A stretch of DNA of 64,000 nt from Pedobacter sp. (GTDB taxonomy: Bacteria > Desulfobacterota > Desulfuromonadia > Desulfuromonadales > Syntrophotaleaceae). The position numbers and the translations under genes were made by a program. Location: contig JBFWJC010000004.1 in the NCBI GenBank assembly GCA_050253415.1, positions 32,001 through 96,000 of the forward strand, written 5' to 3'. Numbering within the stretch: position 1 is the stretch's first letter; every line of letters starts with the position of its first letter. Below, piece after piece: positions 1 through 64,000 of this stretch. The notes under the pieces were generated by a model that saw only the letters and a list, made by a program, of their open reading frames with translations, was not told where the DNA came from and searched no databases.

Positions 1-132
1 GGTCAGTTCCTGGCACATAGGCCGATATACCATAAACACAAATCCAACAATAACCAGAAGTAAAACAATGCTCAATATGAGCAACTGCTGGTAAATTTTG
101 AGATCCGCTATTTTTTCTAAACGCAGGGCCAT
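1..132 (-). CDS. pilO: Type IV pilus inner-membrane alignment protein PilO (5' part; runs off the window edge)
   Basis: Hand translation from ATG at 132 gives MALRLEKIADLKIYQQLLILSIVLLLVIVGFVFMVYRPMCQELT, a short N-terminus plus one TM helix, directly after pilN. Confidence 0.8.
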   Translation of the reverse strand, partial: MALRLEKIADLKIYQQLLILSIVLLLVIVGFVFMVYRPMCQELT

Positions 133-144
133 TGCAATATTCCC

Positions 145-705
145 TTATTTAGCATTTTGCTTAGATGGCGTTTCTGACTTACAGGCGACGGAAAACTTTT
201 GAAGTTTTAATTCTTTCTTCTTGATCTGTTGCGTTACCTTCAATTCAACGTCTTTGTAGTAAGGCGATGATTCCAGATCCTTCATAAATACTGCAACGGT
301 CTCTTCATTCAAGCCAACACCTTCAATACTTATATTTCCACCAGATTCTTTGAAAGATTCGATCCACAGTTTTTTCGGCAAAACACTTGATAATTCGTCC
401 AACAGATGTACTGGACCATTTTTTTTATTTTTCAATTCAGAAAGAACATCTAATTTGCCCTGTAACTCTTTCTGCTTGTTTTTAAAGTTCGCCACATCAC
501 CGATAGCTTTTTTCAATTGGTTGATCTCGGTTTGAGCAGCCTGTATTTCGGCTTTTTTCTTGGCAATTTGTGTCGCCTTGAAAAAATAGAGGCCAAAACA
601 CCCAACAACAACAACACCCAGAACAACAAGGGCCACTGCCATTTGAGTAAAGAACTTGGCCCTCTTCTGGGCCTCCCTAACCGGCAATAAATTAATGCGA
701 ATCAT
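145..705 (-). CDS. pilN: Type IV pilus assembly protein PilN
   Basis: Starts MIRINLLP (PilM-binding INLLP motif), then a TM helix and coiled coil; overlaps the pilM stop. Confidence 0.95.
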   Translation of the reverse strand: MIRINLLPVREAQKRAKFFTQMAVALVVLGVVVVGCFGLYFFKATQIAKKKAEIQAAQTEINQLKKAIGDVANFKNKQKELQGKLDVLSELKNKKNGPVHLLDELSSVLPKKLWIESFKESGGNISIEGVGLNEETVAVFMKDLESSPYYKDVELKVTQQIKKKELKLQKFSVACKSETPSKQNAK

Positions 706-1760
706 TTATCGCCCACCCTCCTTGTGGCCAGACCTACACCCAATGCAAAGAAGGGGCTTACGGCCTGAATATATTCCATGTCAAAATTGTTTTGATCGAC
801 AATAATCCGCCTGAAGGGGTTCAGTAATTCCACTGAAACACCGAGACGTTGCTGAAGGCTCTCCAAGCAACCGACGGTTTTAGCAACGCCTCCGGATAGA
901 TAAACTTTTTGAATTTTATCATCAGAGGATGTGGCTGAATAGAAATCAAGGGATCTCTGAATTTCCTGTGATAGATGATCCATGGTCTCCTGCAACACTG
1001 CATTAACATCGGCAACATCCACATCCGGGAGCTCACCGCCAAGCTTGGCCGTCTCAGCCTCTAGGTCTGTCAACCCCAACTGCTTCTGAATCTCGTGGTT
1101 AAAGGTATTGCCGCCGACTTGAATATCGCGCGTAAAGACCGACGTTCCATTCTTAATTATATTAATATTCATGGAAGAAGCGCCCGCGTTAACCAAAGCG
1201 ACAACATCCTCATCCTGATCGTAATTCAGTTGATATGCATTTTCCAATGCAAAACTATCGATATCCATTATCAGCGGTGTAAATCCTGATTCCTGGAAAA
1301 CCGATACATACTCGTTAACAAAATCCTTTTTTGCAGCAACAAGGATGACATCCATGTTGGTGGAATCCTGAGGATCCTGACCAAGAATTTGAAAATCAAG
1401 ATTCACTTCCGAAATCTCGAAGGGAATATATTGTTCTGCCTCCCACTCGATAGACGCTTCGGCTTCCACCTCTGTCATAACAGGTAATTTTATTTTTCTT
1501 ATAATTACCGAGTGTCCGGCTACCGCCGTAGCGACATTTTTTGTTTTGAGCCGCTGGCATTCCACCAAGTTGCTCAAACACTCAACAACCGAACTTGAAT
1601 CCATTATCGAATTATCAACAATGGATTCAGGCGGCAACTGAGCCATCCCCAAATTAACCAGATGCCATCCTGCCTTTTCCTTACGCAACTGGACAAGTTT
1701 TATGGAGTGTGACCCGATATCCACACCGACGATTTCTTTTTGTTTCCAGAAGAACATCAA
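702..1760 (-). CDS. pilM: Type IV pilus assembly protein PilM (actin/FtsA-like)
   Basis: VGVDIGSHSIK, EAEQYIPF, EIQRSLDFY and LSGG motifs; lies upstream of pilN. Confidence 0.95.
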   Translation of the reverse strand: MMFFWKQKEIVGVDIGSHSIKLVQLRKEKAGWHLVNLGMAQLPPESIVDNSIMDSSSVVECLSNLVECQRLKTKNVATAVAGHSVIIRKIKLPVMTEVEAEASIEWEAEQYIPFEISEVNLDFQILGQDPQDSTNMDVILVAAKKDFVNEYVSVFQESGFTPLIMDIDSFALENAYQLNYDQDEDVVALVNAGASSMNINIIKNGTSVFTRDIQVGGNTFNHEIQKQLGLTDLEAETAKLGGELPDVDVADVNAVLQETMDHLSQEIQRSLDFYSATSSDDKIQKVYLSGGVAKTVGCLESLQQRLGVSVELLNPFRRIIVDQNNFDMEYIQAVSPFFALGVGLATRRVGDK

Positions 1761-1832
1761 AGGACCTCAGTTCGAAGAGTTAAAATCTTCACCAACCACG
1801 GAACCATAACTAAAGCAACACATATGCCAATC

Positions 1833-2027
1833 CTAGCAAGGAAATACCTTGTCGCGCTCGGAAAGCTCAAGACCCAGTGCAAGAATAATTTTCCTCATGG
1901 TAGAGACCCGACAAGCTTCACCCCTTTCAATACGGTTTACCGTCAAAGGGGAAAGCTCGGCCTTCCTGGCCAGCTCGGCCTTGCTCATCAATAAGGATTC
2001 GCGTATTTCCTTAACATGATTCTGCAC
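1833..2027 (-). CDS. Small XRE/Cro-family helix-turn-helix protein
   Basis: 64 aa with SKAELARKAELSPLTVNRIERG, an HTH_3 pattern; first gene ahead of pilMNO. Confidence 0.8.
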   Translation of the reverse strand: MQNHVKEIRESLLMSKAELARKAELSPLTVNRIERGEACRVSTMRKIILALGLELSERDKVFPC

Positions 2028-2088
2028 AATATCACCTGAAGAGTGTGAATTGGTAAAACATTAACTACATTATCTAAAGTTGAGCTTA

Positions 2089-2116
2089 ATTATATGAAAC
2101 ATTAAAATTATGTCAA
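2089..2116 (-). promoter_or_regulatory. Sigma70-type promoter for XRE-pilMNO
   Basis: Minus strand reads TTGACA-N16-TATAAT with both hexamers at consensus, about 60 nt upstream of the XRE start. Confidence 0.75.
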
Positions 2117-2493
2117 CAAAAGAAATCCGCAAGACCTTTTAGAATTCAAGCACTTGGAGAATTCACACAAGATCGTGTGGATACCAGCTTAGAATCCCAC
2201 AACATTTTGCGAATCAGGAAAGGCATTATATTTTCCAAAACGGGGTTAAGCAAAACAACAAACATATTCAAGGTCTAGTTTTTATCAAAAAACAATTTTC
2301 TCATAGCAATACGTCGATCAAGTGGAATGCCTTGTTCGCATCCTATCCAAAAAAGTTTTTTTTACTGTTCTGACAAGCTCAATCCGCAGGTTACTAAATG
2401 AAATGTATCGATATTCGCCCTGCATGACCCTCATTGAATTGGTGGGGATTTTTACTTTTCCAAGACCAGCAAAAATAACCCAATAAGTGGAAC

Positions 2494-3267
2494 TTATCTA
2501 AAAAAAGACAGGTACCAGGATATAAGATCGCCCCCCCACAACAGGTAAATAATCGCCCCCATGGACAAAAATGGGCCAAAGGGGATGGCCAATTTACCAC
2601 TCGCCCGCTTGATAAGCATGAGCGGGACACCGACCAGAGAGCCGATAAGCGAACCAAGAAAAATCGTTGGCAGGATCGCTTTCCACCCCATAAAAGCACC
2701 CAGCATCGCCAGCAATTTAATATCCCCCATCCCCATACCTTCATTCCGGGTCAACAGATAATAAATACCAGCCACACATGCCAGACTCCCCCCCCCGACC
2801 AATATACCTAAAAGAGAATCTCTCCAGGAAAGTCCTGCCACAAAAAAAGTCAGGATAAAACCTATTGGAATTCCAGGCAGACTGATAACATCGGGGATGA
2901 TTTGGTGATCGAAGTCAATAAAGGATATAACTACAAGAGATCCAACCAGAACCCAATAGACAGGCGTGGACCAAGTTAACCCAAATCGCAGAAAAATCAG
3001 CAGGAAGAACCAACCAGCAAGAGCCTCAACCAAAGGATATCGGATGGAAATCTTAACACTACACGACGCACATCGGCCACGCAGCAATAAATAACTAAGA
3101 ATTGGGATATTGAAATACCATGGGATCGACGTCCCGCAAGATGGGCACCTTGATCCAGGCTTAATAATAGATCCACCTTTAGGAATTCTAAAAATACATA
3201 CGTTTAAAAACGATCCAATAATAGCACCAAAAATAAAAACAAAAATATCTAAAAATAAATTTTCCAT
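2494..3267 (-). CDS. pilD: Prepilin peptidase / N-methyltransferase (A24)
   Basis: GSFLNVCIFRIP, two CxxC motifs (CPSC, CASC), FIDFDHQIIPD, GMGMGDIKL and IPFGPFL. ATG at 3267 follows GGAG; the ORF track uses TTG at 3279. Confidence 0.95.
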   Translation of the reverse strand: MENLFLDIFVFIFGAIIGSFLNVCIFRIPKGGSIIKPGSRCPSCGTSIPWYFNIPILSYLLLRGRCASCSVKISIRYPLVEALAGWFFLLIFLRFGLTWSTPVYWVLVGSLVVISFIDFDHQIIPDVISLPGIPIGFILTFFVAGLSWRDSLLGILVGGGSLACVAGIYYLLTRNEGMGMGDIKLLAMLGAFMGWKAILPTIFLGSLIGSLVGVPLMLIKRASGKLAIPFGPFLSMGAIIYLLWGGDLISWYLSFFR

Positions 3268-3357
3268 TATACGCTCCAAACAAGAATAAGCAAATTACTT
3301 CAAATACCATTACAGGAAAACTTTATCCAATGGAATGAAGTTAAATAATTACGCACA

Positions 3358-4629
3358 TCAACAGGCTCCATATCTTGTTAAAACTGTTCTTATTGTTTTA
3401 CTAACAATCCAAAAATCAAGCCATAATGAAAAGTATTTAGTGTAGTATAGGTCGTGCTCAAGCTTATCCCTGTTTTGATCAACACCAGAGGCATAACCAT
3501 ACATAACCTGAGCCCAACCAGTTAAGCCAGGTTTCACTAAATGCCTATAGGCATAAAAGGGGATTTGACTTTCAAACTGTTTTGCAAAGTGAACCTGCTC
3601 GGGACGAGGCCCCACAAGAGACATATCCCCTTTTAGAACATTCCATAACTGAGGAATTTCATCGAAACGAAAGGGCCGAATAATCTTTCCGATACGCGTT
3701 ATGCGGGAATCATCAGACTGTGCAAAGCGCGCTCCCCTTCCTTCTGCATCTGTACACATACTCCGGAATTTACACATCCGAAAAGAAACGCCTTGTTTCC
3801 CCACCCTTTCCTGCCAGAAAAAAATCGGTCCATGAGAATCCAATCGAATCAACAATGCGAGAAGGCCTGCGAAAGGAAGAATAACCGGACAGAAAAACAC
3901 TACAATTCCCACATCGATAATGCGCTTGAATGTAGAATAAAAGGGGTGCATAGAATATTCATCGATTAAAGCTTCTGACAAATGTGACAAAGAAACCCGA
4001 CCAGTCGCTGCTTCTAAAACAACTGCTGAGTGATAAACAGGAATCCTCCTCAATCCACAATTTGACAAAAAACGAATCCATTCCATAGACAGACTTCCAT
4101 GCATATCCACAACAACACCATCAACAGCTCCAGTGATCTCAGGGCGTTCAAGCATCTGCCAATTTATATTCTTTAGATGCAACAACTCACCGGTTTTCCC
4201 TCCAGGCACCAGCACAAGACGGAGGGGCTGGGACTTAATAAATAATTCAAAACATATAAGTAACCATAAAAGGGTTACTCCAAAAGCCGTCAATAAAAAA
4301 CTTCTGGAATAATAAAAGCGGCATAAAGCAAGCAGGACGACGACGCCAACAAAAGCCAAACTGACGCTTAAAAAAATCAATCCAATAATTTTAGTTCTTG
4401 GGAATCGCAGAAACTGCCGCATTATCATAATAGAAGCAAGGTAAGCCAGCGAACAGAAAAACAATAAAGGCCAAGCATTGACCTGCTTCCAGAATTCGAA
4501 TCCACTCCACGCTACTAAGGACGCAGTAACAAGAAGAACAACAAGTCCGGTGACAAGAAAAAGTCTACCTTTAAAATCCTGAATGGAGCGCAGATCTTTT
4601 TTGGTAAGTGATAACTGTGCTGGTTGCAT
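3358..4629 (-). CDS. Initiating polyprenyl-phosphate glycosylphosphotransferase (WbaP/WcaJ-type)
   Basis: Four N-terminal TM helices; C-terminal KRIID, KFRSM, RFDEIPQLWNVLKGDMSLVGPRPE and KPGLTGWAQV motifs. Confidence 0.9.
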   Translation of the reverse strand: MQPAQLSLTKKDLRSIQDFKGRLFLVTGLVVLLVTASLVAWSGFEFWKQVNAWPLLFFCSLAYLASIMIMRQFLRFPRTKIIGLIFLSVSLAFVGVVVLLALCRFYYSRSFLLTAFGVTLLWLLICFELFIKSQPLRLVLVPGGKTGELLHLKNINWQMLERPEITGAVDGVVVDMHGSLSMEWIRFLSNCGLRRIPVYHSAVVLEAATGRVSLSHLSEALIDEYSMHPFYSTFKRIIDVGIVVFFCPVILPFAGLLALLIRLDSHGPIFFWQERVGKQGVSFRMCKFRSMCTDAEGRGARFAQSDDSRITRIGKIIRPFRFDEIPQLWNVLKGDMSLVGPRPEQVHFAKQFESQIPFYAYRHLVKPGLTGWAQVMYGYASGVDQNRDKLEHDLYYTKYFSLWLDFWIVSKTIRTVLTRYGAC

Positions 4630-4662
4630 ACCCCCCCTAATAGACCTTTTAAAAACATGACA

Positions 4663-5490
4663 CTATGGATTCAACTTGTTCCGAAGAGAACTTGAGTATA
4701 AACATTTGACTACCCAAGAAGGTGAAAGTCTCAACAAAAGACGTGCAAGTGGAAATATGTATTTATAGCTAAGGCCATGTAGTTCATAAATTCCCCTAAA
4801 ATATATCTTCAATTCACTTAAAGCTCGATTTTTTCTACGTCTTTGATAAAAGTCATTATCAACCCTCATGTACACAAGAGGCTCAGTAATATTTGAAAAA
4901 ATGACGCCGTTTTTAATTCCTTGAAACCAAAGAGCCAAGTCCTGATTGTAGGTAGCCCATTCAGGATACATTTTTATTTTTTTAAAAAAACTTTTGCGAA
5001 AACAAATAGTAGAGTGTGCGAGAGGATTTCCCTTGTGAATAGTCTTTTTTATCAAGTCCATATTTAGAGGATAATTTCTCTGATAAACCTTCCTCCCGAT
5101 ACAATCAATTTCAATTATTCCTCCACCCAACACTTCAACCTCAGGATGTTGATGAAGAAAAATAACCTGTTTTTCAAATCTGTCTGGGACGCAGTAATCA
5201 TCAGCATCCAAACGGAAAATATATTCTTCATTTTCTAAATTTTTTATTAATTTATTCAAGGTTTTGGTCAAACCAAGGTTTTGGCTATTCCGGCAAATTT
5301 TATAAAAAACACCTTCATGATGGGCTATGTAATCTTCCAATTCGTCCCCAATAGGACCATCCACCCCCAGATAAATGCGGATGTTTTTAAAGCCAACAGT
5401 TTGTGCAACAATCGAATCAATCGATTGTTGGAACCACTTGCTCTTATCTCCCCTATATAGACATATCAGTACTGCGAATATCAATTCCAT
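4663..5490 (-). CDS. Family 2 glycosyltransferase (AmsE/WbbD-like)
   Basis: GVDGP, NLGL, FRLDADD (DxD), RFEKQ and QDLALW motifs. Confidence 0.88.
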   Translation of the reverse strand: MELIFAVLICLYRGDKSKWFQQSIDSIVAQTVGFKNIRIYLGVDGPIGDELEDYIAHHEGVFYKICRNSQNLGLTKTLNKLIKNLENEEYIFRLDADDYCVPDRFEKQVIFLHQHPEVEVLGGGIIEIDCIGRKVYQRNYPLNMDLIKKTIHKGNPLAHSTICFRKSFFKKIKMYPEWATYNQDLALWFQGIKNGVIFSNITEPLVYMRVDNDFYQRRRKNRALSELKIYFRGIYELHGLSYKYIFPLARLLLRLSPSWVVKCLYSSSLRNKLNP

Positions 5491-5509
5491 GATAAATAAG
5501 TTATAAACC

Positions 5510-6913
5510 TCACCGATTAGTAGGATTGAAGCGCGTTCGAATTATCCGTAGACTATTCGCTAATGCTTTTAGTACAAACCTCCTGGGTCCCATGCGTTTT
5601 ATGTGACCGATCAAGATGCGAGGTTGTAGATTAAATCTGAGTTCAAGACTTTGTTTCAGATGAAGTTTTTCAGGATAACTCAAACATTCACTATGAGGCA
5701 GGATCAATGAACGCCACCGACGAAAAACTAATTGCGGATTTTCATCTAGATAATCATATAGTTCTGAACCAGGTAACCCAATAAAGGCCGCAAAATAAAC
5801 CCAATCCGGCTTAAGGGAAAAAACCAGATCTAAAGTCTTATTAAGCTCATCGCGCGTTTCTCCGGGTATTCCCAACATAACAGAGAAGCCCACTTTAACC
5901 CCAACCTGTTTACAAATACGCGTTGCTTCCTTTACCTGATCAACTGTAATGCCCTTTTTCAATCGTTTTAATACTTCGTCGGACCCCGACTCGATTCCAA
6001 ACCACATAGAGCGTAATCCAGCTTGATACATGGTTTGCACAAACTCAACAGAAAGGTTATTTACCCTTGATTCACAACCCCATTCAAAATCCAACTCATT
6101 TTCTCGAACCAGGTTACAGAAGCCTCGAACGCGTTCTTCATCCAAGGTAAAATGGTCTTCCCTAAAGTATATGGCGGTCGCATCCGTGCCCTTCAGGGCA
6201 TTCTTAACGTGCTCCAGCATGCATTGTGGACTCATAGCCCGATACTGGCGGGACCATACGTACTTATTGGAACAAAAGGTACAATGAAACGGGCACCCAC
6301 GTGAGGTGTTCAACACTTCCACTTTGCCAGCGGAGAATTCAGCATAACTGCGGTCGTATCGGCTAAGGTCGACAATGTCATAAGGAACCAATGGAATGGA
6401 ATCCATTTCAATCCATGGTCTTACCTCATTTGTGATATAAGCACTTTGCTTTTCATCCCAAAACGTAAGCCCCCGTACCCGGTGGTACTGTTGCCTCCCA
6501 AACAACTCTTGTAAAAATTCAACGGCAGTCTCTTCCCCTTCTCCCTGAACAGCAAATGAACAAGGCAAGTCATCCAATATACCTTTAAGATTTGCCGTAA
6601 CCTCCGGGCCACCGACAAAAACTGGCACGTGGCTATACATTAACGCATGGCAAATATCAGCGGCAGCCTGAACAGTAGCCAAATTTACTGTAATACCAAC
6701 AGCATCGGCCTGTTCCAAATGAATCTGAGAGGCAACCCAGTCGGCCCCCTGACCTTCCAGGTTATCATCTATAATTGTTACGGAATACCCCGCCTGTCGA
6801 AGACAGCCAGCAATCACCAGAAGACCCAGAGGAATAGTTGGTTTCATACGCCCTAAGGGAAAGTCAGCGGGAACATCCGGGCGAATCAGAACAATTTTTT
6901 TATTAACTCTCAC
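5510..6913 (-). CDS. Cobalamin-binding radical SAM enzyme (class B methyltransferase-like)
   Basis: N-terminal B12-binding domain (IPLGLLVIAGCL, VFVGGPEVT, QGEGEET), TSRGCPFHCTFC (CxxxCxxC), FGIESGS and MLGIPGET. Probable GTG start at 6913; the upstream extension in the ORF track overlaps the neighbouring gene. Confidence 0.88.
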   Translation of the reverse strand: MRVNKKIVLIRPDVPADFPLGRMKPTIPLGLLVIAGCLRQAGYSVTIIDDNLEGQGADWVASQIHLEQADAVGITVNLATVQAAADICHALMYSHVPVFVGGPEVTANLKGILDDLPCSFAVQGEGEETAVEFLQELFGRQQYHRVRGLTFWDEKQSAYITNEVRPWIEMDSIPLVPYDIVDLSRYDRSYAEFSAGKVEVLNTSRGCPFHCTFCSNKYVWSRQYRAMSPQCMLEHVKNALKGTDATAIYFREDHFTLDEERVRGFCNLVRENELDFEWGCESRVNNLSVEFVQTMYQAGLRSMWFGIESGSDEVLKRLKKGITVDQVKEATRICKQVGVKVGFSVMLGIPGETRDELNKTLDLVFSLKPDWVYFAAFIGLPGSELYDYLDENPQLVFRRWRSLILPHSECLSYPEKLHLKQSLELRFNLQPRILIGHIKRMGPRRFVLKALANSLRIIRTRFNPTNR

Positions 6914-8039
6914 GGTTCCCATCCAACAGACTGGAATACAGAGTCTGATAGGCCAGAGACATTTTCCTGGCGCAGAAATATTGATCGACAAGAGCAACTG
7001 CAGCTTCGGACCGGTGTTTACGTTCAAACTTCACCAGCCGTTCCAAGCAGCCTACGAGTCCTACTTCATCGCCGACAGGAAACAATTCCCCGACCAAAGG
7101 TGAAGGCTGAACTTGTTCCCGATGGGACGGAATATCAGAGAGTGCGACCGGCAGACCACATGCCATGGCTTCCATAACGGCATTCGGCAAGCCTTCGGAA
7201 TGGGCCGCAGACACAAAATAATCAGCACCCTGTAAATACGGCCTGACATCCCCGACATGTCCCAGCAGGTGCACCCGTTCTTGTGCCAGAGCTTCCTTCT
7301 GACAGGCAGCGAATAGGGGACCATCGCCAAGAACAAACAAATGGTCTGTTGTAACGCTAGAGAACTTCCGAAACGCGCGGATAAGGGTTAAAGGGTCTTT
7401 ACGTGGCATCAAGGAACCTGAGGTTACGAAAACCCTCTTGCCTTGGCCAATTCCCCATTCGCTCCTTATCTGATGGCGCCGCGCTTGGGATGAGAGACAG
7501 AAAAACTCCGTATCTATACCATTCTGGATGACATGAACATTAAAATTTGAAGGGCCGAACAAACCAGCGATAGAATGAGAACATGGAACGACGGCATTAA
7601 ATTTGGGAAGAACAGTGCTATGTTTCAAAGCCATCCAACAGCCCAATAGCCTGCCAAATTTCATAGGATAGTCATGAAAAGGAAAATTGCGTAGAGTCGC
7701 CACGGTTGGTATGTCGCCTACCATTCCCCCGGTCAAAATATCAGGCCGAAACCCACTAGAGTGCAACAAATCGGGCTCTATACGGCTCAACACTTGGCGC
7801 AAACGCTGCGCCCCCAAGAGAATACATGCACCACGAGAGAGTCCAAGGGACTCAATCTCGACCCCCAAACCCGCTATCTCCGATTGCGCAGTATCAAGAG
7901 CTTCAGGCGATAGTGTCAAGACGAAAGGCTCATATTTTTGACGATCCAGGCCCTTAATGATATACCGCAGCTGATTAATTGGCCCACACGACTTGAGTGT
8001 TGAACAGAGATAGAGTATCCTTTTCGCTCTTTTAGACAC
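6903..8039 (-). CDS. Family 4 glycosyltransferase
   Basis: IQNGIDT, RKDP, GDGP and SEGLPNAVMEAMACGLPVALSDIP (EX7E). Probable GTG start at 8039 after GAGG. Confidence 0.9.
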   Translation of the reverse strand: MSKRAKRILYLCSTLKSCGPINQLRYIIKGLDRQKYEPFVLTLSPEALDTAQSEIAGLGVEIESLGLSRGACILLGAQRLRQVLSRIEPDLLHSSGFRPDILTGGMVGDIPTVATLRNFPFHDYPMKFGRLLGCWMALKHSTVLPKFNAVVPCSHSIAGLFGPSNFNVHVIQNGIDTEFFCLSSQARRHQIRSEWGIGQGKRVFVTSGSLMPRKDPLTLIRAFRKFSSVTTDHLFVLGDGPLFAACQKEALAQERVHLLGHVGDVRPYLQGADYFVSAAHSEGLPNAVMEAMACGLPVALSDIPSHREQVQPSPLVGELFPVGDEVGLVGCLERLVKFERKHRSEAAVALVDQYFCARKMSLAYQTLYSSLLDGNRES

Positions 8040-9141
8040 TAAGCACCTCAAGATACTGCTCCACTGCTTTTTCGCAAGAAAACTCCAGACCCCGATCAAT
8101 TAGAACCTGCCTTGGCAGGGGGGTGTCCAATGCCTTTGCAATTGCCTGCGCCATCAACTCCGGGTCACCAACGGGAACAAGATGTCCAAACCTGCCACCA
8201 TCCAAAATCTCTGAAGGGCCACCAGGACAAAGGGTGGCCACCACTTGTGTGCCTGCTGCCAAGGCCTCAACTATTACATTTCCAAAACCTTCCCAAGCTG
8301 AGGAAGACACAAACACCGATGCATTGGCCATATAAGGCAAGGGATTGATTAAAAAGCCAGGCATCTGAACGTCTTCCTCCAAGCCTAAAGAATGAATCAA
8401 TTTTTCGAGATCATGGCGCTTATCCCCTTCTCCAAGGATCATTAATCGTGCATTACATCGACTTTTCAGTATCCTGAATGCTCGAATCAAAGTTGGGAAA
8501 TCTTTCTGTTCGGCTAACCTTCCAACACTTAAAATAATAGGGATGTTCTTATCATGAAACCATTCATGTGATACCGTCTCTAGATATTGATCAGTCATTT
8601 TTTGAGTTACAACTGGATTATAAATGACATGAAGACGTTGCGTTGGGATAGTGCCAAGAGACAAAAGATCTTTGGCTACCCCATTTGATATCGCTATCAC
8701 ACTGTCTGCAAACGGATAAAGCCTGCCGATAAGGTATGGCGTCAAATACCGCTTCAGGCAAGGATAATGCCTCACACTTTTCCACAAGGCGTTAGCTTCC
8801 CGAACAACGAGACGCATTTCCACCCCGGACAACTTTCTTGCCGTAAGTGCAATCAGATTAGTCTGGTTCAGAGTCGAAAATAAAATCTCTGGCTGCTCCT
8901 TTTTAAGATACCGAACAAGCCCTGGGAGGCTTTTCAAAACACGGCTTACCCCAAGATCGACCACTCTCACACCATCAGGCACTTGGCTTAGATAGGGACC
9001 AACAGCCTTGGTAAGCACCAAATCGATCTGCAGTCCCCTATCAATAAAACCTTGCGCCAAATGGAGCATCATTTTCTCTGCCCCACCACCTCTAAGGGCT
9101 GGCAGAAACATAGCAAGTTTATGAGTTTGTTTAACAGCCAC
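8032..9141 (-). CDS. Family 4 glycosyltransferase (PglJ/WabH-like)
   Basis: GGGAEK, IYNPV, VGRLAEQKDF and EGFGNVIVEALAAG motifs. Confidence 0.92.
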   Translation of the reverse strand: MAVKQTHKLAMFLPALRGGGAEKMMLHLAQGFIDRGLQIDLVLTKAVGPYLSQVPDGVRVVDLGVSRVLKSLPGLVRYLKKEQPEILFSTLNQTNLIALTARKLSGVEMRLVVREANALWKSVRHYPCLKRYLTPYLIGRLYPFADSVIAISNGVAKDLLSLGTIPTQRLHVIYNPVVTQKMTDQYLETVSHEWFHDKNIPIILSVGRLAEQKDFPTLIRAFRILKSRCNARLMILGEGDKRHDLEKLIHSLGLEEDVQMPGFLINPLPYMANASVFVSSSAWEGFGNVIVEALAAGTQVVATLCPGGPSEILDGGRFGHLVPVGDPELMAQAIAKALDTPLPRQVLIDRGLEFSCEKAVEQYLEVLSV

Positions 9142-9197
9142 TAAATATCCTCAGAATCCTAGGTACAAGTACATAGCTCAATCTTAAGTAAGAGGGT

Positions 9198-10169
9198 TTA
9201 GTTTAAAAACAGATCCTTCATGGCACTTTTCCAGCCGCTAAAGAACCGATACCCACCACGACTGAACAAGGAAAGAACAGGCCAGAAGCGCATCAATCTT
9301 CGAATTGCCAATATTTCAGCACGAGAAGCTGCACTCTCCCTTCGCTGCCCTTCTTCTTTAATCACTCTATCAATGTGCTCAGGCGAAGTAAAATTACGCT
9401 CAATGAGGGCAGTACGATTTGCCTGCAACCATCCGTAGAATTGAGAAATTTGCCCAATATGAAGAGCTGTTTTATGTTTAACTCGTTCGGAGTGGAAATA
9501 CCTAGATGTGGTTATAAAATCAACATTCAAGCTTCCTGTTGTCGTTACATTAGAAGAATGACGACGATACTTTGATAGCACTTCACAAATGATGCGCTTT
9601 TTACCAATAGCCCCAGCACAGCAGTGAAGCCAGAAATCATGCGCTACATTACATTCACTTGGTATTGGAAGACATAATTGCAGAAAAGGGCGCCGAATAG
9701 CTGTCGCCATACCAACTACGTAGCAACGCTCTAAGTCAAAAACCTTGTGCATCCGTTCAATTTTCGTTTGACCAATCGGCGTCAAGTCGCCTCTACAATA
9801 TTCAAGATCATGAATTAAAAGTTGAATTTCTGGATCATCAGCAAAAAAGGATACAACCCTCTTAATTTTGTTTGATAACCAAACATCGTCCTGGTCACTT
9901 AGAAAAATAATATCACCGGTACAATACTGAAGTGCCTTCGAAAAATTCTGCGCATAACCAATTTTAATTTTATTTACAAAAATTTTAATTTCAAATTGAG
10001 CAATATCTGCGAACTTTCTTACAATATCAACGGTTGAATCTGTAGAGCAATCATCGCAAATAATCAGTTCGTCTGGCTGTTGTGTTTGCTCTATAAAGCT
10101 GCACAATTGTTCGCGAATATACTTTTCACCATTGAATGTTGCAAGCGCTATTGATATACGTTTTTGCAT
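9198..10169 (-). CDS. Family 2 glycosyltransferase (rhamnosyltransferase-like)
   Basis: IALATFNGEKYI, DDCSTD, LSDQDDVW, HDFW and YRRHSSN motifs. Confidence 0.9.
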   Translation of the reverse strand: MQKRISIALATFNGEKYIREQLCSFIEQTQQPDELIICDDCSTDSTVDIVRKFADIAQFEIKIFVNKIKIGYAQNFSKALQYCTGDIIFLSDQDDVWLSNKIKRVVSFFADDPEIQLLIHDLEYCRGDLTPIGQTKIERMHKVFDLERCYVVGMATAIRRPFLQLCLPIPSECNVAHDFWLHCCAGAIGKKRIICEVLSKYRRHSSNVTTTGSLNVDFITTSRYFHSERVKHKTALHIGQISQFYGWLQANRTALIERNFTSPEHIDRVIKEEGQRRESAASRAEILAIRRLMRFWPVLSLFSRGGYRFFSGWKSAMKDLFLN

Positions 10170-10227
10170 TCATTTTACCGAATTCTAATCAACATAAATG
10201 CTATTATCATTTTGATGAAATTCTGAT

Positions 10228-11376
10228 TTAATCGAAAATACACTTATGAAGTTCATTGAGATACGCGGTTCCCCAGCGCTCACATGGCTCGAGATGATTT
10301 CCCTCTGCCCATTCATTCCAAGCATTGACAAATAAAAAACGTTCTGGAACCAAAGACCAGTCGGTGACCTTAATTTTCCCTTCAACCCATCTTCTAAAAT
10401 GTTCTGGTGTTGACTGGTCTAGTATCAAAGCAGTGTCTTTCAATCTTCTGGCAGAGTTATCCCAACCAGGGCATACACCAGGAAAAATTGGTTGCCCATC
10501 TTGAAAGTCAAAAGCCAGGTCATTATTAACAACATCAGTATATCTGTGAATTTTATCAGGCGGCTTTAGCCCCAAATGAAATCGTTTCCTAATCCACCGA
10601 TAATAATTACTCGGGTAAAAGTATTTGGGATATTTACGGCCTTCAGCCTTGTCCAACCTACGGAATTGCCTTGTCAATGGCTGGAACTCAATACCTGCAT
10701 CAAAAACCGAAAAGGCTCTTTCAAAATCAGCAGAGGTACCTAGACCACGTTCAAATCGGCACAGATAAACGTTGATACCATTATTTATCAATTCGCGCCT
10801 AAATGCTTTTATGCAAAGATCAACGTTTTCAATTTCCTGATCTTTGTAGATTGCGAAAACAGGCCGGCCATCAACCTTGATATATCGGGGGTCTTTAAAA
10901 TATTTCACCAAGTGGCGTGCATGGGCAACAAAATCATCGACTGAATAACTCTGTCCTAGAAGAACTTTATTGTAGCCGCCGTCCCAGTTTCGAGACCAAT
11001 TTTCATTCGCCCAACATAGCATAAAAGGGAAATCTGGCTTCCCGGAAGCTAAAATTTCATCGACAGGCCTTTCAAGCAACCTACGACCATTAAACCAGTA
11101 GTGATAGTAGCAAAACCCGTAGATTCCAAATTTTTTAGCCAAATCGGCTTGTGCCTCGCGAGTTTCAGGAAGACGCAGATCATAAAAGCCGAGGTCCCGT
11201 GGCAGATGCGGCTGGTAATGCCCACGAAAACGAGGCTTGGCTTTAACAACATTCGACCACTCAGTAAACCCCTCACCCCACCACTGGCTATTTTCAGGAA
11301 CGGGATGGAACTGTGGAAGAACCAGAGCAATCGGTTTAATTTTCTCTTCACGATAAGGCATAACTAATATCGACAA
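10228..11376 (-). CDS. WbsX-family / GH99-like protein
   Basis: LPQFHPVPENSQWWGEGFTEW, LGFYDLR, GFCYYHYWF, LCWANENW, GWDNSAR and NAWNEWAEGNHLEP are characteristic of PF14307. Confidence 0.9.
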   Translation of the reverse strand: MSILVMPYREEKIKPIALVLPQFHPVPENSQWWGEGFTEWSNVVKAKPRFRGHYQPHLPRDLGFYDLRLPETREAQADLAKKFGIYGFCYYHYWFNGRRLLERPVDEILASGKPDFPFMLCWANENWSRNWDGGYNKVLLGQSYSVDDFVAHARHLVKYFKDPRYIKVDGRPVFAIYKDQEIENVDLCIKAFRRELINNGINVYLCRFERGLGTSADFERAFSVFDAGIEFQPLTRQFRRLDKAEGRKYPKYFYPSNYYRWIRKRFHLGLKPPDKIHRYTDVVNNDLAFDFQDGQPIFPGVCPGWDNSARRLKDTALILDQSTPEHFRRWVEGKIKVTDWSLVPERFLFVNAWNEWAEGNHLEPCERWGTAYLNELHKCIFD

Positions 11377-12533
11377 CCTTTTAAAATGCCGTTAATGATG
11401 TTACTTATCCTTTCAGTTCCGGCTGTGATATCATGACGATCACGGACCTTATCGGCGGCGCGCTCCCCTAGACATCTCAACAAAGAAGGATCAGCACAAA
11501 GACTGACAATCTTTTCGGCCATGGCCTCCAAATTAAGGTAGGGAACAATAAATCCAGCGTCATTTTCTACGAATTCTGGCATCCCACCCGCATCAGCAAA
11601 ACAGAGAATAGGTTTTCCAAAGGCCGCGGCTTCTAAACAAACAAGAGGAAAGGGATCCTCCCGCGACACCATTGCAAAAACGTCTCCAGCAATGAAATAA
11701 TCAAGGGGATTGTTTACTTGGCCAATAAATTGAATAAGGCCTTTCAGTCCCATCTGCTGTATTTGAGTATGAATGTTGCCTTTTTCCCTCTGGTTTTCCC
11801 AGCCGCCGACCCAAAGAAAGTGTACCGGCCTGTCAACAACGGATTTACTAACTAGGGCAGCCAACCGAACAAAGAGGTCCTTCCCCTTCCGCCAAGTTTC
11901 TTGTCCTGAGCCAAGAACTACAAAAGCACTTTCCGGAATACCAAGTTTCTGTCTGATCCCTGTCGGGTCCGCGGTAATCCCACATGCATGAATAAAGCTG
12001 TGCATAACGTCGATTTTTCCGGAAGCGATTGAGTACTTGCCAACAAGATTTTTTTTAACGGCTTCCGAGGCAGCAATATAATGGGTAGAGTACCTTCGCA
12101 CCTGATCAAGGTTAGTACTACCTGACCTTTCAATCCAATAGTCGAGTTCGTGAACATGGGTTAGTACTGGACAACCGAGAGGTGTCAACGTTTTAAGGAT
12201 GTCACCATTAGTGATGGTATTGGAATAAATCAGCTTTACCCCGGAGTCTCGAAATCGTTTTACCAATTGCCTGTGATGCCATGCGGCAAGAAAGTGACTC
12301 AGCCCTGGGATTCGGGAAACGCAGGCCCTGCCTCTACCTGATGTAATACGATTCTCATAAAAATATGTTGGGGCAATAGCGGAAAATTCTTCCTGAAGGG
12401 GTCCTGGGCCGCGCAGCAAGATCTCAAAAGAGAGATTAGAGTTCTTCTTGAACCACCTCAGCAGGTTAAGCAGCATTAAGGGAGCGCCAGTGCGGCAAGC
12501 GCTATGGCTTATGAACAATATGTTGTTTTGCAT
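11364..12533 (-). CDS. Family 4 glycosyltransferase
   Basis: FISHSACRTGAP, THVHE, RKGKDLF and SREDPFPLVCLEAAAFGKP motifs. Confidence 0.88.
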   Translation of the reverse strand: MQNNILFISHSACRTGAPLMLLNLLRWFKKNSNLSFEILLRGPGPLQEEFSAIAPTYFYENRITSGRGRACVSRIPGLSHFLAAWHHRQLVKRFRDSGVKLIYSNTITNGDILKTLTPLGCPVLTHVHELDYWIERSGSTNLDQVRRYSTHYIAASEAVKKNLVGKYSIASGKIDVMHSFIHACGITADPTGIRQKLGIPESAFVVLGSGQETWRKGKDLFVRLAALVSKSVVDRPVHFLWVGGWENQREKGNIHTQIQQMGLKGLIQFIGQVNNPLDYFIAGDVFAMVSREDPFPLVCLEAAAFGKPILCFADAGGMPEFVENDAGFIVPYLNLEAMAEKIVSLCADPSLLRCLGERAADKVRDRHDITAGTERISNIINGILKGCRY

Positions 12534-12550
12534 AAATTTTTAATAAATCC

Positions 12551-13945
12551 TTAAATAATTTTTGTCTGTTTATGCAGAATTTTCTTCAATATTTTCTTTG
12601 GGATCTTTCTAGCGAAAGTGAGCCAGTCTTTTAGTGAAAGATCCGCTTTATGCAATTGCGCAGGCCTCAAAGCCAAGAACCGTGAAATTATGGAAAGTTC
12701 GTCTAAATACATAAATTTATTTTTTTCCGAGATAGATGGTTGCGGAAAAGGGATATCACCAATGCCCTTAACCCCAATACGGTTTAATTCATATGATGGA
12801 GAAAATAGATAACCAAATAAAAGTTTGGAAAAAAATAGATCATCTTTTTGAGGAATATTTTTTTTAGCAAGAAATATCAAACTTCCAAGACTCTTACTAA
12901 GATCACTTGTATTTTCAACCTTTATAACGAATCGATTTTTTTCAAGAATCGACTGTCCAAGGATCAAAACGGGCTTACCCAAAAGAGCCGCTTCTACTGC
13001 TGAAGAAGAATTAATTGACACAACAGCATCCGAATGCTCTATACAATCAAATATATGGGCTTCTTCAACCCACCTACCAGAGGCCATGGGTAACCCCTTA
13101 AAGGAGCCTGCATCTTCTTGCATCGGATGTTTTTTTGCTAATAGAAAAATATCCTTTGAATATGGAATTAAAGATTCTACGAGATGGTAATAAGCATCGA
13201 AGACTGATGGGTAAAGAGGAGAAAAAATTTTTGAATTGGAATCCTTATCAACCTGAGAAGGGAAAAAAAGAATTACCTTGTCTTTCGGTATTCCAAACTT
13301 GTTTAGAAAACCGGCCCGACTTGCAATCCTCCCAGGCTGCCCCCAATTGCTTTCCCCAGTGGAGATGTAATGTTCTGAAAACCGTTGAATTCTCTGTAAC
13401 TCGATATCGGACTTAATTTTCTCAAAATGGGCAACAAAGGATGAACGGTAATTTATACCCATTTCATCAAAAGAGAACGTTCCTGCCAAAGGACCACGTT
13501 CTACAAAATATCGTTTAATACCTGAAGATTCGGCTACTTGTGCAAGAGCTACTTCAGGTAGATGAAAGCCATTCCAGATATAAACAGCTGATGGCGTGTA
13601 GAGTTTAAGTATTGAAATCCAATAAAGCAACCAAGAATACGCTACCTTCCTAGATCGAACAGGGTCATACATTTGCCATATTTTGTCGTATTCAGAAATC
13701 TTATCAACGATATCTGGATACTGAAAGTCACAATCATCAAACAAATCAATAAAAAGGTTTTTTCCATAACTCAATTTGACAATATTTAATATTTTTAAGC
13801 TAGGACTCTCCACTGGAGTAAAGAAAATAAAATTGAAGTCTTGTTTATAACGGTCATATAGTGAATTCCATAAATCCACCTCGCTCTTGGAGAGAGAGGC
13901 ACAATTAAGTATTATAATATTACATTTCTTAAATTCACTATTCAT
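12551..13945 (-). CDS. KpsS/LipB-like capsule-synthesis family protein (putative beta-Kdo transferase fold)
   Basis: IWNG, FVERGP, FDEMGIN, FPSQVDKDSN, KKHP and INSSSAVEAALLGKPV match PF05159-type motifs. Confidence 0.7.
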   Translation of the reverse strand: MNSEFKKCNIIILNCASLSKSEVDLWNSLYDRYKQDFNFIFFTPVESPSLKILNIVKLSYGKNLFIDLFDDCDFQYPDIVDKISEYDKIWQMYDPVRSRKVAYSWLLYWISILKLYTPSAVYIWNGFHLPEVALAQVAESSGIKRYFVERGPLAGTFSFDEMGINYRSSFVAHFEKIKSDIELQRIQRFSEHYISTGESNWGQPGRIASRAGFLNKFGIPKDKVILFFPSQVDKDSNSKIFSPLYPSVFDAYYHLVESLIPYSKDIFLLAKKHPMQEDAGSFKGLPMASGRWVEEAHIFDCIEHSDAVVSINSSSAVEAALLGKPVLILGQSILEKNRFVIKVENTSDLSKSLGSLIFLAKKNIPQKDDLFFSKLLFGYLFSPSYELNRIGVKGIGDIPFPQPSISEKNKFMYLDELSIISRFLALRPAQLHKADLSLKDWLTFARKIPKKILKKILHKQTKII

Positions 13946-13977
13946 TTTAAATTAGAGCAATCTGTTTAAGGTGTTTA

Positions 13978-16683
13978 TTAAACCATATTATGAACATTTA
14001 AAAACTTAAAAATAGCTTCACCTGATCTTTTTTTTAATTTCTTAACATTTTCCTCAATGCAACAAGAAAAACTATCTCTTTGAAAAAAGACATCTCCTAT
14101 CTTTTCAATAACATTCTTCTCGAGTTGTTCAGGTCTTACTTTAACAAGTAGATCTTCCTGATCGAAAATTTTCATTGCACCGTAGTTTTTATGATGGTAA
14201 TAATCATCGAAGACCATTGATACGGTTGGCACGGCAGCGGCCATAGCAAAGATAATTGGGTGATGTTTCATCGTTAAACAGAGATGTGCACCTTGTATGA
14301 GACCAACAGCCAAGTCTGGGTGGTACTTATGCTTCGGAAAAATACTGGGAACTGTCATGGCATGACGAACTGCCTCGGTGGAAGATTCATCCGATATGAC
14401 CATGGGAACAAATACAATTTGAACACCAAAATTTTTATAGACCCAATCAAGAGCCCTTGCCAGGTTTTCCGTGATCATTCTGGACGTTTCTGAATCCTGG
14501 CCCCAATAGTGTACATTTACGGCCAGATAAGGTTGACCAATATTCAAACCACTATCTGCTAACAAGGATAAAACTTCGTTTTTTTCAGCCGCCTTAAAAA
14601 ATAGCGCATCATCAAATGTGATTTCTACTTTTTCATTCAGCATACCGATATCAGCGAGATCCTTGGGTGAGTCAACACCATCACGAAGGTAAATCAAAGC
14701 AGCTTTTTTCAAACCCCACTTAGCCAAAAACCGGCTTACTTTATCCTGAAAAACCCCGATAGTCTGTCCAGAGAGAATTACCGGCACGTCCAACGCAGAA
14801 GCAAGACGGATCAACAACATGTTGTCCCATAACCGCGTAAGAGTCATACCCGTTAGATAGCCACCACCAGAAAGGAACAACACGTCTGAATCGTTGAGTT
14901 CGTTAAGCAGCCTCGCCTGTGCTGAGGTCAGACCAACTATCGGCAATCCTGCCCGCACCAGACAGGCATTAAAAAGACTGATAGCGGCCACCAGCGGATA
15001 AAGAACCTTGAATATTTTCTGAGAACCAAAATATTCCTGTCCCCCCAGAGTAAAAAGAGACTTCCTCGGCGCAAGTTCAACCTTAACCGAGCCATGCATA
15101 TTGCTGGTGTATTCCCGGTTCGGAGTTAGAACGGTTAACCTGCAGCCAGGTGACAACCGTCGCCAGTGTTGCAGATTAGCCGCGAGTTGCGCTTCGTCGC
15201 CGACATTGCCGTATCCGTAACCACCCGCTATCAAAACTCTGAGGCGGCTAATATCAACGGAGCGCTTTGCCTGCCGAACTCCGAAAAAGAAAAGAACCGA
15301 CATCACAGCAGGACGAGCTACCTTTAACCATAATCGTTCCATAACCCTATTAATTCGCCGGAAGAATTTTTTCACAACCGTTCTATTCCAAGTTAATGGA
15401 CTTACCAACAAAAGCAAACCTGTTACCGGTACATTGCCTAGTCGGAAATAGAAGAAATTCGACAATTTCATCAACAACCAGAGCCGCCAGTATTCATGAG
15501 TCTCCCTTGAGAACCATTGACGGTTCCAACCCAGCGAGTCATAGTTCTTGTCCAGTTCCTGCTTGATACTTTTTTTCCAGACGAGTCGATAACGGACCTT
15601 CTCGTGCTTGAAAATGGGCGTCGCAATTTGCGAATTAAAGACTTCATCGATATCGCACTCTTCAAGAAATAATCGGTTAACATTTTTCAACTGGGTCAAG
15701 TGCTTTAAAATCTCGCGATTATTGACGACCAACAGCGAGGACCCGAGAGGGTCGGCACTCAAACGGCCCCAGGCATCTTTGATTGAGATATCCGCATCAA
15801 CCCCGTAGAAATCGGCGCAATACAGGCAGCACTCTTGGGCAAAGAAATAATTGCGCCACATCTTCGTAAAGGCGGTGGCAAATCGGTTTCTTCTTATTTC
15901 CCGGTCGGGTAGGATAAAAAGATTATTAAAATTGTTGGCATCCGGTATTCCCATCTTGTCACGGGTTCGGATAGTATAACGTACATCCTTCTCAATACCC
16001 TCTTTGACGGCAAGGCAGTCAGAGAAGGCCCCTGTCACACTCTTTCCACAAACAAGACCGAATTTGTACTTAATTTTCCCCCTTATCCCTGAAGGAAGCC
16101 GGGCTAACCCACGTAGCACGCAAGGAACGCCCACAACTGCAAACGAGCCCGGACATTCAGCAATCTCGCGAAGAACTTTATCATAACTCGGTGTATGATA
16201 ATGGGAACCTCTACCCTGATAGAGTTCCTCAACCGAGCGGAAAATCTTCATTTCAAAATGCGGAGTCCCCACAGAACCTGACAGCGGCAAGACAGCCATG
16301 ACACCATCAACGGCCCCGGAGGTGAGTAGGTGCTCAAGCAGTGCACTGGTCACCCCCCCAGAAGCGGAACGAATTCTCCTAGACGCATCCTTATCGTAAG
16401 CAATAAAGTATTTCGACTCCGCCGCAAGCCCGAACCTTGCGCCCTGAGCCTGCGCGGCAGCCGCGTATTCCATAATGCACTGGGGAGAGTTTGGACAAAC
16501 TTTGCGGCAACTGCCACAATTGATACAGCCTGCTTCATCAACTACTGGTTGCCACGTCAGATTTTCTTGCCAAACCATGCCAATCATTGTTTTCGGACAG
16601 ACGGCGCAACAGAGACCACAACCGACACATAGGTTGCTGAGAACAATATCACTGATATTCAAAATGGCCCTATCAGACGGCAT
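13978..16683 (-). CDS. Fusion of 2x[4Fe-4S] ferredoxin, FrhB-like (F420 hydrogenase beta) domain and polysaccharide pyruvyltransferase
   Basis: CVGCGLCCAVCP and CINCGSCRKVCP; RIRSASGG, VVGVPC, GLVC, CLYCAD and DISIKDAW (FrhB-like); C-terminal GGYGYGNVGDEA, SGGGYL, GQTIG, YLRD, DDA and MKHHPIIFA (PS_pyruv_trans-like). One uninterrupted ORF of about 900 aa. Confidence 0.85.
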   Translation of the reverse strand: MPSDRAILNISDIVLSNLCVGCGLCCAVCPKTMIGMVWQENLTWQPVVDEAGCINCGSCRKVCPNSPQCIMEYAAAAQAQGARFGLAAESKYFIAYDKDASRRIRSASGGVTSALLEHLLTSGAVDGVMAVLPLSGSVGTPHFEMKIFRSVEELYQGRGSHYHTPSYDKVLREIAECPGSFAVVGVPCVLRGLARLPSGIRGKIKYKFGLVCGKSVTGAFSDCLAVKEGIEKDVRYTIRTRDKMGIPDANNFNNLFILPDREIRRNRFATAFTKMWRNYFFAQECCLYCADFYGVDADISIKDAWGRLSADPLGSSLLVVNNREILKHLTQLKNVNRLFLEECDIDEVFNSQIATPIFKHEKVRYRLVWKKSIKQELDKNYDSLGWNRQWFSRETHEYWRLWLLMKLSNFFYFRLGNVPVTGLLLLVSPLTWNRTVVKKFFRRINRVMERLWLKVARPAVMSVLFFFGVRQAKRSVDISRLRVLIAGGYGYGNVGDEAQLAANLQHWRRLSPGCRLTVLTPNREYTSNMHGSVKVELAPRKSLFTLGGQEYFGSQKIFKVLYPLVAAISLFNACLVRAGLPIVGLTSAQARLLNELNDSDVLFLSGGGYLTGMTLTRLWDNMLLIRLASALDVPVILSGQTIGVFQDKVSRFLAKWGLKKAALIYLRDGVDSPKDLADIGMLNEKVEITFDDALFFKAAEKNEVLSLLADSGLNIGQPYLAVNVHYWGQDSETSRMITENLARALDWVYKNFGVQIVFVPMVISDESSTEAVRHAMTVPSIFPKHKYHPDLAVGLIQGAHLCLTMKHHPIIFAMAAAVPTVSMVFDDYYHHKNYGAMKIFDQEDLLVKVRPEQLEKNVIEKIGDVFFQRDSFSCCIEENVKKLKKRSGEAIFKFLNVHNMV

Positions 16684-17617
16684 GCTCAATTCCAGGTCTT
16701 ACGGATTTCCTGATTACAACCGACAGATGCGTCCCCCCGGCAATTTTTGCGGTTACCATATCCCCGAAAAATGACCATATTTTCTGAGCAAGCGTTTTGG
16801 TTGAAAAATATGGAGAGTAAACCGAATCCGTCAGAGGGAAAATGGCAATCTCCGAATGTATATGATTCTCCTCCAGAAACATCCGCATCCCCTTTCGGGA
16901 AATAGCCCAAAGATGTCTTGGTGGGTCTAGACCATGTAACATTTTTCCGGTTAAAAGTTTCAACTTAACCCTTGAACTTGAGAGTCCACTTGCTATGCTG
17001 ATTTTCTTCACCCGATCTTTCAAATTCAAGTAAGGATAAGCAAAATACTCCAAAGAATCTCCGTTTGGGCAAATGACCAGAAGCGTTCCGCCCTCTTCCA
17101 GAAATTCGGTTAGCTTAAGGATAAAAGCTGCAGGATCAACCAAGTGTTCAATAAGATGCCGGCACATGATAAAGTCGTACTTGTGTTCACCGGCATTCAG
17201 CATTGCAGCGTCTTGGTTCAATACATTTTTCAGCCCAACCTTCTCCTTGGCAAAACTGCACGCCTCACTGTCGAGGTCAACATAGGTGCTCATGCCGTAA
17301 CCTGATACTTCAAACGCTTTTGCATAAAAACCACCACCGCCACCAACATCAAGCATTTTAAGGCGACCGGTCTTCGGCAAATTGAGCCCTAAAAAGAGCT
17401 CTGTCCCTGTTTTTAATATGCAATGCAGATTCCGAAGGTCTGCACAAAAAAGGAATCCCTTGTAGAACTCCAGTAATTCTTTGTCATTAGGCATTGGGTA
17501 AACCTGCCCTGTACCACAACCGCCACACTGTAAAACATCATATTCACTCATTTGATAAACGGGTGAGGTAGAACCCTGACAAAATGGGCATACAGGATAC
17601 TGGTGTAGGGTATTCAT
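16673..17617 (-). CDS. Class I SAM-dependent methyltransferase with N-terminal Cys4 zinc ribbon
   Basis: CPFC...CGGC, MLDVGGGGG, HLIEHLVDP and PPRHLW motifs. Confidence 0.85.
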   Translation of the reverse strand: MNTLHQYPVCPFCQGSTSPVYQMSEYDVLQCGGCGTGQVYPMPNDKELLEFYKGFLFCADLRNLHCILKTGTELFLGLNLPKTGRLKMLDVGGGGGFYAKAFEVSGYGMSTYVDLDSEACSFAKEKVGLKNVLNQDAAMLNAGEHKYDFIMCRHLIEHLVDPAAFILKLTEFLEEGGTLLVICPNGDSLEYFAYPYLNLKDRVKKISIASGLSSSRVKLKLLTGKMLHGLDPPRHLWAISRKGMRMFLEENHIHSEIAIFPLTDSVYSPYFSTKTLAQKIWSFFGDMVTAKIAGGTHLSVVIRKSVRPGIEHAV

Positions 17618-17629
17618 CGTTCATTATTC

Positions 17630-18826
17630 CTATCTAATCAACATCCAGTTAGCCATCAACTGAACAGATGCACCACCACAAAAGCTCCCTATGACTTCAA
17701 AACTTTTCCCTGCATATAACCAAAAAAGTTGTCTATTGTTGGTCTTGTCATAAACAATCAGGTTAAGATAGTAAACGCCAGGGTTTAGATCCAAGCGATC
17801 AACTTCAATACGGACTCTGAATTTACTGTTTTCATTTTCTATTTTTACGCCATTGTAGGAAGAATGGCACTGAGCCACCAGCGTTCCGTCTTGCCCCATA
17901 AAGGTAATCGACAAGGAAACTTCCTCGTATTTATCCCCAATATTTAGGTCGAATTCAAAAACGAAAGGATCACGCCAGTTGAAAATGTCGCATGTTCGAT
18001 TATTTTTATCGAGTAAAGTCAAATTCTCAACAAGAGTGTCTTCATCGCCCCTGATGGCTTTTTGATTTTGACCAAAGCATGCGTTATATTGAGCAATTGC
18101 CTGGGCAGTATCACCTTGAAATACTTTCTTCCCTTTTTCCATCAATAAGGCTGAACTACTTAATCTATTAACAAAATACATATGGTGAGATACAAAAATA
18201 ACAGCACATTTTTCAACTAAATCAGCCACTCTCGAATAACACTTTGATCGGAAGCCAAGATCTCCAACAGCCAAAACTTCGTCAATAAGCAGCACATCCG
18301 GCTCCATTTGAGCCGCCACTGCGAAACCAAGACGCACTCTCATGCCCGAACTGTAGTTTTGCACAGGTGTATCAATGAACTCTTCTATCTCAGCGAAATC
18401 AATGATTTCATCAAGTTTCCGGTCAATTTCCTTTTTACTAAAACCCAAAACAGAACCATTAACATAGATATTTTCGCGACCGGACAAAATCGGGTTAAAT
18501 CCAGCCCCAAGTTCAATAAGCGCACCGACGCGGCCATGCATGGTAATCCGACCCTGATCCGGCTTAATAAGTCCATTTAGCATCTTCAAGAGAGTACTTT
18601 TTCCGGCGCCATTAGGTCCGATCAATCCAAGGCATTCGCCACGCTTAAGTTCAAAGCTAACGTTATTTACCGCCCAGAATTCATCCTTACGCAGTTCACC
18701 GTTTCCACCGTGGTGTTGACCAGACAATTCCTTGCAAAGGTCTTGCATACCATACAACAGGGAACGTTTTAGACTTCGACAAAACTTCTTTGAAACGCCT
18801 TCGACTCTGATTATCTTCTCGCTCAT
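17630..18826 (-). CDS. wzt: Polysaccharide ABC exporter ATPase with C-terminal carbohydrate-binding domain
   Basis: GPNGAGKST, YSSGMRVRLGFA, DEVLAVGD and VSH, followed by a ~150 aa beta-rich Wzt_C domain (LNPGVYYL). Alternative GTG start at 18838. Confidence 0.92.
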   Translation of the reverse strand: MSEKIIRVEGVSKKFCRSLKRSLLYGMQDLCKELSGQHHGGNGELRKDEFWAVNNVSFELKRGECLGLIGPNGAGKSTLLKMLNGLIKPDQGRITMHGRVGALIELGAGFNPILSGRENIYVNGSVLGFSKKEIDRKLDEIIDFAEIEEFIDTPVQNYSSGMRVRLGFAVAAQMEPDVLLIDEVLAVGDLGFRSKCYSRVADLVEKCAVIFVSHHMYFVNRLSSSALLMEKGKKVFQGDTAQAIAQYNACFGQNQKAIRGDEDTLVENLTLLDKNNRTCDIFNWRDPFVFEFDLNIGDKYEEVSLSITFMGQDGTLVAQCHSSYNGVKIENENSKFRVRIEVDRLDLNPGVYYLNLIVYDKTNNRQLFWLYAGKSFEVIGSFCGGASVQLMANWMLIR

Positions 18827-18830
18827 GGCC

Positions 18831-19682
18831 TTAGGCACTCATGCGTTCAATAAGAATAGGCATCGCCAATCGATAGACTACCCAAACCACGAGCAACAAC
18901 ACGATGGCAGCAAAATTAACCAGAAAGTAATAACCTAAGTATTCAGGCGTAAAGCCTGTCAACCAATTGCGGGCATTTATTATGACAGGCGTAAGCGGGT
19001 TATTAGCGAAGAGCGTGGCTGCCCATCCCTCTTTTGGCATGGGGAAAACTACAGGCGTAACGAACATCAAAAAATGCATCAGCAAGGGCAGACCACGACC
19101 GATATCTGAATAGAGAATGCCGACTGGAGTAATGAGCAAACCCAAAGCAGTGCCAACCAGGATCAGTGATAGAATCCCAAATGGAAAGTACAGCAGCCCC
19201 CATCCTGGATTAATTCCCATAAAAAACAACACACCTAGAAGAAGGGTGATCTTGATGAACGCGTTGAACAGTGTCTGGTAGATGCCTGAGACGATCAAGG
19301 CTTCGCGAGGAAAATTGAGCTTGGTCAACATTGCCTTGGCAGCAATGGCTTGCTGCAGAGGGGCATTGAGGGCATCCATAAATAAGGCCCAGAGCATAGT
19401 ACCAGTGAGGACATATACCGGATAAGGCAGCGCGGTATCGGAAATCTTAACCACTCCGGTACTATTCAGGAAGATCCAGGCGATGGTGTTGGCAAGGGGC
19501 AGAATGAAGGCCCAGAGGATGCCAAGGAAGGCTTGACGGTACTGGGCGCTGATGTCTCGCACCGCCAAACGCCAAGCCAACTCCCGGCCGGCGGCTAAGT
19601 CACGAAACATCTCTCTTGCCATCCTGCAAGGGTTGGCAAGAGACGAATCAGGTGTATAGATGATTATTCGTGGTTCTTTCAA
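18831..19682 (-). CDS. wzm: Polysaccharide ABC exporter permease
   Basis: RDISAQYRQAFLGILWAFILP, KLNFPRE, FVTPVVFP and NPLTPVI; adjacent to wzt. Confidence 0.9.
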   Translation of the reverse strand: MKEPRIIIYTPDSSLANPCRMAREMFRDLAAGRELAWRLAVRDISAQYRQAFLGILWAFILPLANTIAWIFLNSTGVVKISDTALPYPVYVLTGTMLWALFMDALNAPLQQAIAAKAMLTKLNFPREALIVSGIYQTLFNAFIKITLLLGVLFFMGINPGWGLLYFPFGILSLILVGTALGLLITPVGILYSDIGRGLPLLMHFLMFVTPVVFPMPKEGWAATLFANNPLTPVIINARNWLTGFTPEYLGYYFLVNFAAIVLLLVVWVVYRLAMPILIERMSA

Positions 19683-19751
19683 TGCGGCTTCAACCTGTAA
19701 TCAGTTTGTGATGCCTTCGCGAGGAGGATCTAAAACAATCGGCGCTGTTTC

Positions 19752-20615
19752 TTATTCTTTTTTATTACTAAAGACCTCGGCAAATTTGCTTGTACTGAAA
19801 ACCCGTCCATTCTTCAAAACGCCCCACTTTCCTCCATAGGGGTCTTCCGGCAACATATCAAGGTAACGCCGAGTCACTAATTCCTCCAAAGCAACTGGCA
19901 TCCGCCCTTCTTTATTCTTGAATTGCTCGAGAGCTTCTTCGATCGACACAGCTCTCTCCAAGGCAAGTAGGCGCTTTTCAAGGGGCCTGCGAATGAGAGG
20001 GTTATCTGTTTCCTCTATCATCTGCCTGAGAAACAGAAGTCCTGTCTTCGATTTACCACCATAATAAGCAAGACGCGCAGCCAACTTTGGGAAATATCCT
20101 GGGCTGCCGGGCAACCGCGAGGCAGTCATAATATAATCGGCGGCGGCTCCTTCATCATGGAGAAAATAAAAATAATTAAACCCAATAAAAAAAGGCAGCC
20201 GCCAATCCTTGATGCGATAACCGGCGCCTTTTTCCAATATTTTATTTGCCTCTTCAGGCATGCCCGCATCCCAGGCAAGCAGGCCTTCGGCAAGAAAATA
20301 GGGATCGACAAAATAGGGATCAAGATCGGTCACTACATTAAGACTATTAATGAAATATTGCCAATCGTCTTCATTCAAAGATTTACCTTCACCGGCCCTA
20401 CCGCCAAAAAAAGTTGCGGCTTTCAAAAACAAAAAATCCGACAGAATCCCCTTATTGCCCAGCGCCAGAATTCGGCTAAATCTGGACGGAATCACATAAC
20501 CGGCAGGCGTATCCGAGCGCACCTTTTCTCGAATGTTCCACACCCCGGAATGAAGCAGCCAATGGGCTGACAGCACAGTCAGAATCGTCAGAAAGAGGAG
20601 GAGGCGCCGCATCAA
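19752..20615 (-). CDS. Membrane-anchored TPR-like protein of the pilin-linked ABC module (XapA-like)
   Basis: N-terminal TM; helical-repeat region (VTDLDPYF...ILEKG...WRLPFFIGFNYFYFLHD); C-terminal LEELV...LPEDPYGG; overlaps the permease gene. Confidence 0.6.
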   Translation of the reverse strand: MMRRLLLFLTILTVLSAHWLLHSGVWNIREKVRSDTPAGYVIPSRFSRILALGNKGILSDFLFLKAATFFGGRAGEGKSLNEDDWQYFINSLNVVTDLDPYFVDPYFLAEGLLAWDAGMPEEANKILEKGAGYRIKDWRLPFFIGFNYFYFLHDEGAAADYIMTASRLPGSPGYFPKLAARLAYYGGKSKTGLLFLRQMIEETDNPLIRRPLEKRLLALERAVSIEEALEQFKNKEGRMPVALEELVTRRYLDMLPEDPYGGKWGVLKNGRVFSTSKFAEVFSNKKE

Positions 20616-21427
20616 TTGAACTCTCTACGAGCAAAAATGACCGAACCCAGTAACAATAGCAGCGTCACATAGGTCCCTGCGTATCCTAAAGAAAGGACAA
20701 AGCGACTAGTCTCGACAGCGAGGCCATGAGCGGCTTCCAACGAAAAATCAAATGCAGAAAGATTAGGCAGAAGATAGGAGACAACCGCTATAAAATACTT
20801 CAGTGCCCCCGGGACGAGGATTTCCTTTGCAGCAAATGCGGAATTTAGATAAAAGACGACCTCTTCGATCGTCACCCCGACGACATAACTGCTTATGGAA
20901 AAAATAAGGGTAATAAAAGAGCTGCTGGTAATCGAACTGAAAAAAACCACAATTCCGGTTAATACAGATATTTTTATGAATACAAAAAAACAAGCGATGA
21001 GAAAAATTGACCAGTGAAATCCAATAAAATAACCGGGATAAATCCGAAACAGTAGAAAAACGGTAGCACAGGAAAAAAGAACCAGCATCATCATTGACAC
21101 CAGAGCAAAAAGCTGGATACCGAAAAATTTCCCCCAAATGTATTGCCCCCGGGTAATTGGCTTGGAAAGAACCAGATGTATCGTCTTGCGATCGATATCC
21201 TTGGCCATCAGATTGATCCCGATGAAAAATATCAGCAGAAGCCCAGTAAGAGAGAGAGCGCTGAGATTCATATCGACGGTAACCTTACCGATATCCCGCA
21301 TAAAAAACCCGGCAACAGCGATGTTCAAACCAAAAAGAAAAAGAGCCAGGAGGGCAATGCCAAAAAGGGCCCGGTTCCGAATACCTTCCTTGAAGGTAAT
21401 AATGGCAAGTGAAAAGATACGTTTCAT
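20612..21427 (-). CDS. ABC-2 type permease (PilI/XapB-like)
   Basis: About six TM helices; KDIDRKTIHLVLSKPITRGQYIWGKFFG and FARREF; coupled to the ATPase gene. Confidence 0.85.
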   Translation of the reverse strand: MKRIFSLAIITFKEGIRNRALFGIALLALFLFGLNIAVAGFFMRDIGKVTVDMNLSALSLTGLLLIFFIGINLMAKDIDRKTIHLVLSKPITRGQYIWGKFFGIQLFALVSMMMLVLFSCATVFLLFRIYPGYFIGFHWSIFLIACFFVFIKISVLTGIVVFFSSITSSSFITLIFSISSYVVGVTIEEVVFYLNSAFAAKEILVPGALKYFIAVVSYLLPNLSAFDFSLEAAHGLAVETSRFVLSLGYAGTYVTLLLLLGSVIFARREFN

Positions 21428-22350
21428 TTACCCTGCTCCATGACAACTTCCATAAATAGATCTTCGAGCGAAGCCCATTCAGATCTGCAACTTAGAACTT
21501 CAACACCGAAGCGTTGCAGACATTCGTTCACCTCGTAATACCGTGCGGAGGAAACGGCAAGCAAATGTCCTCTTCCTTCGGAACAAAAGTTGTCGACCAG
21601 CGGTTGGATCTCCTGCTGCTGCGACTCGGAGAGCTCGGAAGTAACCAGATGTATTGAGCTACCGTTTCCCTGCAAAAAATCATCCCGACTGAAACGTCTG
21701 ACCAGACTGCCGTTCGTCATCAATCCGATGCGATCACACAACCGTTCGACATCACTTAAAATATGAGAGCAGAAAAAAACGGTCTTGCCCTGCTGTTTCA
21801 ACTCAAGAACCAGATCAAAAACCATCTTGCGGCCAATAGGGTCAAGACCTGACATCGGTTCGTCAAGAATGATCATGGGCGGATCATGCAACAGCGCAAA
21901 ACAGATGCCTGCCCTCTGTAGCATCCCTTTGGAAAAGGTCCGCAACGGACGATTTCGGGCATGAAAAAGATTCAGTTTTTCCATCAACTCGTTGCCACGC
22001 CGTTTCGCTCGTAAGGATTCGATCCCAGAAGCCTGCCCACAAAAAACAAGGAGCTCCTGCAGGGTCAAGTGATCGTACAGATAGGGATTTTCCGGCAGGT
22101 AGCCGATCTCTCGATGAATGTTGGCTTCCTTAAGAGACTTCCCGCGAAAGAGAATTGTTCCGCTATCCGGTCGGATCAGGCCCAGCAACAGCCTGATAGT
22201 CGTGCTCTTCCCAGCGCCGTTGGGCCCGATAAGGCCGAGGACCTCACCGCGCATTACCTCAAAACTTAATTTATGAACCGCCCGAACTTTTTTCTTAAAG
22301 AGACCTGGATTATAGGTCTTAGAAACCTCATGTAATGCAACTTCAATCAT
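21424..22350 (-). CDS. ABC transporter ATPase (PilH/XapD-like)
   Basis: GPNGAGKST, IGYLPENPYLY, FSKGMLQR, LDEPMSGLDP, CSHILSDVE and SLEDLF motifs. Confidence 0.9.
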   Translation of the reverse strand: MIEVALHEVSKTYNPGLFKKKVRAVHKLSFEVMRGEVLGLIGPNGAGKSTTIRLLLGLIRPDSGTILFRGKSLKEANIHREIGYLPENPYLYDHLTLQELLVFCGQASGIESLRAKRRGNELMEKLNLFHARNRPLRTFSKGMLQRAGICFALLHDPPMIILDEPMSGLDPIGRKMVFDLVLELKQQGKTVFFCSHILSDVERLCDRIGLMTNGSLVRRFSRDDFLQGNGSSIHLVTSELSESQQQEIQPLVDNFCSEGRGHLLAVSSARYYEVNECLQRFGVEVLSCRSEWASLEDLFMEVVMEQGK

Positions 22351-24196
22351 GACCCAACTCCAGATTTTTAAAATCTACCTTTTGTCCATGCGGCCAGAAA
22401 GAGTCCAACGGTCGTCCGGTAGCCTTTGCAGCTTTAAGCATATTCAAATAGTGCAAAAATCCCTCTGTGCGGGGATCCAACGGCATCAGATCGATGGCAC
22501 GCTGGATGGCCCTGCGCGCATCGGCCTCCCTACCAACTTTTAAGTAAAGGCGAGCCAAATCATACCATTGCCAGCGTGCGCCTTCAAGAGTTGATAACCT
22601 TTCGTAATACGGAAGGATTTCTCTTGCCAAAAGGTCGTCTTCCCGCTTAAGCGCGTCGCGGAGGTAACCAGGTAAAGCTCCGTTAAGCACGCGATAGGAG
22701 CTGTATGGATGTTCGGCCAAACTACCAAAGGTTTCCAGAGAAGCCTCAAAGGGTTTCCCACTGAGAAAATCACGTTTAAAGGCTCCTATTTTGATTTCCT
22801 GATAAAACAACGAGACGGTTAGGAACAATCCGAGTAGCAAAAATATCAGAACCGAGGGTCTTCCCCATGTGGAAATGCGTATTTTGACCAAAGGATATTG
22901 GGATAACAGCACACCCAGACAGACGAAAAAAAGAATTAATAATGGCGGAGAACGAAAAGGCCACTCAAACATCGATTGAACAATAAAGGGGAGAAGAAAC
23001 AAATGGCTATAGAGAAAAAAGGGATCTGTTACCTTATCCTCGCGAACAAATTTCACCAAAACCTCAAACAACAACAGAATAAGCAGAAACGCCACCAGAG
23101 CAAATGCGAAAATGCCTCCCTCGCAAAGAACTTGTAACAGGTCGTTGTGTGCCCAGTTCGTACTTTTCATGGCCTCATAAGGGACAAAACCAAGAAAATC
23201 ATGTGATAGAGGCCCATAGGAATTCATAACATTTTTATAATGATCGAGACCAATACCCAACCAAGGGTGATCAAGAAAAATCAAGATGGCACTCGTCCAA
23301 AATACAAAGCGCCCTGAAGGGTTAATCCCTGTATCAGTTAGAGGACGAACCATCTGCAATTCCGGTGCACTGTTCCATACAAGCACTTTGAAAAACAGGA
23401 ATATAGCGCCCAAGAGAAACATTAAGCGAAAGAACTCTCTTCTTCCATCCCCATCTCTGGCAAGATAACGACGACTTACGACCAACCATGTCAAAAAACC
23501 GAAGACTAACCCCATGGACAGCAAGCCTGACCGAGATAGAGTTAATAAGAAAACAGACGCAACCAGCGCAAAAGGTACAAAGCGAAGGATGGCAAGCCTG
23601 CTTGCTCGCTGATCTACGGAAAGGTGAATATATCGATAAAAAAAGGCCAATAGGGTGACGGTCAGGAACAGAGCGAACTGATTGGCCTGACCATAAGGAC
23701 CAAATACCCTAGCCATTGTATTAGGAGGAAGTAGATAGGGGATAAGCATGGAGCGGGTGGAGCCAAGTAACAGATAATAGACATATTCATAAAGGCCAAG
23801 AAGAGCGGCAACCAGCCCAAAAAAAACCAAAGCATCAACCAATTTTTCGTGGAAGGCGGGGACCCTGGCAGAATAATGGGTCACCAAAAACAAAAAACAA
23901 ATAAAAACCGCAAAAATAGCAGATTGTAACAACGCCCATCCTGGTACAAGAGCCTGCCATGCAGAAATGAAAAAAACTGACCAGAGCAAAATGAAAACAG
24001 CTAACACCGGGGATACCCTGAGCTCCGAGTCCTCAAAGAAACACCGGAGAGCACAAATCAGCACTGCAAAGGTAAAGACATACAACTTTCCGGCGGAAGC
24101 AATATCTCCCAAAAAGGGTAAGGTGATAAATTGCAAAAGCAGTATGCCAACCGCAGCCAGAGTTACCCTTTGCCCTTCGCTCTCCATCAATTCCAT
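22343..24196 (-). CDS. O-antigen-ligase-family protein, PglL-like O-oligosaccharyltransferase with C-terminal TPR
   Basis: About 12 TM helices; GPYGQANQFA (PglL-type GQxN), TLSRSG, GRFVFW...HPWLGIG, WAHNDLLQVLCEGG and QSMFEWPF; immediately downstream of the pilin genes. Confidence 0.8.
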   Translation of the reverse strand: MELMESEGQRVTLAAVGILLLQFITLPFLGDIASAGKLYVFTFAVLICALRCFFEDSELRVSPVLAVFILLWSVFFISAWQALVPGWALLQSAIFAVFICFLFLVTHYSARVPAFHEKLVDALVFFGLVAALLGLYEYVYYLLLGSTRSMLIPYLLPPNTMARVFGPYGQANQFALFLTVTLLAFFYRYIHLSVDQRASRLAILRFVPFALVASVFLLTLSRSGLLSMGLVFGFLTWLVVSRRYLARDGDGRREFFRLMFLLGAIFLFFKVLVWNSAPELQMVRPLTDTGINPSGRFVFWTSAILIFLDHPWLGIGLDHYKNVMNSYGPLSHDFLGFVPYEAMKSTNWAHNDLLQVLCEGGIFAFALVAFLLILLLFEVLVKFVREDKVTDPFFLYSHLFLLPFIVQSMFEWPFRSPPLLILFFVCLGVLLSQYPLVKIRISTWGRPSVLIFLLLGLFLTVSLFYQEIKIGAFKRDFLSGKPFEASLETFGSLAEHPYSSYRVLNGALPGYLRDALKREDDLLAREILPYYERLSTLEGARWQWYDLARLYLKVGREADARRAIQRAIDLMPLDPRTEGFLHYLNMLKAAKATGRPLDSFWPHGQKVDFKNLELGHD

Positions 24197-24221
24197 AATC
24201 CCAAGGAAAATAAAAAAGTTT

Positions 24222-24251
24222 AAAAAAAGCCCCTCCCGTTAGGGAGGGGCT
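24222..24251 (-). terminator. Intrinsic terminator after the pilin genes
   Basis: Minus strand AGCCCCTCCC-TAAC-GGGAGGGGCT followed by TTTTTT. Confidence 0.85.
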
Positions 24252-24277
24252 GCCAATCAAATGTTTACGCCCTTAAA

Positions 24278-24670
24278 TTACAGGTTCCATTCATTGGTTG
24301 TCCACTCAGACTCCGAAGCCTTGCTTACGGGAATCGTATCAAGAACGGTGGCTGTTTCATCACCGGTGGTGTAGGACTTGCTGAAAATATTGTTCACGTT
24401 CTGAGCAGTGCCGTACGCCATATTGCCCCCAGGGTGAACCGTTGCGATGGAATACCATTGCGCGGTAACTGCATCAGTACCATCAGTTGCATACTTGGCA
24501 ACAACTTTGGGGGAGAGCCCGATGCCATCGGTATAGAGAATATTGTCGGTACCAACACTGTCACCGAAACCGAGTTTCCCATCAACCCCTGTAGTGCTAA
24601 GGAGTTCAAAAGCGAAAGAGCCGCTCGCAACCAGCATCAGCGCGACGGTAAGTACAAGAATTTTTTTCAT
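24278..24670 (-). CDS. PilA-C-like partner of the short pilin (secreted, separately encoded globular domain)
   Basis: GGAGG RBS; Sec signal peptide MKKILVLTVALMLVASGSFA; ~110 aa mature domain (GLSPKVVAKY, WYSIATVHPGGNMAYGT); directly behind the short pilin, as in Geobacter pilA-N/pilA-C. Confidence 0.75.
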   Translation of the reverse strand: MKKILVLTVALMLVASGSFAFELLSTTGVDGKLGFGDSVGTDNILYTDGIGLSPKVVAKYATDGTDAVTAQWYSIATVHPGGNMAYGTAQNVNNIFSKSYTTGDETATVLDTIPVSKASESEWTTNEWNL

Positions 24671-24714
24671 AAATGCCTCCAATTTTAAGCCTTAGTTTCT
24701 AAATGCAGCTGGGA

Positions 24715-24930
24715 TCAGTTATAGGGGTAGAAATACTCATCGGTATAAAAACCTTCAAGCGATGTCTTAATGGTCTTAAGGTCAGCCTGAGCAGCGGTGT
24801 TAAATGCCTTCTGCCGATAAGAAGCGAACTGCGGAATGGCAATAGCCGCCAGGATGCCGATGATCGCGACAACGATCAACAACTCGATCAGAGTAAAACC
24901 CTTTTGTGATTTCTTGAACCTGTTTAGCAT
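24715..24930 (-). CDS. pilA: Short type IVa major pilin (PilA-N / geopilin type), 60 aa mature
   Basis: Class III signal KG|FTLIELLIVVAIIGILAAIAIPQF; ATG at 24930 after GAGGAG; directly downstream of pilR. Confidence 0.95.
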   Translation of the reverse strand: MLNRFKKSQKGFTLIELLIVVAIIGILAAIAIPQFASYRQKAFNTAAQADLKTIKTSLEGFYTDEYFYPYN

Positions 24931-25076
24931 GTTTAACTCTCCTCTCAAAATGAATGGACCTTGGATGCCGAAGCACCGACGACAAACAACTGTTAATTGA
25001 ATTTTGCTTTTTTATGCACTCTTTTTACTTTTGGGTGCAAGAAAAAAATAGTTTCATAATCTATGGGGTCTATAAT

Positions 25077-25092
25077 AGCAACAAAGATGCCA
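25077..25092 (-). promoter_or_regulatory. Sigma54 (-24/-12) promoter of pilA
   Basis: Minus strand TGGCATCTTTGTTGCT (GG-N10-GC) between pilR and pilA. Confidence 0.8.
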
Positions 25093-25206
25093 CATTTTTA
25101 TTAAAAACAAAATTACCTCAAGCTGCTGTTTTTTTTGGATTTTTCAAAAATAAAAAAACAAAGCATGCAATTCAAAACCAATATAAGTCATTTTATGCTC
25201 CCAAAA

Positions 25207-25223
25207 GTGACAATATCCGTCAC
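25207..25223. promoter_or_regulatory. Candidate PilR upstream activating sequence
   Basis: Palindrome GTGAC-N7-GTCAC about 115 bp upstream of the pilA -24 box, with A/T tracts in between. Confidence 0.5.
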
Positions 25224-25284
25224 GCAGCTTATCTCGATTCTTTTCAATTTCCTCCCATTTGAAACGTGAGTTTGCGGCATAGAG

Positions 25285-26703
25285 TTACTCATCCTCCCCA
25301 TCCACTTCTACACCAAATTTGGCCAAACGATAGCGAATCGAACGAAAGGTGATTCCGAGCAACTCGGCCGCGCGCTTGCGTACACCGCCGGTTCGATCCA
25401 AAGCCTTTAACAGGATATCCTTCTCAATGGCGCCAAGATAGGCGTCGAGATCAAGACCATCCTCCGGCAAAGAGGCAAACGAACTGTCATTTATCTCGAC
25501 ACTGCCACGTATTTGCGGCGGCAAGCTATCCTCGCTAAGAGTCTCGCCCCGGCCCAAGACAACACAACGCTCCATGGAATTTTCGAGTTCACGGATGTTG
25601 CCAGGCCAGTGGTAATCGAGAAGACGACGTATGACATTATCAGGTATAGCTAAATCGGGATTTCCCGACAGTTTTCCAAGAAAATGCTGCACCAGTAGAG
25701 GAATATCCTCGCGTCTCTCACGTAAGGGCGGTAGAGCTATCTGAATAACATTAAGGCGATAAAACAGGTCCTCGCGAAACTGTTCTGCGGATACGGCTTG
25801 CCCTAGATCCTTATTGGTTGCGGCAACGAGGCGCACATCAACCTTAATATCACGGGTACCACCGACACGACGAAATTCGCGTTCCTGAATGACACGTAGA
25901 AGTTTTACCTGCATCATGGACGGCAATTCTGCAATTTCATCCAGGAACAACGTCCCACCATCGGCTACCTCGAATAGACCTGATTTTTGTTGCACAGCGC
26001 CGGTAAAGGCACCTTTTTCGTGCCCGAACAACTCACTCTCGAGAAGATTCTCGGGGATCGCTCCACAGTTAATGGCAACAAAGGCCGCATCTCGCCGGTC
26101 ACTGTTATAGTGAATGGCACGAGCTACCAATTCCTTACCGGTACCACTCTCCCCGGTCACAAGAACATTGACCTTGCTTGCAGCAACCTTTTCGATAAGG
26201 TTAAACACATCCTGCATGATTTTGCTTTTGCCAATAATATTGGCAAACGAAAACCGCTGGCCCAACTCCTTTTTTAACTTCAGATTTTCACGGCGCAGAT
26301 CCATGCGCTCCAGCGCATTTTCGACCACCAAACGGATTTCTTCATTTTTAAAAGGCTTGGTAATATAGTCGTAAGCGCCCTGTTTCATGGCATCAACAGC
26401 TTGTTCGGTAGAGGAAAAAGCGGTAATCATGATCATGGCTGTGCCGGGACACCGATCTTTGACATAGTCCAGCACACCAAAACCATCCAGGCGCGGCATT
26501 TTAATATCACTGATGACCAGGTCATAAGACTGATCCTTAAGCCGGTTAATGGCTTGTTGCCCGTCTCCAACCGCTTCAACCAGATACCCATCTCTTTGCA
26601 ATAAAATGCAAAGAAACTCGCGCATACTCTCCTCATCATCCACGATTAGGATACGATGCCGTTTTTTCTGCAGGCTGTCCGTGTCTGAACTTTTCAAAGC
26701 CAT
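25285..26703 (-). CDS. pilR: Sigma54-dependent response regulator PilR
   Basis: Receiver, AAA+ domain (GESGTGKE, ESELFGHEKGAFTGA, FREDLFYRLNV) and Fis HTH (LLGITFRSIRYRL); lies between pilS and pilA. Confidence 0.92.
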   Translation of the reverse strand: MALKSSDTDSLQKKRHRILIVDDEESMREFLCILLQRDGYLVEAVGDGQQAINRLKDQSYDLVISDIKMPRLDGFGVLDYVKDRCPGTAMIMITAFSSTEQAVDAMKQGAYDYITKPFKNEEIRLVVENALERMDLRRENLKLKKELGQRFSFANIIGKSKIMQDVFNLIEKVAASKVNVLVTGESGTGKELVARAIHYNSDRRDAAFVAINCGAIPENLLESELFGHEKGAFTGAVQQKSGLFEVADGGTLFLDEIAELPSMMQVKLLRVIQEREFRRVGGTRDIKVDVRLVAATNKDLGQAVSAEQFREDLFYRLNVIQIALPPLRERREDIPLLVQHFLGKLSGNPDLAIPDNVIRRLLDYHWPGNIRELENSMERCVVLGRGETLSEDSLPPQIRGSVEINDSSFASLPEDGLDLDAYLGAIEKDILLKALDRTGGVRKRAAELLGITFRSIRYRLAKFGVEVDGEDE

Positions 26704-26783
26704 TGCAATCCTTAATTGTCAAGCATATGTGGCGGCGTGACAAAGGCACTTATATGCACCTTTGTTTCTCAAGCCTTCTCTTC

Positions 26784-28442
26784 TCAAATCTCAGACTCTT
26801 GAGTTGGCAGATGAATGACAAATTTAGCACCGCCGTCGGTGCGGTTTTCCAACTCAAGTGTGCCACCATGGGCCTCAATGATGCTATGTACCGTAGCCAA
26901 CCCCAAACCAGTTCCGTGATCTTTAGTGGTAAAGAAAGGGTCATAGATTTTTTGCCGCAACAACGGTGGCACACCTGCCCCGGAATCGGCTACGATCAAA
27001 TCTTGACTCAATGGATCATAGGAAAAAACCACATTTCCTCCCGCCGGCATAGCTTCGGCGGCATTGATAAGAAGATTCCAGAGCGCCTGTCGCAATTGAT
27101 TGCGATCCCCATAAAGCAAAGCATCATGTGGACAGGAGCGCTGCAATTCAATGGCTGCAAAGCGTCTATCGCCGGCGCAAAGATCAGAAAGTTCGTGTAC
27201 CAGTTCTGCAGCTTTAAACCAATGCTTTTCCGGTTGAGATGGACGGGCAAAAAGCAGAAATTCCTGCAAAAGATGATTAAGTCGATCGACTTCCTTAACT
27301 ACGATATTCATCAAATGACGATCTTCGCTGCCAAGCGCAGTATTTTCCCGAAGTAATTGTACCGAACCACTTATGGATGCCAGCGGATTGCGTATCTCAT
27401 GAGCCAAACCGGCAGCCAATTGCCCGACAGCGGCAAGACGGTCCGTGCGCTTAAGCCTCTCTTCCATTTCCTTCAAGTGGCTTAAATCCTGAAAAGTAAT
27501 CAGTAGACCATCGACATGCTGGGTTGGGTCCGTCAGAATTGAAGTATTGTACCCAACAGGGCGAGAATGGCCACTACAGTCCACAAGTGATCCTTCTCCC
27601 CTGGTGATCACCTGAAATTGTCCATCCACCAGCAAAGACTGCCCCGGAAGATAGTTGGAGACATTGGCATTGTATAATTCGCTAAAATTTGCCCCTAGCA
27701 TCTCCTCTGCAGCGGCATTAAGTGAGCGAATACGCTGTTGGCGATCGACGATTAATAAACCGCTGGCCATGTTAGCAAGGATTGCCCGATTAAGTCTCTC
27801 TAGTTCTCCATAATCTACTTCTATCTTCTGCCGCACATCTTCGCTGTGCCTCAGGCGGCTGACCAGCAAGCCACCGAGCACTCCGACAATCAGAAAGGCA
27901 AAAACATTAATAAAAAGTGTGTAAAGGGTCTCGACTCCGTCAGCCTCCATCGAAACAGAGACACCTGGCAACGGCGGTAAAAACCTATAGTATTGAAGAT
28001 TAACCAAGCTACCGTAGAGAATTGCCGCAGCGGAAGCAACCAACAGCACATCTCTGCGGGAAAGAAGCAATACGCTGCTCAGAATTACAAGAATATAAAA
28101 AGATGAAAAAAGGCTGACAATGCCACCAGTCAGATAAATCAAAAAAGTGGCGAAGAGCAAATCCCAAACGATCTGAGCCTGCGCTAACCATCGCATCGGC
28201 CCCAATTTTTTCACACATACCAGCGAAACCAAAGCTTGAAGATACGATATTGCGATCAACGCATAAAAGTAACGAAGAGCTGCCCACTGTTGCCCTGCGT
28301 TGCCTTGAATCTGAAATAAAATGGAACCGCCTAGAAAAAGGCTGATAACCAGCATGCGGATTCCAAGAAACCAGCGCATCAGCCTGGGTGTCAACCGCTG
28401 GCAACCGAGCCATGACAACGTACTAGGTAATTTGGGAGACAT
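26784..28442 (-). CDS. pilS: Sensor histidine kinase PilS
   Basis: About six TM helices, PAS domain, H-box LAHEIRNPL, N-box NLLINA and G-box GTGLGL. Confidence 0.9.
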   Translation of the reverse strand: MSPKLPSTLSWLGCQRLTPRLMRWFLGIRMLVISLFLGGSILFQIQGNAGQQWAALRYFYALIAISYLQALVSLVCVKKLGPMRWLAQAQIVWDLLFATFLIYLTGGIVSLFSSFYILVILSSVLLLSRRDVLLVASAAAILYGSLVNLQYYRFLPPLPGVSVSMEADGVETLYTLFINVFAFLIVGVLGGLLVSRLRHSEDVRQKIEVDYGELERLNRAILANMASGLLIVDRQQRIRSLNAAAEEMLGANFSELYNANVSNYLPGQSLLVDGQFQVITRGEGSLVDCSGHSRPVGYNTSILTDPTQHVDGLLITFQDLSHLKEMEERLKRTDRLAAVGQLAAGLAHEIRNPLASISGSVQLLRENTALGSEDRHLMNIVVKEVDRLNHLLQEFLLFARPSQPEKHWFKAAELVHELSDLCAGDRRFAAIELQRSCPHDALLYGDRNQLRQALWNLLINAAEAMPAGGNVVFSYDPLSQDLIVADSGAGVPPLLRQKIYDPFFTTKDHGTGLGLATVHSIIEAHGGTLELENRTDGGAKFVIHLPTQESEI

Positions 28443-29659
28443 CAGCCGCCGACAGTTCCCGCGATTTTGAAAATCGGCAGATACATGGCAATGACCAGAC
28501 CACCAACGGTGGTCCCAAGAAACAGCATAAGCATCGGTTCCATCATTGCGGTCAGATTACCCACCGCATCATCAACCTCATCGTCATAGAAGTCAGCGAT
28601 TTTATTCAGCATGCTGTCTATGGATCCGGATTGCTCACCAACAGCGATCATCTGACATACCATCGCGGGGAAAACACCTGTTTTTTCGAGAGGTTCTGCA
28701 ATGGTCTTACCTTCACTGATACTCTTTCGAACCTTCATGATGGCACTTTCAACGGTCTTGTTACCGGCAGTTTTGGCTACGATATCAAGACCATCAAGAA
28801 TCGGTACCCCACTGGAAATCATGGTACCCAATGTACGAGAAAATTTAGCAACAGCTACCTTGCGAATAAGCGGCCCGAATACTGGCAATTTAAGAGAATA
28901 AGCATCAACAAGAGCCCGCCCCTTTGGCGTAGCGTAAAACCGTTTAAAAAGAAAGACAAACAACATGAATGCACCGATGATGGCAATAATCCAACTTCTG
29001 ATAAAATCGCTGATATTGATGACAATCTGGGTAGGAACTGGCAGCGCACCGCCGAAATCAGCAAACATTTTTTGAAAAGAAGGAATAACGAACACCATTA
29101 TGACGCCAATGACAATAACTGCGATCCCGACTACCGTGGCGGGGTAGGTCATGGCGCCTTTAACTTTTTTCTTCAGCTTATGCGCTTTTTCCAGATAGGC
29201 AGCCAACCGATTGAGGATGGTATCCAGAATACCGCCGACTTCACCGGCCGCTACCAGGTTAACAAAAAGCTCATCGAATATTTTAGGGTGTTTCTTCAAT
29301 GCATCGGCAAAGGTAGACCCCGACTCGACACTTTCTTTAACCTCTACCAGAACTTTTTTCAGTATTTTATTTTCCTGCTGACGCCCGAGAATATCCAGGC
29401 ATTGAACCAGGGCCAGACCGGCGTCAATCATGGTGGCAAACTGACGGGTAAAGACCACCAGATCCTTGGTGGTTACCTTGCCGCCGAAACCAGGGATGTT
29501 TATATCGACATCCAAGCCCTTGCCACGTTCTTTAATTTTGGCGGGCAGGATACCCTGACGCCGCAGTTGTGCTCCAACTGCCGCCTCGTTGGGCGCTTCC
29601 ATTTCACCCTTTTGCATATCTCCGCTGCGGGTTTTCCCTTCCCACGCAAACTTGGCCAC
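28442..29659 (-). CDS. pilC: Type IV pilus platform protein PilC
   Basis: FTRQFATMIDAG, AGEVGGILD, KGAMTYP, VGEQSG and AMYLPIF; two T2SSF repeats. Confidence 0.95.
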   Translation of the reverse strand: MAKFAWEGKTRSGDMQKGEMEAPNEAAVGAQLRRQGILPAKIKERGKGLDVDINIPGFGGKVTTKDLVVFTRQFATMIDAGLALVQCLDILGRQQENKILKKVLVEVKESVESGSTFADALKKHPKIFDELFVNLVAAGEVGGILDTILNRLAAYLEKAHKLKKKVKGAMTYPATVVGIAVIVIGVIMVFVIPSFQKMFADFGGALPVPTQIVINISDFIRSWIIAIIGAFMLFVFLFKRFYATPKGRALVDAYSLKLPVFGPLIRKVAVAKFSRTLGTMISSGVPILDGLDIVAKTAGNKTVESAIMKVRKSISEGKTIAEPLEKTGVFPAMVCQMIAVGEQSGSIDSMLNKIADFYDDEVDDAVGNLTAMMEPMLMLFLGTTVGGLVIAMYLPIFKIAGTVGG

Positions 29660-29826
29660 GCGCTACCTCCTTTTATACGATCGCTGCATGCTGCAGCCGG
29701 TAGTTGTAATGTCAAACCTATTGGCTGAAGCCGCCGATGCAAACCACATGTCCGTCCACGGGCACGATAAAAAGTCTCTTGATTACGTGTTATGCCTCAG
29801 CCGGACCTGATCTATAAAATCCAGAG

Positions 29827-30951
29827 CTACTGACTAACATGAATCTGTCGTTTGAGAACGGCAGCGGGGTTGGCCATCATTTGCTTAAGTTCGTCCGGCT
29901 CGGGCGACCGCGTCAAAGCCGTGTCTACGGAGATCAATTTTCGGTAGCTGAGCATAAACAAAGACTGATTCATGGTCTGCATACCATAGCGTTCCTGACC
30001 CATTTGCATTTGGGAATAAATCTGATGGATTTTATCGTCACGAATCAGAGCCCGGATGGCTGTATTGGGGACCATGACTTCCAAGGACAGGATTCGACCC
30101 TGCCCTGATGCTTTTGGCAACAGGTTCTGCGAAAGAACACCTTCTAGAACGAAGGACAGTTGAGTACGCACCTGGGATTGTTGATTGGTGGGAAAAACAT
30201 CGACGATACGGTTGATAGTTTGCACACAAGAATTGGTATGCAAAGTAGCAAAGCAAAGATGCCCGGTTTCGGCGATTGTTAAAGCGGCCTCAATGGTTTC
30301 AAGGTCGCGCAATTCGCCAAGCAGAACCACATCGGGGTCCTGGCGCAAAATATACTTCAGCGCTTTCTTAAATGAATGCGTATCGGAACCAACCTCTCGC
30401 TGATTTACCAGACAGTTCTTGTGAGGATGGATATATTCGATCGGATCTTCGATGGTAATAATATGTTCGTGACGATTTTCATTGATGGAATCGATAATGG
30501 AAGCCAAGGTGGTTGACTTGCCACTACCGGTCGGGCCGGTGACCAGCACCAGCCCGCGGGGTTTACGCGACAACTCCTTAACCACAGGCGGCAAGCCCAA
30601 CTCTTCGAAACTTAAAAATTTGTACGGGATCATCCTGAACGCCCCGGCCAAGGCTCCGCGCTGCAGATAAATATTGCCACGGAAACGAGCCAGCCCCTTG
30701 ACACCGAAGGATAGATCGAGTTCGTTTTCTTCCTCGAATTTGCGTTTTTGCATATCCGTCAGGATGCTGTAACAAAGTTGTTTGGTTTCAGCCGGCTGTA
30801 AAGGAGGATGTTTAAGCCCCGTAACCTGCCCATCCACTCGCACCTGAGGTGGCGCACCCGTGGTGATATGAAGATCGGAAGCGCCCATTTCAACCATGGT
30901 CTTCAACAGATCACGAATCCCGAGTTTAACGTGTTGTTCCGATTCCTGCAT
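29827..30951 (-). CDS. pilT: Retraction ATPase PilT
   Basis: ASDLH, GPTGSGKSTT, TIEDPIE, LRQDPD, AETGH, TLHTN, AIRALIRD and GMQT; start codon uncertain. Confidence 0.95.
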   Translation of the reverse strand: MQESEQHVKLGIRDLLKTMVEMGASDLHITTGAPPQVRVDGQVTGLKHPPLQPAETKQLCYSILTDMQKRKFEEENELDLSFGVKGLARFRGNIYLQRGALAGAFRMIPYKFLSFEELGLPPVVKELSRKPRGLVLVTGPTGSGKSTTLASIIDSINENRHEHIITIEDPIEYIHPHKNCLVNQREVGSDTHSFKKALKYILRQDPDVVLLGELRDLETIEAALTIAETGHLCFATLHTNSCVQTINRIVDVFPTNQQSQVRTQLSFVLEGVLSQNLLPKASGQGRILSLEVMVPNTAIRALIRDDKIHQIYSQMQMGQERYGMQTMNQSLFMLSYRKLISVDTALTRSPEPDELKQMMANPAAVLKRQIHVSQ

Positions 30952-31071
30952 ATTTTGAGTAGTCCTCCCCAAATAAAATCTAAATATTAAAGTCGCTCCA
31001 CAAGTGGTAGCTAAGACTTCAATTGGCTGAACATTTAAAGAATCAACAACTTAAGCAGTCTAACCAGCAAC

Positions 31072-32772
31072 TCAATCATCCGACACAGTACAACGCAAGA
31101 CTTCCTCGAAAGAGGTCACGCCTTCTTTGAGTTTAAGCAATGCAGATTGGCGCATGGTCTTGACGCCAAGACGCATCGACTCACGTTTTATCTCAGCCGT
31201 ATTGGCTCCAGCCAGAATCAGCTCCCGAATTTCTTCAAACATGGGCATGACCTGGTAAATACCTACGCGTCCTTTATATCCGGTATTGTTGCAAATATCG
31301 CACCCTACACCGCGATAACAAACATATTCATCGACTTCCTCCGGTGATACCCCGGCATCAATAAGAGCCTGTTTGGGAATTTCTTCCGGCTCTTTGCATT
31401 CCTTACAGACTCGTCGACCCAAACGTTGCGCCGTAATCAGGTTAACCGCGGAAGCGACAAGAAAGGGTTCTATCCCCATGTTAAGCATGCGACTGATGGT
31501 ACTGGGAGCATCATTGGTATGCAAAGTCGACAACACCATATGCCCGGTCAAAGCCGCCTTGATTCCAATTTCTGCAGTTTCAAAGTCACGGATCTCGCCA
31601 ATCATGATGATATCCGGGTCCTGGCGTAAAAAGGAACGTAAGGCGGCGGCAAAGTTGAGTCCGATCTCCTCATGCATGTGCACTTGGTTGATACCGGCAA
31701 AGTTAAATTCGACCGGATCTTCGGCCGTTGAGATATTGAGCGTACTGTCGTTCAGTTCAGCCAGAGCGGAATAGAGAGAAACGGTCTTACCCGATCCGGT
31801 CGGTCCGGTAACCAAGACCATGCCAAAGGGTTTATGAATAGCTTCCTTGAACCATTTAAGAGGCTGTTCGTCGTAACCAAGCTTGGTCATATCGAGTTGC
31901 AGGTTGGACTTATCCAGAAGTCGGCAGACGATTTTTTCACCGAACAGCGTGGGCAGACAACTGACCCGGTAGTCCATATCTTTGCCGCCGGGCAATTTTA
32001 TCTTGATGCGACCATCCTGCGGCAAACGGCGTTCGGCGATATCCATCTCCGCCATGATTTTGATACGTGAGGTGATCGCCGCGCGCAACTTGGTGGGTGG
32101 CTTCATCACCTCATAGAGAACCCCGTCGATACGATAACGCACGCGGAACGATTTTTCATAAGGTTCTATATGAATATCCGAAGCTTTTTTCTTGATGGCG
32201 TCGGTCAAGATGAGATTGACCAATTTAACTACCGGAGCATCTTCGGTAGCCTTTTCCAATGCATGCACGTCGACTTTATCGTCATCGTCCACGATCTCAA
32301 GATCAATATCTTCCAGATCGTCCATGACATCGGCCAGGGTGGCGGATTGGTCGTAATATTTATCGATCGCTTTCTTGATGGCCGACTCGGTGGCGACCAC
32401 CACCTCGATATTAAAACCGGTCATGAATTTAAGATCGTCAATCGCAAACAGATTGGACGGATCATTCATGGCGACGATCAAAGTGGAACCTGCCCGGTTA
32501 ACAGGTACGATCTGATATTTCTGAGATATCTCGGCGGGGACATGACGAACGACATCCGGATCAATTTCAAAGTCATTCAGATTGATGGATGGCACACCAT
32601 ACTGCTTGGACAAAAATGCGGAGAGTTCTTCTTCCTTGACAAACCCCAGACGAACCAGGCAGGTGCCAAGACGCCCACCATTAAGCTTCTGATCTTCCAA
32701 AGCCTGGTTCAATTGCTGGGCACTTATCAGATCGTTGCGAACCAGCAATTCGCCGAGTCGGTTACTTGTCAT
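31072..32772 (-). CDS. pilB: Extension ATPase PilB with N-terminal MshEN motifs
   Basis: Tandem RLG motifs, ASDIHIEP, RRLPQDGR, GPTGSGKT, LRQDPD and a tetracysteine Zn site (CKEC...CDIC). Confidence 0.96.
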   Translation of the reverse strand: MTSNRLGELLVRNDLISAQQLNQALEDQKLNGGRLGTCLVRLGFVKEEELSAFLSKQYGVPSINLNDFEIDPDVVRHVPAEISQKYQIVPVNRAGSTLIVAMNDPSNLFAIDDLKFMTGFNIEVVVATESAIKKAIDKYYDQSATLADVMDDLEDIDLEIVDDDDKVDVHALEKATEDAPVVKLVNLILTDAIKKKASDIHIEPYEKSFRVRYRIDGVLYEVMKPPTKLRAAITSRIKIMAEMDIAERRLPQDGRIKIKLPGGKDMDYRVSCLPTLFGEKIVCRLLDKSNLQLDMTKLGYDEQPLKWFKEAIHKPFGMVLVTGPTGSGKTVSLYSALAELNDSTLNISTAEDPVEFNFAGINQVHMHEEIGLNFAAALRSFLRQDPDIIMIGEIRDFETAEIGIKAALTGHMVLSTLHTNDAPSTISRMLNMGIEPFLVASAVNLITAQRLGRRVCKECKEPEEIPKQALIDAGVSPEEVDEYVCYRGVGCDICNNTGYKGRVGIYQVMPMFEEIRELILAGANTAEIKRESMRLGVKTMRQSALLKLKEGVTSFEEVLRCTVSDD

Positions 32773-32876
32773 GAAAAAAACCTCGGATTACTAAAAGGGA
32801 GCAAAAACTTAAAACAACATAACATTAACTGCCACGCAGATTAGTCAACGGCTTAAAATAAGTCAAGAATTCGTAA

Positions 32877-33737
32877 TTAATTTTTACATGATGATATAAT
32901 CGCCTGTTTCATAACACCTGCCGGGCATTCCCGGCCAGTCCAGATACGAAACGCATCTTCCCCCTGAGCAATGAGCATGCCCAGACCATCTGCGGCCAGA
33001 TGCCCATACTCGCGGGCCGAAGCAACCAGCGGTGTATCAGGTCTGCGATAAACAATGTCATAAACAACGGCGCTGGAATTAAGCTGCATCCACGGAATTT
33101 CCTCAAAAACCTCCCCTTTCATTCCAAGGGAGGTACTATTCAAAAGAAGGTCTACCGATGGGCAGACTTCTGAAAGTTCCACCTCATCCAGTCCCAGTAC
33201 AGCAAAAATCGTTCCCGGAAACAGTTTTCGAAATGACTGCGCCAGGTCTTCAGCTTTTCGCCGGGTACGATTGGCGATACCAATCCACTGCGCCCCCTGT
33301 TCGGCAAGTGCTACCAACGCAGCACGACTGGCACCACCTGCACCAAGCACCAGGATTCGTCGACCCTTTGGTTGGAAACCCAGATCCTGAGAAAGTGACT
33401 TTATGAGACCCGTTTCGTCGGTATTATAACCGACAAGACGACCATCTTCATTTATGACCGTGTTAACAGCGCCGATCATACGCGCCTTGGGATCCAGCTC
33501 ATCAAGGTAAGAAATAATTTTCTCTTTATGGGGGATGGTGACGTTCACCCCACGGATCCCCAAAGCGCGTAAAGCCTCAACAGCCTCTTCAAGTTTTACC
33601 GGCTCAACCATAAAAGGAACGTAAACGGCATCCAAGCCAACGGCCTGCAATGCTGCATTCTGCATAATTGGTGACAGTGAATGCTCAACCGGACAACCAA
33701 AAATACCGAAAACCTTTGTTTTACCTCGAATATTCAT
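32877..33737 (-). CDS. aroE: Shikimate dehydrogenase
   Basis: HSLSP, GVNVTIPHK, GAVNT, GYNTD, LGAGGA and DGLGMLIAQG; ATGA overlap with the ribF stop. Confidence 0.95.
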   Translation of the reverse strand: MNIRGKTKVFGIFGCPVEHSLSPIMQNAALQAVGLDAVYVPFMVEPVKLEEAVEALRALGIRGVNVTIPHKEKIISYLDELDPKARMIGAVNTVINEDGRLVGYNTDETGLIKSLSQDLGFQPKGRRILVLGAGGASRAALVALAEQGAQWIGIANRTRRKAEDLAQSFRKLFPGTIFAVLGLDEVELSEVCPSVDLLLNSTSLGMKGEVFEEIPWMQLNSSAVVYDIVYRRPDTPLVASAREYGHLAADGLGMLIAQGEDAFRIWTGRECPAGVMKQAIISSCKN

Positions 33738-34726
33738 AACTTTTTCTCTCCCCCGGTTGCCGCCTGTCCACAATCGAGGTACTCCCGATATTCAACAATC
33801 TTTGCATCAGGCAATAAAATACGGGCCCGATGAATGTCTTCCCCAATAGCAGCCCTCAAAGCTTCCGGACCATCAAAACATTTTTCATCCCGCAGCCTCT
33901 CGACAAAGTAAACTCTCAGATTTTCGCCGTAAAGATCCGCTTCAAAATCGAGAAGATGAACTTCTATAAATGACCCTGCGGCGCAAAATGTCGGATTCTG
34001 ACCAAGGTTCAAAACACCATCATGCAAAACATCGCCGCGCTTGACCTTTACCGCATAAACCCCGGGGCAGGGCATTAATTCCTTGTCCGTTTTAAGATTG
34101 GCGGTGGGAAAACCGAGCTTGGCACCACGGCCGAAACCGTGCACCACCTTGCCTTCGAAAGTATAATGCCGCCCGAGGACCTCGACTACTTCGCTTACCT
34201 GCCCTTGCCGGATCATCTCCCGCACCCGTGTCGAACTGTACACCTGACCGTGCGTGGCGATCGGTTCCAGTACTTCGACAGTGAACCCGAGATACTCGCC
34301 CATGCGACGAAGCAACTGAATATCCCCGGACCGATCCTTGCCGAACAGATAGTCGTAACCTACCACCAGATGACTGAGCCCGATTTTCTCAACGAGGATC
34401 TCGCGAACAAAGCGGTGGGCGGGAAGTTCAGCCAATTCGCGGGTAAACGGGGCGCAAATCAGCACATCAATACAGGAAGCCTCTATCAATTTTTCCTTTT
34501 CGGGATATGTATTGATCAGAGCAGGGGCATGTTCCGGCGCCACAATTTTCAGTGGATGGGGGACAAAAGTGTAGACAACCGAGGTTCCCCCTACGTCACG
34601 GCTACGCCTGACAACCCGCCGGAAAATTTCGCGGTGCCCCAGATGAATCCCATCGAAATTGCCAATGGTGACAACGGCATTGTCAATAGGGCTGGTCAAT
34701 TCTTCGAGATTATGAATAATTTTCAT
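33734..34726 (-). CDS. ribF: Bifunctional riboflavin kinase / FAD synthetase
   Basis: TIGNFDGIHLGH, TFVPHP, YSSTRVR, GFPTAN and EVHLLDF motifs. Confidence 0.96.
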   Translation of the reverse strand: MKIIHNLEELTSPIDNAVVTIGNFDGIHLGHREIFRRVVRRSRDVGGTSVVYTFVPHPLKIVAPEHAPALINTYPEKEKLIEASCIDVLICAPFTRELAELPAHRFVREILVEKIGLSHLVVGYDYLFGKDRSGDIQLLRRMGEYLGFTVEVLEPIATHGQVYSSTRVREMIRQGQVSEVVEVLGRHYTFEGKVVHGFGRGAKLGFPTANLKTDKELMPCPGVYAVKVKRGDVLHDGVLNLGQNPTFCAAGSFIEVHLLDFEADLYGENLRVYFVERLRDEKCFDGPEALRAAIGEDIHRARILLPDAKIVEYREYLDCGQAATGGEKKL

Positions 34727-34735
34727 GGTTTAAAT

Positions 34736-36898
34736 TCAACGCTTCTTCTTGCTTGACCGGCGTCCGGTACCAGCCGGTGCCACGGAAGGCATCATGCCCT
34801 GCAGTTCAAAATCCAACTCTCGGCGCTCAAGATTGACTTTTACCAGCCGTACGGACAACGCATCGCCAATACGGAAGATTCGACGACGACGCTGACCGAC
34901 CAATCGATGCAACTCCTCGTCAAATTCATAAAAATCGTCTATCAAGGTGGCGATGTGTACCAGCCCCTCGACAAAAATATCCTTCAATTCAACAAAAACT
35001 CCAAAAGGCTGCACGTCGGCAACACAAGCATCGAAGACCTCCCCGATCTTGTCGAGCATAATCTGGCAACGCTTCAGAGCTACTATTTCACGCTCGGCTT
35101 CCATGGCGCGACGTTCCTTCTGAGAGGTAAGGTCGCCGAGCTCCTCCAGCCCCTTAACAGGGGCTGGCACTCCGCGACTGACCAGCGCCTGGCGCAGAAT
35201 ACGATGAACCACCAGATCGGGATAACGCCGGATAGGTGACGTAAAATGGCAATAGCAGTCAGAAGCAAGGCCGAAATGCCCCAGGTTTTCAGAGCTGTAT
35301 CGCGCCTGCTTCATGCTTCGCAACAAAGATTGATTAACCATGCGCTCTTCAGGCCGACCGCGCACCGCTTCAAGCGCACCCTGCAGCGCACTCGGGTGTA
35401 CACCATCCCTGTCCAACACCATACCAACATTAAAGTGAGCCAAAAATGACTGAAAGGCAAAAAGCTTCTCTTCATCCGGGGGCTCATGTATTCGATAAAG
35501 AAGGGGAATATTACGATCAGACAAAAAGGTGGCGACAGCTTCGTTAGCTGCCAGCATGAACTCCTCGATGATACGGTGGGCAACCGTGCGTTCCGCACGA
35601 TGAATCTGATCGGGGTGCCCCTGCAGATCCAGCACAATCTCCGGCTCGGGCAAATCAAAGTCGAGACTACCCCTGCGATAGCGCATTGCCTGCAATCGCA
35701 ACGCAAGCTGTTCCATGACACGCAGTTGCGAGATCAACGCATCGGACAGTTCAGTTGTGGATGCCTCTTCCGCCGCCAGGACGTTTGCTACCTCGCGATA
35801 CGTCAACCGCGCCTTGCTGCGCATGACTGCAGGATAAAACCTGCTTTCAAGCCTCGCCCCCTGCGCATCGAAAAGCATCTCGGCGGTCAGTACCAACCGG
35901 TCTACCTCCGGTTGCAGGGAACAAATACCGTTACTCAAAGCCTCCGGCAGCATGGGCAAACAGGTGCCGGGAAAGTAAACACTTGTGCCCCTGTCCAGGG
36001 CATCGCGATCAAGAGGGCTGCCAGGCTCCACATAGTGGGCCACATCGGCAATCGCCACCCACAGGCGAATAGCACCACCTGGCTCCTGACTTACCGACAC
36101 GGCATCGTCAAAGTCCTTGGCCGTTTCTCCATCGATGGTAACCAGCAACCTGGAACGCAGATCCTCCCTGCCGGCTAAATCCTCCCCGGTAATTGCAACT
36201 GCAACCGATTGTGCCTGTTCCCAGGCTGCAACGGAAAATTCTCGAGGGAGATTGTACTTGTGGGCAACAGCCAGGATTTCGACCGCGGGATCAGTGGGGT
36301 CACCCAGCACCTCAAGGATAGAACCAACAGGAGGATGCTGTCGATCAGGATAACGATCGATGGCGACCACTACCAGGTATCCCGGCTGGATATCGGGAGG
36401 GGGAGAGGCAGAAAGCAGAATGGCTTGGGTCAATGCGGGATCGTTCGGCAGTACAATTCCCGGCCCCGGACCTGGCCGATACGTGCCGACAATCTGTTGA
36501 TGAGCCCGCTCCAAAACACGCATAATGCGCCCTTCAAAGCCGCCCCGCGATGAGCGTTGCACACGAACGGCAACCCGGTCCCCGTTCATGACTTCGCGCA
36601 TATACCTGGCCGGGACAAAGACATCGGGGCGGTTTTTGTCTTCAGGAACAACAAAACCATACCCCTGTCGATGGACCGAGACCTTGCCAACCACCGTATC
36701 GGTCGACCTTGCTACGGCATAAAGATCTCTTCTCACTCGGCGCACCAAGCCTTCCTCCACCATGGAATCCATCAAATGCAGGGCATGCTGACGTTCACCA
36801 CGTGAAAGTTTAAAATGAGAAAGGATCTGACGACCGGAAAGGGGGATCCCCCGGCTTTGACTCAATATTTTCAAAAGATCATCGGGCGTAAGGTTCAT
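34736..36898 (-). CDS. rnr: Ribonuclease R
   Basis: N-terminal HTH and cold-shock domains, RNB domain (TIDGETAKDFDDA, HFTSPIRRYPDL), S1 domain and a basic tail. Confidence 0.93.
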   Translation of the reverse strand: MNLTPDDLLKILSQSRGIPLSGRQILSHFKLSRGERQHALHLMDSMVEEGLVRRVRRDLYAVARSTDTVVGKVSVHRQGYGFVVPEDKNRPDVFVPARYMREVMNGDRVAVRVQRSSRGGFEGRIMRVLERAHQQIVGTYRPGPGPGIVLPNDPALTQAILLSASPPPDIQPGYLVVVAIDRYPDRQHPPVGSILEVLGDPTDPAVEILAVAHKYNLPREFSVAAWEQAQSVAVAITGEDLAGREDLRSRLLVTIDGETAKDFDDAVSVSQEPGGAIRLWVAIADVAHYVEPGSPLDRDALDRGTSVYFPGTCLPMLPEALSNGICSLQPEVDRLVLTAEMLFDAQGARLESRFYPAVMRSKARLTYREVANVLAAEEASTTELSDALISQLRVMEQLALRLQAMRYRRGSLDFDLPEPEIVLDLQGHPDQIHRAERTVAHRIIEEFMLAANEAVATFLSDRNIPLLYRIHEPPDEEKLFAFQSFLAHFNVGMVLDRDGVHPSALQGALEAVRGRPEERMVNQSLLRSMKQARYSSENLGHFGLASDCYCHFTSPIRRYPDLVVHRILRQALVSRGVPAPVKGLEELGDLTSQKERRAMEAEREIVALKRCQIMLDKIGEVFDACVADVQPFGVFVELKDIFVEGLVHIATLIDDFYEFDEELHRLVGQRRRRIFRIGDALSVRLVKVNLERRELDFELQGMMPSVAPAGTGRRSSKKKR

Positions 36899-36977
36899 AT
36901 AAAAGTAAAACCTTTATTGTTCCTGCTGAAGCGACACACTCCTATCGAACAACCCGAATTCCGGCAGATGGATAACT

Positions 36978-38327
36978 TCAATCTTCGACCGTCTCGCCGC
37001 GGACGATTTGGTTTACCACCAGGCCACTTAACAGTTTGGGATAGAAATACGTCGATTTTTGCGGCATTTTTTCACCGGCGTTAGCCACATCCCTGACCTG
37101 TACCATGCGTGTTGCATTCATCAAGAAAGCCAGCTGGTATTGCCCTGACTGCACCAAGGAGAAAGGCTCATCAAAATTTTTCACATACTTGAGGTTGGTC
37201 TGCCGCTCCTGAGCTTCAGGGGTTATATGCAGCATTTTTTCCAGGACAAGTCGGTGCAACACCGAGACATCGAGGGTCCGCAGGGCCTTGGATGCTTTTT
37301 CATCGAAGAAAACATCCATACAGGTCGCATCCTTGAGGGTCAAAACATAAAGAGTACGCCCACCGGCAAAAAGACCGATAGTGGGCCTATCCTCACCTTT
37401 ATTCTGAAGGATATCGCGCGCTTCACGACGTGATTGTGCCTCGTCCGGATCTACGGTATGTGCTTCAACTTCAAAATAGACACTTAATTCAGACAGAAAC
37501 GGCTCGAGCCGAAAGGATTCCAAACCATAAACCAGGCGGTGGGTAGGAAAAATCGACATGCCCTGGTCTTCCATATTGGCAAAATACATCAGAACATAAT
37601 TAAAAAGTTCCTTGCCACTGAAATCCTCACATTGCTGCCTTCTGAAATCCCGATAGTTCAAGGCAGTCTCATAACGATGATGGCCATCCGCGATAAAAAG
37701 TGGCTTTTTTTCAAGTAAATCGCAAACTTTACCAATGACAGTGCAATCGGTTACCTGCCACAAGCGATGAATAACCCCATCTTCGTCGGTCACCTCGACA
37801 TCCGGAGTACGTTTTTTGAGTTCCCAAGTCAGAGCCTCCTGAACGCAGCAGGGATCGGAATATAATCCGAATATAGGACTAAAATTGGCTTCGCAGGCCT
37901 TGGTCAATTTCAACCGATCCGCCTTTGGTCCGGAAAGGGTCTTTTCATGGGGCTTGACCATGCCGGTGGCAAAATCCTCCAGGCGCGCCAAAGCGATAAA
38001 CCCCTTGCGAACCACTGTCCCTACCCCTTCGACAGCATATTCTTCATCATACAGGTAGATGGACGGTTGATCGTCCCGGACAAGAACGTCATCCGCCAAC
38101 CACTGCCGGAAAAAACCTGCCGCCCTGGTATAACGGTTATTGCTCTCATCATCGCTGTCTTCTACCTTGCCTAAAATAAGACGAACGATATTAAAGGGAC
38201 TGCGCTGATACAAGTCTTCCTGCAACTCAGGAGAGATGACATCATACGGAGGCGCCGTAACGCGAGCAGGATCCTGGATTTTCTCAAGATTATAGCGGAC
38301 GGCCCTAAACGGATTGATTTTTGCCAT
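36978..38327 (-). CDS. DUF1015 family protein
   Basis: PFRAVRY, APPYDVIS, PHEKT, FIADGHHRYETA and MPQKSTYFYPK motifs. Confidence 0.88.
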   Translation of the reverse strand: MAKINPFRAVRYNLEKIQDPARVTAPPYDVISPELQEDLYQRSPFNIVRLILGKVEDSDDESNNRYTRAAGFFRQWLADDVLVRDDQPSIYLYDEEYAVEGVGTVVRKGFIALARLEDFATGMVKPHEKTLSGPKADRLKLTKACEANFSPIFGLYSDPCCVQEALTWELKKRTPDVEVTDEDGVIHRLWQVTDCTVIGKVCDLLEKKPLFIADGHHRYETALNYRDFRRQQCEDFSGKELFNYVLMYFANMEDQGMSIFPTHRLVYGLESFRLEPFLSELSVYFEVEAHTVDPDEAQSRREARDILQNKGEDRPTIGLFAGGRTLYVLTLKDATCMDVFFDEKASKALRTLDVSVLHRLVLEKMLHITPEAQERQTNLKYVKNFDEPFSLVQSGQYQLAFLMNATRMVQVRDVANAGEKMPQKSTYFYPKLLSGLVVNQIVRGETVED

Positions 38328-38376
38328 ACGTCCAGACTCCCTTGCGATTCGGGTTTACGAGCTAAGCAAAATCATT

Positions 38377-38406
38377 ACTATACGCAAGGGGTCTTCATTG
38401 TGGCAA
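38377..38406 (-). promoter_or_regulatory. Possible sigma70 promoter for DUF1015-rnr-ribF-aroE
   Basis: Minus strand TTGCCA-N18-TATAGT about 50 nt upstream of the DUF1015 start. Confidence 0.4.
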
Positions 38407-38658
38407 GAATTTTTCTTTAATCGGCCGATTCCACAAAGGACTTAATAATAGGCTTGAATGGATACCAACAATAATATTTATAATATTTCGCAATTCAACA
38501 TCCCTTATTTGGGAGAATTTTAGTCGCCATTAACCCTACAGGTTATTTTCACCATTCCCACGAACAGAATCGCTGAAACTCCTTGGTCATCAAATTAAGG
38601 TATTCTTTGCCTTATGGACGCTTGTCTCTTTCCATAAGACACCCCACCAGCCTGACTG

Positions 38659-38701
38659 AAAAACAAAAAGGGGCGAAACGGTTGAAACCGTTTCGCCCCT
38701 T
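38659..38701 (-). terminator. Intrinsic terminator after PilY1 cassette 2
   Basis: 16-bp perfect inverted repeat AAGGGGCGAAACGGTT / AACCGTTTCGCCCCTT followed by T runs on the minus strand. Confidence 0.85.
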
Positions 38702-38749
38702 CATCCTGCAGGTTATGTTTTCCCAGATTTGAAAAAAAATGCTGTTACA

Positions 38750-41700
38750 TCAAAAGACCTCTCGCCATTGACGTAATCGAGTATAGGGCAATCCCCCCGT
38801 TTTAGTTTCGTTGTTATGCTTACCTGAACCAAGAGATGTCAATCCGTTCGCGGTTTTGAAATACAGATGTTCATCATAGACCAATGGGGTAGTGATAATA
38901 TCCCCCACCTCAACACCATGCGTTCCGGAGGCATCGTTGAGCAACGACGAACCGGAATAGCTAAAAGCGTAAATGCGCCCTTCATTTGGCCCGGCACAAG
39001 GGTCTTCCGTATCGGATGTCGCGGTGCCAAAGTAAATACTGCCCGCCGCAGCATAGGCCGAGGCAAAGACACGATGACCGGCCGGCAGAGTTTCAAACCA
39101 TGACAATTCAATGTTGTCGACAGAGGTAGAGCCCTTCTCTGCGTGATCCGTATAGGCAAAGAAGTGGTAGTTGGTATTGTCCGTATCTATATCCTCGTCT
39201 GCATAAGGGCTATCGCCGGTACCGAAGAAAATACGGACATTATATTCGAGTTCTCCACTACTGGTAAGACTGTTATCCACCACAACTGTCGGCGATGCGT
39301 AAATCGAATGGTACCGCTGAGCCGTCGGGACAGTAATCGTGGTCGAAACACCATCGGCATCCACCTGTTCATAGTCAAAGTCCGTGTTAATAACGCACTT
39401 ACTGATCGGATAAGCAAAACTGTCTGGTCGATCAGGGATATTCACCTTATATAAATACCCCTTGTCTGTACCAACATACAGACGATCGATATAACCGTTA
39501 TGATCAGTGTCGACTATGGCTGGCTGTCCCGAAGGAACGCCTCCCTTGCCCGCAGGCAAGCTATCAAGATAAATCCGCTCGATGACCTGACCGTTGGCGA
39601 TATCCACAACATAGACCGATGGATAGAGATTGGCATCAATTGTTTGACCACTTACAAAAAATGCGACCCATTTGGACTGTCCACCGACCCTGATTTGCCC
39701 CAAGATGGCAACCGCCGGTGAGGACCGGCTGCGAAACAGGTCCGGGTCCGCAAACTCCCATAAAAATGTGGGGTTATCGGGATTTGTGATATCCAATGCA
39801 AAGACCGAGTCTCCGCCGTTGCCTTCGGCGCAAAGAACTACGGTCTTCCACTCACCACCAATATAGACATCGGACACGGACGGTGAGGCATCGACAAATG
39901 CGCGGTCCTCGCCCTGAAGAAGATTGTTTTTCAACCTGGGCAGCAGGTTGGCCGGTATAAACGCCCACAACTCCTTACCATCACCATAATCGGGAGCCCG
40001 GTCCCTGTCTCCGTGGGTTTGCCAGGTAAAAAAGGGCGCTGAAGTTTCCGGGTTAGTATCCCCGTAATCAGAAAGGAAGGCTGCCCACCAATCCATAACA
40101 TCGGTGCTCGGGTCCCAGAGAAAATACCCGCGATTCTCCTTTTCTGCTGTCTGCACATTGTCTCCCCAGCGAAACTGACCGGCATTAAAAGCATGCAGCA
40201 TGCCACTGCGCGACCCGACCAGAACGATGGTGTCACGCTCGGCCTGCGCCGTAACAAAAGCATCGTAACTTTCACGCTGTGGCGACTCGGTGAAGTCGCT
40301 ACCGTAGTACCAGGCAGGCCTAGCCGGTGGGGTAACCACCGCCGGCACCGAGTGATCCACCGGGTCGAGAATCCACTGTTTGGGGGTGGATACACCATCG
40401 GCGTAGCCCCGCACCCAATTCACCAGATAGTCGCCATCTGCTTCAGTGTAGGCATTATCCTTGTTGAAATCGTAACGATAACCGGAACCATGGACAAAAG
40501 TGTTATCAAGACCCAGCATTGCATTGTCGACGCCAGCGGAGGTAAAGGATTGCAGAACAGAGGATGTCGCATACCATACATAGGAAGCATTAACCGGCAT
40601 CCCGCTCGTCAACACCTCATTGGGAGTAATCTTCCATTCGCCGGTGAAACGATTGATCGTTCCGCTGCCACCCAGACTGCCAACGAGAACATCGGTATGC
40701 TTGTCGGTAAAGGTTTCGGTCCCGGCGGTAATAACTACGCTTTCCCCCACTACCGGATGATGCGCCAACGTTCCACTAAAACCTGCTGTCACACCATCAC
40801 CGGTGGCAAGTTCCTCCCCGGAAACGGCCGTGAGACTTATGTTCGGATAAACAACCCTGCGGCTACTCGGTGCACTTTCTGCCAGCACTTCACCTGCGTC
40901 CCATAATTCCACGTTATCAGTGGTTGATGTATTTAACGGATCGTAGGTACGCATGGCCCGCAGATGCCCACGCAAAGCGCTTGTATCCCAATCGATGGCG
41001 GGCGTCTCATAGCTTCCGGAATACAACACATTGGCCTGCGCCACGGGAGACGCACGGGATATATCGGCGTGGGTAGACACGGCACCGGTCAGGTTAACAT
41101 CTAAAATTTCGGGGACACAGGTTTCTTCTTCGCTGGTGAGAACCGCTTTCCAGATTAGTTGGCGTCCCGAAAACCCAAGGCCAGCGAAGTCGATGCGCCG
41201 CGTCCGGTAGGTATAGGACGGGGTACCGGGGGACCAGCCTTCGACAGTAGCGCCAAGCGTTTTATCGCCATCCGCATCAAGGGTGTATTCGCGCACCGCA
41301 TCCCATGCGGTCACTTCAACCCAGTTATCACCATTATCAATCGAGACATAGTAGTCTATGTCGGTCTGGCCAGCGCACGGCATATTGTCCCAGACTTCAA
41401 TCTCAACCGCTGTATAAAAAGCCTCGGTATCAGTCGGTTCAATAGCCTGACTGGATTCCAACTGCGCCACCCCACCGGTACGGCGCTCGATTTGAAAAAC
41501 CATATCGTTGAAATCGGTGTCTCCTCCCCCCCAAAGATCCTCCCAGCCCAGTATCCATTCGTTAGGTTTATCTCCGGGTGTGCCAACGATAACGTGCGGA
41601 TATTGTTCACCATCGACAAGAGTCATGGTCTGGGTATCGTCTAAGGCGAACTGCAAATCGAATAAATCGTCCGCCCTGGTAATAGCGGCGGATTCCAGCC

Positions 41701-42916
41701 AGCCGGTTTGACTACATGTATCCGTAGAGGTATTACGGCGGACGCCAAGTTTAAAAGTTTTGGTAATGGTTTGACCGGGGGTACTGGTGCAGTCCCCGGT
41801 ATAGGTATCGGGATTCCAGGATTCCTTGGTAAAGTAGGTCGGCTTGCGCCAGTCATCGTCGACCTTGAGATAAAAAACCAATTCGCTGCCTGCGGCAAAG
41901 GTTCCCAGCACCTCTCGACTATCCAGGGCATCGACCGTACCATCACCATTGGTATCGTCGCCTTCTCGACCTTTGAGGACACCGTCACCACCTACGTCTT
42001 CAACATTGTCATAGATCGGGTGACGCTCGCCGTCAACGCCATCACTGGCCAGCATCCAGCCAAAATCACTGAGGGTGTAACCTGCACCCTCTTGAAGGAA
42101 GGTTACTGCAACCTCCTGCTCAAAGGGGATGATGATATTGTTGGGATCTATGGCATCGTCGCCAGTCTCCAGCTGCAAATAACCCTCATCAGTAACCGAA
42201 ACATTATTCATGGCAAAGTTGTCTGCGTTAAAACCACCGGCGTAGTTTGTCGATATACTGGTACCGCAACCGGGGACGGTGGTTTCTGTCGAAAGAGTAA
42301 AGCTGACTTCAAAACTGTCACTCTCCGTCAGTGTGATGGCAAAACTCTCTTCAGAGCCACTATGCCCCCCCGACCACTCGCCGAATTCCGACCCCAGAGT
42401 GGGATTGGCATTAAAAGTGATTCGTTCACCTGCCGCGAAAAGACAATTGCCATTGCTTGCCAGTTTGCAACTGTGGCCCAAAGATCCACTCATAGAGACG
42501 CTTCCGCTCCCCTCCCCAGAGAAGGTCAGGCTCACAACAACCTCTGCAGCGGGATCTCCAGCCCCATCACTTGTAAAACTGGCCGTTACTGCCCGGGCTG
42601 CATTACCCATGGAAAAAGTAACGACGGAATTACTGGCGGTGACATCTCCAGTCCAAGCACTAAAAGAGCTTACCCCGCCAGAGGTCGCTGTTAAAGTAAC
42701 AGAGGCATCGTTTGCTACCTGATAGCTGGTGTCAGAAAAAATAGTTTCGTCAACAGTGCCTACCTGCACCCTGACCGAACCGTCAGAGTTACCATCAAAA
42801 ACGATATCCAGACCTTTATCGGCCCAGGCCTCTGCGTCACACAGCAAGCCATGCCCTACCATCAACAACGACAGACACATGACCATGCGCATGATGAATT
42901 TTTTGCGTGTATTCAT
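38750..42916 (-). CDS. pilY1: PilY1-type tip adhesin with DUF4114-like domain (cassette 2)
   Basis: ATG at 42916 after GGGGGAG; signal peptide; two InlB-B-like beta repeats (FSAWTGD, FGEWSGG); WEDLWGGGDTDFNDMVF; C-terminal propeller motifs (GMLHAF, ELWAFIP, FVDASP, ALDITNP, DTDHNGYIDRLYVG); follows pilX. Confidence 0.85.
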   Translation of the reverse strand: MNTRKKFIMRMVMCLSLLMVGHGLLCDAEAWADKGLDIVFDGNSDGSVRVQVGTVDETIFSDTSYQVANDASVTLTATSGGVSSFSAWTGDVTASNSVVTFSMGNAARAVTASFTSDGAGDPAAEVVVSLTFSGEGSGSVSMSGSLGHSCKLASNGNCLFAAGERITFNANPTLGSEFGEWSGGHSGSEESFAITLTESDSFEVSFTLSTETTVPGCGTSISTNYAGGFNADNFAMNNVSVTDEGYLQLETGDDAIDPNNIIIPFEQEVAVTFLQEGAGYTLSDFGWMLASDGVDGERHPIYDNVEDVGGDGVLKGREGDDTNGDGTVDALDSREVLGTFAAGSELVFYLKVDDDWRKPTYFTKESWNPDTYTGDCTSTPGQTITKTFKLGVRRNTSTDTCSQTGWLESAAITRADDLFDLQFALDDTQTMTLVDGEQYPHVIVGTPGDKPNEWILGWEDLWGGGDTDFNDMVFQIERRTGGVAQLESSQAIEPTDTEAFYTAVEIEVWDNMPCAGQTDIDYYVSIDNGDNWVEVTAWDAVREYTLDADGDKTLGATVEGWSPGTPSYTYRTRRIDFAGLGFSGRQLIWKAVLTSEEETCVPEILDVNLTGAVSTHADISRASPVAQANVLYSGSYETPAIDWDTSALRGHLRAMRTYDPLNTSTTDNVELWDAGEVLAESAPSSRRVVYPNISLTAVSGEELATGDGVTAGFSGTLAHHPVVGESVVITAGTETFTDKHTDVLVGSLGGSGTINRFTGEWKITPNEVLTSGMPVNASYVWYATSSVLQSFTSAGVDNAMLGLDNTFVHGSGYRYDFNKDNAYTEADGDYLVNWVRGYADGVSTPKQWILDPVDHSVPAVVTPPARPAWYYGSDFTESPQRESYDAFVTAQAERDTIVLVGSRSGMLHAFNAGQFRWGDNVQTAEKENRGYFLWDPSTDVMDWWAAFLSDYGDTNPETSAPFFTWQTHGDRDRAPDYGDGKELWAFIPANLLPRLKNNLLQGEDRAFVDASPSVSDVYIGGEWKTVVLCAEGNGGDSVFALDITNPDNPTFLWEFADPDLFRSRSSPAVAILGQIRVGGQSKWVAFFVSGQTIDANLYPSVYVVDIANGQVIERIYLDSLPAGKGGVPSGQPAIVDTDHNGYIDRLYVGTDKGYLYKVNIPDRPDSFAYPISKCVINTDFDYEQVDADGVSTTITVPTAQRYHSIYASPTVVVDNSLTSSGELEYNVRIFFGTGDSPYADEDIDTDNTNYHFFAYTDHAEKGSTSVDNIELSWFETLPAGHRVFASAYAAAGSIYFGTATSDTEDPCAGPNEGRIYAFSYSGSSLLNDASGTHGVEVGDIITTPLVYDEHLYFKTANGLTSLGSGKHNNETKTGGLPYTRLRQWREVF

Positions 42917-42938
42917 AACTACTCCCCCGGGTAGGACT

Positions 42939-43571
42939 CTAATTGCTCTGCAAACTGAAATCGGTAATGGCATTGGCATCGTTGGAATTGTGATTTTTCC
43001 CGGTACCACCGTCACCCTGCTCGTATCCGCCAATCGGTTGTCCACCTGCAGCACCTCCGAACAGGCTGATTTCGACACTGGAAGCACCACCGTTGGCACT
43101 GCGTGCATCGGCACGCATGAAGATTACGGAATCGGTATCATCAATGGCACCGCCACCATCATTGTTATTCCAAACGGTGACGGTGTACAGGTAATCGGAA
43201 CCCAAGTCGCCATCAATAATCCATTGGGCACCACCTGCATAAGTAGTGTCCGTTGCCGCTGCTATACCAGGCTGGGACCCATTGAGGACGAAATCCCAGT
43301 CCGGGGGCTGCACCGCTGCAAAGTTTGCCTGATTTTTTTCGATAAAAAGGGTTTTAAAATTTCGCCGCAAATGCTCTATCCCCGCCTCGGCCACGTAAAA
43401 GGCCTCCGCATGTCTGCGCTCCGAGGATGAAATCATGGTTTCCAGCATGGACGTATTGGTGGCCGCTAGACCGATCAGGGTCAACAAGGTGAGGATGACC
43501 AGAGCGGTAATCAAAGCGGCACCCCGTTCGCGATTCCGGGTAATGTTTGCCATGTGTTTGTCCCTATTCAT
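42939..43571 (-). CDS. pilX: Minor pilin PilX (cassette 2)
   Basis: RERG|AALITALVILTLLTLIG with no Glu5, and AFYVAEAGIE; start uncertain (43583, 43571 or 43553). Confidence 0.85.
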   Translation of the reverse strand: MNRDKHMANITRNRERGAALITALVILTLLTLIGLAATNTSMLETMISSSERRHAEAFYVAEAGIEHLRRNFKTLFIEKNQANFAAVQPPDWDFVLNGSQPGIAAATDTTYAGGAQWIIDGDLGSDYLYTVTVWNNNDGGGAIDDTDSVIFMRADARSANGGASSVEISLFGGAAGGQPIGGYEQGDGGTGKNHNSNDANAITDFSLQSN

Positions 43572-43579
43572 ATGACTCC

Positions 43580-44683
43580 TCATAGCCCGAGATTTCTCAC
43601 TTTGATGGTTACAGTAAGTTGACGGCGCCTGAAGCTGTCGACAACCCCGGCCAGATGGTCTTCCATTGCGGGTCTCTGCCCGGTGAAATTGGGCTGGGCA
43701 TGAGCTGAACGTGCCAGCAGGTTGATCCGCACCATCCTTACCTGAGATTTTTGCAGGTCGGTAAGGTCGGCATCGTTTACCGTTGCATCAACAAGACCGT
43801 CATCATTGGTGTCCAACTCAAAAGCAAGTTGAAGATCCTCGATATACTCAGCGATCACCTGGGATCCGCTGCCGGTATCCCGGATTAGGCATGGGACACC
43901 ATTTTGATTTTGGATAGAGTAAAGAGCGTTGTAGATTCCTGCAGGATTAAAGAAATTGATGATGCTTCCGGAGGGAAAAGTATTCAGCAGTTTGTTTTCA
44001 TAGGTGACCCCTTGGTATGTAACGTTGGGACCATTACCGATTCTATCGAATCCGGGCAAGGGCAAGGTGCTGGTCAGGAACAAAACTGCTGACTGGGAAC
44101 CATCAGCGGCAGTGACGATAAACGGCATATTTGGGGTCGGCTGCGTATAGCTTGTCCCGTTACAAAAACAGCCGGAATCCCAACCGCCAGCCGTGACATC
44201 CTCATTGACATCCGCTACCGTAGCGGTAGTGGGCATATTTGCAGCCAGTGTCAATTGAGACAACGTATCGCAGGAAGCGAGCGAACCGGCCGGATCGGTG
44301 CCACATCCGTTAACAGAGAAATCCTGATAACGGACCCTGAGTATATCCGTGCCTTCAACAATATTCGGGATCGTGGCTGCAACACCCGAAGTACCGTCAA
44401 CATTGTTTTCAAACTCAAGAGGGTAGACAGCAACACCACCAAAGCTGAAATTTGGAATACCTGCGCCGGCCATGCGGATATCCCGCTCGATAAACAACTT
44501 GGCGGTTCGTACGTTTTGTTGTACTTCCGCCACGCCTTCCTGCATCACATACGAACGTTGGCTGTTATTAAACAATTCGAGAGTAGTCAAAAGAACCACT
44601 AGTGAAATTGCCATGGCCACAACCAATTCAACCAAGGTGAACCCTGCCCGGGATAAAGTCCTGTCTGCATGAATCATCATCAA
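43580..44683 (-). CDS. pilW: Minor pilin PilW (cassette 2)
   Basis: AG|FTLVELVVAMAIS, QQNVR...DIRMAG, IAEYIEDLQ and VRINLLARS motifs. Confidence 0.88.
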   Translation of the reverse strand: MMMIHADRTLSRAGFTLVELVVAMAISLVVLLTTLELFNNSQRSYVMQEGVAEVQQNVRTAKLFIERDIRMAGAGIPNFSFGGVAVYPLEFENNVDGTSGVAATIPNIVEGTDILRVRYQDFSVNGCGTDPAGSLASCDTLSQLTLAANMPTTATVADVNEDVTAGGWDSGCFCNGTSYTQPTPNMPFIVTAADGSQSAVLFLTSTLPLPGFDRIGNGPNVTYQGVTYENKLLNTFPSGSIINFFNPAGIYNALYSIQNQNGVPCLIRDTGSGSQVIAEYIEDLQLAFELDTNDDGLVDATVNDADLTDLQKSQVRMVRINLLARSAHAQPNFTGQRPAMEDHLAGVVDSFRRRQLTVTIKVRNLGL

Positions 44684-45057
44684 CCCTCATCCGAGATAAT
44701 GGTGCGCAACACAACGCGATGCTGTGTGGATAGCGACCAGGAGACGGTCACCGTGACACGCTTAAGTTCATTGGAGGGTACATTATCCTCAATCTGAATG
44801 GTGCGACTGAAAATCGACCCGTCTACATTGTCTTCCGTTTCGGGAAAATTGGTGGGGGTCACAAGGTCATAATCAGTCATCCGCACACGCTCGATAACAT
44901 CCTCGGCCAGAACAGTTGCCTGAGAGACCGTACTGCCATGGAGGTTGCCATTGATAGCGGTCGCCTGCAGCCCTGCAACCCCGAGTAGACCGACAGACAG
45001 GATAACGACTGCAAGGAGTACTTCCAGCAGTGAAAACCCTCTATTGTTCAAGAACAT
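44680..45057 (-). CDS. pilV: Minor pilin PilV (cassette 2)
   Basis: RG|FSLLEVLLAVVILSVGLLGVAGLQ; ATG at 45057 after AAGGAG. Confidence 0.88.
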   Translation of the reverse strand: MFLNNRGFSLLEVLLAVVILSVGLLGVAGLQATAINGNLHGSTVSQATVLAEDVIERVRMTDYDLVTPTNFPETEDNVDGSIFSRTIQIEDNVPSNELKRVTVTVSWSLSTQHRVVLRTIISDEG

Positions 45058-45068
45058 ATGCGTCTCCT

Positions 45069-45620
45069 TCAATTCGACCAAGTCCCACTTAAGTTTGTCC
45101 AGATCTTTACCAGCCCGGTGGTGGACTGCGCGCCCACCGCCATGGTTGCCCCATCAGGGACCGTCACGTAAACACTCCCCATTTGACTTGTACCGTTTGG
45201 ATTGAAAACCACTCTATTTGAGGTAAAACTCACGCCACTCGCTGGAAGACTGGTAGCTCCCGGCCGCATGCCACGCTGGCTGCCGTAAGAAACCAACGTA
45301 GAAAGCTGAACGGTACGAAACACGGTTTCGTTGCCATCGTCCCAGCTTTCGGAACCGGCAGCTTCCCCGGAATCACTATAAAGAAGGTAACGGCGGTTTG
45401 CCGTATCGAACGAGACGGCCCATGGCCTGGAATCTCGAATGGCACCGACACGAGCCAGATTGAAATTGCTGGCCAGGTCACGCGCATCGCTTTTAAGCTG
45501 AGCTTTAGCTCCTCGATTCCCCATGTAATAGTAAGCGGTACCAAGCATAATTATCGTCAAAGACAGAACAATAAGCACCTCCAACAAGGTGAACCCTTTA
45601 TTGCCCAAACAACATCTCAT
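45069..45620 (-). CDS. fimU: FimT/FimU-like minor pilin (cassette 2)
   Basis: KG|FTLLEVL, ARDLASNFNLARVGAI and VVFNPNG; ATG at 45620 after GAGGAG. Confidence 0.82.
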   Translation of the reverse strand: MRCCLGNKGFTLLEVLIVLSLTIIMLGTAYYYMGNRGAKAQLKSDARDLASNFNLARVGAIRDSRPWAVSFDTANRRYLLYSDSGEAAGSESWDDGNETVFRTVQLSTLVSYGSQRGMRPGATSLPASGVSFTSNRVVFNPNGTSQMGSVYVTVPDGATMAVGAQSTTGLVKIWTNLSGTWSN

Positions 45621-45821
45621 CAATTTTCTCCTCTGAGGCACTTCCATTTCACCCAATTCCTTATTTTCCGTATATCGATTAAATAGCAACTTGCTGCTGG
45701 AAAGGTACGTCGGCAAACAGTTCCACCAAAAGTGAGGCTCAACACAGGAGACAAAGCCGGAGCTACAAACGCCATGACACCTTTCCATCCCGAACGAATG
45801 ATTAAGATATAATTAACGTTT

Positions 45822-45837
45822 TGCAATTCGTGAGCCA
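45822..45837 (-). promoter_or_regulatory. Sigma54 promoter of minor-pilin cassette 2
   Basis: Minus strand TGGCTCACGAATTGCA (GG-N10-GC) about 200 nt upstream of fimU. Confidence 0.7.
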
Positions 45838-46475
45838 ATTTCAATCAGGTAGAAAAACATCGAAAACAAGGCTTTTAGTTTCAGAGGACAACGACGGATC
45901 ACGCAAAATATGCGCACCATGTACGCAAATATTTACCGATCCATGCAAACAAGACCTAAATCATTGTCTCTTGCACATATGGGAGTTTTTAGTACCAATC
46001 ACCTTGCTTGACGGAAGAGGCTGGATCATTTGCCACAGGATCCAGGGATTCGGATACGCATTTTAAAAGCAGCATCTTTCGGCACGTAGAATAGCTTCAG
46101 TTATTATTGCTCTGAATGACAGGAAGGATGCTATCCACGCGTAAATTGAACGATACGGCTCAAGTGAAAATACGTTGAACGGCAAATGTTTGGAAGTTCA
46201 AGAGTCCCCAAGGGTAGATGGCAGGAGGAAAACATGTTTGCTAAGTTGTCACCCACCAAAACCGGAACGTATCAGTAGAGTTGGAGAGACATATTAAGGA
46301 AATTGAATTTAGATATTTTCTTAGCGGGTAGAAGTTGCAAACGATAGAGAATTGGGAATCCGGTGAAAAAATCCGAGAGACAATGCAATCGAAAATATCG
46401 ACATTGCCCCCCATCAAAAAAGCCAGTACCCCGAAGTCCAGAGGTAGTAAACATATTTAAAACAGACTTAAAACA

Positions 46476-46907
46476 TCACATGTGTGCCAACCCGGTGGCC
46501 GTTGAATCCACCATCACCACAAGATCCGACTCCTCATTTACCCGGATGAATATCGTTTGGCTGGAAGACCCCTGGGGGCGAAAAGTAATGGAAAATCCGC
46601 CAGTATCGGACCACGCATCGGCTGCCAGTGTTTTTGATTCAATTTTTACGCTGTTTGCAAATGAAAAGACTTCCCCATCCAAAGAATAAGTCCTTGCATC
46701 CAGATCGATAGTGACCGTTTTACTAAGATTATCATGCACAGCCATGCTACGCGCACGGCGCAAGGTAGACAACATATCCCGTGCAGCCTCTTTCTGCTGA
46801 ACATTTTTCCGCCAGGTGCTGGTTGCCGGAAACGACAGAGCAACAAGAATCGACAATATCGCAACCGTCATAAGCAATTCAATCAAAGTGAATCCATTGC
46901 TATTCAT
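46476..46907 (-). CDS. fimU: FimT/FimU-like minor pilin (cassette 1)
   Basis: NG|FTLIELLM, ARDMLSTLRRARSMAV and ITFRPQG motifs. Confidence 0.82.
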   Translation of the reverse strand: MNSNGFTLIELLMTVAILSILVALSFPATSTWRKNVQQKEAARDMLSTLRRARSMAVHDNLSKTVTIDLDARTYSLDGEVFSFANSVKIESKTLAADAWSDTGGFSITFRPQGSSSQTIFIRVNEESDLVVMVDSTATGLAHM

Positions 46908-47562
46908 GCACTTCGTCCTTACTTTTCACATAGGAAAGATTCAATTCAAATTCCTGACTGGCCCAGCCACCGTAGGGGTCTTCTACGCGTACAGTAACCG
47001 GAAATACGCCTTTGGTTCCCGGTTCAACTTGCCAGACCAACGTGCCGCTATCAGCATCCAGTTGCATACCTTCCGGAGCTGTGATCAGGGATATGAGCAG
47101 ATCATCCTCATCCGCATCCACGGTTTCTAGCCGGTACTCAAACACCCCCTGGACCAACTGTTCTGGAGGCGTGGAAACGATTTCCGGCGGGGCGTTATGC
47201 GCCTCAATTGCGCCACTTTGAACCGGCCCTCCACGTCGTCCCCCCTGCACGGCGGTGACTTCTACAGCAACCATATCCCCGCGCTGGAAATACTCGCCTG
47301 ACAAGGAAGTCGCATTCACCCCTTCGACTTCTTCATTATCGACAAACCACCTGCAATCATATCGAACGTTTTTGTCGGATCCATGCAGCAACCGGGGGAC
47401 CACTTCGACCCCGCTGCCAACATGAAAGGCAGCGGGTTTATAGGTAAGGTCATAAATCTGCGGACCCTTATCAGCAGCATGCGTGCCCTCCGGGTAACCA
47501 CAGAGCAGCGCTAAACTGATTAGAAACATGCCTCCGATGTCTTTCACTGCAAATCGTTTCAT
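46900..47562 (-). CDS. Secreted Ig/cadherin-like domain protein in cassette 1
   Basis: Signal peptide; NAPPEIVS...DADEDDL...APEGMQLD...GTLVW...VRVEDPYGG (He_PIG/cadherin-like); TAATG coupling to the pilY1 stop. Confidence 0.7.
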   Translation of the reverse strand: MKRFAVKDIGGMFLISLALLCGYPEGTHAADKGPQIYDLTYKPAAFHVGSGVEVVPRLLHGSDKNVRYDCRWFVDNEEVEGVNATSLSGEYFQRGDMVAVEVTAVQGGRRGGPVQSGAIEAHNAPPEIVSTPPEQLVQGVFEYRLETVDADEDDLLISLITAPEGMQLDADSGTLVWQVEPGTKGVFPVTVRVEDPYGGWASQEFELNLSYVKSKDEVHE

Positions 47563-50500
47563 TACCATGTCATCCAATAAAGGGGATAAACCGTTTCGAT
47601 TTCATCGAGGGTAACATTGGGAAATGCACCGCCGGAACCGATAAGAATGGACGTGCTGCCATCTTTGCCAATAACGATTACCAGCCCCGAAGGGATACCC
47701 GTACCGACATCAAGAGAGCGGTCGGCTCGGCGTAAAATATCGGGGCTGTCTGCATCCCCGGAATTGGCTCGATCATTACTGGCGGAAGACTGACCTTCGC
47801 CGAATTGATCGGTGCCACTATCGGCATACCAATTGTAAATGGCCTCGCCTGTTCTGGCATTGACCGCATACAATCGCGAAACCCCAAGGTTCCCCCCGGA
47901 ACAAGGATCCGATGCGACACTACTGAGCGAATTAGGTGTATAAGTGGTAAAAAAGCAGACATTGGCAAAAACGGTCGGTGATGCGAGAATTTTTTCACCG
48001 TTATGGCCGGTCTCATTCATCTTAATGTACCACCCGTAGTAAACGGTCCTCGGTTCATTGTCGGCATCTGGCGTTTCATAATTGTACAGTTTGTCGATCA
48101 AAGCATCAGCTTCGGCAAGGGTCGTGTCATCACGCTGCAATTCGTTTGCAGTGACATCCACCAGGTTGGCTTCGGTAAGAACGGAAGGCGCATTTTCCAC
48201 ATCTTCGCGGTCGCGCACCATGTAAAACCGGTCGAGTACCGCGCCACCGCTGGTTCCAGGGTTCAGATAATTTAACGGATGTTCACGGTCGCCGCTGCCG
48301 AAGTATATAAAAGTATCGGGATAATTATAGGTAACCGTCGGTTTGTAAAACACCTTACGACCGACATCAGTGGATCCGGTATTGGCTTGAAAAATTCGTT
48401 TAACGGTCCAATTATTTACTGACGTGGTGTCACCTACCGAAAACCTCCACAGTTGACCACCCATATCAACCACATAAAACCGGTCGGCATAGCCATCCAT
48501 ATCCTGGTCGAACACAAGGACATCGGATGGAATGGAAAAAGTCATATCAGCCAGCACAGAACTACTTGCATTGTAGGTGGCACTCCATAACTTTGTTCCC
48601 GAATTAGAAAAATCAGGCGTATACCCGGATTCGGAGCTGTTCAAGGTCGCAATTTCCACAACGTAAAGACCGCGCCCCCTGGGTTCATATTGTGTCCCGC
48701 CGGAACTACTGGCACCGGTGCTGAAACCGTCCGTTGCCGAAGAAACATTGGTCGTTGCGTCCGTACCGGTAGGGAAGGTCTGCGTATTGCCGAACCGCAA
48801 ATCCTCGTTGTTATCATACCCGGCCCCGAATACCGCGACCACTTTCGGTACCCCGCCGATGTTCATTTTTGTAAGACGCGGCTGGCTCCAGGTTTCACCC
48901 ATTTCACCAAACCCGGTAGTTTCACTGTTAATATGCCAGAGATATTTCGGCTGCTCGGGGTTGCTGATATCGATGGCGTAATAAGAACCACGCGAACCGG
49001 TCACCAGGGTATTACTACCGCCGCCACGCCGAAGACCGAATAAAAGAATAACCTTATCTCCGGAGTCGGTGTCAATGGTTCCGTCCCCGTTGGCATCATG
49101 CATGTAAGCCAGAGGCGAATTGTCGACAAAATAGTAGTGACTGTTTACATCCCTCAGGTACTGAAGGCCAGTCAGAACATCCGGAGGGATAAAGGCCCAT
49201 GCCTCCTCACCGTTATAATCATAAACGGCATGCAGCATCCCGTCATTGGCGCCGAAAAACACCATGCTCTTGTTCTGACTCGCAATCGCTTCATTCGTTT
49301 CAGAAAATGTATAGCTGGCGTAATTGACGATAAGGGGTTTTGAATGAAGGATATCACCGAGAAGCCAATCGCGTTTCGCGGAGCCGTCTTCCAAATTCCC
49401 ACGCACAAAATTGATAACCTTGTTCTTCTCGGTATCATCATCCACGTCCAGCAAAGTGGCAGTCAACGACGCATTGGTAGTAGTAAAGGCATGGACGTCA
49501 TTATATAAATTATTAGTGACATTATCGGCAGCCAGATAGGTATAAATCTTCCTGGCGGAAACGCGGGATTTCAGCAAACCTCCAACGCCACCGGAATAAA
49601 CGAGACCACCATCGTAAGTACCGGAGGGGGTCCAAAAAGATCGGTTTTGAGGGGTCGGCGGGTCGGTGGTGTTATCGATAAGAAAGTAGCCATCGGAATC
49701 GGTTGCTGCCACCAAATCCCCTGATGAATTGTACGCAACGATTTCATTATCGGTGCTCAGTCCGAATTTTTTCAGATTTCCGTACCAGGGCTCCTCATTC
49801 ATGGGTTTAAAAAACCCGAGATAAATCCTCTGCCCGCTATAGGTACGGTTTTCCGGGCTGGCGGGGACAACCGGGGCAACAAAAGAGGTGTCCTCCTCGA
49901 GGATCTTGACAATGATATCTCCTATCGCGTCAAAAATATCCTCGGGATTGCTGACCTGGACGTACTCCCCGTGACCGTTGGTGGCCGCATCTTCAAGCTG
50001 CTGTATCTTCGGCGACATCAACTGAATGATATGCGTCTGAACCCTGGCCTGTTGGCCGTCGATCTCATAATCGAGATTATCGTAAAGATAGGATGCCGCT
50101 TCGGGTGCATAGTAATCGTCGCCATTGTCCATTGCCGCGATGGGATTGCTCGTACCGAGATTATCCTTGGTTGCACCGGTGGCCAACACAATAATGTGCG
50201 TATTTTGACACCAGTATTCGATGGGTGAATCGCTATAGGCGGCGTTGTCATTGCTGGTGCTGTTGGCATGGCTGGCGCCGGTGGGGTCGCCGACAAAGTA
50301 GAGCCAGGCATCCCACAGGGCACTGCCCAGGGGTTGGGCATTGGCGGTCTGAGTGATCGGCAGGATGTCATCCGTCATGGCAGTCGTCAGGGTAGACTCG
50401 CTATTGTTTGCCACCGGCACGACGATGGCGCCCCCCTGATTGTTGCTGTTGTATTCCATAAGACCGATATTCACCTTATCGGCCAACTGGGGGAAAATCG

Positions 50501-51182
50501 TATTGTTAAAAGTCATCTCCAGGAGCTTTATCAGCGATTCCTGCGGCTCCCAGGTAATCGTGCCGTCCGCATAGGTGGATGCTTCATCTCCACCGAAGGG
50601 ATCATCCGCACCGGAGGTCCCCGCAACGATACATTTATAAAGTTGCCCGGTGGAACTGGATCCTGTCTGATAGACGAGATCTCCGACAGCATAATCGCTG
50701 GTGGAAGCCCATTCGGAAGAGGCGCTTATGGAAGCCTTCCAGTTCAGGTAGTCGCCCGTATAATAGGCAAGGGTTTTATTGGTGCACTCTGTACCATCGT
50801 TAGCGATACAGCCGATAAAACTGCCGTTGCCGTAGAGGGCATCGTAGGCGTCGGTGTAACCCGCAGAAACCTCTGTCATATCGGTATTCGAGACGACCTG
50901 GTACGTATCATTATTTTTGTAATAGATGGCATCCGTCGTATAAGAACCGGACCAATCGCCCGTAGTTTTACGTGCATAGGTCCCTGACGAACCCATCTGG
51001 CCCATCTCCTTGGAGGTATCGATAAAAAACAGGATATTGTGCTTAACCCCGCTTAAATCGGCCGTCGATCGTCCACCCACATAGATCGCGCTGTCACCGT
51101 AATAATAGTCGGGCTTCGCGGACACAGCCTGTGCCGAAAGAAGCAGTGACAAGCTTATTAGCAATACTCGTATATTATTCAT
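47562..51182 (-). CDS. pilY1: PilY1-type tip adhesin with vWA-like N-terminal domain (cassette 1)
   Basis: ATG at 51182; signal peptide; HNILFFIDTS...IGLMEY...CQNTHIIVLATG (vWA-like); LGDILHSKP, GANDGMLHA, EAWAFIPP, GETWSQP, FGAGYD and DQDMDGYAD. Confidence 0.9.
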   Translation of the reverse strand: MNNIRVLLISLSLLLSAQAVSAKPDYYYGDSAIYVGGRSTADLSGVKHNILFFIDTSKEMGQMGSSGTYARKTTGDWSGSYTTDAIYYKNNDTYQVVSNTDMTEVSAGYTDAYDALYGNGSFIGCIANDGTECTNKTLAYYTGDYLNWKASISASSEWASTSDYAVGDLVYQTGSSSTGQLYKCIVAGTSGADDPFGGDEASTYADGTITWEPQESLIKLLEMTFNNTIFPQLADKVNIGLMEYNSNNQGGAIVVPVANNSESTLTTAMTDDILPITQTANAQPLGSALWDAWLYFVGDPTGASHANSTSNDNAAYSDSPIEYWCQNTHIIVLATGATKDNLGTSNPIAAMDNGDDYYAPEAASYLYDNLDYEIDGQQARVQTHIIQLMSPKIQQLEDAATNGHGEYVQVSNPEDIFDAIGDIIVKILEEDTSFVAPVVPASPENRTYSGQRIYLGFFKPMNEEPWYGNLKKFGLSTDNEIVAYNSSGDLVAATDSDGYFLIDNTTDPPTPQNRSFWTPSGTYDGGLVYSGGVGGLLKSRVSARKIYTYLAADNVTNNLYNDVHAFTTTNASLTATLLDVDDDTEKNKVINFVRGNLEDGSAKRDWLLGDILHSKPLIVNYASYTFSETNEAIASQNKSMVFFGANDGMLHAVYDYNGEEAWAFIPPDVLTGLQYLRDVNSHYYFVDNSPLAYMHDANGDGTIDTDSGDKVILLFGLRRGGGSNTLVTGSRGSYYAIDISNPEQPKYLWHINSETTGFGEMGETWSQPRLTKMNIGGVPKVVAVFGAGYDNNEDLRFGNTQTFPTGTDATTNVSSATDGFSTGASSSGGTQYEPRGRGLYVVEIATLNSSESGYTPDFSNSGTKLWSATYNASSSVLADMTFSIPSDVLVFDQDMDGYADRFYVVDMGGQLWRFSVGDTTSVNNWTVKRIFQANTGSTDVGRKVFYKPTVTYNYPDTFIYFGSGDREHPLNYLNPGTSGGAVLDRFYMVRDREDVENAPSVLTEANLVDVTANELQRDDTTLAEADALIDKLYNYETPDADNEPRTVYYGWYIKMNETGHNGEKILASPTVFANVCFFTTYTPNSLSSVASDPCSGGNLGVSRLYAVNARTGEAIYNWYADSGTDQFGEGQSSASNDRANSGDADSPDILRRADRSLDVGTGIPSGLVIVIGKDGSTSILIGSGGAFPNVTLDEIETVYPLYWMTW

Positions 51183-51183
51183 T

Positions 51184-51765
51184 TCAGCCCCCCGAGGTGG
51201 TGACATAAATAGAATCATCACTTTTCTTAAAAATACGTACTTTGGAAGTTTCGATCCTGGCGCGCGAATCGTTCCTGGCCTGAGCCTCGACATTGATGCG
51301 ATAAAAATTACCGGCAAATTCATCGCCGAATTTACTGCGCAAAGTCGAGGGCAGATCGCCGGCGCCCAGATTGTTAACCACGTTTATGTCTTCATCATCG
51401 GACTTTACCAACTCCGTACCGGTTGAAGTATCCTGAAGGTCGGCAAAACGGTCGGCAACGGTGGTGCCGGCCACGGTTTCATCGCTATCAGTGACAAAAC
51501 TGTCGCTGTCTTCCTGAAGCAGCGCCAGATGGGTATCGTCGGTCTCATAAAGAATATCGGGATTCGCCGCATACTCCACGGCCCGCTCGGCGGCTCCGAA
51601 AGCATCGGCTGCTGAGCGATAATTGCTCGTGATGGCCAGATCGGTATTTGTCAAATTGAGAACCAGAATTCCCAAAACCGACAGGACAAGCAACATCGAC
51701 ATGGTCAAAACCAGCGCAAAACCAGCCTCCGCCCGACTTCTTTCAGTCCTCGAAAAATCGCTCAT
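51184..51765 (-). CDS. pilX: Minor pilin PilX (cassette 1)
   Basis: AG|FALVLTMSMLLVLSVLG with no Glu5, and AFGAAERAVEYA. Confidence 0.85.
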   Translation of the reverse strand: MSDFSRTERSRAEAGFALVLTMSMLLVLSVLGILVLNLTNTDLAITSNYRSAADAFGAAERAVEYAANPDILYETDDTHLALLQEDSDSFVTDSDETVAGTTVADRFADLQDTSTGTELVKSDDEDINVVNNLGAGDLPSTLRSKFGDEFAGNFYRINVEAQARNDSRARIETSKVRIFKKSDDSIYVTTSGG

Positions 51766-52682
51766 AAGACTACCCCGTTATGTATCTTAACCGTGGTGGA
51801 CAAAGTACGTGTCTTGACCCCAGAATAGTTATCCTGTCCCGTTTGGGTAGCATCCGTTTGCCCCGTTATGGTGATCTGAACAGCAACGATGTCGCTCAAA
51901 GTGGATGTCGCATTACCGTCATCATCGAGATAAGTTAGAGCAATCCCGGAAATATTGGACGCGATGAGCTGAAAAGCTTCGATAACAGTACCGTCAACAT
52001 CCAGAACCCGTCTTTTCAGATCGTTCATATTCGGATCGCCCGATGCACTGTCAACCAGTTGGTAATCGATCTGAAGCGGGAAATCGTCATCTGTCGTACC
52101 AGTGGGTAAAAGTACCAGCAGATCACCCTCCTCGATAGTACCGGCCGAAGAAGCTCCCCCCGATAAAGTCACCTGATTACCTGAGACACTGGCAACCGAA
52201 AGAACCGAGGTTACGCTGCTCAGACTGGTCGCCCTGAAAACCCGCACCGTGTCGCCTGCGGCAAACTGTTGCATCGAGCTTAACGCCAAGTCGATAGCGA
52301 GATTGGTTCCGGCGGCAGAGGCACTCTCAATGCGCCCATAACTCCGCATGGAGGTTACACTGACAAGAGACAGATGGGGGCGTTCATCCGTGTCATCAAA
52401 ATCGCCGTCACCGTTGCTATCGACCAGCATCTGAGCAGGTGCGTTGACCAATGCCGTCTGGTCGGAAGGGGTGAGGAATTCGGCCATTCGGATATCCTTG
52501 ACCAGAAAGTCCAGCCCGGCCCGCAGGTTTTGCTGAACTTCCACCACCTCTTCCTGCGTATAGGCATGTTTTTGGGTATTGATGAAGGTGCTATACACGG
52601 CACCGACAACCACCCCCATTATGACCATGGCGACCATAATTTCGACCAGCGAAAAACCCTGGTGATTTTTCCAGAATGTCAT
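51762..52682 (-). CDS. pilW: Minor pilin PilW (cassette 1)
   Basis: QG|FSLVEIMVAM, QQNLRAG...DIRMA and IASNI motifs. Confidence 0.88.
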   Translation of the reverse strand: MTFWKNHQGFSLVEIMVAMVIMGVVVGAVYSTFINTQKHAYTQEEVVEVQQNLRAGLDFLVKDIRMAEFLTPSDQTALVNAPAQMLVDSNGDGDFDDTDERPHLSLVSVTSMRSYGRIESASAAGTNLAIDLALSSMQQFAAGDTVRVFRATSLSSVTSVLSVASVSGNQVTLSGGASSAGTIEEGDLLVLLPTGTTDDDFPLQIDYQLVDSASGDPNMNDLKRRVLDVDGTVIEAFQLIASNISGIALTYLDDDGNATSTLSDIVAVQITITGQTDATQTGQDNYSGVKTRTLSTTVKIHNGVVL

Positions 52683-52690
52683 GATGCCTC

Positions 52691-53083
52691 CTAACGGTTT
52701 CTTTTCATCGTCGTTTGGGAAACCGAGCGACCGCCGAAGGCGTCATCAGTCACGGTAACCGTGATCTGGGAGATCCCATTGACCGGCGTATTTACAGCAA
52801 CGGCATAGGTGGCGGAAAACCCCTCAATGGCAAGGGTTTCCGGCCAGGCGACTGCCGGACTTACCGCCGTGTCGAAAATGGGGTCTCCGGCATCACGAGC
52901 CATAAGGTTTTGAACGATACCATCGGCCAACCCCACAGCTGCCGTCACACGCTGTGATGTTGCACCGCCGGTTATAGCGGTAATCTGCATGCCGGCAAGA
53001 GCCAGGAGCCCTATGGCAAAAATGGTGACAGCCACCAGAACTTCGATAAGCGTGAATCCTTCATTCGAACATTTAATATTCAT
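52691..53083 (-). CDS. pilV: Minor pilin PilV (cassette 1)
   Basis: EG|FTLIEVLVAVTIFAIGLLALAGMQ. Confidence 0.88.
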   Translation of the reverse strand: MNIKCSNEGFTLIEVLVAVTIFAIGLLALAGMQITAITGGATSQRVTAAVGLADGIVQNLMARDAGDPIFDTAVSPAVAWPETLAIEGFSATYAVAVNTPVNGISQITVTVTDDAFGGRSVSQTTMKRNR

Positions 53084-53131
53084 GATTAATCCAATCTTAT
53101 AAAGTCTACTTATTTACTCGATATCTATCAA

Positions 53132-53147
53132 AGCAAAATACGAACCA
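53132..53147 (-). promoter_or_regulatory. Sigma54 promoter of minor-pilin cassette 1
   Basis: Minus strand TGGTTCGTATTTTGCT (GG-N10-GC) about 50 nt upstream of the pilV start. Confidence 0.6.
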
Positions 53148-53284
53148 AAATGACATAATCGGTAATATTCCGGAAATGTTGGATATATCGTATATTAACT
53201 AACTCTATCCGCAACTCTTGTGCAAAGTATTCAATGCATGAACGCAATTTTTGCACAGCTGGACCGTAGAATGTCAGTATTTGA

Positions 53285-53324
53285 AATACAAAAGGCGAAG
53301 CCTTTCGGCTTCGCCTTTTGTATT
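53285..53324 (-). terminator. Intrinsic (possibly bidirectional) terminator after the response regulator
   Basis: 18-bp perfect inverted repeat AATACAAAAGGCGAAGCC / GGCTTCGCCTTTTGTATT with a GAAA loop on the minus strand. Confidence 0.85.
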
Positions 53325-53459
53325 GAACCAGCAGTTTATTCATTTTTTTTGTTAAATAATATCTTATTAAAAATATAGGCTACTCATATACTGATATCTT
53401 AGAGAGTTACAGAAAAATACATCCCAAAAAAAGGTGCGCCATAACCTGACATCCAGCTA

Positions 53460-54818
53460 TTACGATTCGATTCGATACTCTTTAATCTTATATAAAAGCT
53501 TTCGCAGACTGATTTCCAGCAGTTTTGCGGCCTGGGTCCGGTTCCCTTCCGTAACAGCCAGAGCTTTACTGATATATTCCTTTTCCAGGCGAAAAGATGC
53601 TTTTTTCAGAGACAAGTCTTTAATCACATTGCGATTTTCACGACGCATATCCCCAGGCAAACCATCGATTTCCAGGACGTTTCCACGACTGAATATCATT
53701 GCCCTTTCGATGAAATTAGCCAACTCACGGACATTGCCTGGCCAGGAGTACTGATTCAGAGCTTCCATCACCGCAGGACTTATACTTGGAGCCACGCGAC
53801 CTTCACGCACAGCAACACCATGTACGAAATGATCGGCAAGCACGGAAATATCCTCACTGCGTTCCCTCAGTGGCGGGATATGCACCTCCACCACCGCCAG
53901 ACGAAAGAACAGATCGTCGCGAAAGTTACCCTGCACCACGGCCCCACGCAGATCTCGGGCAGTGGCCGCCAGTATCCTTACATTGACTTTGCGAGGGAGG
54001 TTCTCCCCCACTCGGCGCACTTCACCTTCCTGAAGCACCCGCAACAGTTTCGGCTGCAAATCCAGAGGCAACTCACCTATCTCATCCAGGAACAAGGTAC
54101 CCCCATCTGCCTCTTCGAATAATCCGGGTTTCTGCTGCATCGCACCGGTAAAAGCCCCACGCGAGTGACCAAAAAGTTCACTTTCAATCAATCCCGACGC
54201 AATGGCGCCACAGTTAATTGCCACAAAGGGTCGCTTTTGTCTCGCGCTTTGACTGTGTAGTGCACGGGCCACCAACTCTTTCCCCGTACCGGTTTCGCCT
54301 GTGATCAGCACCGGACTATGAGATGCGGCGACCCGGGAGACCAGGGTCAACAAACTCTCCATGACCCCGCTCTGATAAACAATCTGATGGTTGTTATTCT
54401 TATGCGAAAGTTTTTTACGCAACAGAGTGTTTTCCTGCTGCAGAAACATTTTTTCCTGAGCTTTGCGAAGCGTGAGGATAACCTCATCGGGCTTGAATGG
54501 CTTCGAGATATAATCATAAGCGCCTACTTTGAGACATTCTACGGCCGTATCGATGGTTCCGTAAGCGCTCATCATGATCACGATACCATCGAGATTGTTC
54601 GCTTTTACCTCCTGAAGGAAGGTCAATCCGTCCATCTCCGGCATGCGTATATCACACAGAATGATATCGAAGTTCGTCCGTTGCAAACACTCCAGGGCTT
54701 CACCACCGTTTTTAGCCTCGGTGACCCGATAATCACCCCTCTCCAGCACGAGACGAAGCATATGCCGCATACCCGCTTCATCATCGACAACCAGAACGTT
54801 TCCGCCATCAACCCGCAT
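53460..54818 (-). CDS. Sigma54-dependent (NtrC/AtoC-family) response regulator
   Basis: Receiver (VVDDE, CDIRMP), [23 protein letters not shown] and a Fis HTH. Confidence 0.92.
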
Positions 54819-56355
54819 CGTCGTTTAGCTCCCTTTTCAGGACCACTTTAAAAACGCTTCCGACTTCGACCTCGCTTTGCACCTCAATAGCCCCACCCAC
54901 TTCATCCACAACCCGATGGCACACCGCCAAACCGAGCCCCCGCCCCTTGCCCGGTGCCTTGGTGGTATAGAAAGGGTCAAAGATATACCGAAGATTCGTT
55001 TCGGCAATACCTTGACCTTCATCGGCAATGGCCAACCAGACACTCGTATCGTTTGCGCCACCGGACACACGGATCTTCGCCATGGACGGCGAGGCATCCC
55101 GCGCATTGACAAAAAGGTTGACACAGACCTGCATCAGTCGGTGAGGCACCATCCGCACATACGGCAACTGTGCGGGCAAATCGTCTACCAACGTTACAGA
55201 ATCAAACACACCCTGACGGTCGAGCATGGTCATGGCTTGCCTCGCTATCTGCACCGGATCGAGATCTTCCTCCTTATCGGTGACCGGCTTGGCATAATCC
55301 AGCACATCGCGAACCAATTGATCGATACGTTCCAGTTCTGTATCGGCGTGACCGACAATATCCCGATGAGGTCCCTCCGGCAACTCCGATTTAAGCAACC
55401 CCAGATAACCTACCACGGCAGCCAGGGGGTTACCGATTTCGTGTGCCATGCCTGCTGCCAGGTGACCGATCGATGCCATTTTTTCCGAGCGCAGCAATTC
55501 ACCTCGGGTTTCTTCCAGCTCCTGGTTAGCCTGTTGCAACGATCGAATATGTTGATCCGTACGCTGCCGACTGTTTCGTAAAGCATCGACCATGAGATTA
55601 AAAGAAGTCGCCAGAGATGAGATTTCCACAGGCCCCGCTTCGCTTACCTTTTCATCAAGATTGCCATCTGCCACCTGTCGGGTGGAACCCATCAGGCTGC
55701 GGATAGGCCGCAACACATTGCGATTCAACTGGTAAAGCCCAAACAGAAACAGAACCGTTCCATACAGAAATACGTATACAACAAGGATTTTAAAGGACGT
55801 GCGTACGCGATGCCCGACACCATCAAGGGGAAACCGCATCTGCAGCACACCGATATAACCACCTTTGCTATATAACGGCATCGTTACTTTATAATATGAT
55901 GAGGAAGCACGCCCCGGAGACAACCAGGCATTGGAATAGGACAGTACGAATTGCGGTTCGGGGAGGTAACGCACTGACGTAAGTTGTTGTCTGGAATCAA
56001 GAGCAGATTTTTCCGGGCCATACAGGTGAACTGGCGTAAGGGTATTTGCCGACCATTTCCAGACACCGGTAGTGGTCATCCCGGATGAGAGAGGTTGCAA
56101 CAAACGAGCTATGCGCGGTTGCAGCAAGTCGAGTTCTGGTTCCGCGCCAAGCATATCTCCTAACGCACTACCAACGACCTCTGCTGCGGAGGACAGGCTT
56201 GTGACGCGTTGATCCACGAGTTCCCGTTCGGTCAGTTTGAGGATAAGGAACCCGCCAAACAGAAGTGCCGCACCCAACAGAAGGGTCATATGGAGAATAA
56301 TCTCGGTGCGTAAGCCGTACTTGTTGGCCACCCTATTCCTCCCTGATATCGACAT
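54808..56355 (-). CDS. HAMP-domain sensor histidine kinase
   Basis: Two TM helices around a periplasmic domain, HAMP, MAHEIGNPL, NLFVNA and GRGLGL; overlaps the regulator gene. Confidence 0.92.
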   Translation of the reverse strand: MSISGRNRVANKYGLRTEIILHMTLLLGAALLFGGFLILKLTERELVDQRVTSLSSAAEVVGSALGDMLGAEPELDLLQPRIARLLQPLSSGMTTTGVWKWSANTLTPVHLYGPEKSALDSRQQLTSVRYLPEPQFVLSYSNAWLSPGRASSSYYKVTMPLYSKGGYIGVLQMRFPLDGVGHRVRTSFKILVVYVFLYGTVLFLFGLYQLNRNVLRPIRSLMGSTRQVADGNLDEKVSEAGPVEISSLATSFNLMVDALRNSRQRTDQHIRSLQQANQELEETRGELLRSEKMASIGHLAAGMAHEIGNPLAAVVGYLGLLKSELPEGPHRDIVGHADTELERIDQLVRDVLDYAKPVTDKEEDLDPVQIARQAMTMLDRQGVFDSVTLVDDLPAQLPYVRMVPHRLMQVCVNLFVNARDASPSMAKIRVSGGANDTSVWLAIADEGQGIAETNLRYIFDPFYTTKAPGKGRGLGLAVCHRVVDEVGGAIEVQSEVEVGSVFKVVLKRELNDDAG

Positions 56356-56528
56356 AAAAACAACTCAATGAACACTGACCTACAAAATCAAAATACCACA
56401 GGTGCAAAATAGCGACAACGTAAAGAATTTCCCGCCAATCCTTAGCAGTTGATAGGCAACCATCCCCCGAGCTGCTATGGTATCGGGGGCACAGTCATCA
56501 CTATTTCTTGCAAGAATCGAGTCCATAA

Positions 56529-57713
56529 ATGACCCGACCAAACGCCATAAAGGGTAATGTTTTCAAACTCTACGTATTTTCTTTCCTGAAGATGACCCTG
56601 TTCCCTATGGCGATCATCACGCTGTTCTGGAAGGACCATATTGGTCTGAGCCTGACGGACATTCTGGTGTTGCAGGGATTGTTTTCCCTCGCCAGCGTTC
56701 TGATGGAATACCCTTCGGGTTATCTCAGTGACCGGCTAGGCTATAGGGCTGCCCTGATCATGGCATCCTTGTTCGGGATTATCGGCTGGGTATTTTACCT
56801 GTTTGCGGATTCGTTTACGAGCGTATTAGTGGCAGAGCTGCTGCTCGGTGTCTGCTATGCCTTTATCAGCGGCTCCGACAGCGCGCTGTTGTTTGAAACA
56901 CTGCAGACCGAACAGCGCGAAGAAAACTATGCACGTTTTGATGGGCGCATGACCAGCTGGGGGCAGACCGGAGAAGCTGCCGGAGCTTTGTTCGCCGGTG
57001 CCATGTATGCCGCCTCGCCGCTTTTGCCCTTCGCCGTGCAGATCGTGGTCTGGGTGCTGGCCCTGGGTATCTGTATGACCATGCGGGAACCACCCTCTGA
57101 CCACCCCCCCGCAATCCAGTCTCATCTGGCCGAAGCGCTGGGGGTATGTCGCTATGCCTGGCGCGACAATCCGGCCATACGCAACACCATCATCTTCGGC
57201 ACCCTGCTCGGGCTGGCCTCGTTTTATACCGTGTGGATGATTCAGCCTTTCATGCAACAGTGCCAGGTTCCGCTGGTCTGGTTCGGTCCGATATGGGCCG
57301 GCGCGAATCTGACCATCGCGGCCTGTTCGCTGCTCAGCCATCGACTGCAGGCCAGCCTCGGCCTGCGCGGCATGACGATACTGTTTATCAGCCTGATCGT
57401 GGTCGCGTACAGCGGTCTGGGTCTGACGGCAGGTGTGGGCAGTTTTGCGTTTTATTACCTGCTGACGGCCATGCGCGGCTTGCAGGGCCCCATAATGCGT
57501 CACAGACTGCAGCAAGCCAGTGCCCGACGCAACCGCGCCAGTATCCTGTCCCTGCACAGTCTGTCTTTTCGCGTCGGATTCATCGCCAGTGGTCCCTTGA
57601 TCGGCATGGTGGCCGACAAATGGGGGCTGGGCAGCGCCTTTTTACTGTTGGCAGCCGCGTTTGCCGTGCTGTTGCCAATTGCAGCGCGACGGTTTCTGGC
57701 CCGGGCTGTATAA
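56529..57713 (+). CDS. MFS transporter
   Basis: About 12 hydrophobic segments; EYPSGYLSDRLGYR (motif A), SGSDSALLFE and RASILS. Confidence 0.88.
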   Translation: MTRPNAIKGNVFKLYVFSFLKMTLFPMAIITLFWKDHIGLSLTDILVLQGLFSLASVLMEYPSGYLSDRLGYRAALIMASLFGIIGWVFYLFADSFTSVLVAELLLGVCYAFISGSDSALLFETLQTEQREENYARFDGRMTSWGQTGEAAGALFAGAMYAASPLLPFAVQIVVWVLALGICMTMREPPSDHPPAIQSHLAEALGVCRYAWRDNPAIRNTIIFGTLLGLASFYTVWMIQPFMQQCQVPLVWFGPIWAGANLTIAACSLLSHRLQASLGLRGMTILFISLIVVAYSGLGLTAGVGSFAFYYLLTAMRGLQGPIMRHRLQQASARRNRASILSLHSLSFRVGFIASGPLIGMVADKWGLGSAFLLLAAAFAVLLPIAARRFLARAV

Positions 57714-57724
57714 ACTCCCAGCTT

Positions 57725-58942
57725 TCAGCCCTCAGCCAACCCATCCGCCAACTGTTCCAGAAACGATGCCGCATCCATAACGATACCCAGGGATTGGTGA
57801 CTTCCGCGGTCCTGCAGCTTGGTGACGACCGCCGGATTGACATCAACGCAGACCGTCACAACCCGGGCTGGCAGAAGATTTCCTGTGGCGATGGCATGCA
57901 AGGTCGTGCCGACCATAATCGCCATGCCAACGCCGGGGATATGGCTGCGCATGGCGCGCTGGGCGGCGAGCGCATCGGTAATAACATCGGGCAACGGACC
58001 GTCATCACGAATGGAGCCGGCCAACACAAAAGGGATGGAACGGATTACGCAGGCATGCATGACCCCTTGGGTCAGCGCCCCGGCCTCCACCGCCCGGGCT
58101 ATGGAGCCGGCGTTGCGGATGCGGTTGATGGCCCACAGGTGGTGGGCATGTCCTTCATGGCCCGGCGGATGCCCACCGACGGGAACGCCGAGGGATGTGC
58201 CGTACAAGGCGGATTCGATATCGTGGGCTGCCAAAGCATTACCGGCGAACAATACGTCGATCCAGCCGTCCCGGATAAGCTTCTCCAGCACCGGCCCGGC
58301 ACCGGTGTGGATGATGGCCGGGCCACCAACCAGTAGAATCTTCTCGCCGGCTGCCTTGACCCGTCGCGCGGCCTGCACGATCCGCTGAAGTAAAGGCCGT
58401 TTGGGCTTTTCGGCAGAAACCGAACTGGCCATAAAGCGAAAAGCAGCATCGTTCGTATCACGCGGCGGATAACTGACGCGTACCCCTTGCGTCCCGACGA
58501 CCACAAGCTGCCCAGCCCTGACATCCGCCATAGGCACGGTGCAGGCTTTATTCATGCCCTCCTCGATGGCAATGGCCAAATCCATTTCAACCCCGGACAC
58601 CGGCAGCCACCGGCCGTTAATCAGTACCTCCGTGGGAAGATTGGTGGTGGCATAAAAATGATCCGGCAACACTCCGTCGGCCGGCGCCGCTTCGCATCGC
58701 ACCGGCAGCGGTATCACAGGTTCGGCACCCAGCCGCGCCAGACTGCGCAGAATGGATTGAAGCGTAGCATCATCCGGAGCGCCGATCGTAAGCATACCGG
58801 TACTTTTATCCCTGCGAGTCCGTCCGATGGTCAATGCGACAATTTCATAGCTACCACCCAGGCGATCCACGGTGTCAAGGACCTGCGACAGAATCTGTTG
58901 ATCGATGAAATGTCCTTCAAGCTTTACCTGCTGCTCCGGCAT
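57725..58942 (-). CDS. TIGR00300 / LOR-SDH-region family protein (putative non-canonical ornithine cyclodeaminase)
   Basis: EGHFID, FYATTN, EMD, GGPAIIHTG, AGNALAAHDIE, AGSIRDDGPLP and TTLHAIATGN motifs. Confidence 0.8.
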   Translation of the reverse strand: MPEQQVKLEGHFIDQQILSQVLDTVDRLGGSYEIVALTIGRTRRDKSTGMLTIGAPDDATLQSILRSLARLGAEPVIPLPVRCEAAPADGVLPDHFYATTNLPTEVLINGRWLPVSGVEMDLAIAIEEGMNKACTVPMADVRAGQLVVVGTQGVRVSYPPRDTNDAAFRFMASSVSAEKPKRPLLQRIVQAARRVKAAGEKILLVGGPAIIHTGAGPVLEKLIRDGWIDVLFAGNALAAHDIESALYGTSLGVPVGGHPPGHEGHAHHLWAINRIRNAGSIARAVEAGALTQGVMHACVIRSIPFVLAGSIRDDGPLPDVITDALAAQRAMRSHIPGVGMAIMVGTTLHAIATGNLLPARVVTVCVDVNPAVVTKLQDRGSHQSLGIVMDAASFLEQLADGLAEG

Positions 58943-59050
58943 GGCCTTCTCCTTCCGGCAAAGTCATCCCATTCCCCAGCCTTAACACTGGCACTCAGCT
59001 TTGTTTATGGGATATAATACGTCCAGAATAATCAAAAAAGGGAATAAAAC

Positions 59051-59602
59051 ATGCTAAACGCCATGGCCCTCCTGGATAAATATTACACCCCCGGCACCGA
59101 TGCGCACCGTATTCTACTGACACACAGTCAAAACGTGGCCACCAAGGCCACCGCCATAGCCCAAGCATTGCCGGCTGGTACGGTGGATGTGACCTTTGTC
59201 ACCGAAGCCGCCCTTTTGCATGACATCGGCATTTACTTCACCGCCGTTTCTTCCCTTGGTTGTTTCGGCGACTTGCCGTATTTGTGTCACGGCATCAAAG
59301 GGCGCGAACTGCTCGAAGCCGAAGGGCTGCCACGCCATGCCCTGGTATGTGAGCGCCATATCGGTGTCGGATTGACCGGAGCCGAAATCATCCGGCAAAA
59401 ACTGCCCTTACCTGAGCGCGACATGTTGCCGACAACGGTTGAGGAGCGGATCGTCGCCTATGCAGATCTGTTTTTTTCCAAGGATCCCAGCAAGGATGGC
59501 CGGGAACGCACCCCTGAGCAGGTACGCGGCTCTTTGGAGCGTTTCGGCAAAGAAAAGCTGGCGATCTTTGACCAGTGGCAGACCATGTTCGCAACAGGCT
59601 AA
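59051..59602 (+). CDS. HDIG-domain metal-dependent phosphohydrolase
   Basis: THS, AALLHDIG, HGIKG, CERHIGVG and YADLFFSK motifs. Confidence 0.88.
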   Translation: MLNAMALLDKYYTPGTDAHRILLTHSQNVATKATAIAQALPAGTVDVTFVTEAALLHDIGIYFTAVSSLGCFGDLPYLCHGIKGRELLEAEGLPRHALVCERHIGVGLTGAEIIRQKLPLPERDMLPTTVEERIVAYADLFFSKDPSKDGRERTPEQVRGSLERFGKEKLAIFDQWQTMFATG

Positions 59603-59640
59603 TGCCTGCCTCGCACGATCTAAAATCCCGCATTAAATAA

Positions 59641-59674
59641 CAAAGGCCGCCTTCCTTAGCGAAAGCGGCCTTTG
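59641..59674. terminator. Hairpin terminator between the convergent HDIG and acnB genes
   Basis: CAAAGGCCGC...GCGGCCTTTG inverted repeat. Confidence 0.65.
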
Positions 59675-59684
59675 ATGCATCAGG

Positions 59685-62216
59685 CTACAGATAAGATGGC
59701 ATCTCATCGAACTGCAGATATCGGTACAACTCTGCAACGTGGGGCGCTACCCGGTCCTGATAAATGGAGAAATACTCCTCCACGGTAGGAATCCGACCAA
59801 GGGTGCTGATGATAGCCGCCAGCTCCGCAGAGCCAAGATAAACCTGGGCGCCATCGCCGAGCCGGTTATCGAAATTGCGGGTCGAGGTGGAAAAAACCTG
59901 TGATTTGGCCGGGACGCGCGCCTGGTTGCCCATGCACAGAGAACAACCGGGGATTTCAATACGAGCGCCGATAGCGCTAAACGTGGCAAACAAAGCTTCT
60001 TCCTTGAGCTGCTGGTTGTCCATACGGGTCGGCGGGCAGATCCAGGTACGCACAAGGGCATTGAAGGGGCGGCCTTTCCAGATGGCCGCCGCAGCCCGGA
60101 AATGGCCGATATTGGACATACAGGAACCGATAAAAACATCCTCGATGGTCTCCCCGGCAATCTCCGACAGGGGGCGTACATCGTCCGGATCGTTGGGGCA
60201 GCAGACCAGGGGCTCCTTCAACTCATCCAGATCGACTTCGATAACGGCGGCGTAATGCGCATGGGGATCGGCCCGCAACAAACGGGGATTTTCCAACCAC
60301 TCTTCCACAGCAGCAATGCGCTTTTGCAGGGTTTCCGCCGCTTTGTAGCCATCAGCGATCATGCTCTTCATCAGCGCCACATTGGAACACAGGAAGGCTG
60401 ACACTTTTTCCTCGGACAATTGGATACAGCCTGCCGCCGCGCTGCGCTCGGCCGCCGCGCAGGTTAATTCGAAAGCCTGCTCGACGGTCAGGTCCTCAAG
60501 CCCCTCCATCTCCAGAATGCGGCCGTTGAAGATGTTTTTCTTGTTCTTTTTGGGAACCGTCAAAAGTCCCTGACTGATCGCCGTATAGGGGATGGCATTA
60601 ACCACATCGCGCAGGGTAATGCCCGGCCGCAAAGCACCCTTGAACCGCACCAGCACCGACTCCGGCATATCCAGCGGCATAAATCCGAGGGCCCCGGCAA
60701 AAGCCACCAATCCGGAACCGGCAGGAAAGGAGATACCCATGGGAAAACGCGTATGGGAATCGCCGCCGGTGCCTACGGTATCGGGCAAAAGCAGGCGATT
60801 CAACCAGCTGTGAATCACCCCGTCGCCTGGGTGCAGGGCGACCCCGCCGCGCGCGGCCATAAACTCCGGCAGGGTGTGATGCATGGTGACATCCGTCGGT
60901 TTGGGATAGGCGGAGGTATGACAGAAGGACTGCATGAACAGCGGCGCCTGAAACTTAAGGCAGGCAAGCTCTTTCAATTCATCGGCGGTCATCGGCCCGG
61001 TCGTATCCTGCGAACCGACCGTAGTCATACGCGGTTCGCAAGCGGTTCCGGGCAAAACCCCGGGTAGGCCGCACGCCTTGCCCACCAGTTTTTGAGCCAG
61101 AGTGTAGCGCTGGTCTGGCAGCGGCACGGGATTATCCGGCAGAGTAAAAAAGGCCGATGGCTCCTTATGCAGGGCCTGCCGTGCACGATCCGTCAATGCC
61201 CTGCCGATAATAAGGGGAATTCTGCCACCAGCCCGGTATTCATCCGGCAACGTATTGGGTACCAGATCAAAACGCGTCAGAACATGACCGGCATCATCCA
61301 GAATACGTCCTGCAAAGGGTTCAATTATAACTTCGTCACCATGCTCAAGCTTGTCAACCTCGGCACGGATCGGCAGCGCACCGGAATCCTGCGCAGTGTT
61401 GAAGAAAATCGGTGCAATGGCGCCGCCGATGATCACCCCGCCACGACGCTTGTTGGGCACTCCGGGGATATCTTCACCGATGTGCCAGAGTAAGCTATTG
61501 CACGCTGATTTGCGCGAAGAACCGGTACCGACCACATCGCCGACAAACGCCACCTGATGTCCGGCTCCGCGCCAGGCTGCGATTGTCTGGAGACCTCCCG
61601 GAAACCGGCTGGTCCCCATACTCAAGGCATGCAGAGGAATATCGGGACGGCTCCAGGCATCGCTGGCCGGTGAAAAATCGTCCGTATTGATTTCACCTTC
61701 GACCCGGAAAATCTTCACCCGGATACTTTCGGGCATCTGCGGCCGTGCGTTAAACCAGCCGGCTTCGGCCCAATTGTCAACGACCTGGCGGGCAAAAGGA
61801 TTTGTTTCCGACAGCGACAGCACTTCGTCAAAGGCATCATACACCAGAGTCAGCCCACTCAGAGCCTTGGCCGCAATCGGCGCCAGGGCAGAGTCATTCA
61901 AAGCTTCCAGCAAGGGTGCGATATTGTAGCCCCCCATCATCGCGCCCAGCAACGCGACCGCGGTGGTTTTATCGATGAGCGGACTTTGGACCCCGCCACG
62001 CAGAATACGGCCGAGATACTCCGCCTTGACCTGTGCCGCCGGATCGACTCCGGGAGCTACACGATTTGTCACAAGGTCGAGCAACAGAGCGTCGCGACCC
62101 ACCGGAGGGGCAGACAGCAAGCGGCACAATTCTTCAGTTTGCTCCGCAGTCAGTGGCAGAGGCGGAATCCCCATCGCCGCACGATCATCAACATGCTGTA
62201 AATATTCACTGAGCAT
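59685..62216 (-). CDS. acnB: Aconitate hydratase B
   Basis: GIPPLPL, PGVDPAA, NTDDFSPA, GTGSSRKSA, GSQDTTGPMT, QSFCHT, GGDSHTRFP, IGSCM, GCSLCMGNQAR and STSTRNF motifs. Confidence 0.97.
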   Translation of the reverse strand: MLSEYLQHVDDRAAMGIPPLPLTAEQTEELCRLLSAPPVGRDALLLDLVTNRVAPGVDPAAQVKAEYLGRILRGGVQSPLIDKTTAVALLGAMMGGYNIAPLLEALNDSALAPIAAKALSGLTLVYDAFDEVLSLSETNPFARQVVDNWAEAGWFNARPQMPESIRVKIFRVEGEINTDDFSPASDAWSRPDIPLHALSMGTSRFPGGLQTIAAWRGAGHQVAFVGDVVGTGSSRKSACNSLLWHIGEDIPGVPNKRRGGVIIGGAIAPIFFNTAQDSGALPIRAEVDKLEHGDEVIIEPFAGRILDDAGHVLTRFDLVPNTLPDEYRAGGRIPLIIGRALTDRARQALHKEPSAFFTLPDNPVPLPDQRYTLAQKLVGKACGLPGVLPGTACEPRMTTVGSQDTTGPMTADELKELACLKFQAPLFMQSFCHTSAYPKPTDVTMHHTLPEFMAARGGVALHPGDGVIHSWLNRLLLPDTVGTGGDSHTRFPMGISFPAGSGLVAFAGALGFMPLDMPESVLVRFKGALRPGITLRDVVNAIPYTAISQGLLTVPKKNKKNIFNGRILEMEGLEDLTVEQAFELTCAAAERSAAAGCIQLSEEKVSAFLCSNVALMKSMIADGYKAAETLQKRIAAVEEWLENPRLLRADPHAHYAAVIEVDLDELKEPLVCCPNDPDDVRPLSEIAGETIEDVFIGSCMSNIGHFRAAAAIWKGRPFNALVRTWICPPTRMDNQQLKEEALFATFSAIGARIEIPGCSLCMGNQARVPAKSQVFSTSTRNFDNRLGDGAQVYLGSAELAAIISTLGRIPTVEEYFSIYQDRVAPHVAELYRYLQFDEMPSYL

Positions 62217-62375
62217 TCAATATCTCCTCACATTTCATGGGCAACCAGCAGCAACTGGTCAAAAGGGAGCCAAACAGCACTATGTATCTCAAATTAAAAG
62301 ACATATCCAGCTGCGGTCAAGCACCCGTTTTGAAAAGGTCCATATAGCATACGAATTATGCCACAAACATCAAAT

Positions 62376-62413
62376 AAAAACGCCCGCCGGGCATAAGCCG
62401 AGCGGGCGTTTTT
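62376..62413 (-). terminator. Intrinsic terminator after the OmpA lipoprotein gene
   Basis: AAAAACGCCCGC...GCGGGCGTTTTT inverted repeat. Confidence 0.8.
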
Positions 62414-62448
62414 CTGCAGGATTTAGATAATCAGTACGACTGAGTTAT

Positions 62449-63102
62449 TTACTGCTGGTTCGGTGTAATGGTTATGGCTACGCGACGGTTGATCTGACGG
62501 CCCGCCTCGGTAGCATTACTGGCGATAGGCTTGCTCTCACCATATCCGACGGTCATCAAACGGGCAGGTGCCACCCCGTAACCGACCAGCACGTTCTTTA
62601 CCGCATTGGCACGTTGCAGGGACAGCTGCATATTGTATTGCTCACTGCCACTGCTGTCGGTATGCCCGGCAATCTGAATTGTAGTCTGCGGGTAATTGTT
62701 AAGAACACCCGCTACCCGCTGCAACTCGTCATAACCGCCAGGTTTAACCGTGGATGAGTTAACATCGAACAAAACATCGGACTTGAAAGTAACCGCCAGA
62801 ACCTCGGCATCACGCTGGATACTTGCACCTTCCACTCCGGAGAGTTGCTGGCGCATCGCCATTTCCTGTTTTTCCATGTAATTGGCGAAAAAACCACCGG
62901 CCGTTCCGCCCAACGCGGCGCCGATACCGGCACCGATGAGGGTCCCTTCCGTATCACCGCCGATCAACTGACCAAGACCCGCCCCAACGGCAGCGCCAGT
63001 GCCTGCGCCGATGGCCACACCTTTTTGAGTCTGCGTCATGGGTTGCGCACAACCAGCCGCCATCAAAGAAACCACTGCAACAACAGTCAGAAATTTTTTC
63101 AT
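62449..63102 (-). CDS. OmpA-family lipoprotein with glycine zipper (YiaD-like)
   Basis: Lipobox AAG|C, glycine zipper, GHTDSSG, NMQLSLQRA and NRRV motifs. Confidence 0.92.
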   Translation of the reverse strand: MKKFLTVVAVVSLMAAGCAQPMTQTQKGVAIGAGTGAAVGAGLGQLIGGDTEGTLIGAGIGAALGGTAGGFFANYMEKQEMAMRQQLSGVEGASIQRDAEVLAVTFKSDVLFDVNSSTVKPGGYDELQRVAGVLNNYPQTTIQIAGHTDSSGSEQYNMQLSLQRANAVKNVLVGYGVAPARLMTVGYGESKPIASNATEAGRQINRRVAITITPNQQ

Positions 63103-63346
63103 CTCCTACTCCTTCCAGGAATAAATTGTGACAACAGTTATGCCGATTGAATGCTTATGAATCACTCATTTTTAGCACGCCGCTGGTAAAAAGCAAACGT
63201 TAATTATTTGAGCCTCTGATCATTTCTTGCTTGATCAGACGAAATGCTTACAAAAAAGTTTACACGCTGCACAATATTTTTTTGAATATAAAAAATCTAT
63301 TCAAGTGTGCCCCGATCTCCAGGCCTTTTAGCGATTAATGACACCA

Positions 63347-64000
63347 TCAAATGCCCAGTGCCAGACTTTCCAGAGACTCATCCCCCGGGCTGTCTTCGGT
63401 CCACGCTATGATACTTGCCGGTTTTTCAGCGGCATTGGCATTATCGTAGACAAAGGTCAATGCCCGTCGAACCCGGGCAAGCAATCGAGTAAAGTTCAAC
63501 GGTTTGGCAACAAAATCGAAATACCCCATATCCAGCAGCAACGCTTCTTCTTCCGGATAAGCGCGTGTCGACATACCGATCACGGGAATTTGGCGGGACT
63601 GGCAATTGGTCTGCAACGTGCGAAAGACATCTTTCCCGCTCATGCCGGACAACGCAGACTCCAGAATAATGAGATGGGGCATTTTGGCAAGAACCAACTT
63701 CAGGGCGTCGGCGCCATTATCTGCCGCCAGGGTTCGGTATTTAGCCTGCTGCAACTTGGCGCAAATGGTTTTGCAATAGGTTTCCTGATCGTCGACCACC
63801 AGGATGGTCCGAAATTCGCTGCCACGCGGATCAGCTTCTTCCAGGTAGAATATCCGGATAGCCCGATCAATCTCGGCAGGTGTCGCCAGTACCGGCACGG
63901 TGCGCAGACCGGTTCGAAAAGCAACGGAGTCCAAGGTGGCAAGATCCAGCGGGTTGCATATGGCCAGATAAAGGATTTTGTCTTTGACCCCGAGGGGAAA
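63347..64000 (-). CDS. PilB/GspE N-terminal-like domain fused to a receiver-like domain (5' end outside the window)
   Basis: The frame is open to the window edge: FPLGVKDKILYLAICNPLDLATLDSVAFRTGLRTVPVLATPAEIDRAIRIFY resembles the PilB N-domain; it is followed by ILVVDD...LIILE...FVAKP. Confidence 0.75.
   Translation of the reverse strand, partial: FPLGVKDKILYLAICNPLDLATLDSVAFRTGLRTVPVLATPAEIDRAIRIFYLEEADPRGSEFRTILVVDDQETYCKTICAKLQQAKYRTLAADNGADALKLVLAKMPHLIILESALSGMSGKDVFRTLQTNCQSRQIPVIGMSTRAYPEEEALLLDMGYFDFVAKPLNFTRLLARVRRALTFVYDNANAAEKPASIIAWTEDSPGDESLESLALGI

Follow-up and report, generated by a model that had tools for sequence, protein, structure and literature searches.

A fused FrhB-like and pyruvyltransferase-family protein encoded in a conserved Wzm/Wzt operon, a candidate enzyme for lactyl-ether formation on a surface glycan

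RESULTS

The window (the whole stretch of 64,000 nucleotides analyzed here) carries on its minus strand an operon that encodes, in this order, Wzm, Wzt with a Wzt_C domain, a methyltransferase, the fusion protein that is the subject of this study, and a KpsC/WbbB-like transferase. The Wzm-like ABC-2 permease (18831..19682, minus strand, as are all the features below) had no match in Pfam at 1e-5 and was named by its position and its homologues, and the Wzt ABC-transporter ATPase (17630..18838; PF00005) bears a C-terminal Wzt_C carbohydrate-binding domain (PF14524, 4.3e-12). Pfam identified the product of the next gene (16673..17617) as a SAM-dependent methyltransferase; its stop overlaps the start of the fusion gene by 11 to 17 bases, and against the PDB it matched generic class I methyltransferases only, not WbdD. 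The gene 32 bases downstream of the fusion gene (12551..13945) encodes a KpsC/WbbB-like (beta-Kdo-transferase-like) glycosyltransferase (PF05159, 4.4e-8), the model of which (pLDDT 84.9) had KpsC and WbbB as its top Foldseek matches. The rest of the glycan cluster (3358..12533) comprises, by Pfam, an initiating Bac_transf gene, two GT2 genes, three GT4 genes, a WbsX-like gene, and a gene for a B12-binding radical SAM protein (5510..7027) whose membership in the module is doubtful. That protein is 23 to 29% identical to the radical SAM orthogroup accompanying the module elsewhere, and, with no closer copy in the genome, it was rejected as a third Rosetta partner. The glycan cluster lies inside a Geobacter-type pilus locus.

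The fusion open reading frame (13978..16689; open reading frame list and Pfam) encodes 903 amino acids when read from a TTG at 16689 and 901 amino acids, with no internal stop, when translated from the ATG at 16683 (coding part 13981-16683, stop codon 13978-13980). All four of its domains exceed the Pfam cut-offs. A 2x[4Fe-4S] ferredoxin-like domain at the N terminus (residues 16-66, 16486..16638), recognized by Pfam Fer4 families and dicluster motifs, is followed by an FrhB-like flavin/[4Fe-4S] domain (residues 93-342, 15658..16407), delimited by Pfam, conservation, and Foldseek, in which FrhB_FdhB_N (PF04422) covers residues 93-165 (2.4e-11, 44.1 bits against a cut-off of 22) and FrhB_FdhB_C (PF04432) residues 181-342 (1.9e-13, 51 bits against a cut-off of 23.3). 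After a Trp/Arg-rich helical linker (residues 343-480, 15244..15657) comes a pyruvyltransferase-family GT-B domain (residues 481-901, 13981..15243), assigned by Foldseek, alignment, and a match to PS_pyruv_trans (PF04230) over residues 493-823 (2.8e-26, 93.5 bits against a cut-off of 25.3). The original prediction of a single frame of about 900 codons with two 4Fe-4S motifs, an FrhB-like domain, and a pyruvyltransferase was thus confirmed by the open reading frame list and Pfam, as was the start of the last domain near 15243, where residue 481 begins; the FrhB-like domain is present as well, with residue 342 as its end (15658-15660) rather than a point at about 15560.

The linker, described earlier as rich in Trp and Arg, contains 5.1% Trp and 10.9% Arg, compared to 1.8% and 6.2% for the protein overall. 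Its peak 19-residue Kyte-Doolittle mean is 1.58, and an AlphaFold2 model places helices at residues 393-415, 420-431, and 434-466 with pLDDT of 67 to 84. These features were used, with composition, to define the linker, which probably sits at a membrane interface. The model of the entire fusion had a pLDDT of 93 and a pTM of 0.58, and at this pTM the relative facing of the two active sites in it is not reliable. In Foldseek, its N-terminal half matched Fsr, FrhB, and HCAR at E values of 1e-10 to 1e-14 and its C-terminal half matched GT-B folds. A PDB sequence search with the fusion returned no pyruvyltransferase at E values up to 1.

The junction of the two halves was next considered as a potential artefact of assembly or gene calling that had joined two neighboring genes, a reading for which the natural occurrence of split, adjacent versions speaks. 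A survey of domain architectures found both PF04432 and PF04230 in 95 of the 118 near-length database matches, drawn from many assemblies, and at least 33 of 66 GTDB loci were fused, with adjacent separate genes in others (e.g., L012); about 365 representative clusters matched the fusion at E 1e-30 or better. The frame is open throughout, with a conserved linker. In run X3, which belongs to a different study, a contig of 735 bases with about 91% identity was unbroken across 14987-15721, thus spanning the linker, and a contig of the possible source run covered the whole stretch at a depth of 44 with zero differences; runs X2 and X4 covered the gene in part only. With the fusion gene as a DNA query, no match was obtained against E. 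coli genomes. Because the great majority of the near-length matches are fused and an independent metagenome contig crosses the junction, the fusion is not an artefact, and the probability that we assign to the contrary is negligible.

We then examined the residues expected to bind cofactors. Among 67 relatives, all eight Cys residues of the ferredoxin-like domain (Cys19/22/25/29 and Cys53/56/59/63) were invariant or at least 90% conserved, and Cys188, Cys212, Cys286, and Cys289 of the FrhB-like domain were at least 90% conserved. These twelve Cys residues are enough for three [4Fe-4S] clusters. The SASGG flavin motif (residues 106-110) is also conserved, and the SASGGV of the fusion aligns with the GQDGGV of Fsr. 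From solved structures, we take the four Cys of the FrhB-like domain to be FrhB-type [4Fe-4S] ligands and the GG motif to be the flavin site. FrhB, FdhB, FpoF, the N-terminal half of Fsr, HCAR, and BciB have the fold and the cofactor motifs in common with the N-terminal half of the fusion; HCAR and BciB are ferredoxin dependent, the latter acting on a C=C bond, which it reduces.

FrhB-like genes of this type are routinely misnamed "coenzyme F420 hydrogenase." The fusion is the sole PF04432 gene of its genome, which, unlike those of the F420-dependent FrhB family, shows no F420 biosynthesis: at an estimated completeness of 100%, it gave no match to CofD, and CofH-like matches stayed below the cut-off (343 and 336 bits against 374). 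The NCBIfam models of F420 enzymes all scored far under their cut-offs, with the FpoF and FrhB equivalog models reaching 36 to 52 bits against cut-offs of 269 to 475. Since CofD is missing from the genome, F420 appears unlikely as the cofactor of the fusion.

In the transferase half, Arg667 and His808 were invariant from WcaK to the fusion (alignment A3) and Lys832 was invariant among the 67 relatives (alignment A2). With P. alvei CsaB itself outside the alignment, the three residues were mapped by motif context to R148, H308, and K328 of CsaB, which mutagenesis ties to PEP binding according to the accessible part of PMC10435577; on this mapping, the PEP-binding Arg, His, and Lys of the PF04230 family are present in the fusion. 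The Arg of the family RxH motif (CsaB R306), for which the same partial text gives a PEP contact predicted by docking (PMC10435577), is absent. Its place in the MKHH motif (residues 805-808, 14260..14271) is taken by Lys806, a conservative change kept in at least 90% of the 67 fused relatives. In the corresponding columns of alignment A3, E. coli WcaK has TRLH, a protein named CsaB has MRLH, and P0106, a distant fusion, has ARYH. The departure from the usual xRxH to which the original prediction drew attention is therefore present as a clade-wide replacement of Arg by Lys, but it is not diagnostic of lactyl formation. We rejected MKHH as a signature of that reaction, because one fused relative retains Arg at the position of Lys806 and the lactyl-linked E. 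coli protein WfeP, described below, has Ser (DSFH).

A related pair of genes was reached in E. coli through the glf gene of K-12. The O124/O164 cluster has the order galF-wzx-[FrhB-like]-[pyruvyltransferase, 4-base overlap]-GT2-GT32-wzy-GT2-glf-GT2-gnd, and the FrhB-like/pyruvyltransferase pair comprises the only non-glycosyltransferase tailoring genes of these clusters, which have no radical SAM gene; six other glf-bearing loci examined were without an FrhB-like gene. The products, WfeO and WfeP (E. coli O124/O164; Shigella dysenteriae type 3), are FrhB_N/FrhB_C and PF04230 proteins encoded together, as in the fusion. According to the available portion of one review (PMC7685785), the O124 side chain bears glucolactilic acid and that of O164 bears plain Glc, the loss of the lactyl group in O164 being credited to a frameshift in wfeP, called there a pyruvyltransferase gene. 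We found the pyruvyltransferase gene intact in three and split in two in the other three of six E. coli genomes with the O124/O164 cluster. The same portion lists lactyl-ether antigens in E. coli O58, O69, O124, O146, and O150 (PMC7685785). The K-12 chromosome contains the ketal-forming WcaK and has no PF04432 match. In Klebsiella, the K22 and K37 capsules are without pyruvylation despite the presence of pyruvyltransferase genes, as stated in the accessible part of PMC4616057, and the title of a cited work places 4-O-(1-carboxyethyl)-GlcA in K22.

The N-terminal half of the fusion was 23% identical to O124 WfeO over 342 amino acids (E 4e-24), and WfeO retains the four FrhB-type Cys residues; it has one ferredoxin-type Cys motif, whereas the fusion has two. 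The transferase half, in contrast, showed no BLASTP similarity to WfeP (best E 0.26), which belongs to a different PF04230 clade. The two systems also differ in that WfeO and WfeP are two proteins of a Wzx/Wzy O-antigen cluster and the fusion is one protein beside Wzm/Wzt. The E. coli link consists of one gene cluster and one review's statement, and the function of the fusion would follow from the logic of the module, with no orthology to WfeP. The original argument, that the fusion is Rosetta-stone evidence for a lactyl ether, is sound in its logic and is favored by the homology to WfeO and by the O124 pair; the lack of orthology to WfeP weighs against it. In the searchable literature, we found FrhB and pyruvyl nowhere treated together, no biochemical characterization of WfeO/WfeP, no enzyme assay or glycan structure for the fusion or its fused relatives, no paper showing non-muramic lactyl-ether enzymes at work, and nothing on the biosynthesis of such ethers. 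The DebRoy 2016 supplement has no mention of F420, pyruvyl, nitroreductase, or wfeP.

The pair in O124 bears on two other readings of the fusion. The FrhB-like domain could reduce a different substrate, such as a keto-sugar intermediate, or reductively open a ketal already formed, in which case there would be no MurB-like step and the product would not be a simple ketal. The substrates of the FrhB family are diverse (the Foldseek matches included sulfite reductase, partners of CO dehydrogenase and formylmethanofuran dehydrogenase, and HCAR), and the sequence of the fusion itself names none. The recurring partner, however, is always a PEP-dependent transferase, and nothing else in the O124 cluster is a candidate for forming the lactyl group, nor does its antigen imply keto-sugar chemistry; we regard such a reaction as very improbable.

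Alternatively, the C-terminal half could be an ordinary ketal-forming pyruvyltransferase, with the FrhB-like half serving elsewhere, e.g., in passing electrons to a B12/radical SAM partner or in redox sensing. The ketal former CsaB was the best NCBIfam match of the C-terminal half (7.4e-32), the CsaB equivalog TIGR03609 scoring 110.9 bits, under its cut-off of 213.1, and the PEP-binding residues of the fusion are those of ketal formers. CsaB, WcaK, WbbZ, and Pvg1p belong to the same Pfam family and have these residues in common with the fusion, but they are stand-alone proteins that form cyclic ketals, while the fusion has Lys for the RxH Arg, an N-terminal hydrophobic helix, and a fused reductase. 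Some relatives fuse the transferase clade to a B12/radical SAM protein, with the FrhB-like protein alone, apparently on the same contig, and a B12/radical SAM gene and the FrhB-like gene overlap in L012. Against this, the module-type radical SAM gene was found in only 6 of 69 loci and has no orthologue in the genome studied here (best match, 29%), and the pairing of FrhB-like protein and transferase is far more general than the association with radical SAM. Moreover, O124 possesses the pair without a radical SAM gene and bears a lactyl ether, not a ketal, and the formation of ketals in K-12 needs no FrhB-like protein. Mere ketal formation therefore appears to us improbable, if less so than a different substrate.

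Finally, we determined how far the genetic setting of the fusion is conserved. The order wzm-wzt-methyltransferase-fusion recurs in L002 to L006, L008, L013, and the same-order genome G036, and several phyla retain it amid varying glycosyltransferases. Of 69 related loci, 21 had a methyltransferase homologue, in most cases immediately upstream, and 9 had a homologue of the KpsC/WbbB-like transferase. Of the 16 loci with 42% or higher identity in the C-terminal domain and 5 kb or more of sequence available upstream, 11 had the methyltransferase and 11 had Wzt; where the domain was less than 42% identical, the numbers fell to 5 of 32 and 4 of 32, respectively. A Wzt_C-like domain was present in 13 loci, and the methyltransferase tracked the Wzt_C type, being found in 11 of these 13 and in none of the 5 loci without it. 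What is new here is the place of the fusion gene in a conserved Wzm-Wzt-methyltransferase-fusion-KpsC/WbbB-like operon. This exporter-linked module, the strongest contextual signal at the locus, had been overlooked in the original prediction.

The exporter link could be merely operon packaging, with the lactyl ether placed on internal residues of the repeat unit. In O124, the lactyl sugar is indeed a side-chain residue of the repeat unit in a Wzx/Wzy pathway, Wzm/Wzt is missing from most of the more distant fused relatives, and of four other genomes of the Desulfobacterota sample with a related Wzt_C domain, only two have the fusion nearby. On the other hand, the order of the four genes persists despite the varying glycosyltransferases, the closest relative, L012, has the transferase gene between wzm and wzt, and the KpsC/WbbB-like transferase follows the fusion in the nine loci mentioned above. 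We consider modification of internal residues unlikely on balance, though a serious alternative.

DISCUSSION

We propose that the fusion is an enzyme associated with the membrane that tailors a lipid-linked surface glycan in two steps. In the first step, as family membership and the conserved PEP-binding residues suggest, the PF04230 domain would move the enolpyruvyl group of PEP to a sugar hydroxyl. In the second, to which the fusion, the adjacency of the two genes elsewhere, and E. coli O124 all point, the FrhB-like domain would reduce the enol-ether double bond before a second hydroxyl closes the ketal. The electrons, supplied by a low-potential donor, would reach FAD by way of the two ferredoxin-type clusters and then the FrhB-type cluster, and the product would be a 1-carboxyethyl (lactyl) ether. 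By analogy with O124, we lean slightly toward the view that the fusion provides lactyl-ether chemistry on a surface glycan. The best explanation taken whole, a membrane-associated two-step lactyl-ether tailoring enzyme acting at the chain terminus, has in our estimate an even chance of being correct.

The same logic, enolpyruvyl transfer from PEP followed by flavin-dependent reduction to a lactyl ether, is that of MurA and MurB, here carried out, on our proposal, by unrelated folds. MurB performs the flavin-dependent reduction. There is no homology between the two systems, neither Mur family being among the 18 Pfam families matched or the Foldseek matches listed. Whereas the acceptor of MurA/MurB is a nucleotide sugar and MurB uses NADPH, the acceptor of the fusion would probably be a lipid-linked glycan and its electron input would be iron-sulfur based. 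The role of MurA in enolpyruvyl transfer is documented in PMC6801904.

That the fusion belongs to a conserved Wzm/Wzt operon suggests that it acts at the chain terminus. The likeliest site of action would be the non-reducing terminal residue, where the modification would form part of a cap that ends elongation and permits export. The concept of terminators coupled to export by a carbohydrate-binding module (CBM) is described in the available text of PMC10629545, and in the known Wzm/Wzt-CBM systems, with WbdD (methyl/phosphomethyl) or WbbB (beta-Kdo) as terminator, the tailoring genes lie beside wzm and a CBM-bearing wzt, as they do here, where they include those for a methyltransferase and a KpsC/WbbB-like transferase. 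Unlike in those systems, there is no kinase here. The model, which covers the fusion protein only, shows just short helices at residues 393-466 and no long coiled coil like the WbdD ruler. The pyruvyltransferase WbbZ works at the end of the chain of an ABC-transporter-dependent O antigen, capping Klebsiella O1 chains, and cuts polymerization short in vitro, but in the same accessible text pyruvate-based termination in CBM systems is described as proposed and not validated, so a lactyl- or pyruvyl-type cap would be chemistry not yet validated anywhere (PMC10629545). The support for a cap is weaker than that for lactyl-ether chemistry, because the relatives with a less similar C-terminal domain mostly lack the transporter and the methyltransferase. 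In addition, since the methyltransferase tracks the Wzt_C type, the exporter may read a methyl group and not the lactyl or pyruvyl group. A role of the fusion in a terminal cap is accordingly a tentative suggestion, which we hold somewhat less probable than its opposite.

A more elaborate and decidedly doubtful version is a composite acidic cap, in which the KpsC/WbbB-like transferase would add a terminal ulosonic-acid-type residue, the fusion would then turn one hydroxyl of that residue into a lactyl ether, and the neighboring methyltransferase would methylate it, the whole both stopping polymerization and serving as the ligand of the Wzt carbohydrate-binding domain. On this composite reading, further elaboration of the carboxyalkyl group would fall, in some relatives, to a dedicated B12/radical SAM enzyme that is fused to a transferase of the same clade. 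If true, chains would be terminated by a chemistry that has not been described so far.

Lactyl-ether sugars beyond muramic acid occur in many bacterial antigens, and a single polypeptide with both proposed steps would be a convenient object with which to test the chemistry of their formation. Should the exporter also read its product as a cap, this would represent a new terminator chemistry for the measuring and export of ABC-transporter-dependent glycans. In the setting of the pilus locus, an extra carboxylate on a matrix polysaccharide could, speculatively, affect surface charge.

A single reading frame joins the redox and transferase halves and recurs across phyla

The fusion is encoded on the minus strand by a single open frame (window 13978-16689), whose product is 903 aa long from a TTG and 901 aa when the ATG at 16683 is the start. 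Four elements matched Pfam above the curated cut-offs: dicluster motifs of the ferredoxin type (residues 16-66), FrhB_FdhB_N (93-165), FrhB_FdhB_C (181-342), and PS_pyruv_trans (493-823). The coordinates of the original prediction held, except that the FrhB-like domain ends near 15660 and not 15560. The 138-residue linker between the two parts is rich in Trp (5.1% versus 1.8% over the whole protein) and Arg (10.9% versus 6.2%) and was modelled by AF2 as three helices with moderate confidence. Transmembrane-level hydropathy was absent from it (19-residue windows; maximum, 1.58), and we infer that the linker is an interfacial membrane anchor.

The existence of a one-protein fusion, as originally proposed, was confirmed. 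A survey of domain architectures found both PF04432 and PF04230 on 95 of 118 near-length database matches (query counted), so the fused form is real and recurrent. At the junction, an independent 735-base contig from a separate study, ca. 91% identical, passes unbroken through the linker, and contigs of a possible source run cover the gene at depth 44 with zero differences. Of 1.84 billion cluster representatives scanned, 365 matched at an E value of 1e-30 or better, and among the best 150 of these, 52 were at least 800 aa long. When one genome per GTDB species was scanned, 69 loci were recovered from many phyla and groups, among them Desulfuromonadales, Planctomycetota, Omnitrophota, Verrucomicrobiota, Bacteroidales, Bacillota, and the archaeon Methanocalculus. 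Among the 66 loci whose C-domain match lies on the expected strand, at least 33 encode both halves in one ORF, and others have separate adjoining genes. The family is already catalogued, under the JGI label [quoted passage not shown]; a biochemical paper on fusion-type enzymes was not found in the searchable literature, and prior assignments may exist in print.

Cofactor and PEP-site residues are conserved

The AF2 model of the fusion had a mean pLDDT of 93 and a pTM of 0.58, the latter making the relative domain orientation unreliable. The N-half matched structurally the N-half of F420-dependent sulfite reductase (Fsr), FrhB, FdhB-type subunits, and plant HCAR, and the C-half matched GT-B enzymes. 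In 67 relatives, all eight Cys of the two CxxCxxCxxxCP motifs, as well as Cys188, Cys212, Cys286, Cys289, and an SASGG stretch aligning with GQDGG of Fsr, were invariant or at least 90% conserved.

F420 is an unlikely cofactor of the fusion, on which all NCBIfam F420-enzyme models scored far under their cut-offs. In the source genome (estimated 100% complete), the fusion was the sole PF04432 match and a profile search found no CofD match; its two CofH-like genes scored under the CofH model cut-off. These two adjoining CofH/CofG-like radical SAM genes (source genome contig C2, 300236-302313), just under the F420 model cut-off, are presumably the menaquinone futalosine-pathway paralogues MqnC/MqnE.

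Two residues of the transferase half, Arg667 and His808, were invariant in an alignment that included E. coli WcaK and WfeP, and Lys832 was invariant among relatives; the three are counterparts of R148, H308, and K328 of CsaB, which mutagenesis links to PEP binding (PMC10435577). The original prediction had pointed to MKHH (residues 805-808) as a departure from the usual xRxH. Lys does replace Arg two positions before His808, but this residue is Lys throughout the fusion's clade, Ser in the lactyl-linked WfeP, and Arg in WcaK, a CsaB-named protein, and one distant fused relative, so it is a mark of the clade and says nothing about the product.

Comparison with E. coli O124 favours a lactyl ether

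The O124/O164 cluster was reached via the K-12 glf gene, one of seven glf-bearing loci inspected (strain WEC) proving to be this cluster. Its order is galF, wzx, FrhB-like, PF04230, GT2, GT32, wzy, GT2, glf, GT2, gnd, and only the FrhB-like/PF04230 pair (460-aa FrhB_N/FrhB_C and 378-aa proteins, genes overlapping by 4 bases) is neither glycosyltransferase, flippase, polymerase, nor mutase. According to PMC7685785, O124 carries a side-chain glucolactilic acid residue where O164 has glucose, the two clusters are >99.4% identical, and the difference is ascribed to a frameshift in wfeP, called a pyruvyltransferase gene, between wfeO and wfeQ. The cluster was present in six E. coli genomes, three with the transferase gene intact and three with it in two pieces, one base shorter. 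WfeO aligned with the fusion N-half at 23% identity over 342 aa (E value of 4e-24) and kept the four FrhB-type Cys. In contrast to the two complete ferredoxin-type motifs of the fusion, WfeO (2392-3774 of locus L077) keeps only one, at its N terminus, so its route of electron uptake may differ in a facultative aerobe.

The K-12 chromosome, which carries the ketal-forming WcaK, gave zero PF04432 matches. Klebsiella types K8, K22, K37, and K66 have pyruvyltransferase genes and a capsule that is not pyruvylated (PMC4616057), and a title cited in PMC3857182 places 4-O-(1-carboxyethyl)-glucuronic acid in K22. The WEC pair, the wfeP frameshift, the K-12 contrast, and these K types together favour a route to lactyl ethers in which PF04230 enzymes would be the enolpyruvyl donors and the FrhB-like protein the reductase. 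The claim that the fusion is a lactyl-ether synthase gains from these comparisons; against it, BLASTP found no similarity of its transferase half to WfeP, and the best model match of that half was CsaB, a ketal pyruvyltransferase.

A pyruvyltransferase gene ca. 70-75% identical to wfeP in short stretches is carried by three small plasmids of E. coli (24-34 kb; search matches H67-H69), and one of these plasmids has an FrhB-like gene as well. In some strains, the lactyl-type pair may be plasmid-borne.

The transferase clade has other partners. In the database proteins P0054, P0056, and P0066, it is fused (62% identity over 510 aa) to a B12/radical SAM domain, and a 449-aa FrhB-like protein, 68-70% identical, apparently shares their contig or source. 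This radical SAM orthogroup, whose members are 65-73% identical to each other, occurs in 6 of the 69 loci, and in locus L012 a dedicated B12-binding radical SAM enzyme (6361-7911) follows the transferase of this clade. Such a partner hints that the PEP-derived group is modified further. The radical SAM protein of the window (5510-7027) was rejected as part of the module, being only 23-29% identical to the orthogroup, with no closer copy found in the source genome. The transferase is also fused to an MptE-like domain (PF01973), in P0098-P0102 and, next to Wzm/Wzt, in a Saccharibacteria genome (L039, 5041-7185).

The fusion lies in an exporter operon

The original prediction had left the exporter-linked neighbours unused. 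On the minus strand, the fusion is the fourth in a series of genes that overlap or are closely spaced. It is preceded by the genes for Wzm (window 18831-19682), Wzt bearing a Wzt_C carbohydrate-binding domain (17630-18838), and a SAM methyltransferase (16673-17617), and followed by a PF05159 protein gene (12551-13945), beyond which lie glycosyltransferases and an initiating transferase. The model of the PF05159 protein (pLDDT, 84.9) best matched the KpsC and WbbB beta-Kdo transferases (E values of 3e-10 to 2e-8), with generic GT-B epimerases ranking lower. The protein retains two features that we associate with CMP-sugar-dependent enzymes of the KpsC/WbbB kind, namely, an invariant HP pair and a stretch of SSS.

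When window proteins were compared with the 69 loci by tblastn, homologues of the methyltransferase (21), Wzt (23), Wzm (18), and the PF05159 protein (9) were found, mostly arranged as in the window. Where a locus had 5 kb or more of sequence upstream, the methyltransferase and Wzt each accompanied 11 of the 16 loci whose C-domain was at least 42% identical, versus 5 and 4, respectively, of 32 more distant ones. A genome of the same order (G036) has Wzt, methyltransferase, and fusion arranged as in the window, and the closest relative, L012, has the parts as separate genes (Wzm, transferase, Wzt, methyltransferase, FrhB-like, B12/radical SAM). The methyltransferase was present in 11 of the 13 loci with a Wzt_C-like domain (27-78% identical) and in none of the 5 with a full-length Wzt match but no Wzt_C-like match, counts that are small and include kin that are not independent. 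Tested from the transporter side, the linkage gave a small, mixed result: among 400 further genomes from this phylum, a related Wzt_C domain occurred in 4, with the fusion nearby in 2, and the only one >30% identical has the fusion nearby.

PMC10629545 states that methyl, methylphosphate, or Kdo caps couple termination to export via the Wzt-CBM, that the WbbZ pyruvyltransferase adds terminal pyruvate to Klebsiella O1 and, in vitro, reduces chain length in a PEP-dependent manner, and that pyruvate-based termination in CBM systems is proposed and unvalidated. Because of these precedents and the Wzm/Wzt_C/methyltransferase/KpsC-like context, we propose the terminal residue of the glycan as the site of action of the fusion.

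A possible surface-glycan island and its proposed chemistry

The whole glycan cluster lies between a pilin pair and PilD/PilM/PilN, which is where Geobacter sulfurreducens has its Xap polysaccharide genes. The pair, downstream of PilR/PilS and PilB/T/C, consists of a short Geobacter-type pilin (window 24715-24948, minus strand; 77-aa ORF, FTLIELLIVVAIIGILAAIAIPQF...) followed by a 134-aa secreted protein (24278-24682, minus strand). Directly downstream is a membrane protein of 617 aa (22343-24196, minus strand) of the Wzy_C (O-antigen ligase-like) type, whose C-terminal tail is soluble; it could be a pilin/protein O-glycosylation enzyme rather than a polymerase.

The whole-protein query gave zero matches in 6 same-genus and 10 same-family genomes and one full-length match (54%) among 24 same-order genomes. 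The G+C content of the cluster (0.38-0.46) is below that of the pilus and housekeeping genes past 34 kb of the window. This low G+C fits a laterally exchanged surface-glycan island and, together with the absence of the fusion from the 16 same-genus and same-family genomes, recent acquisition. The minimum of 0.38 falls at window 12001-14000 (the KpsC/WbbB-like gene), versus 0.44-0.58 elsewhere.

The domain architecture and operon context are established, as are the recurrence of the fusion and the conservation of its cofactor and PEP-site residues. From family knowledge, the PF04230 domain would transfer enolpyruvyl from PEP, and electrons would pass from the ferredoxin-type clusters through the FrhB cluster to FAD; by comparison with E. 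coli O124, the enol ether would be reduced to a 1-carboxyethyl ether. Judged by its context, the fusion would act at the membrane on a lipid-linked chain, probably at its terminus, and the methyltransferase and the KpsC/WbbB-like transferase would work alongside it.
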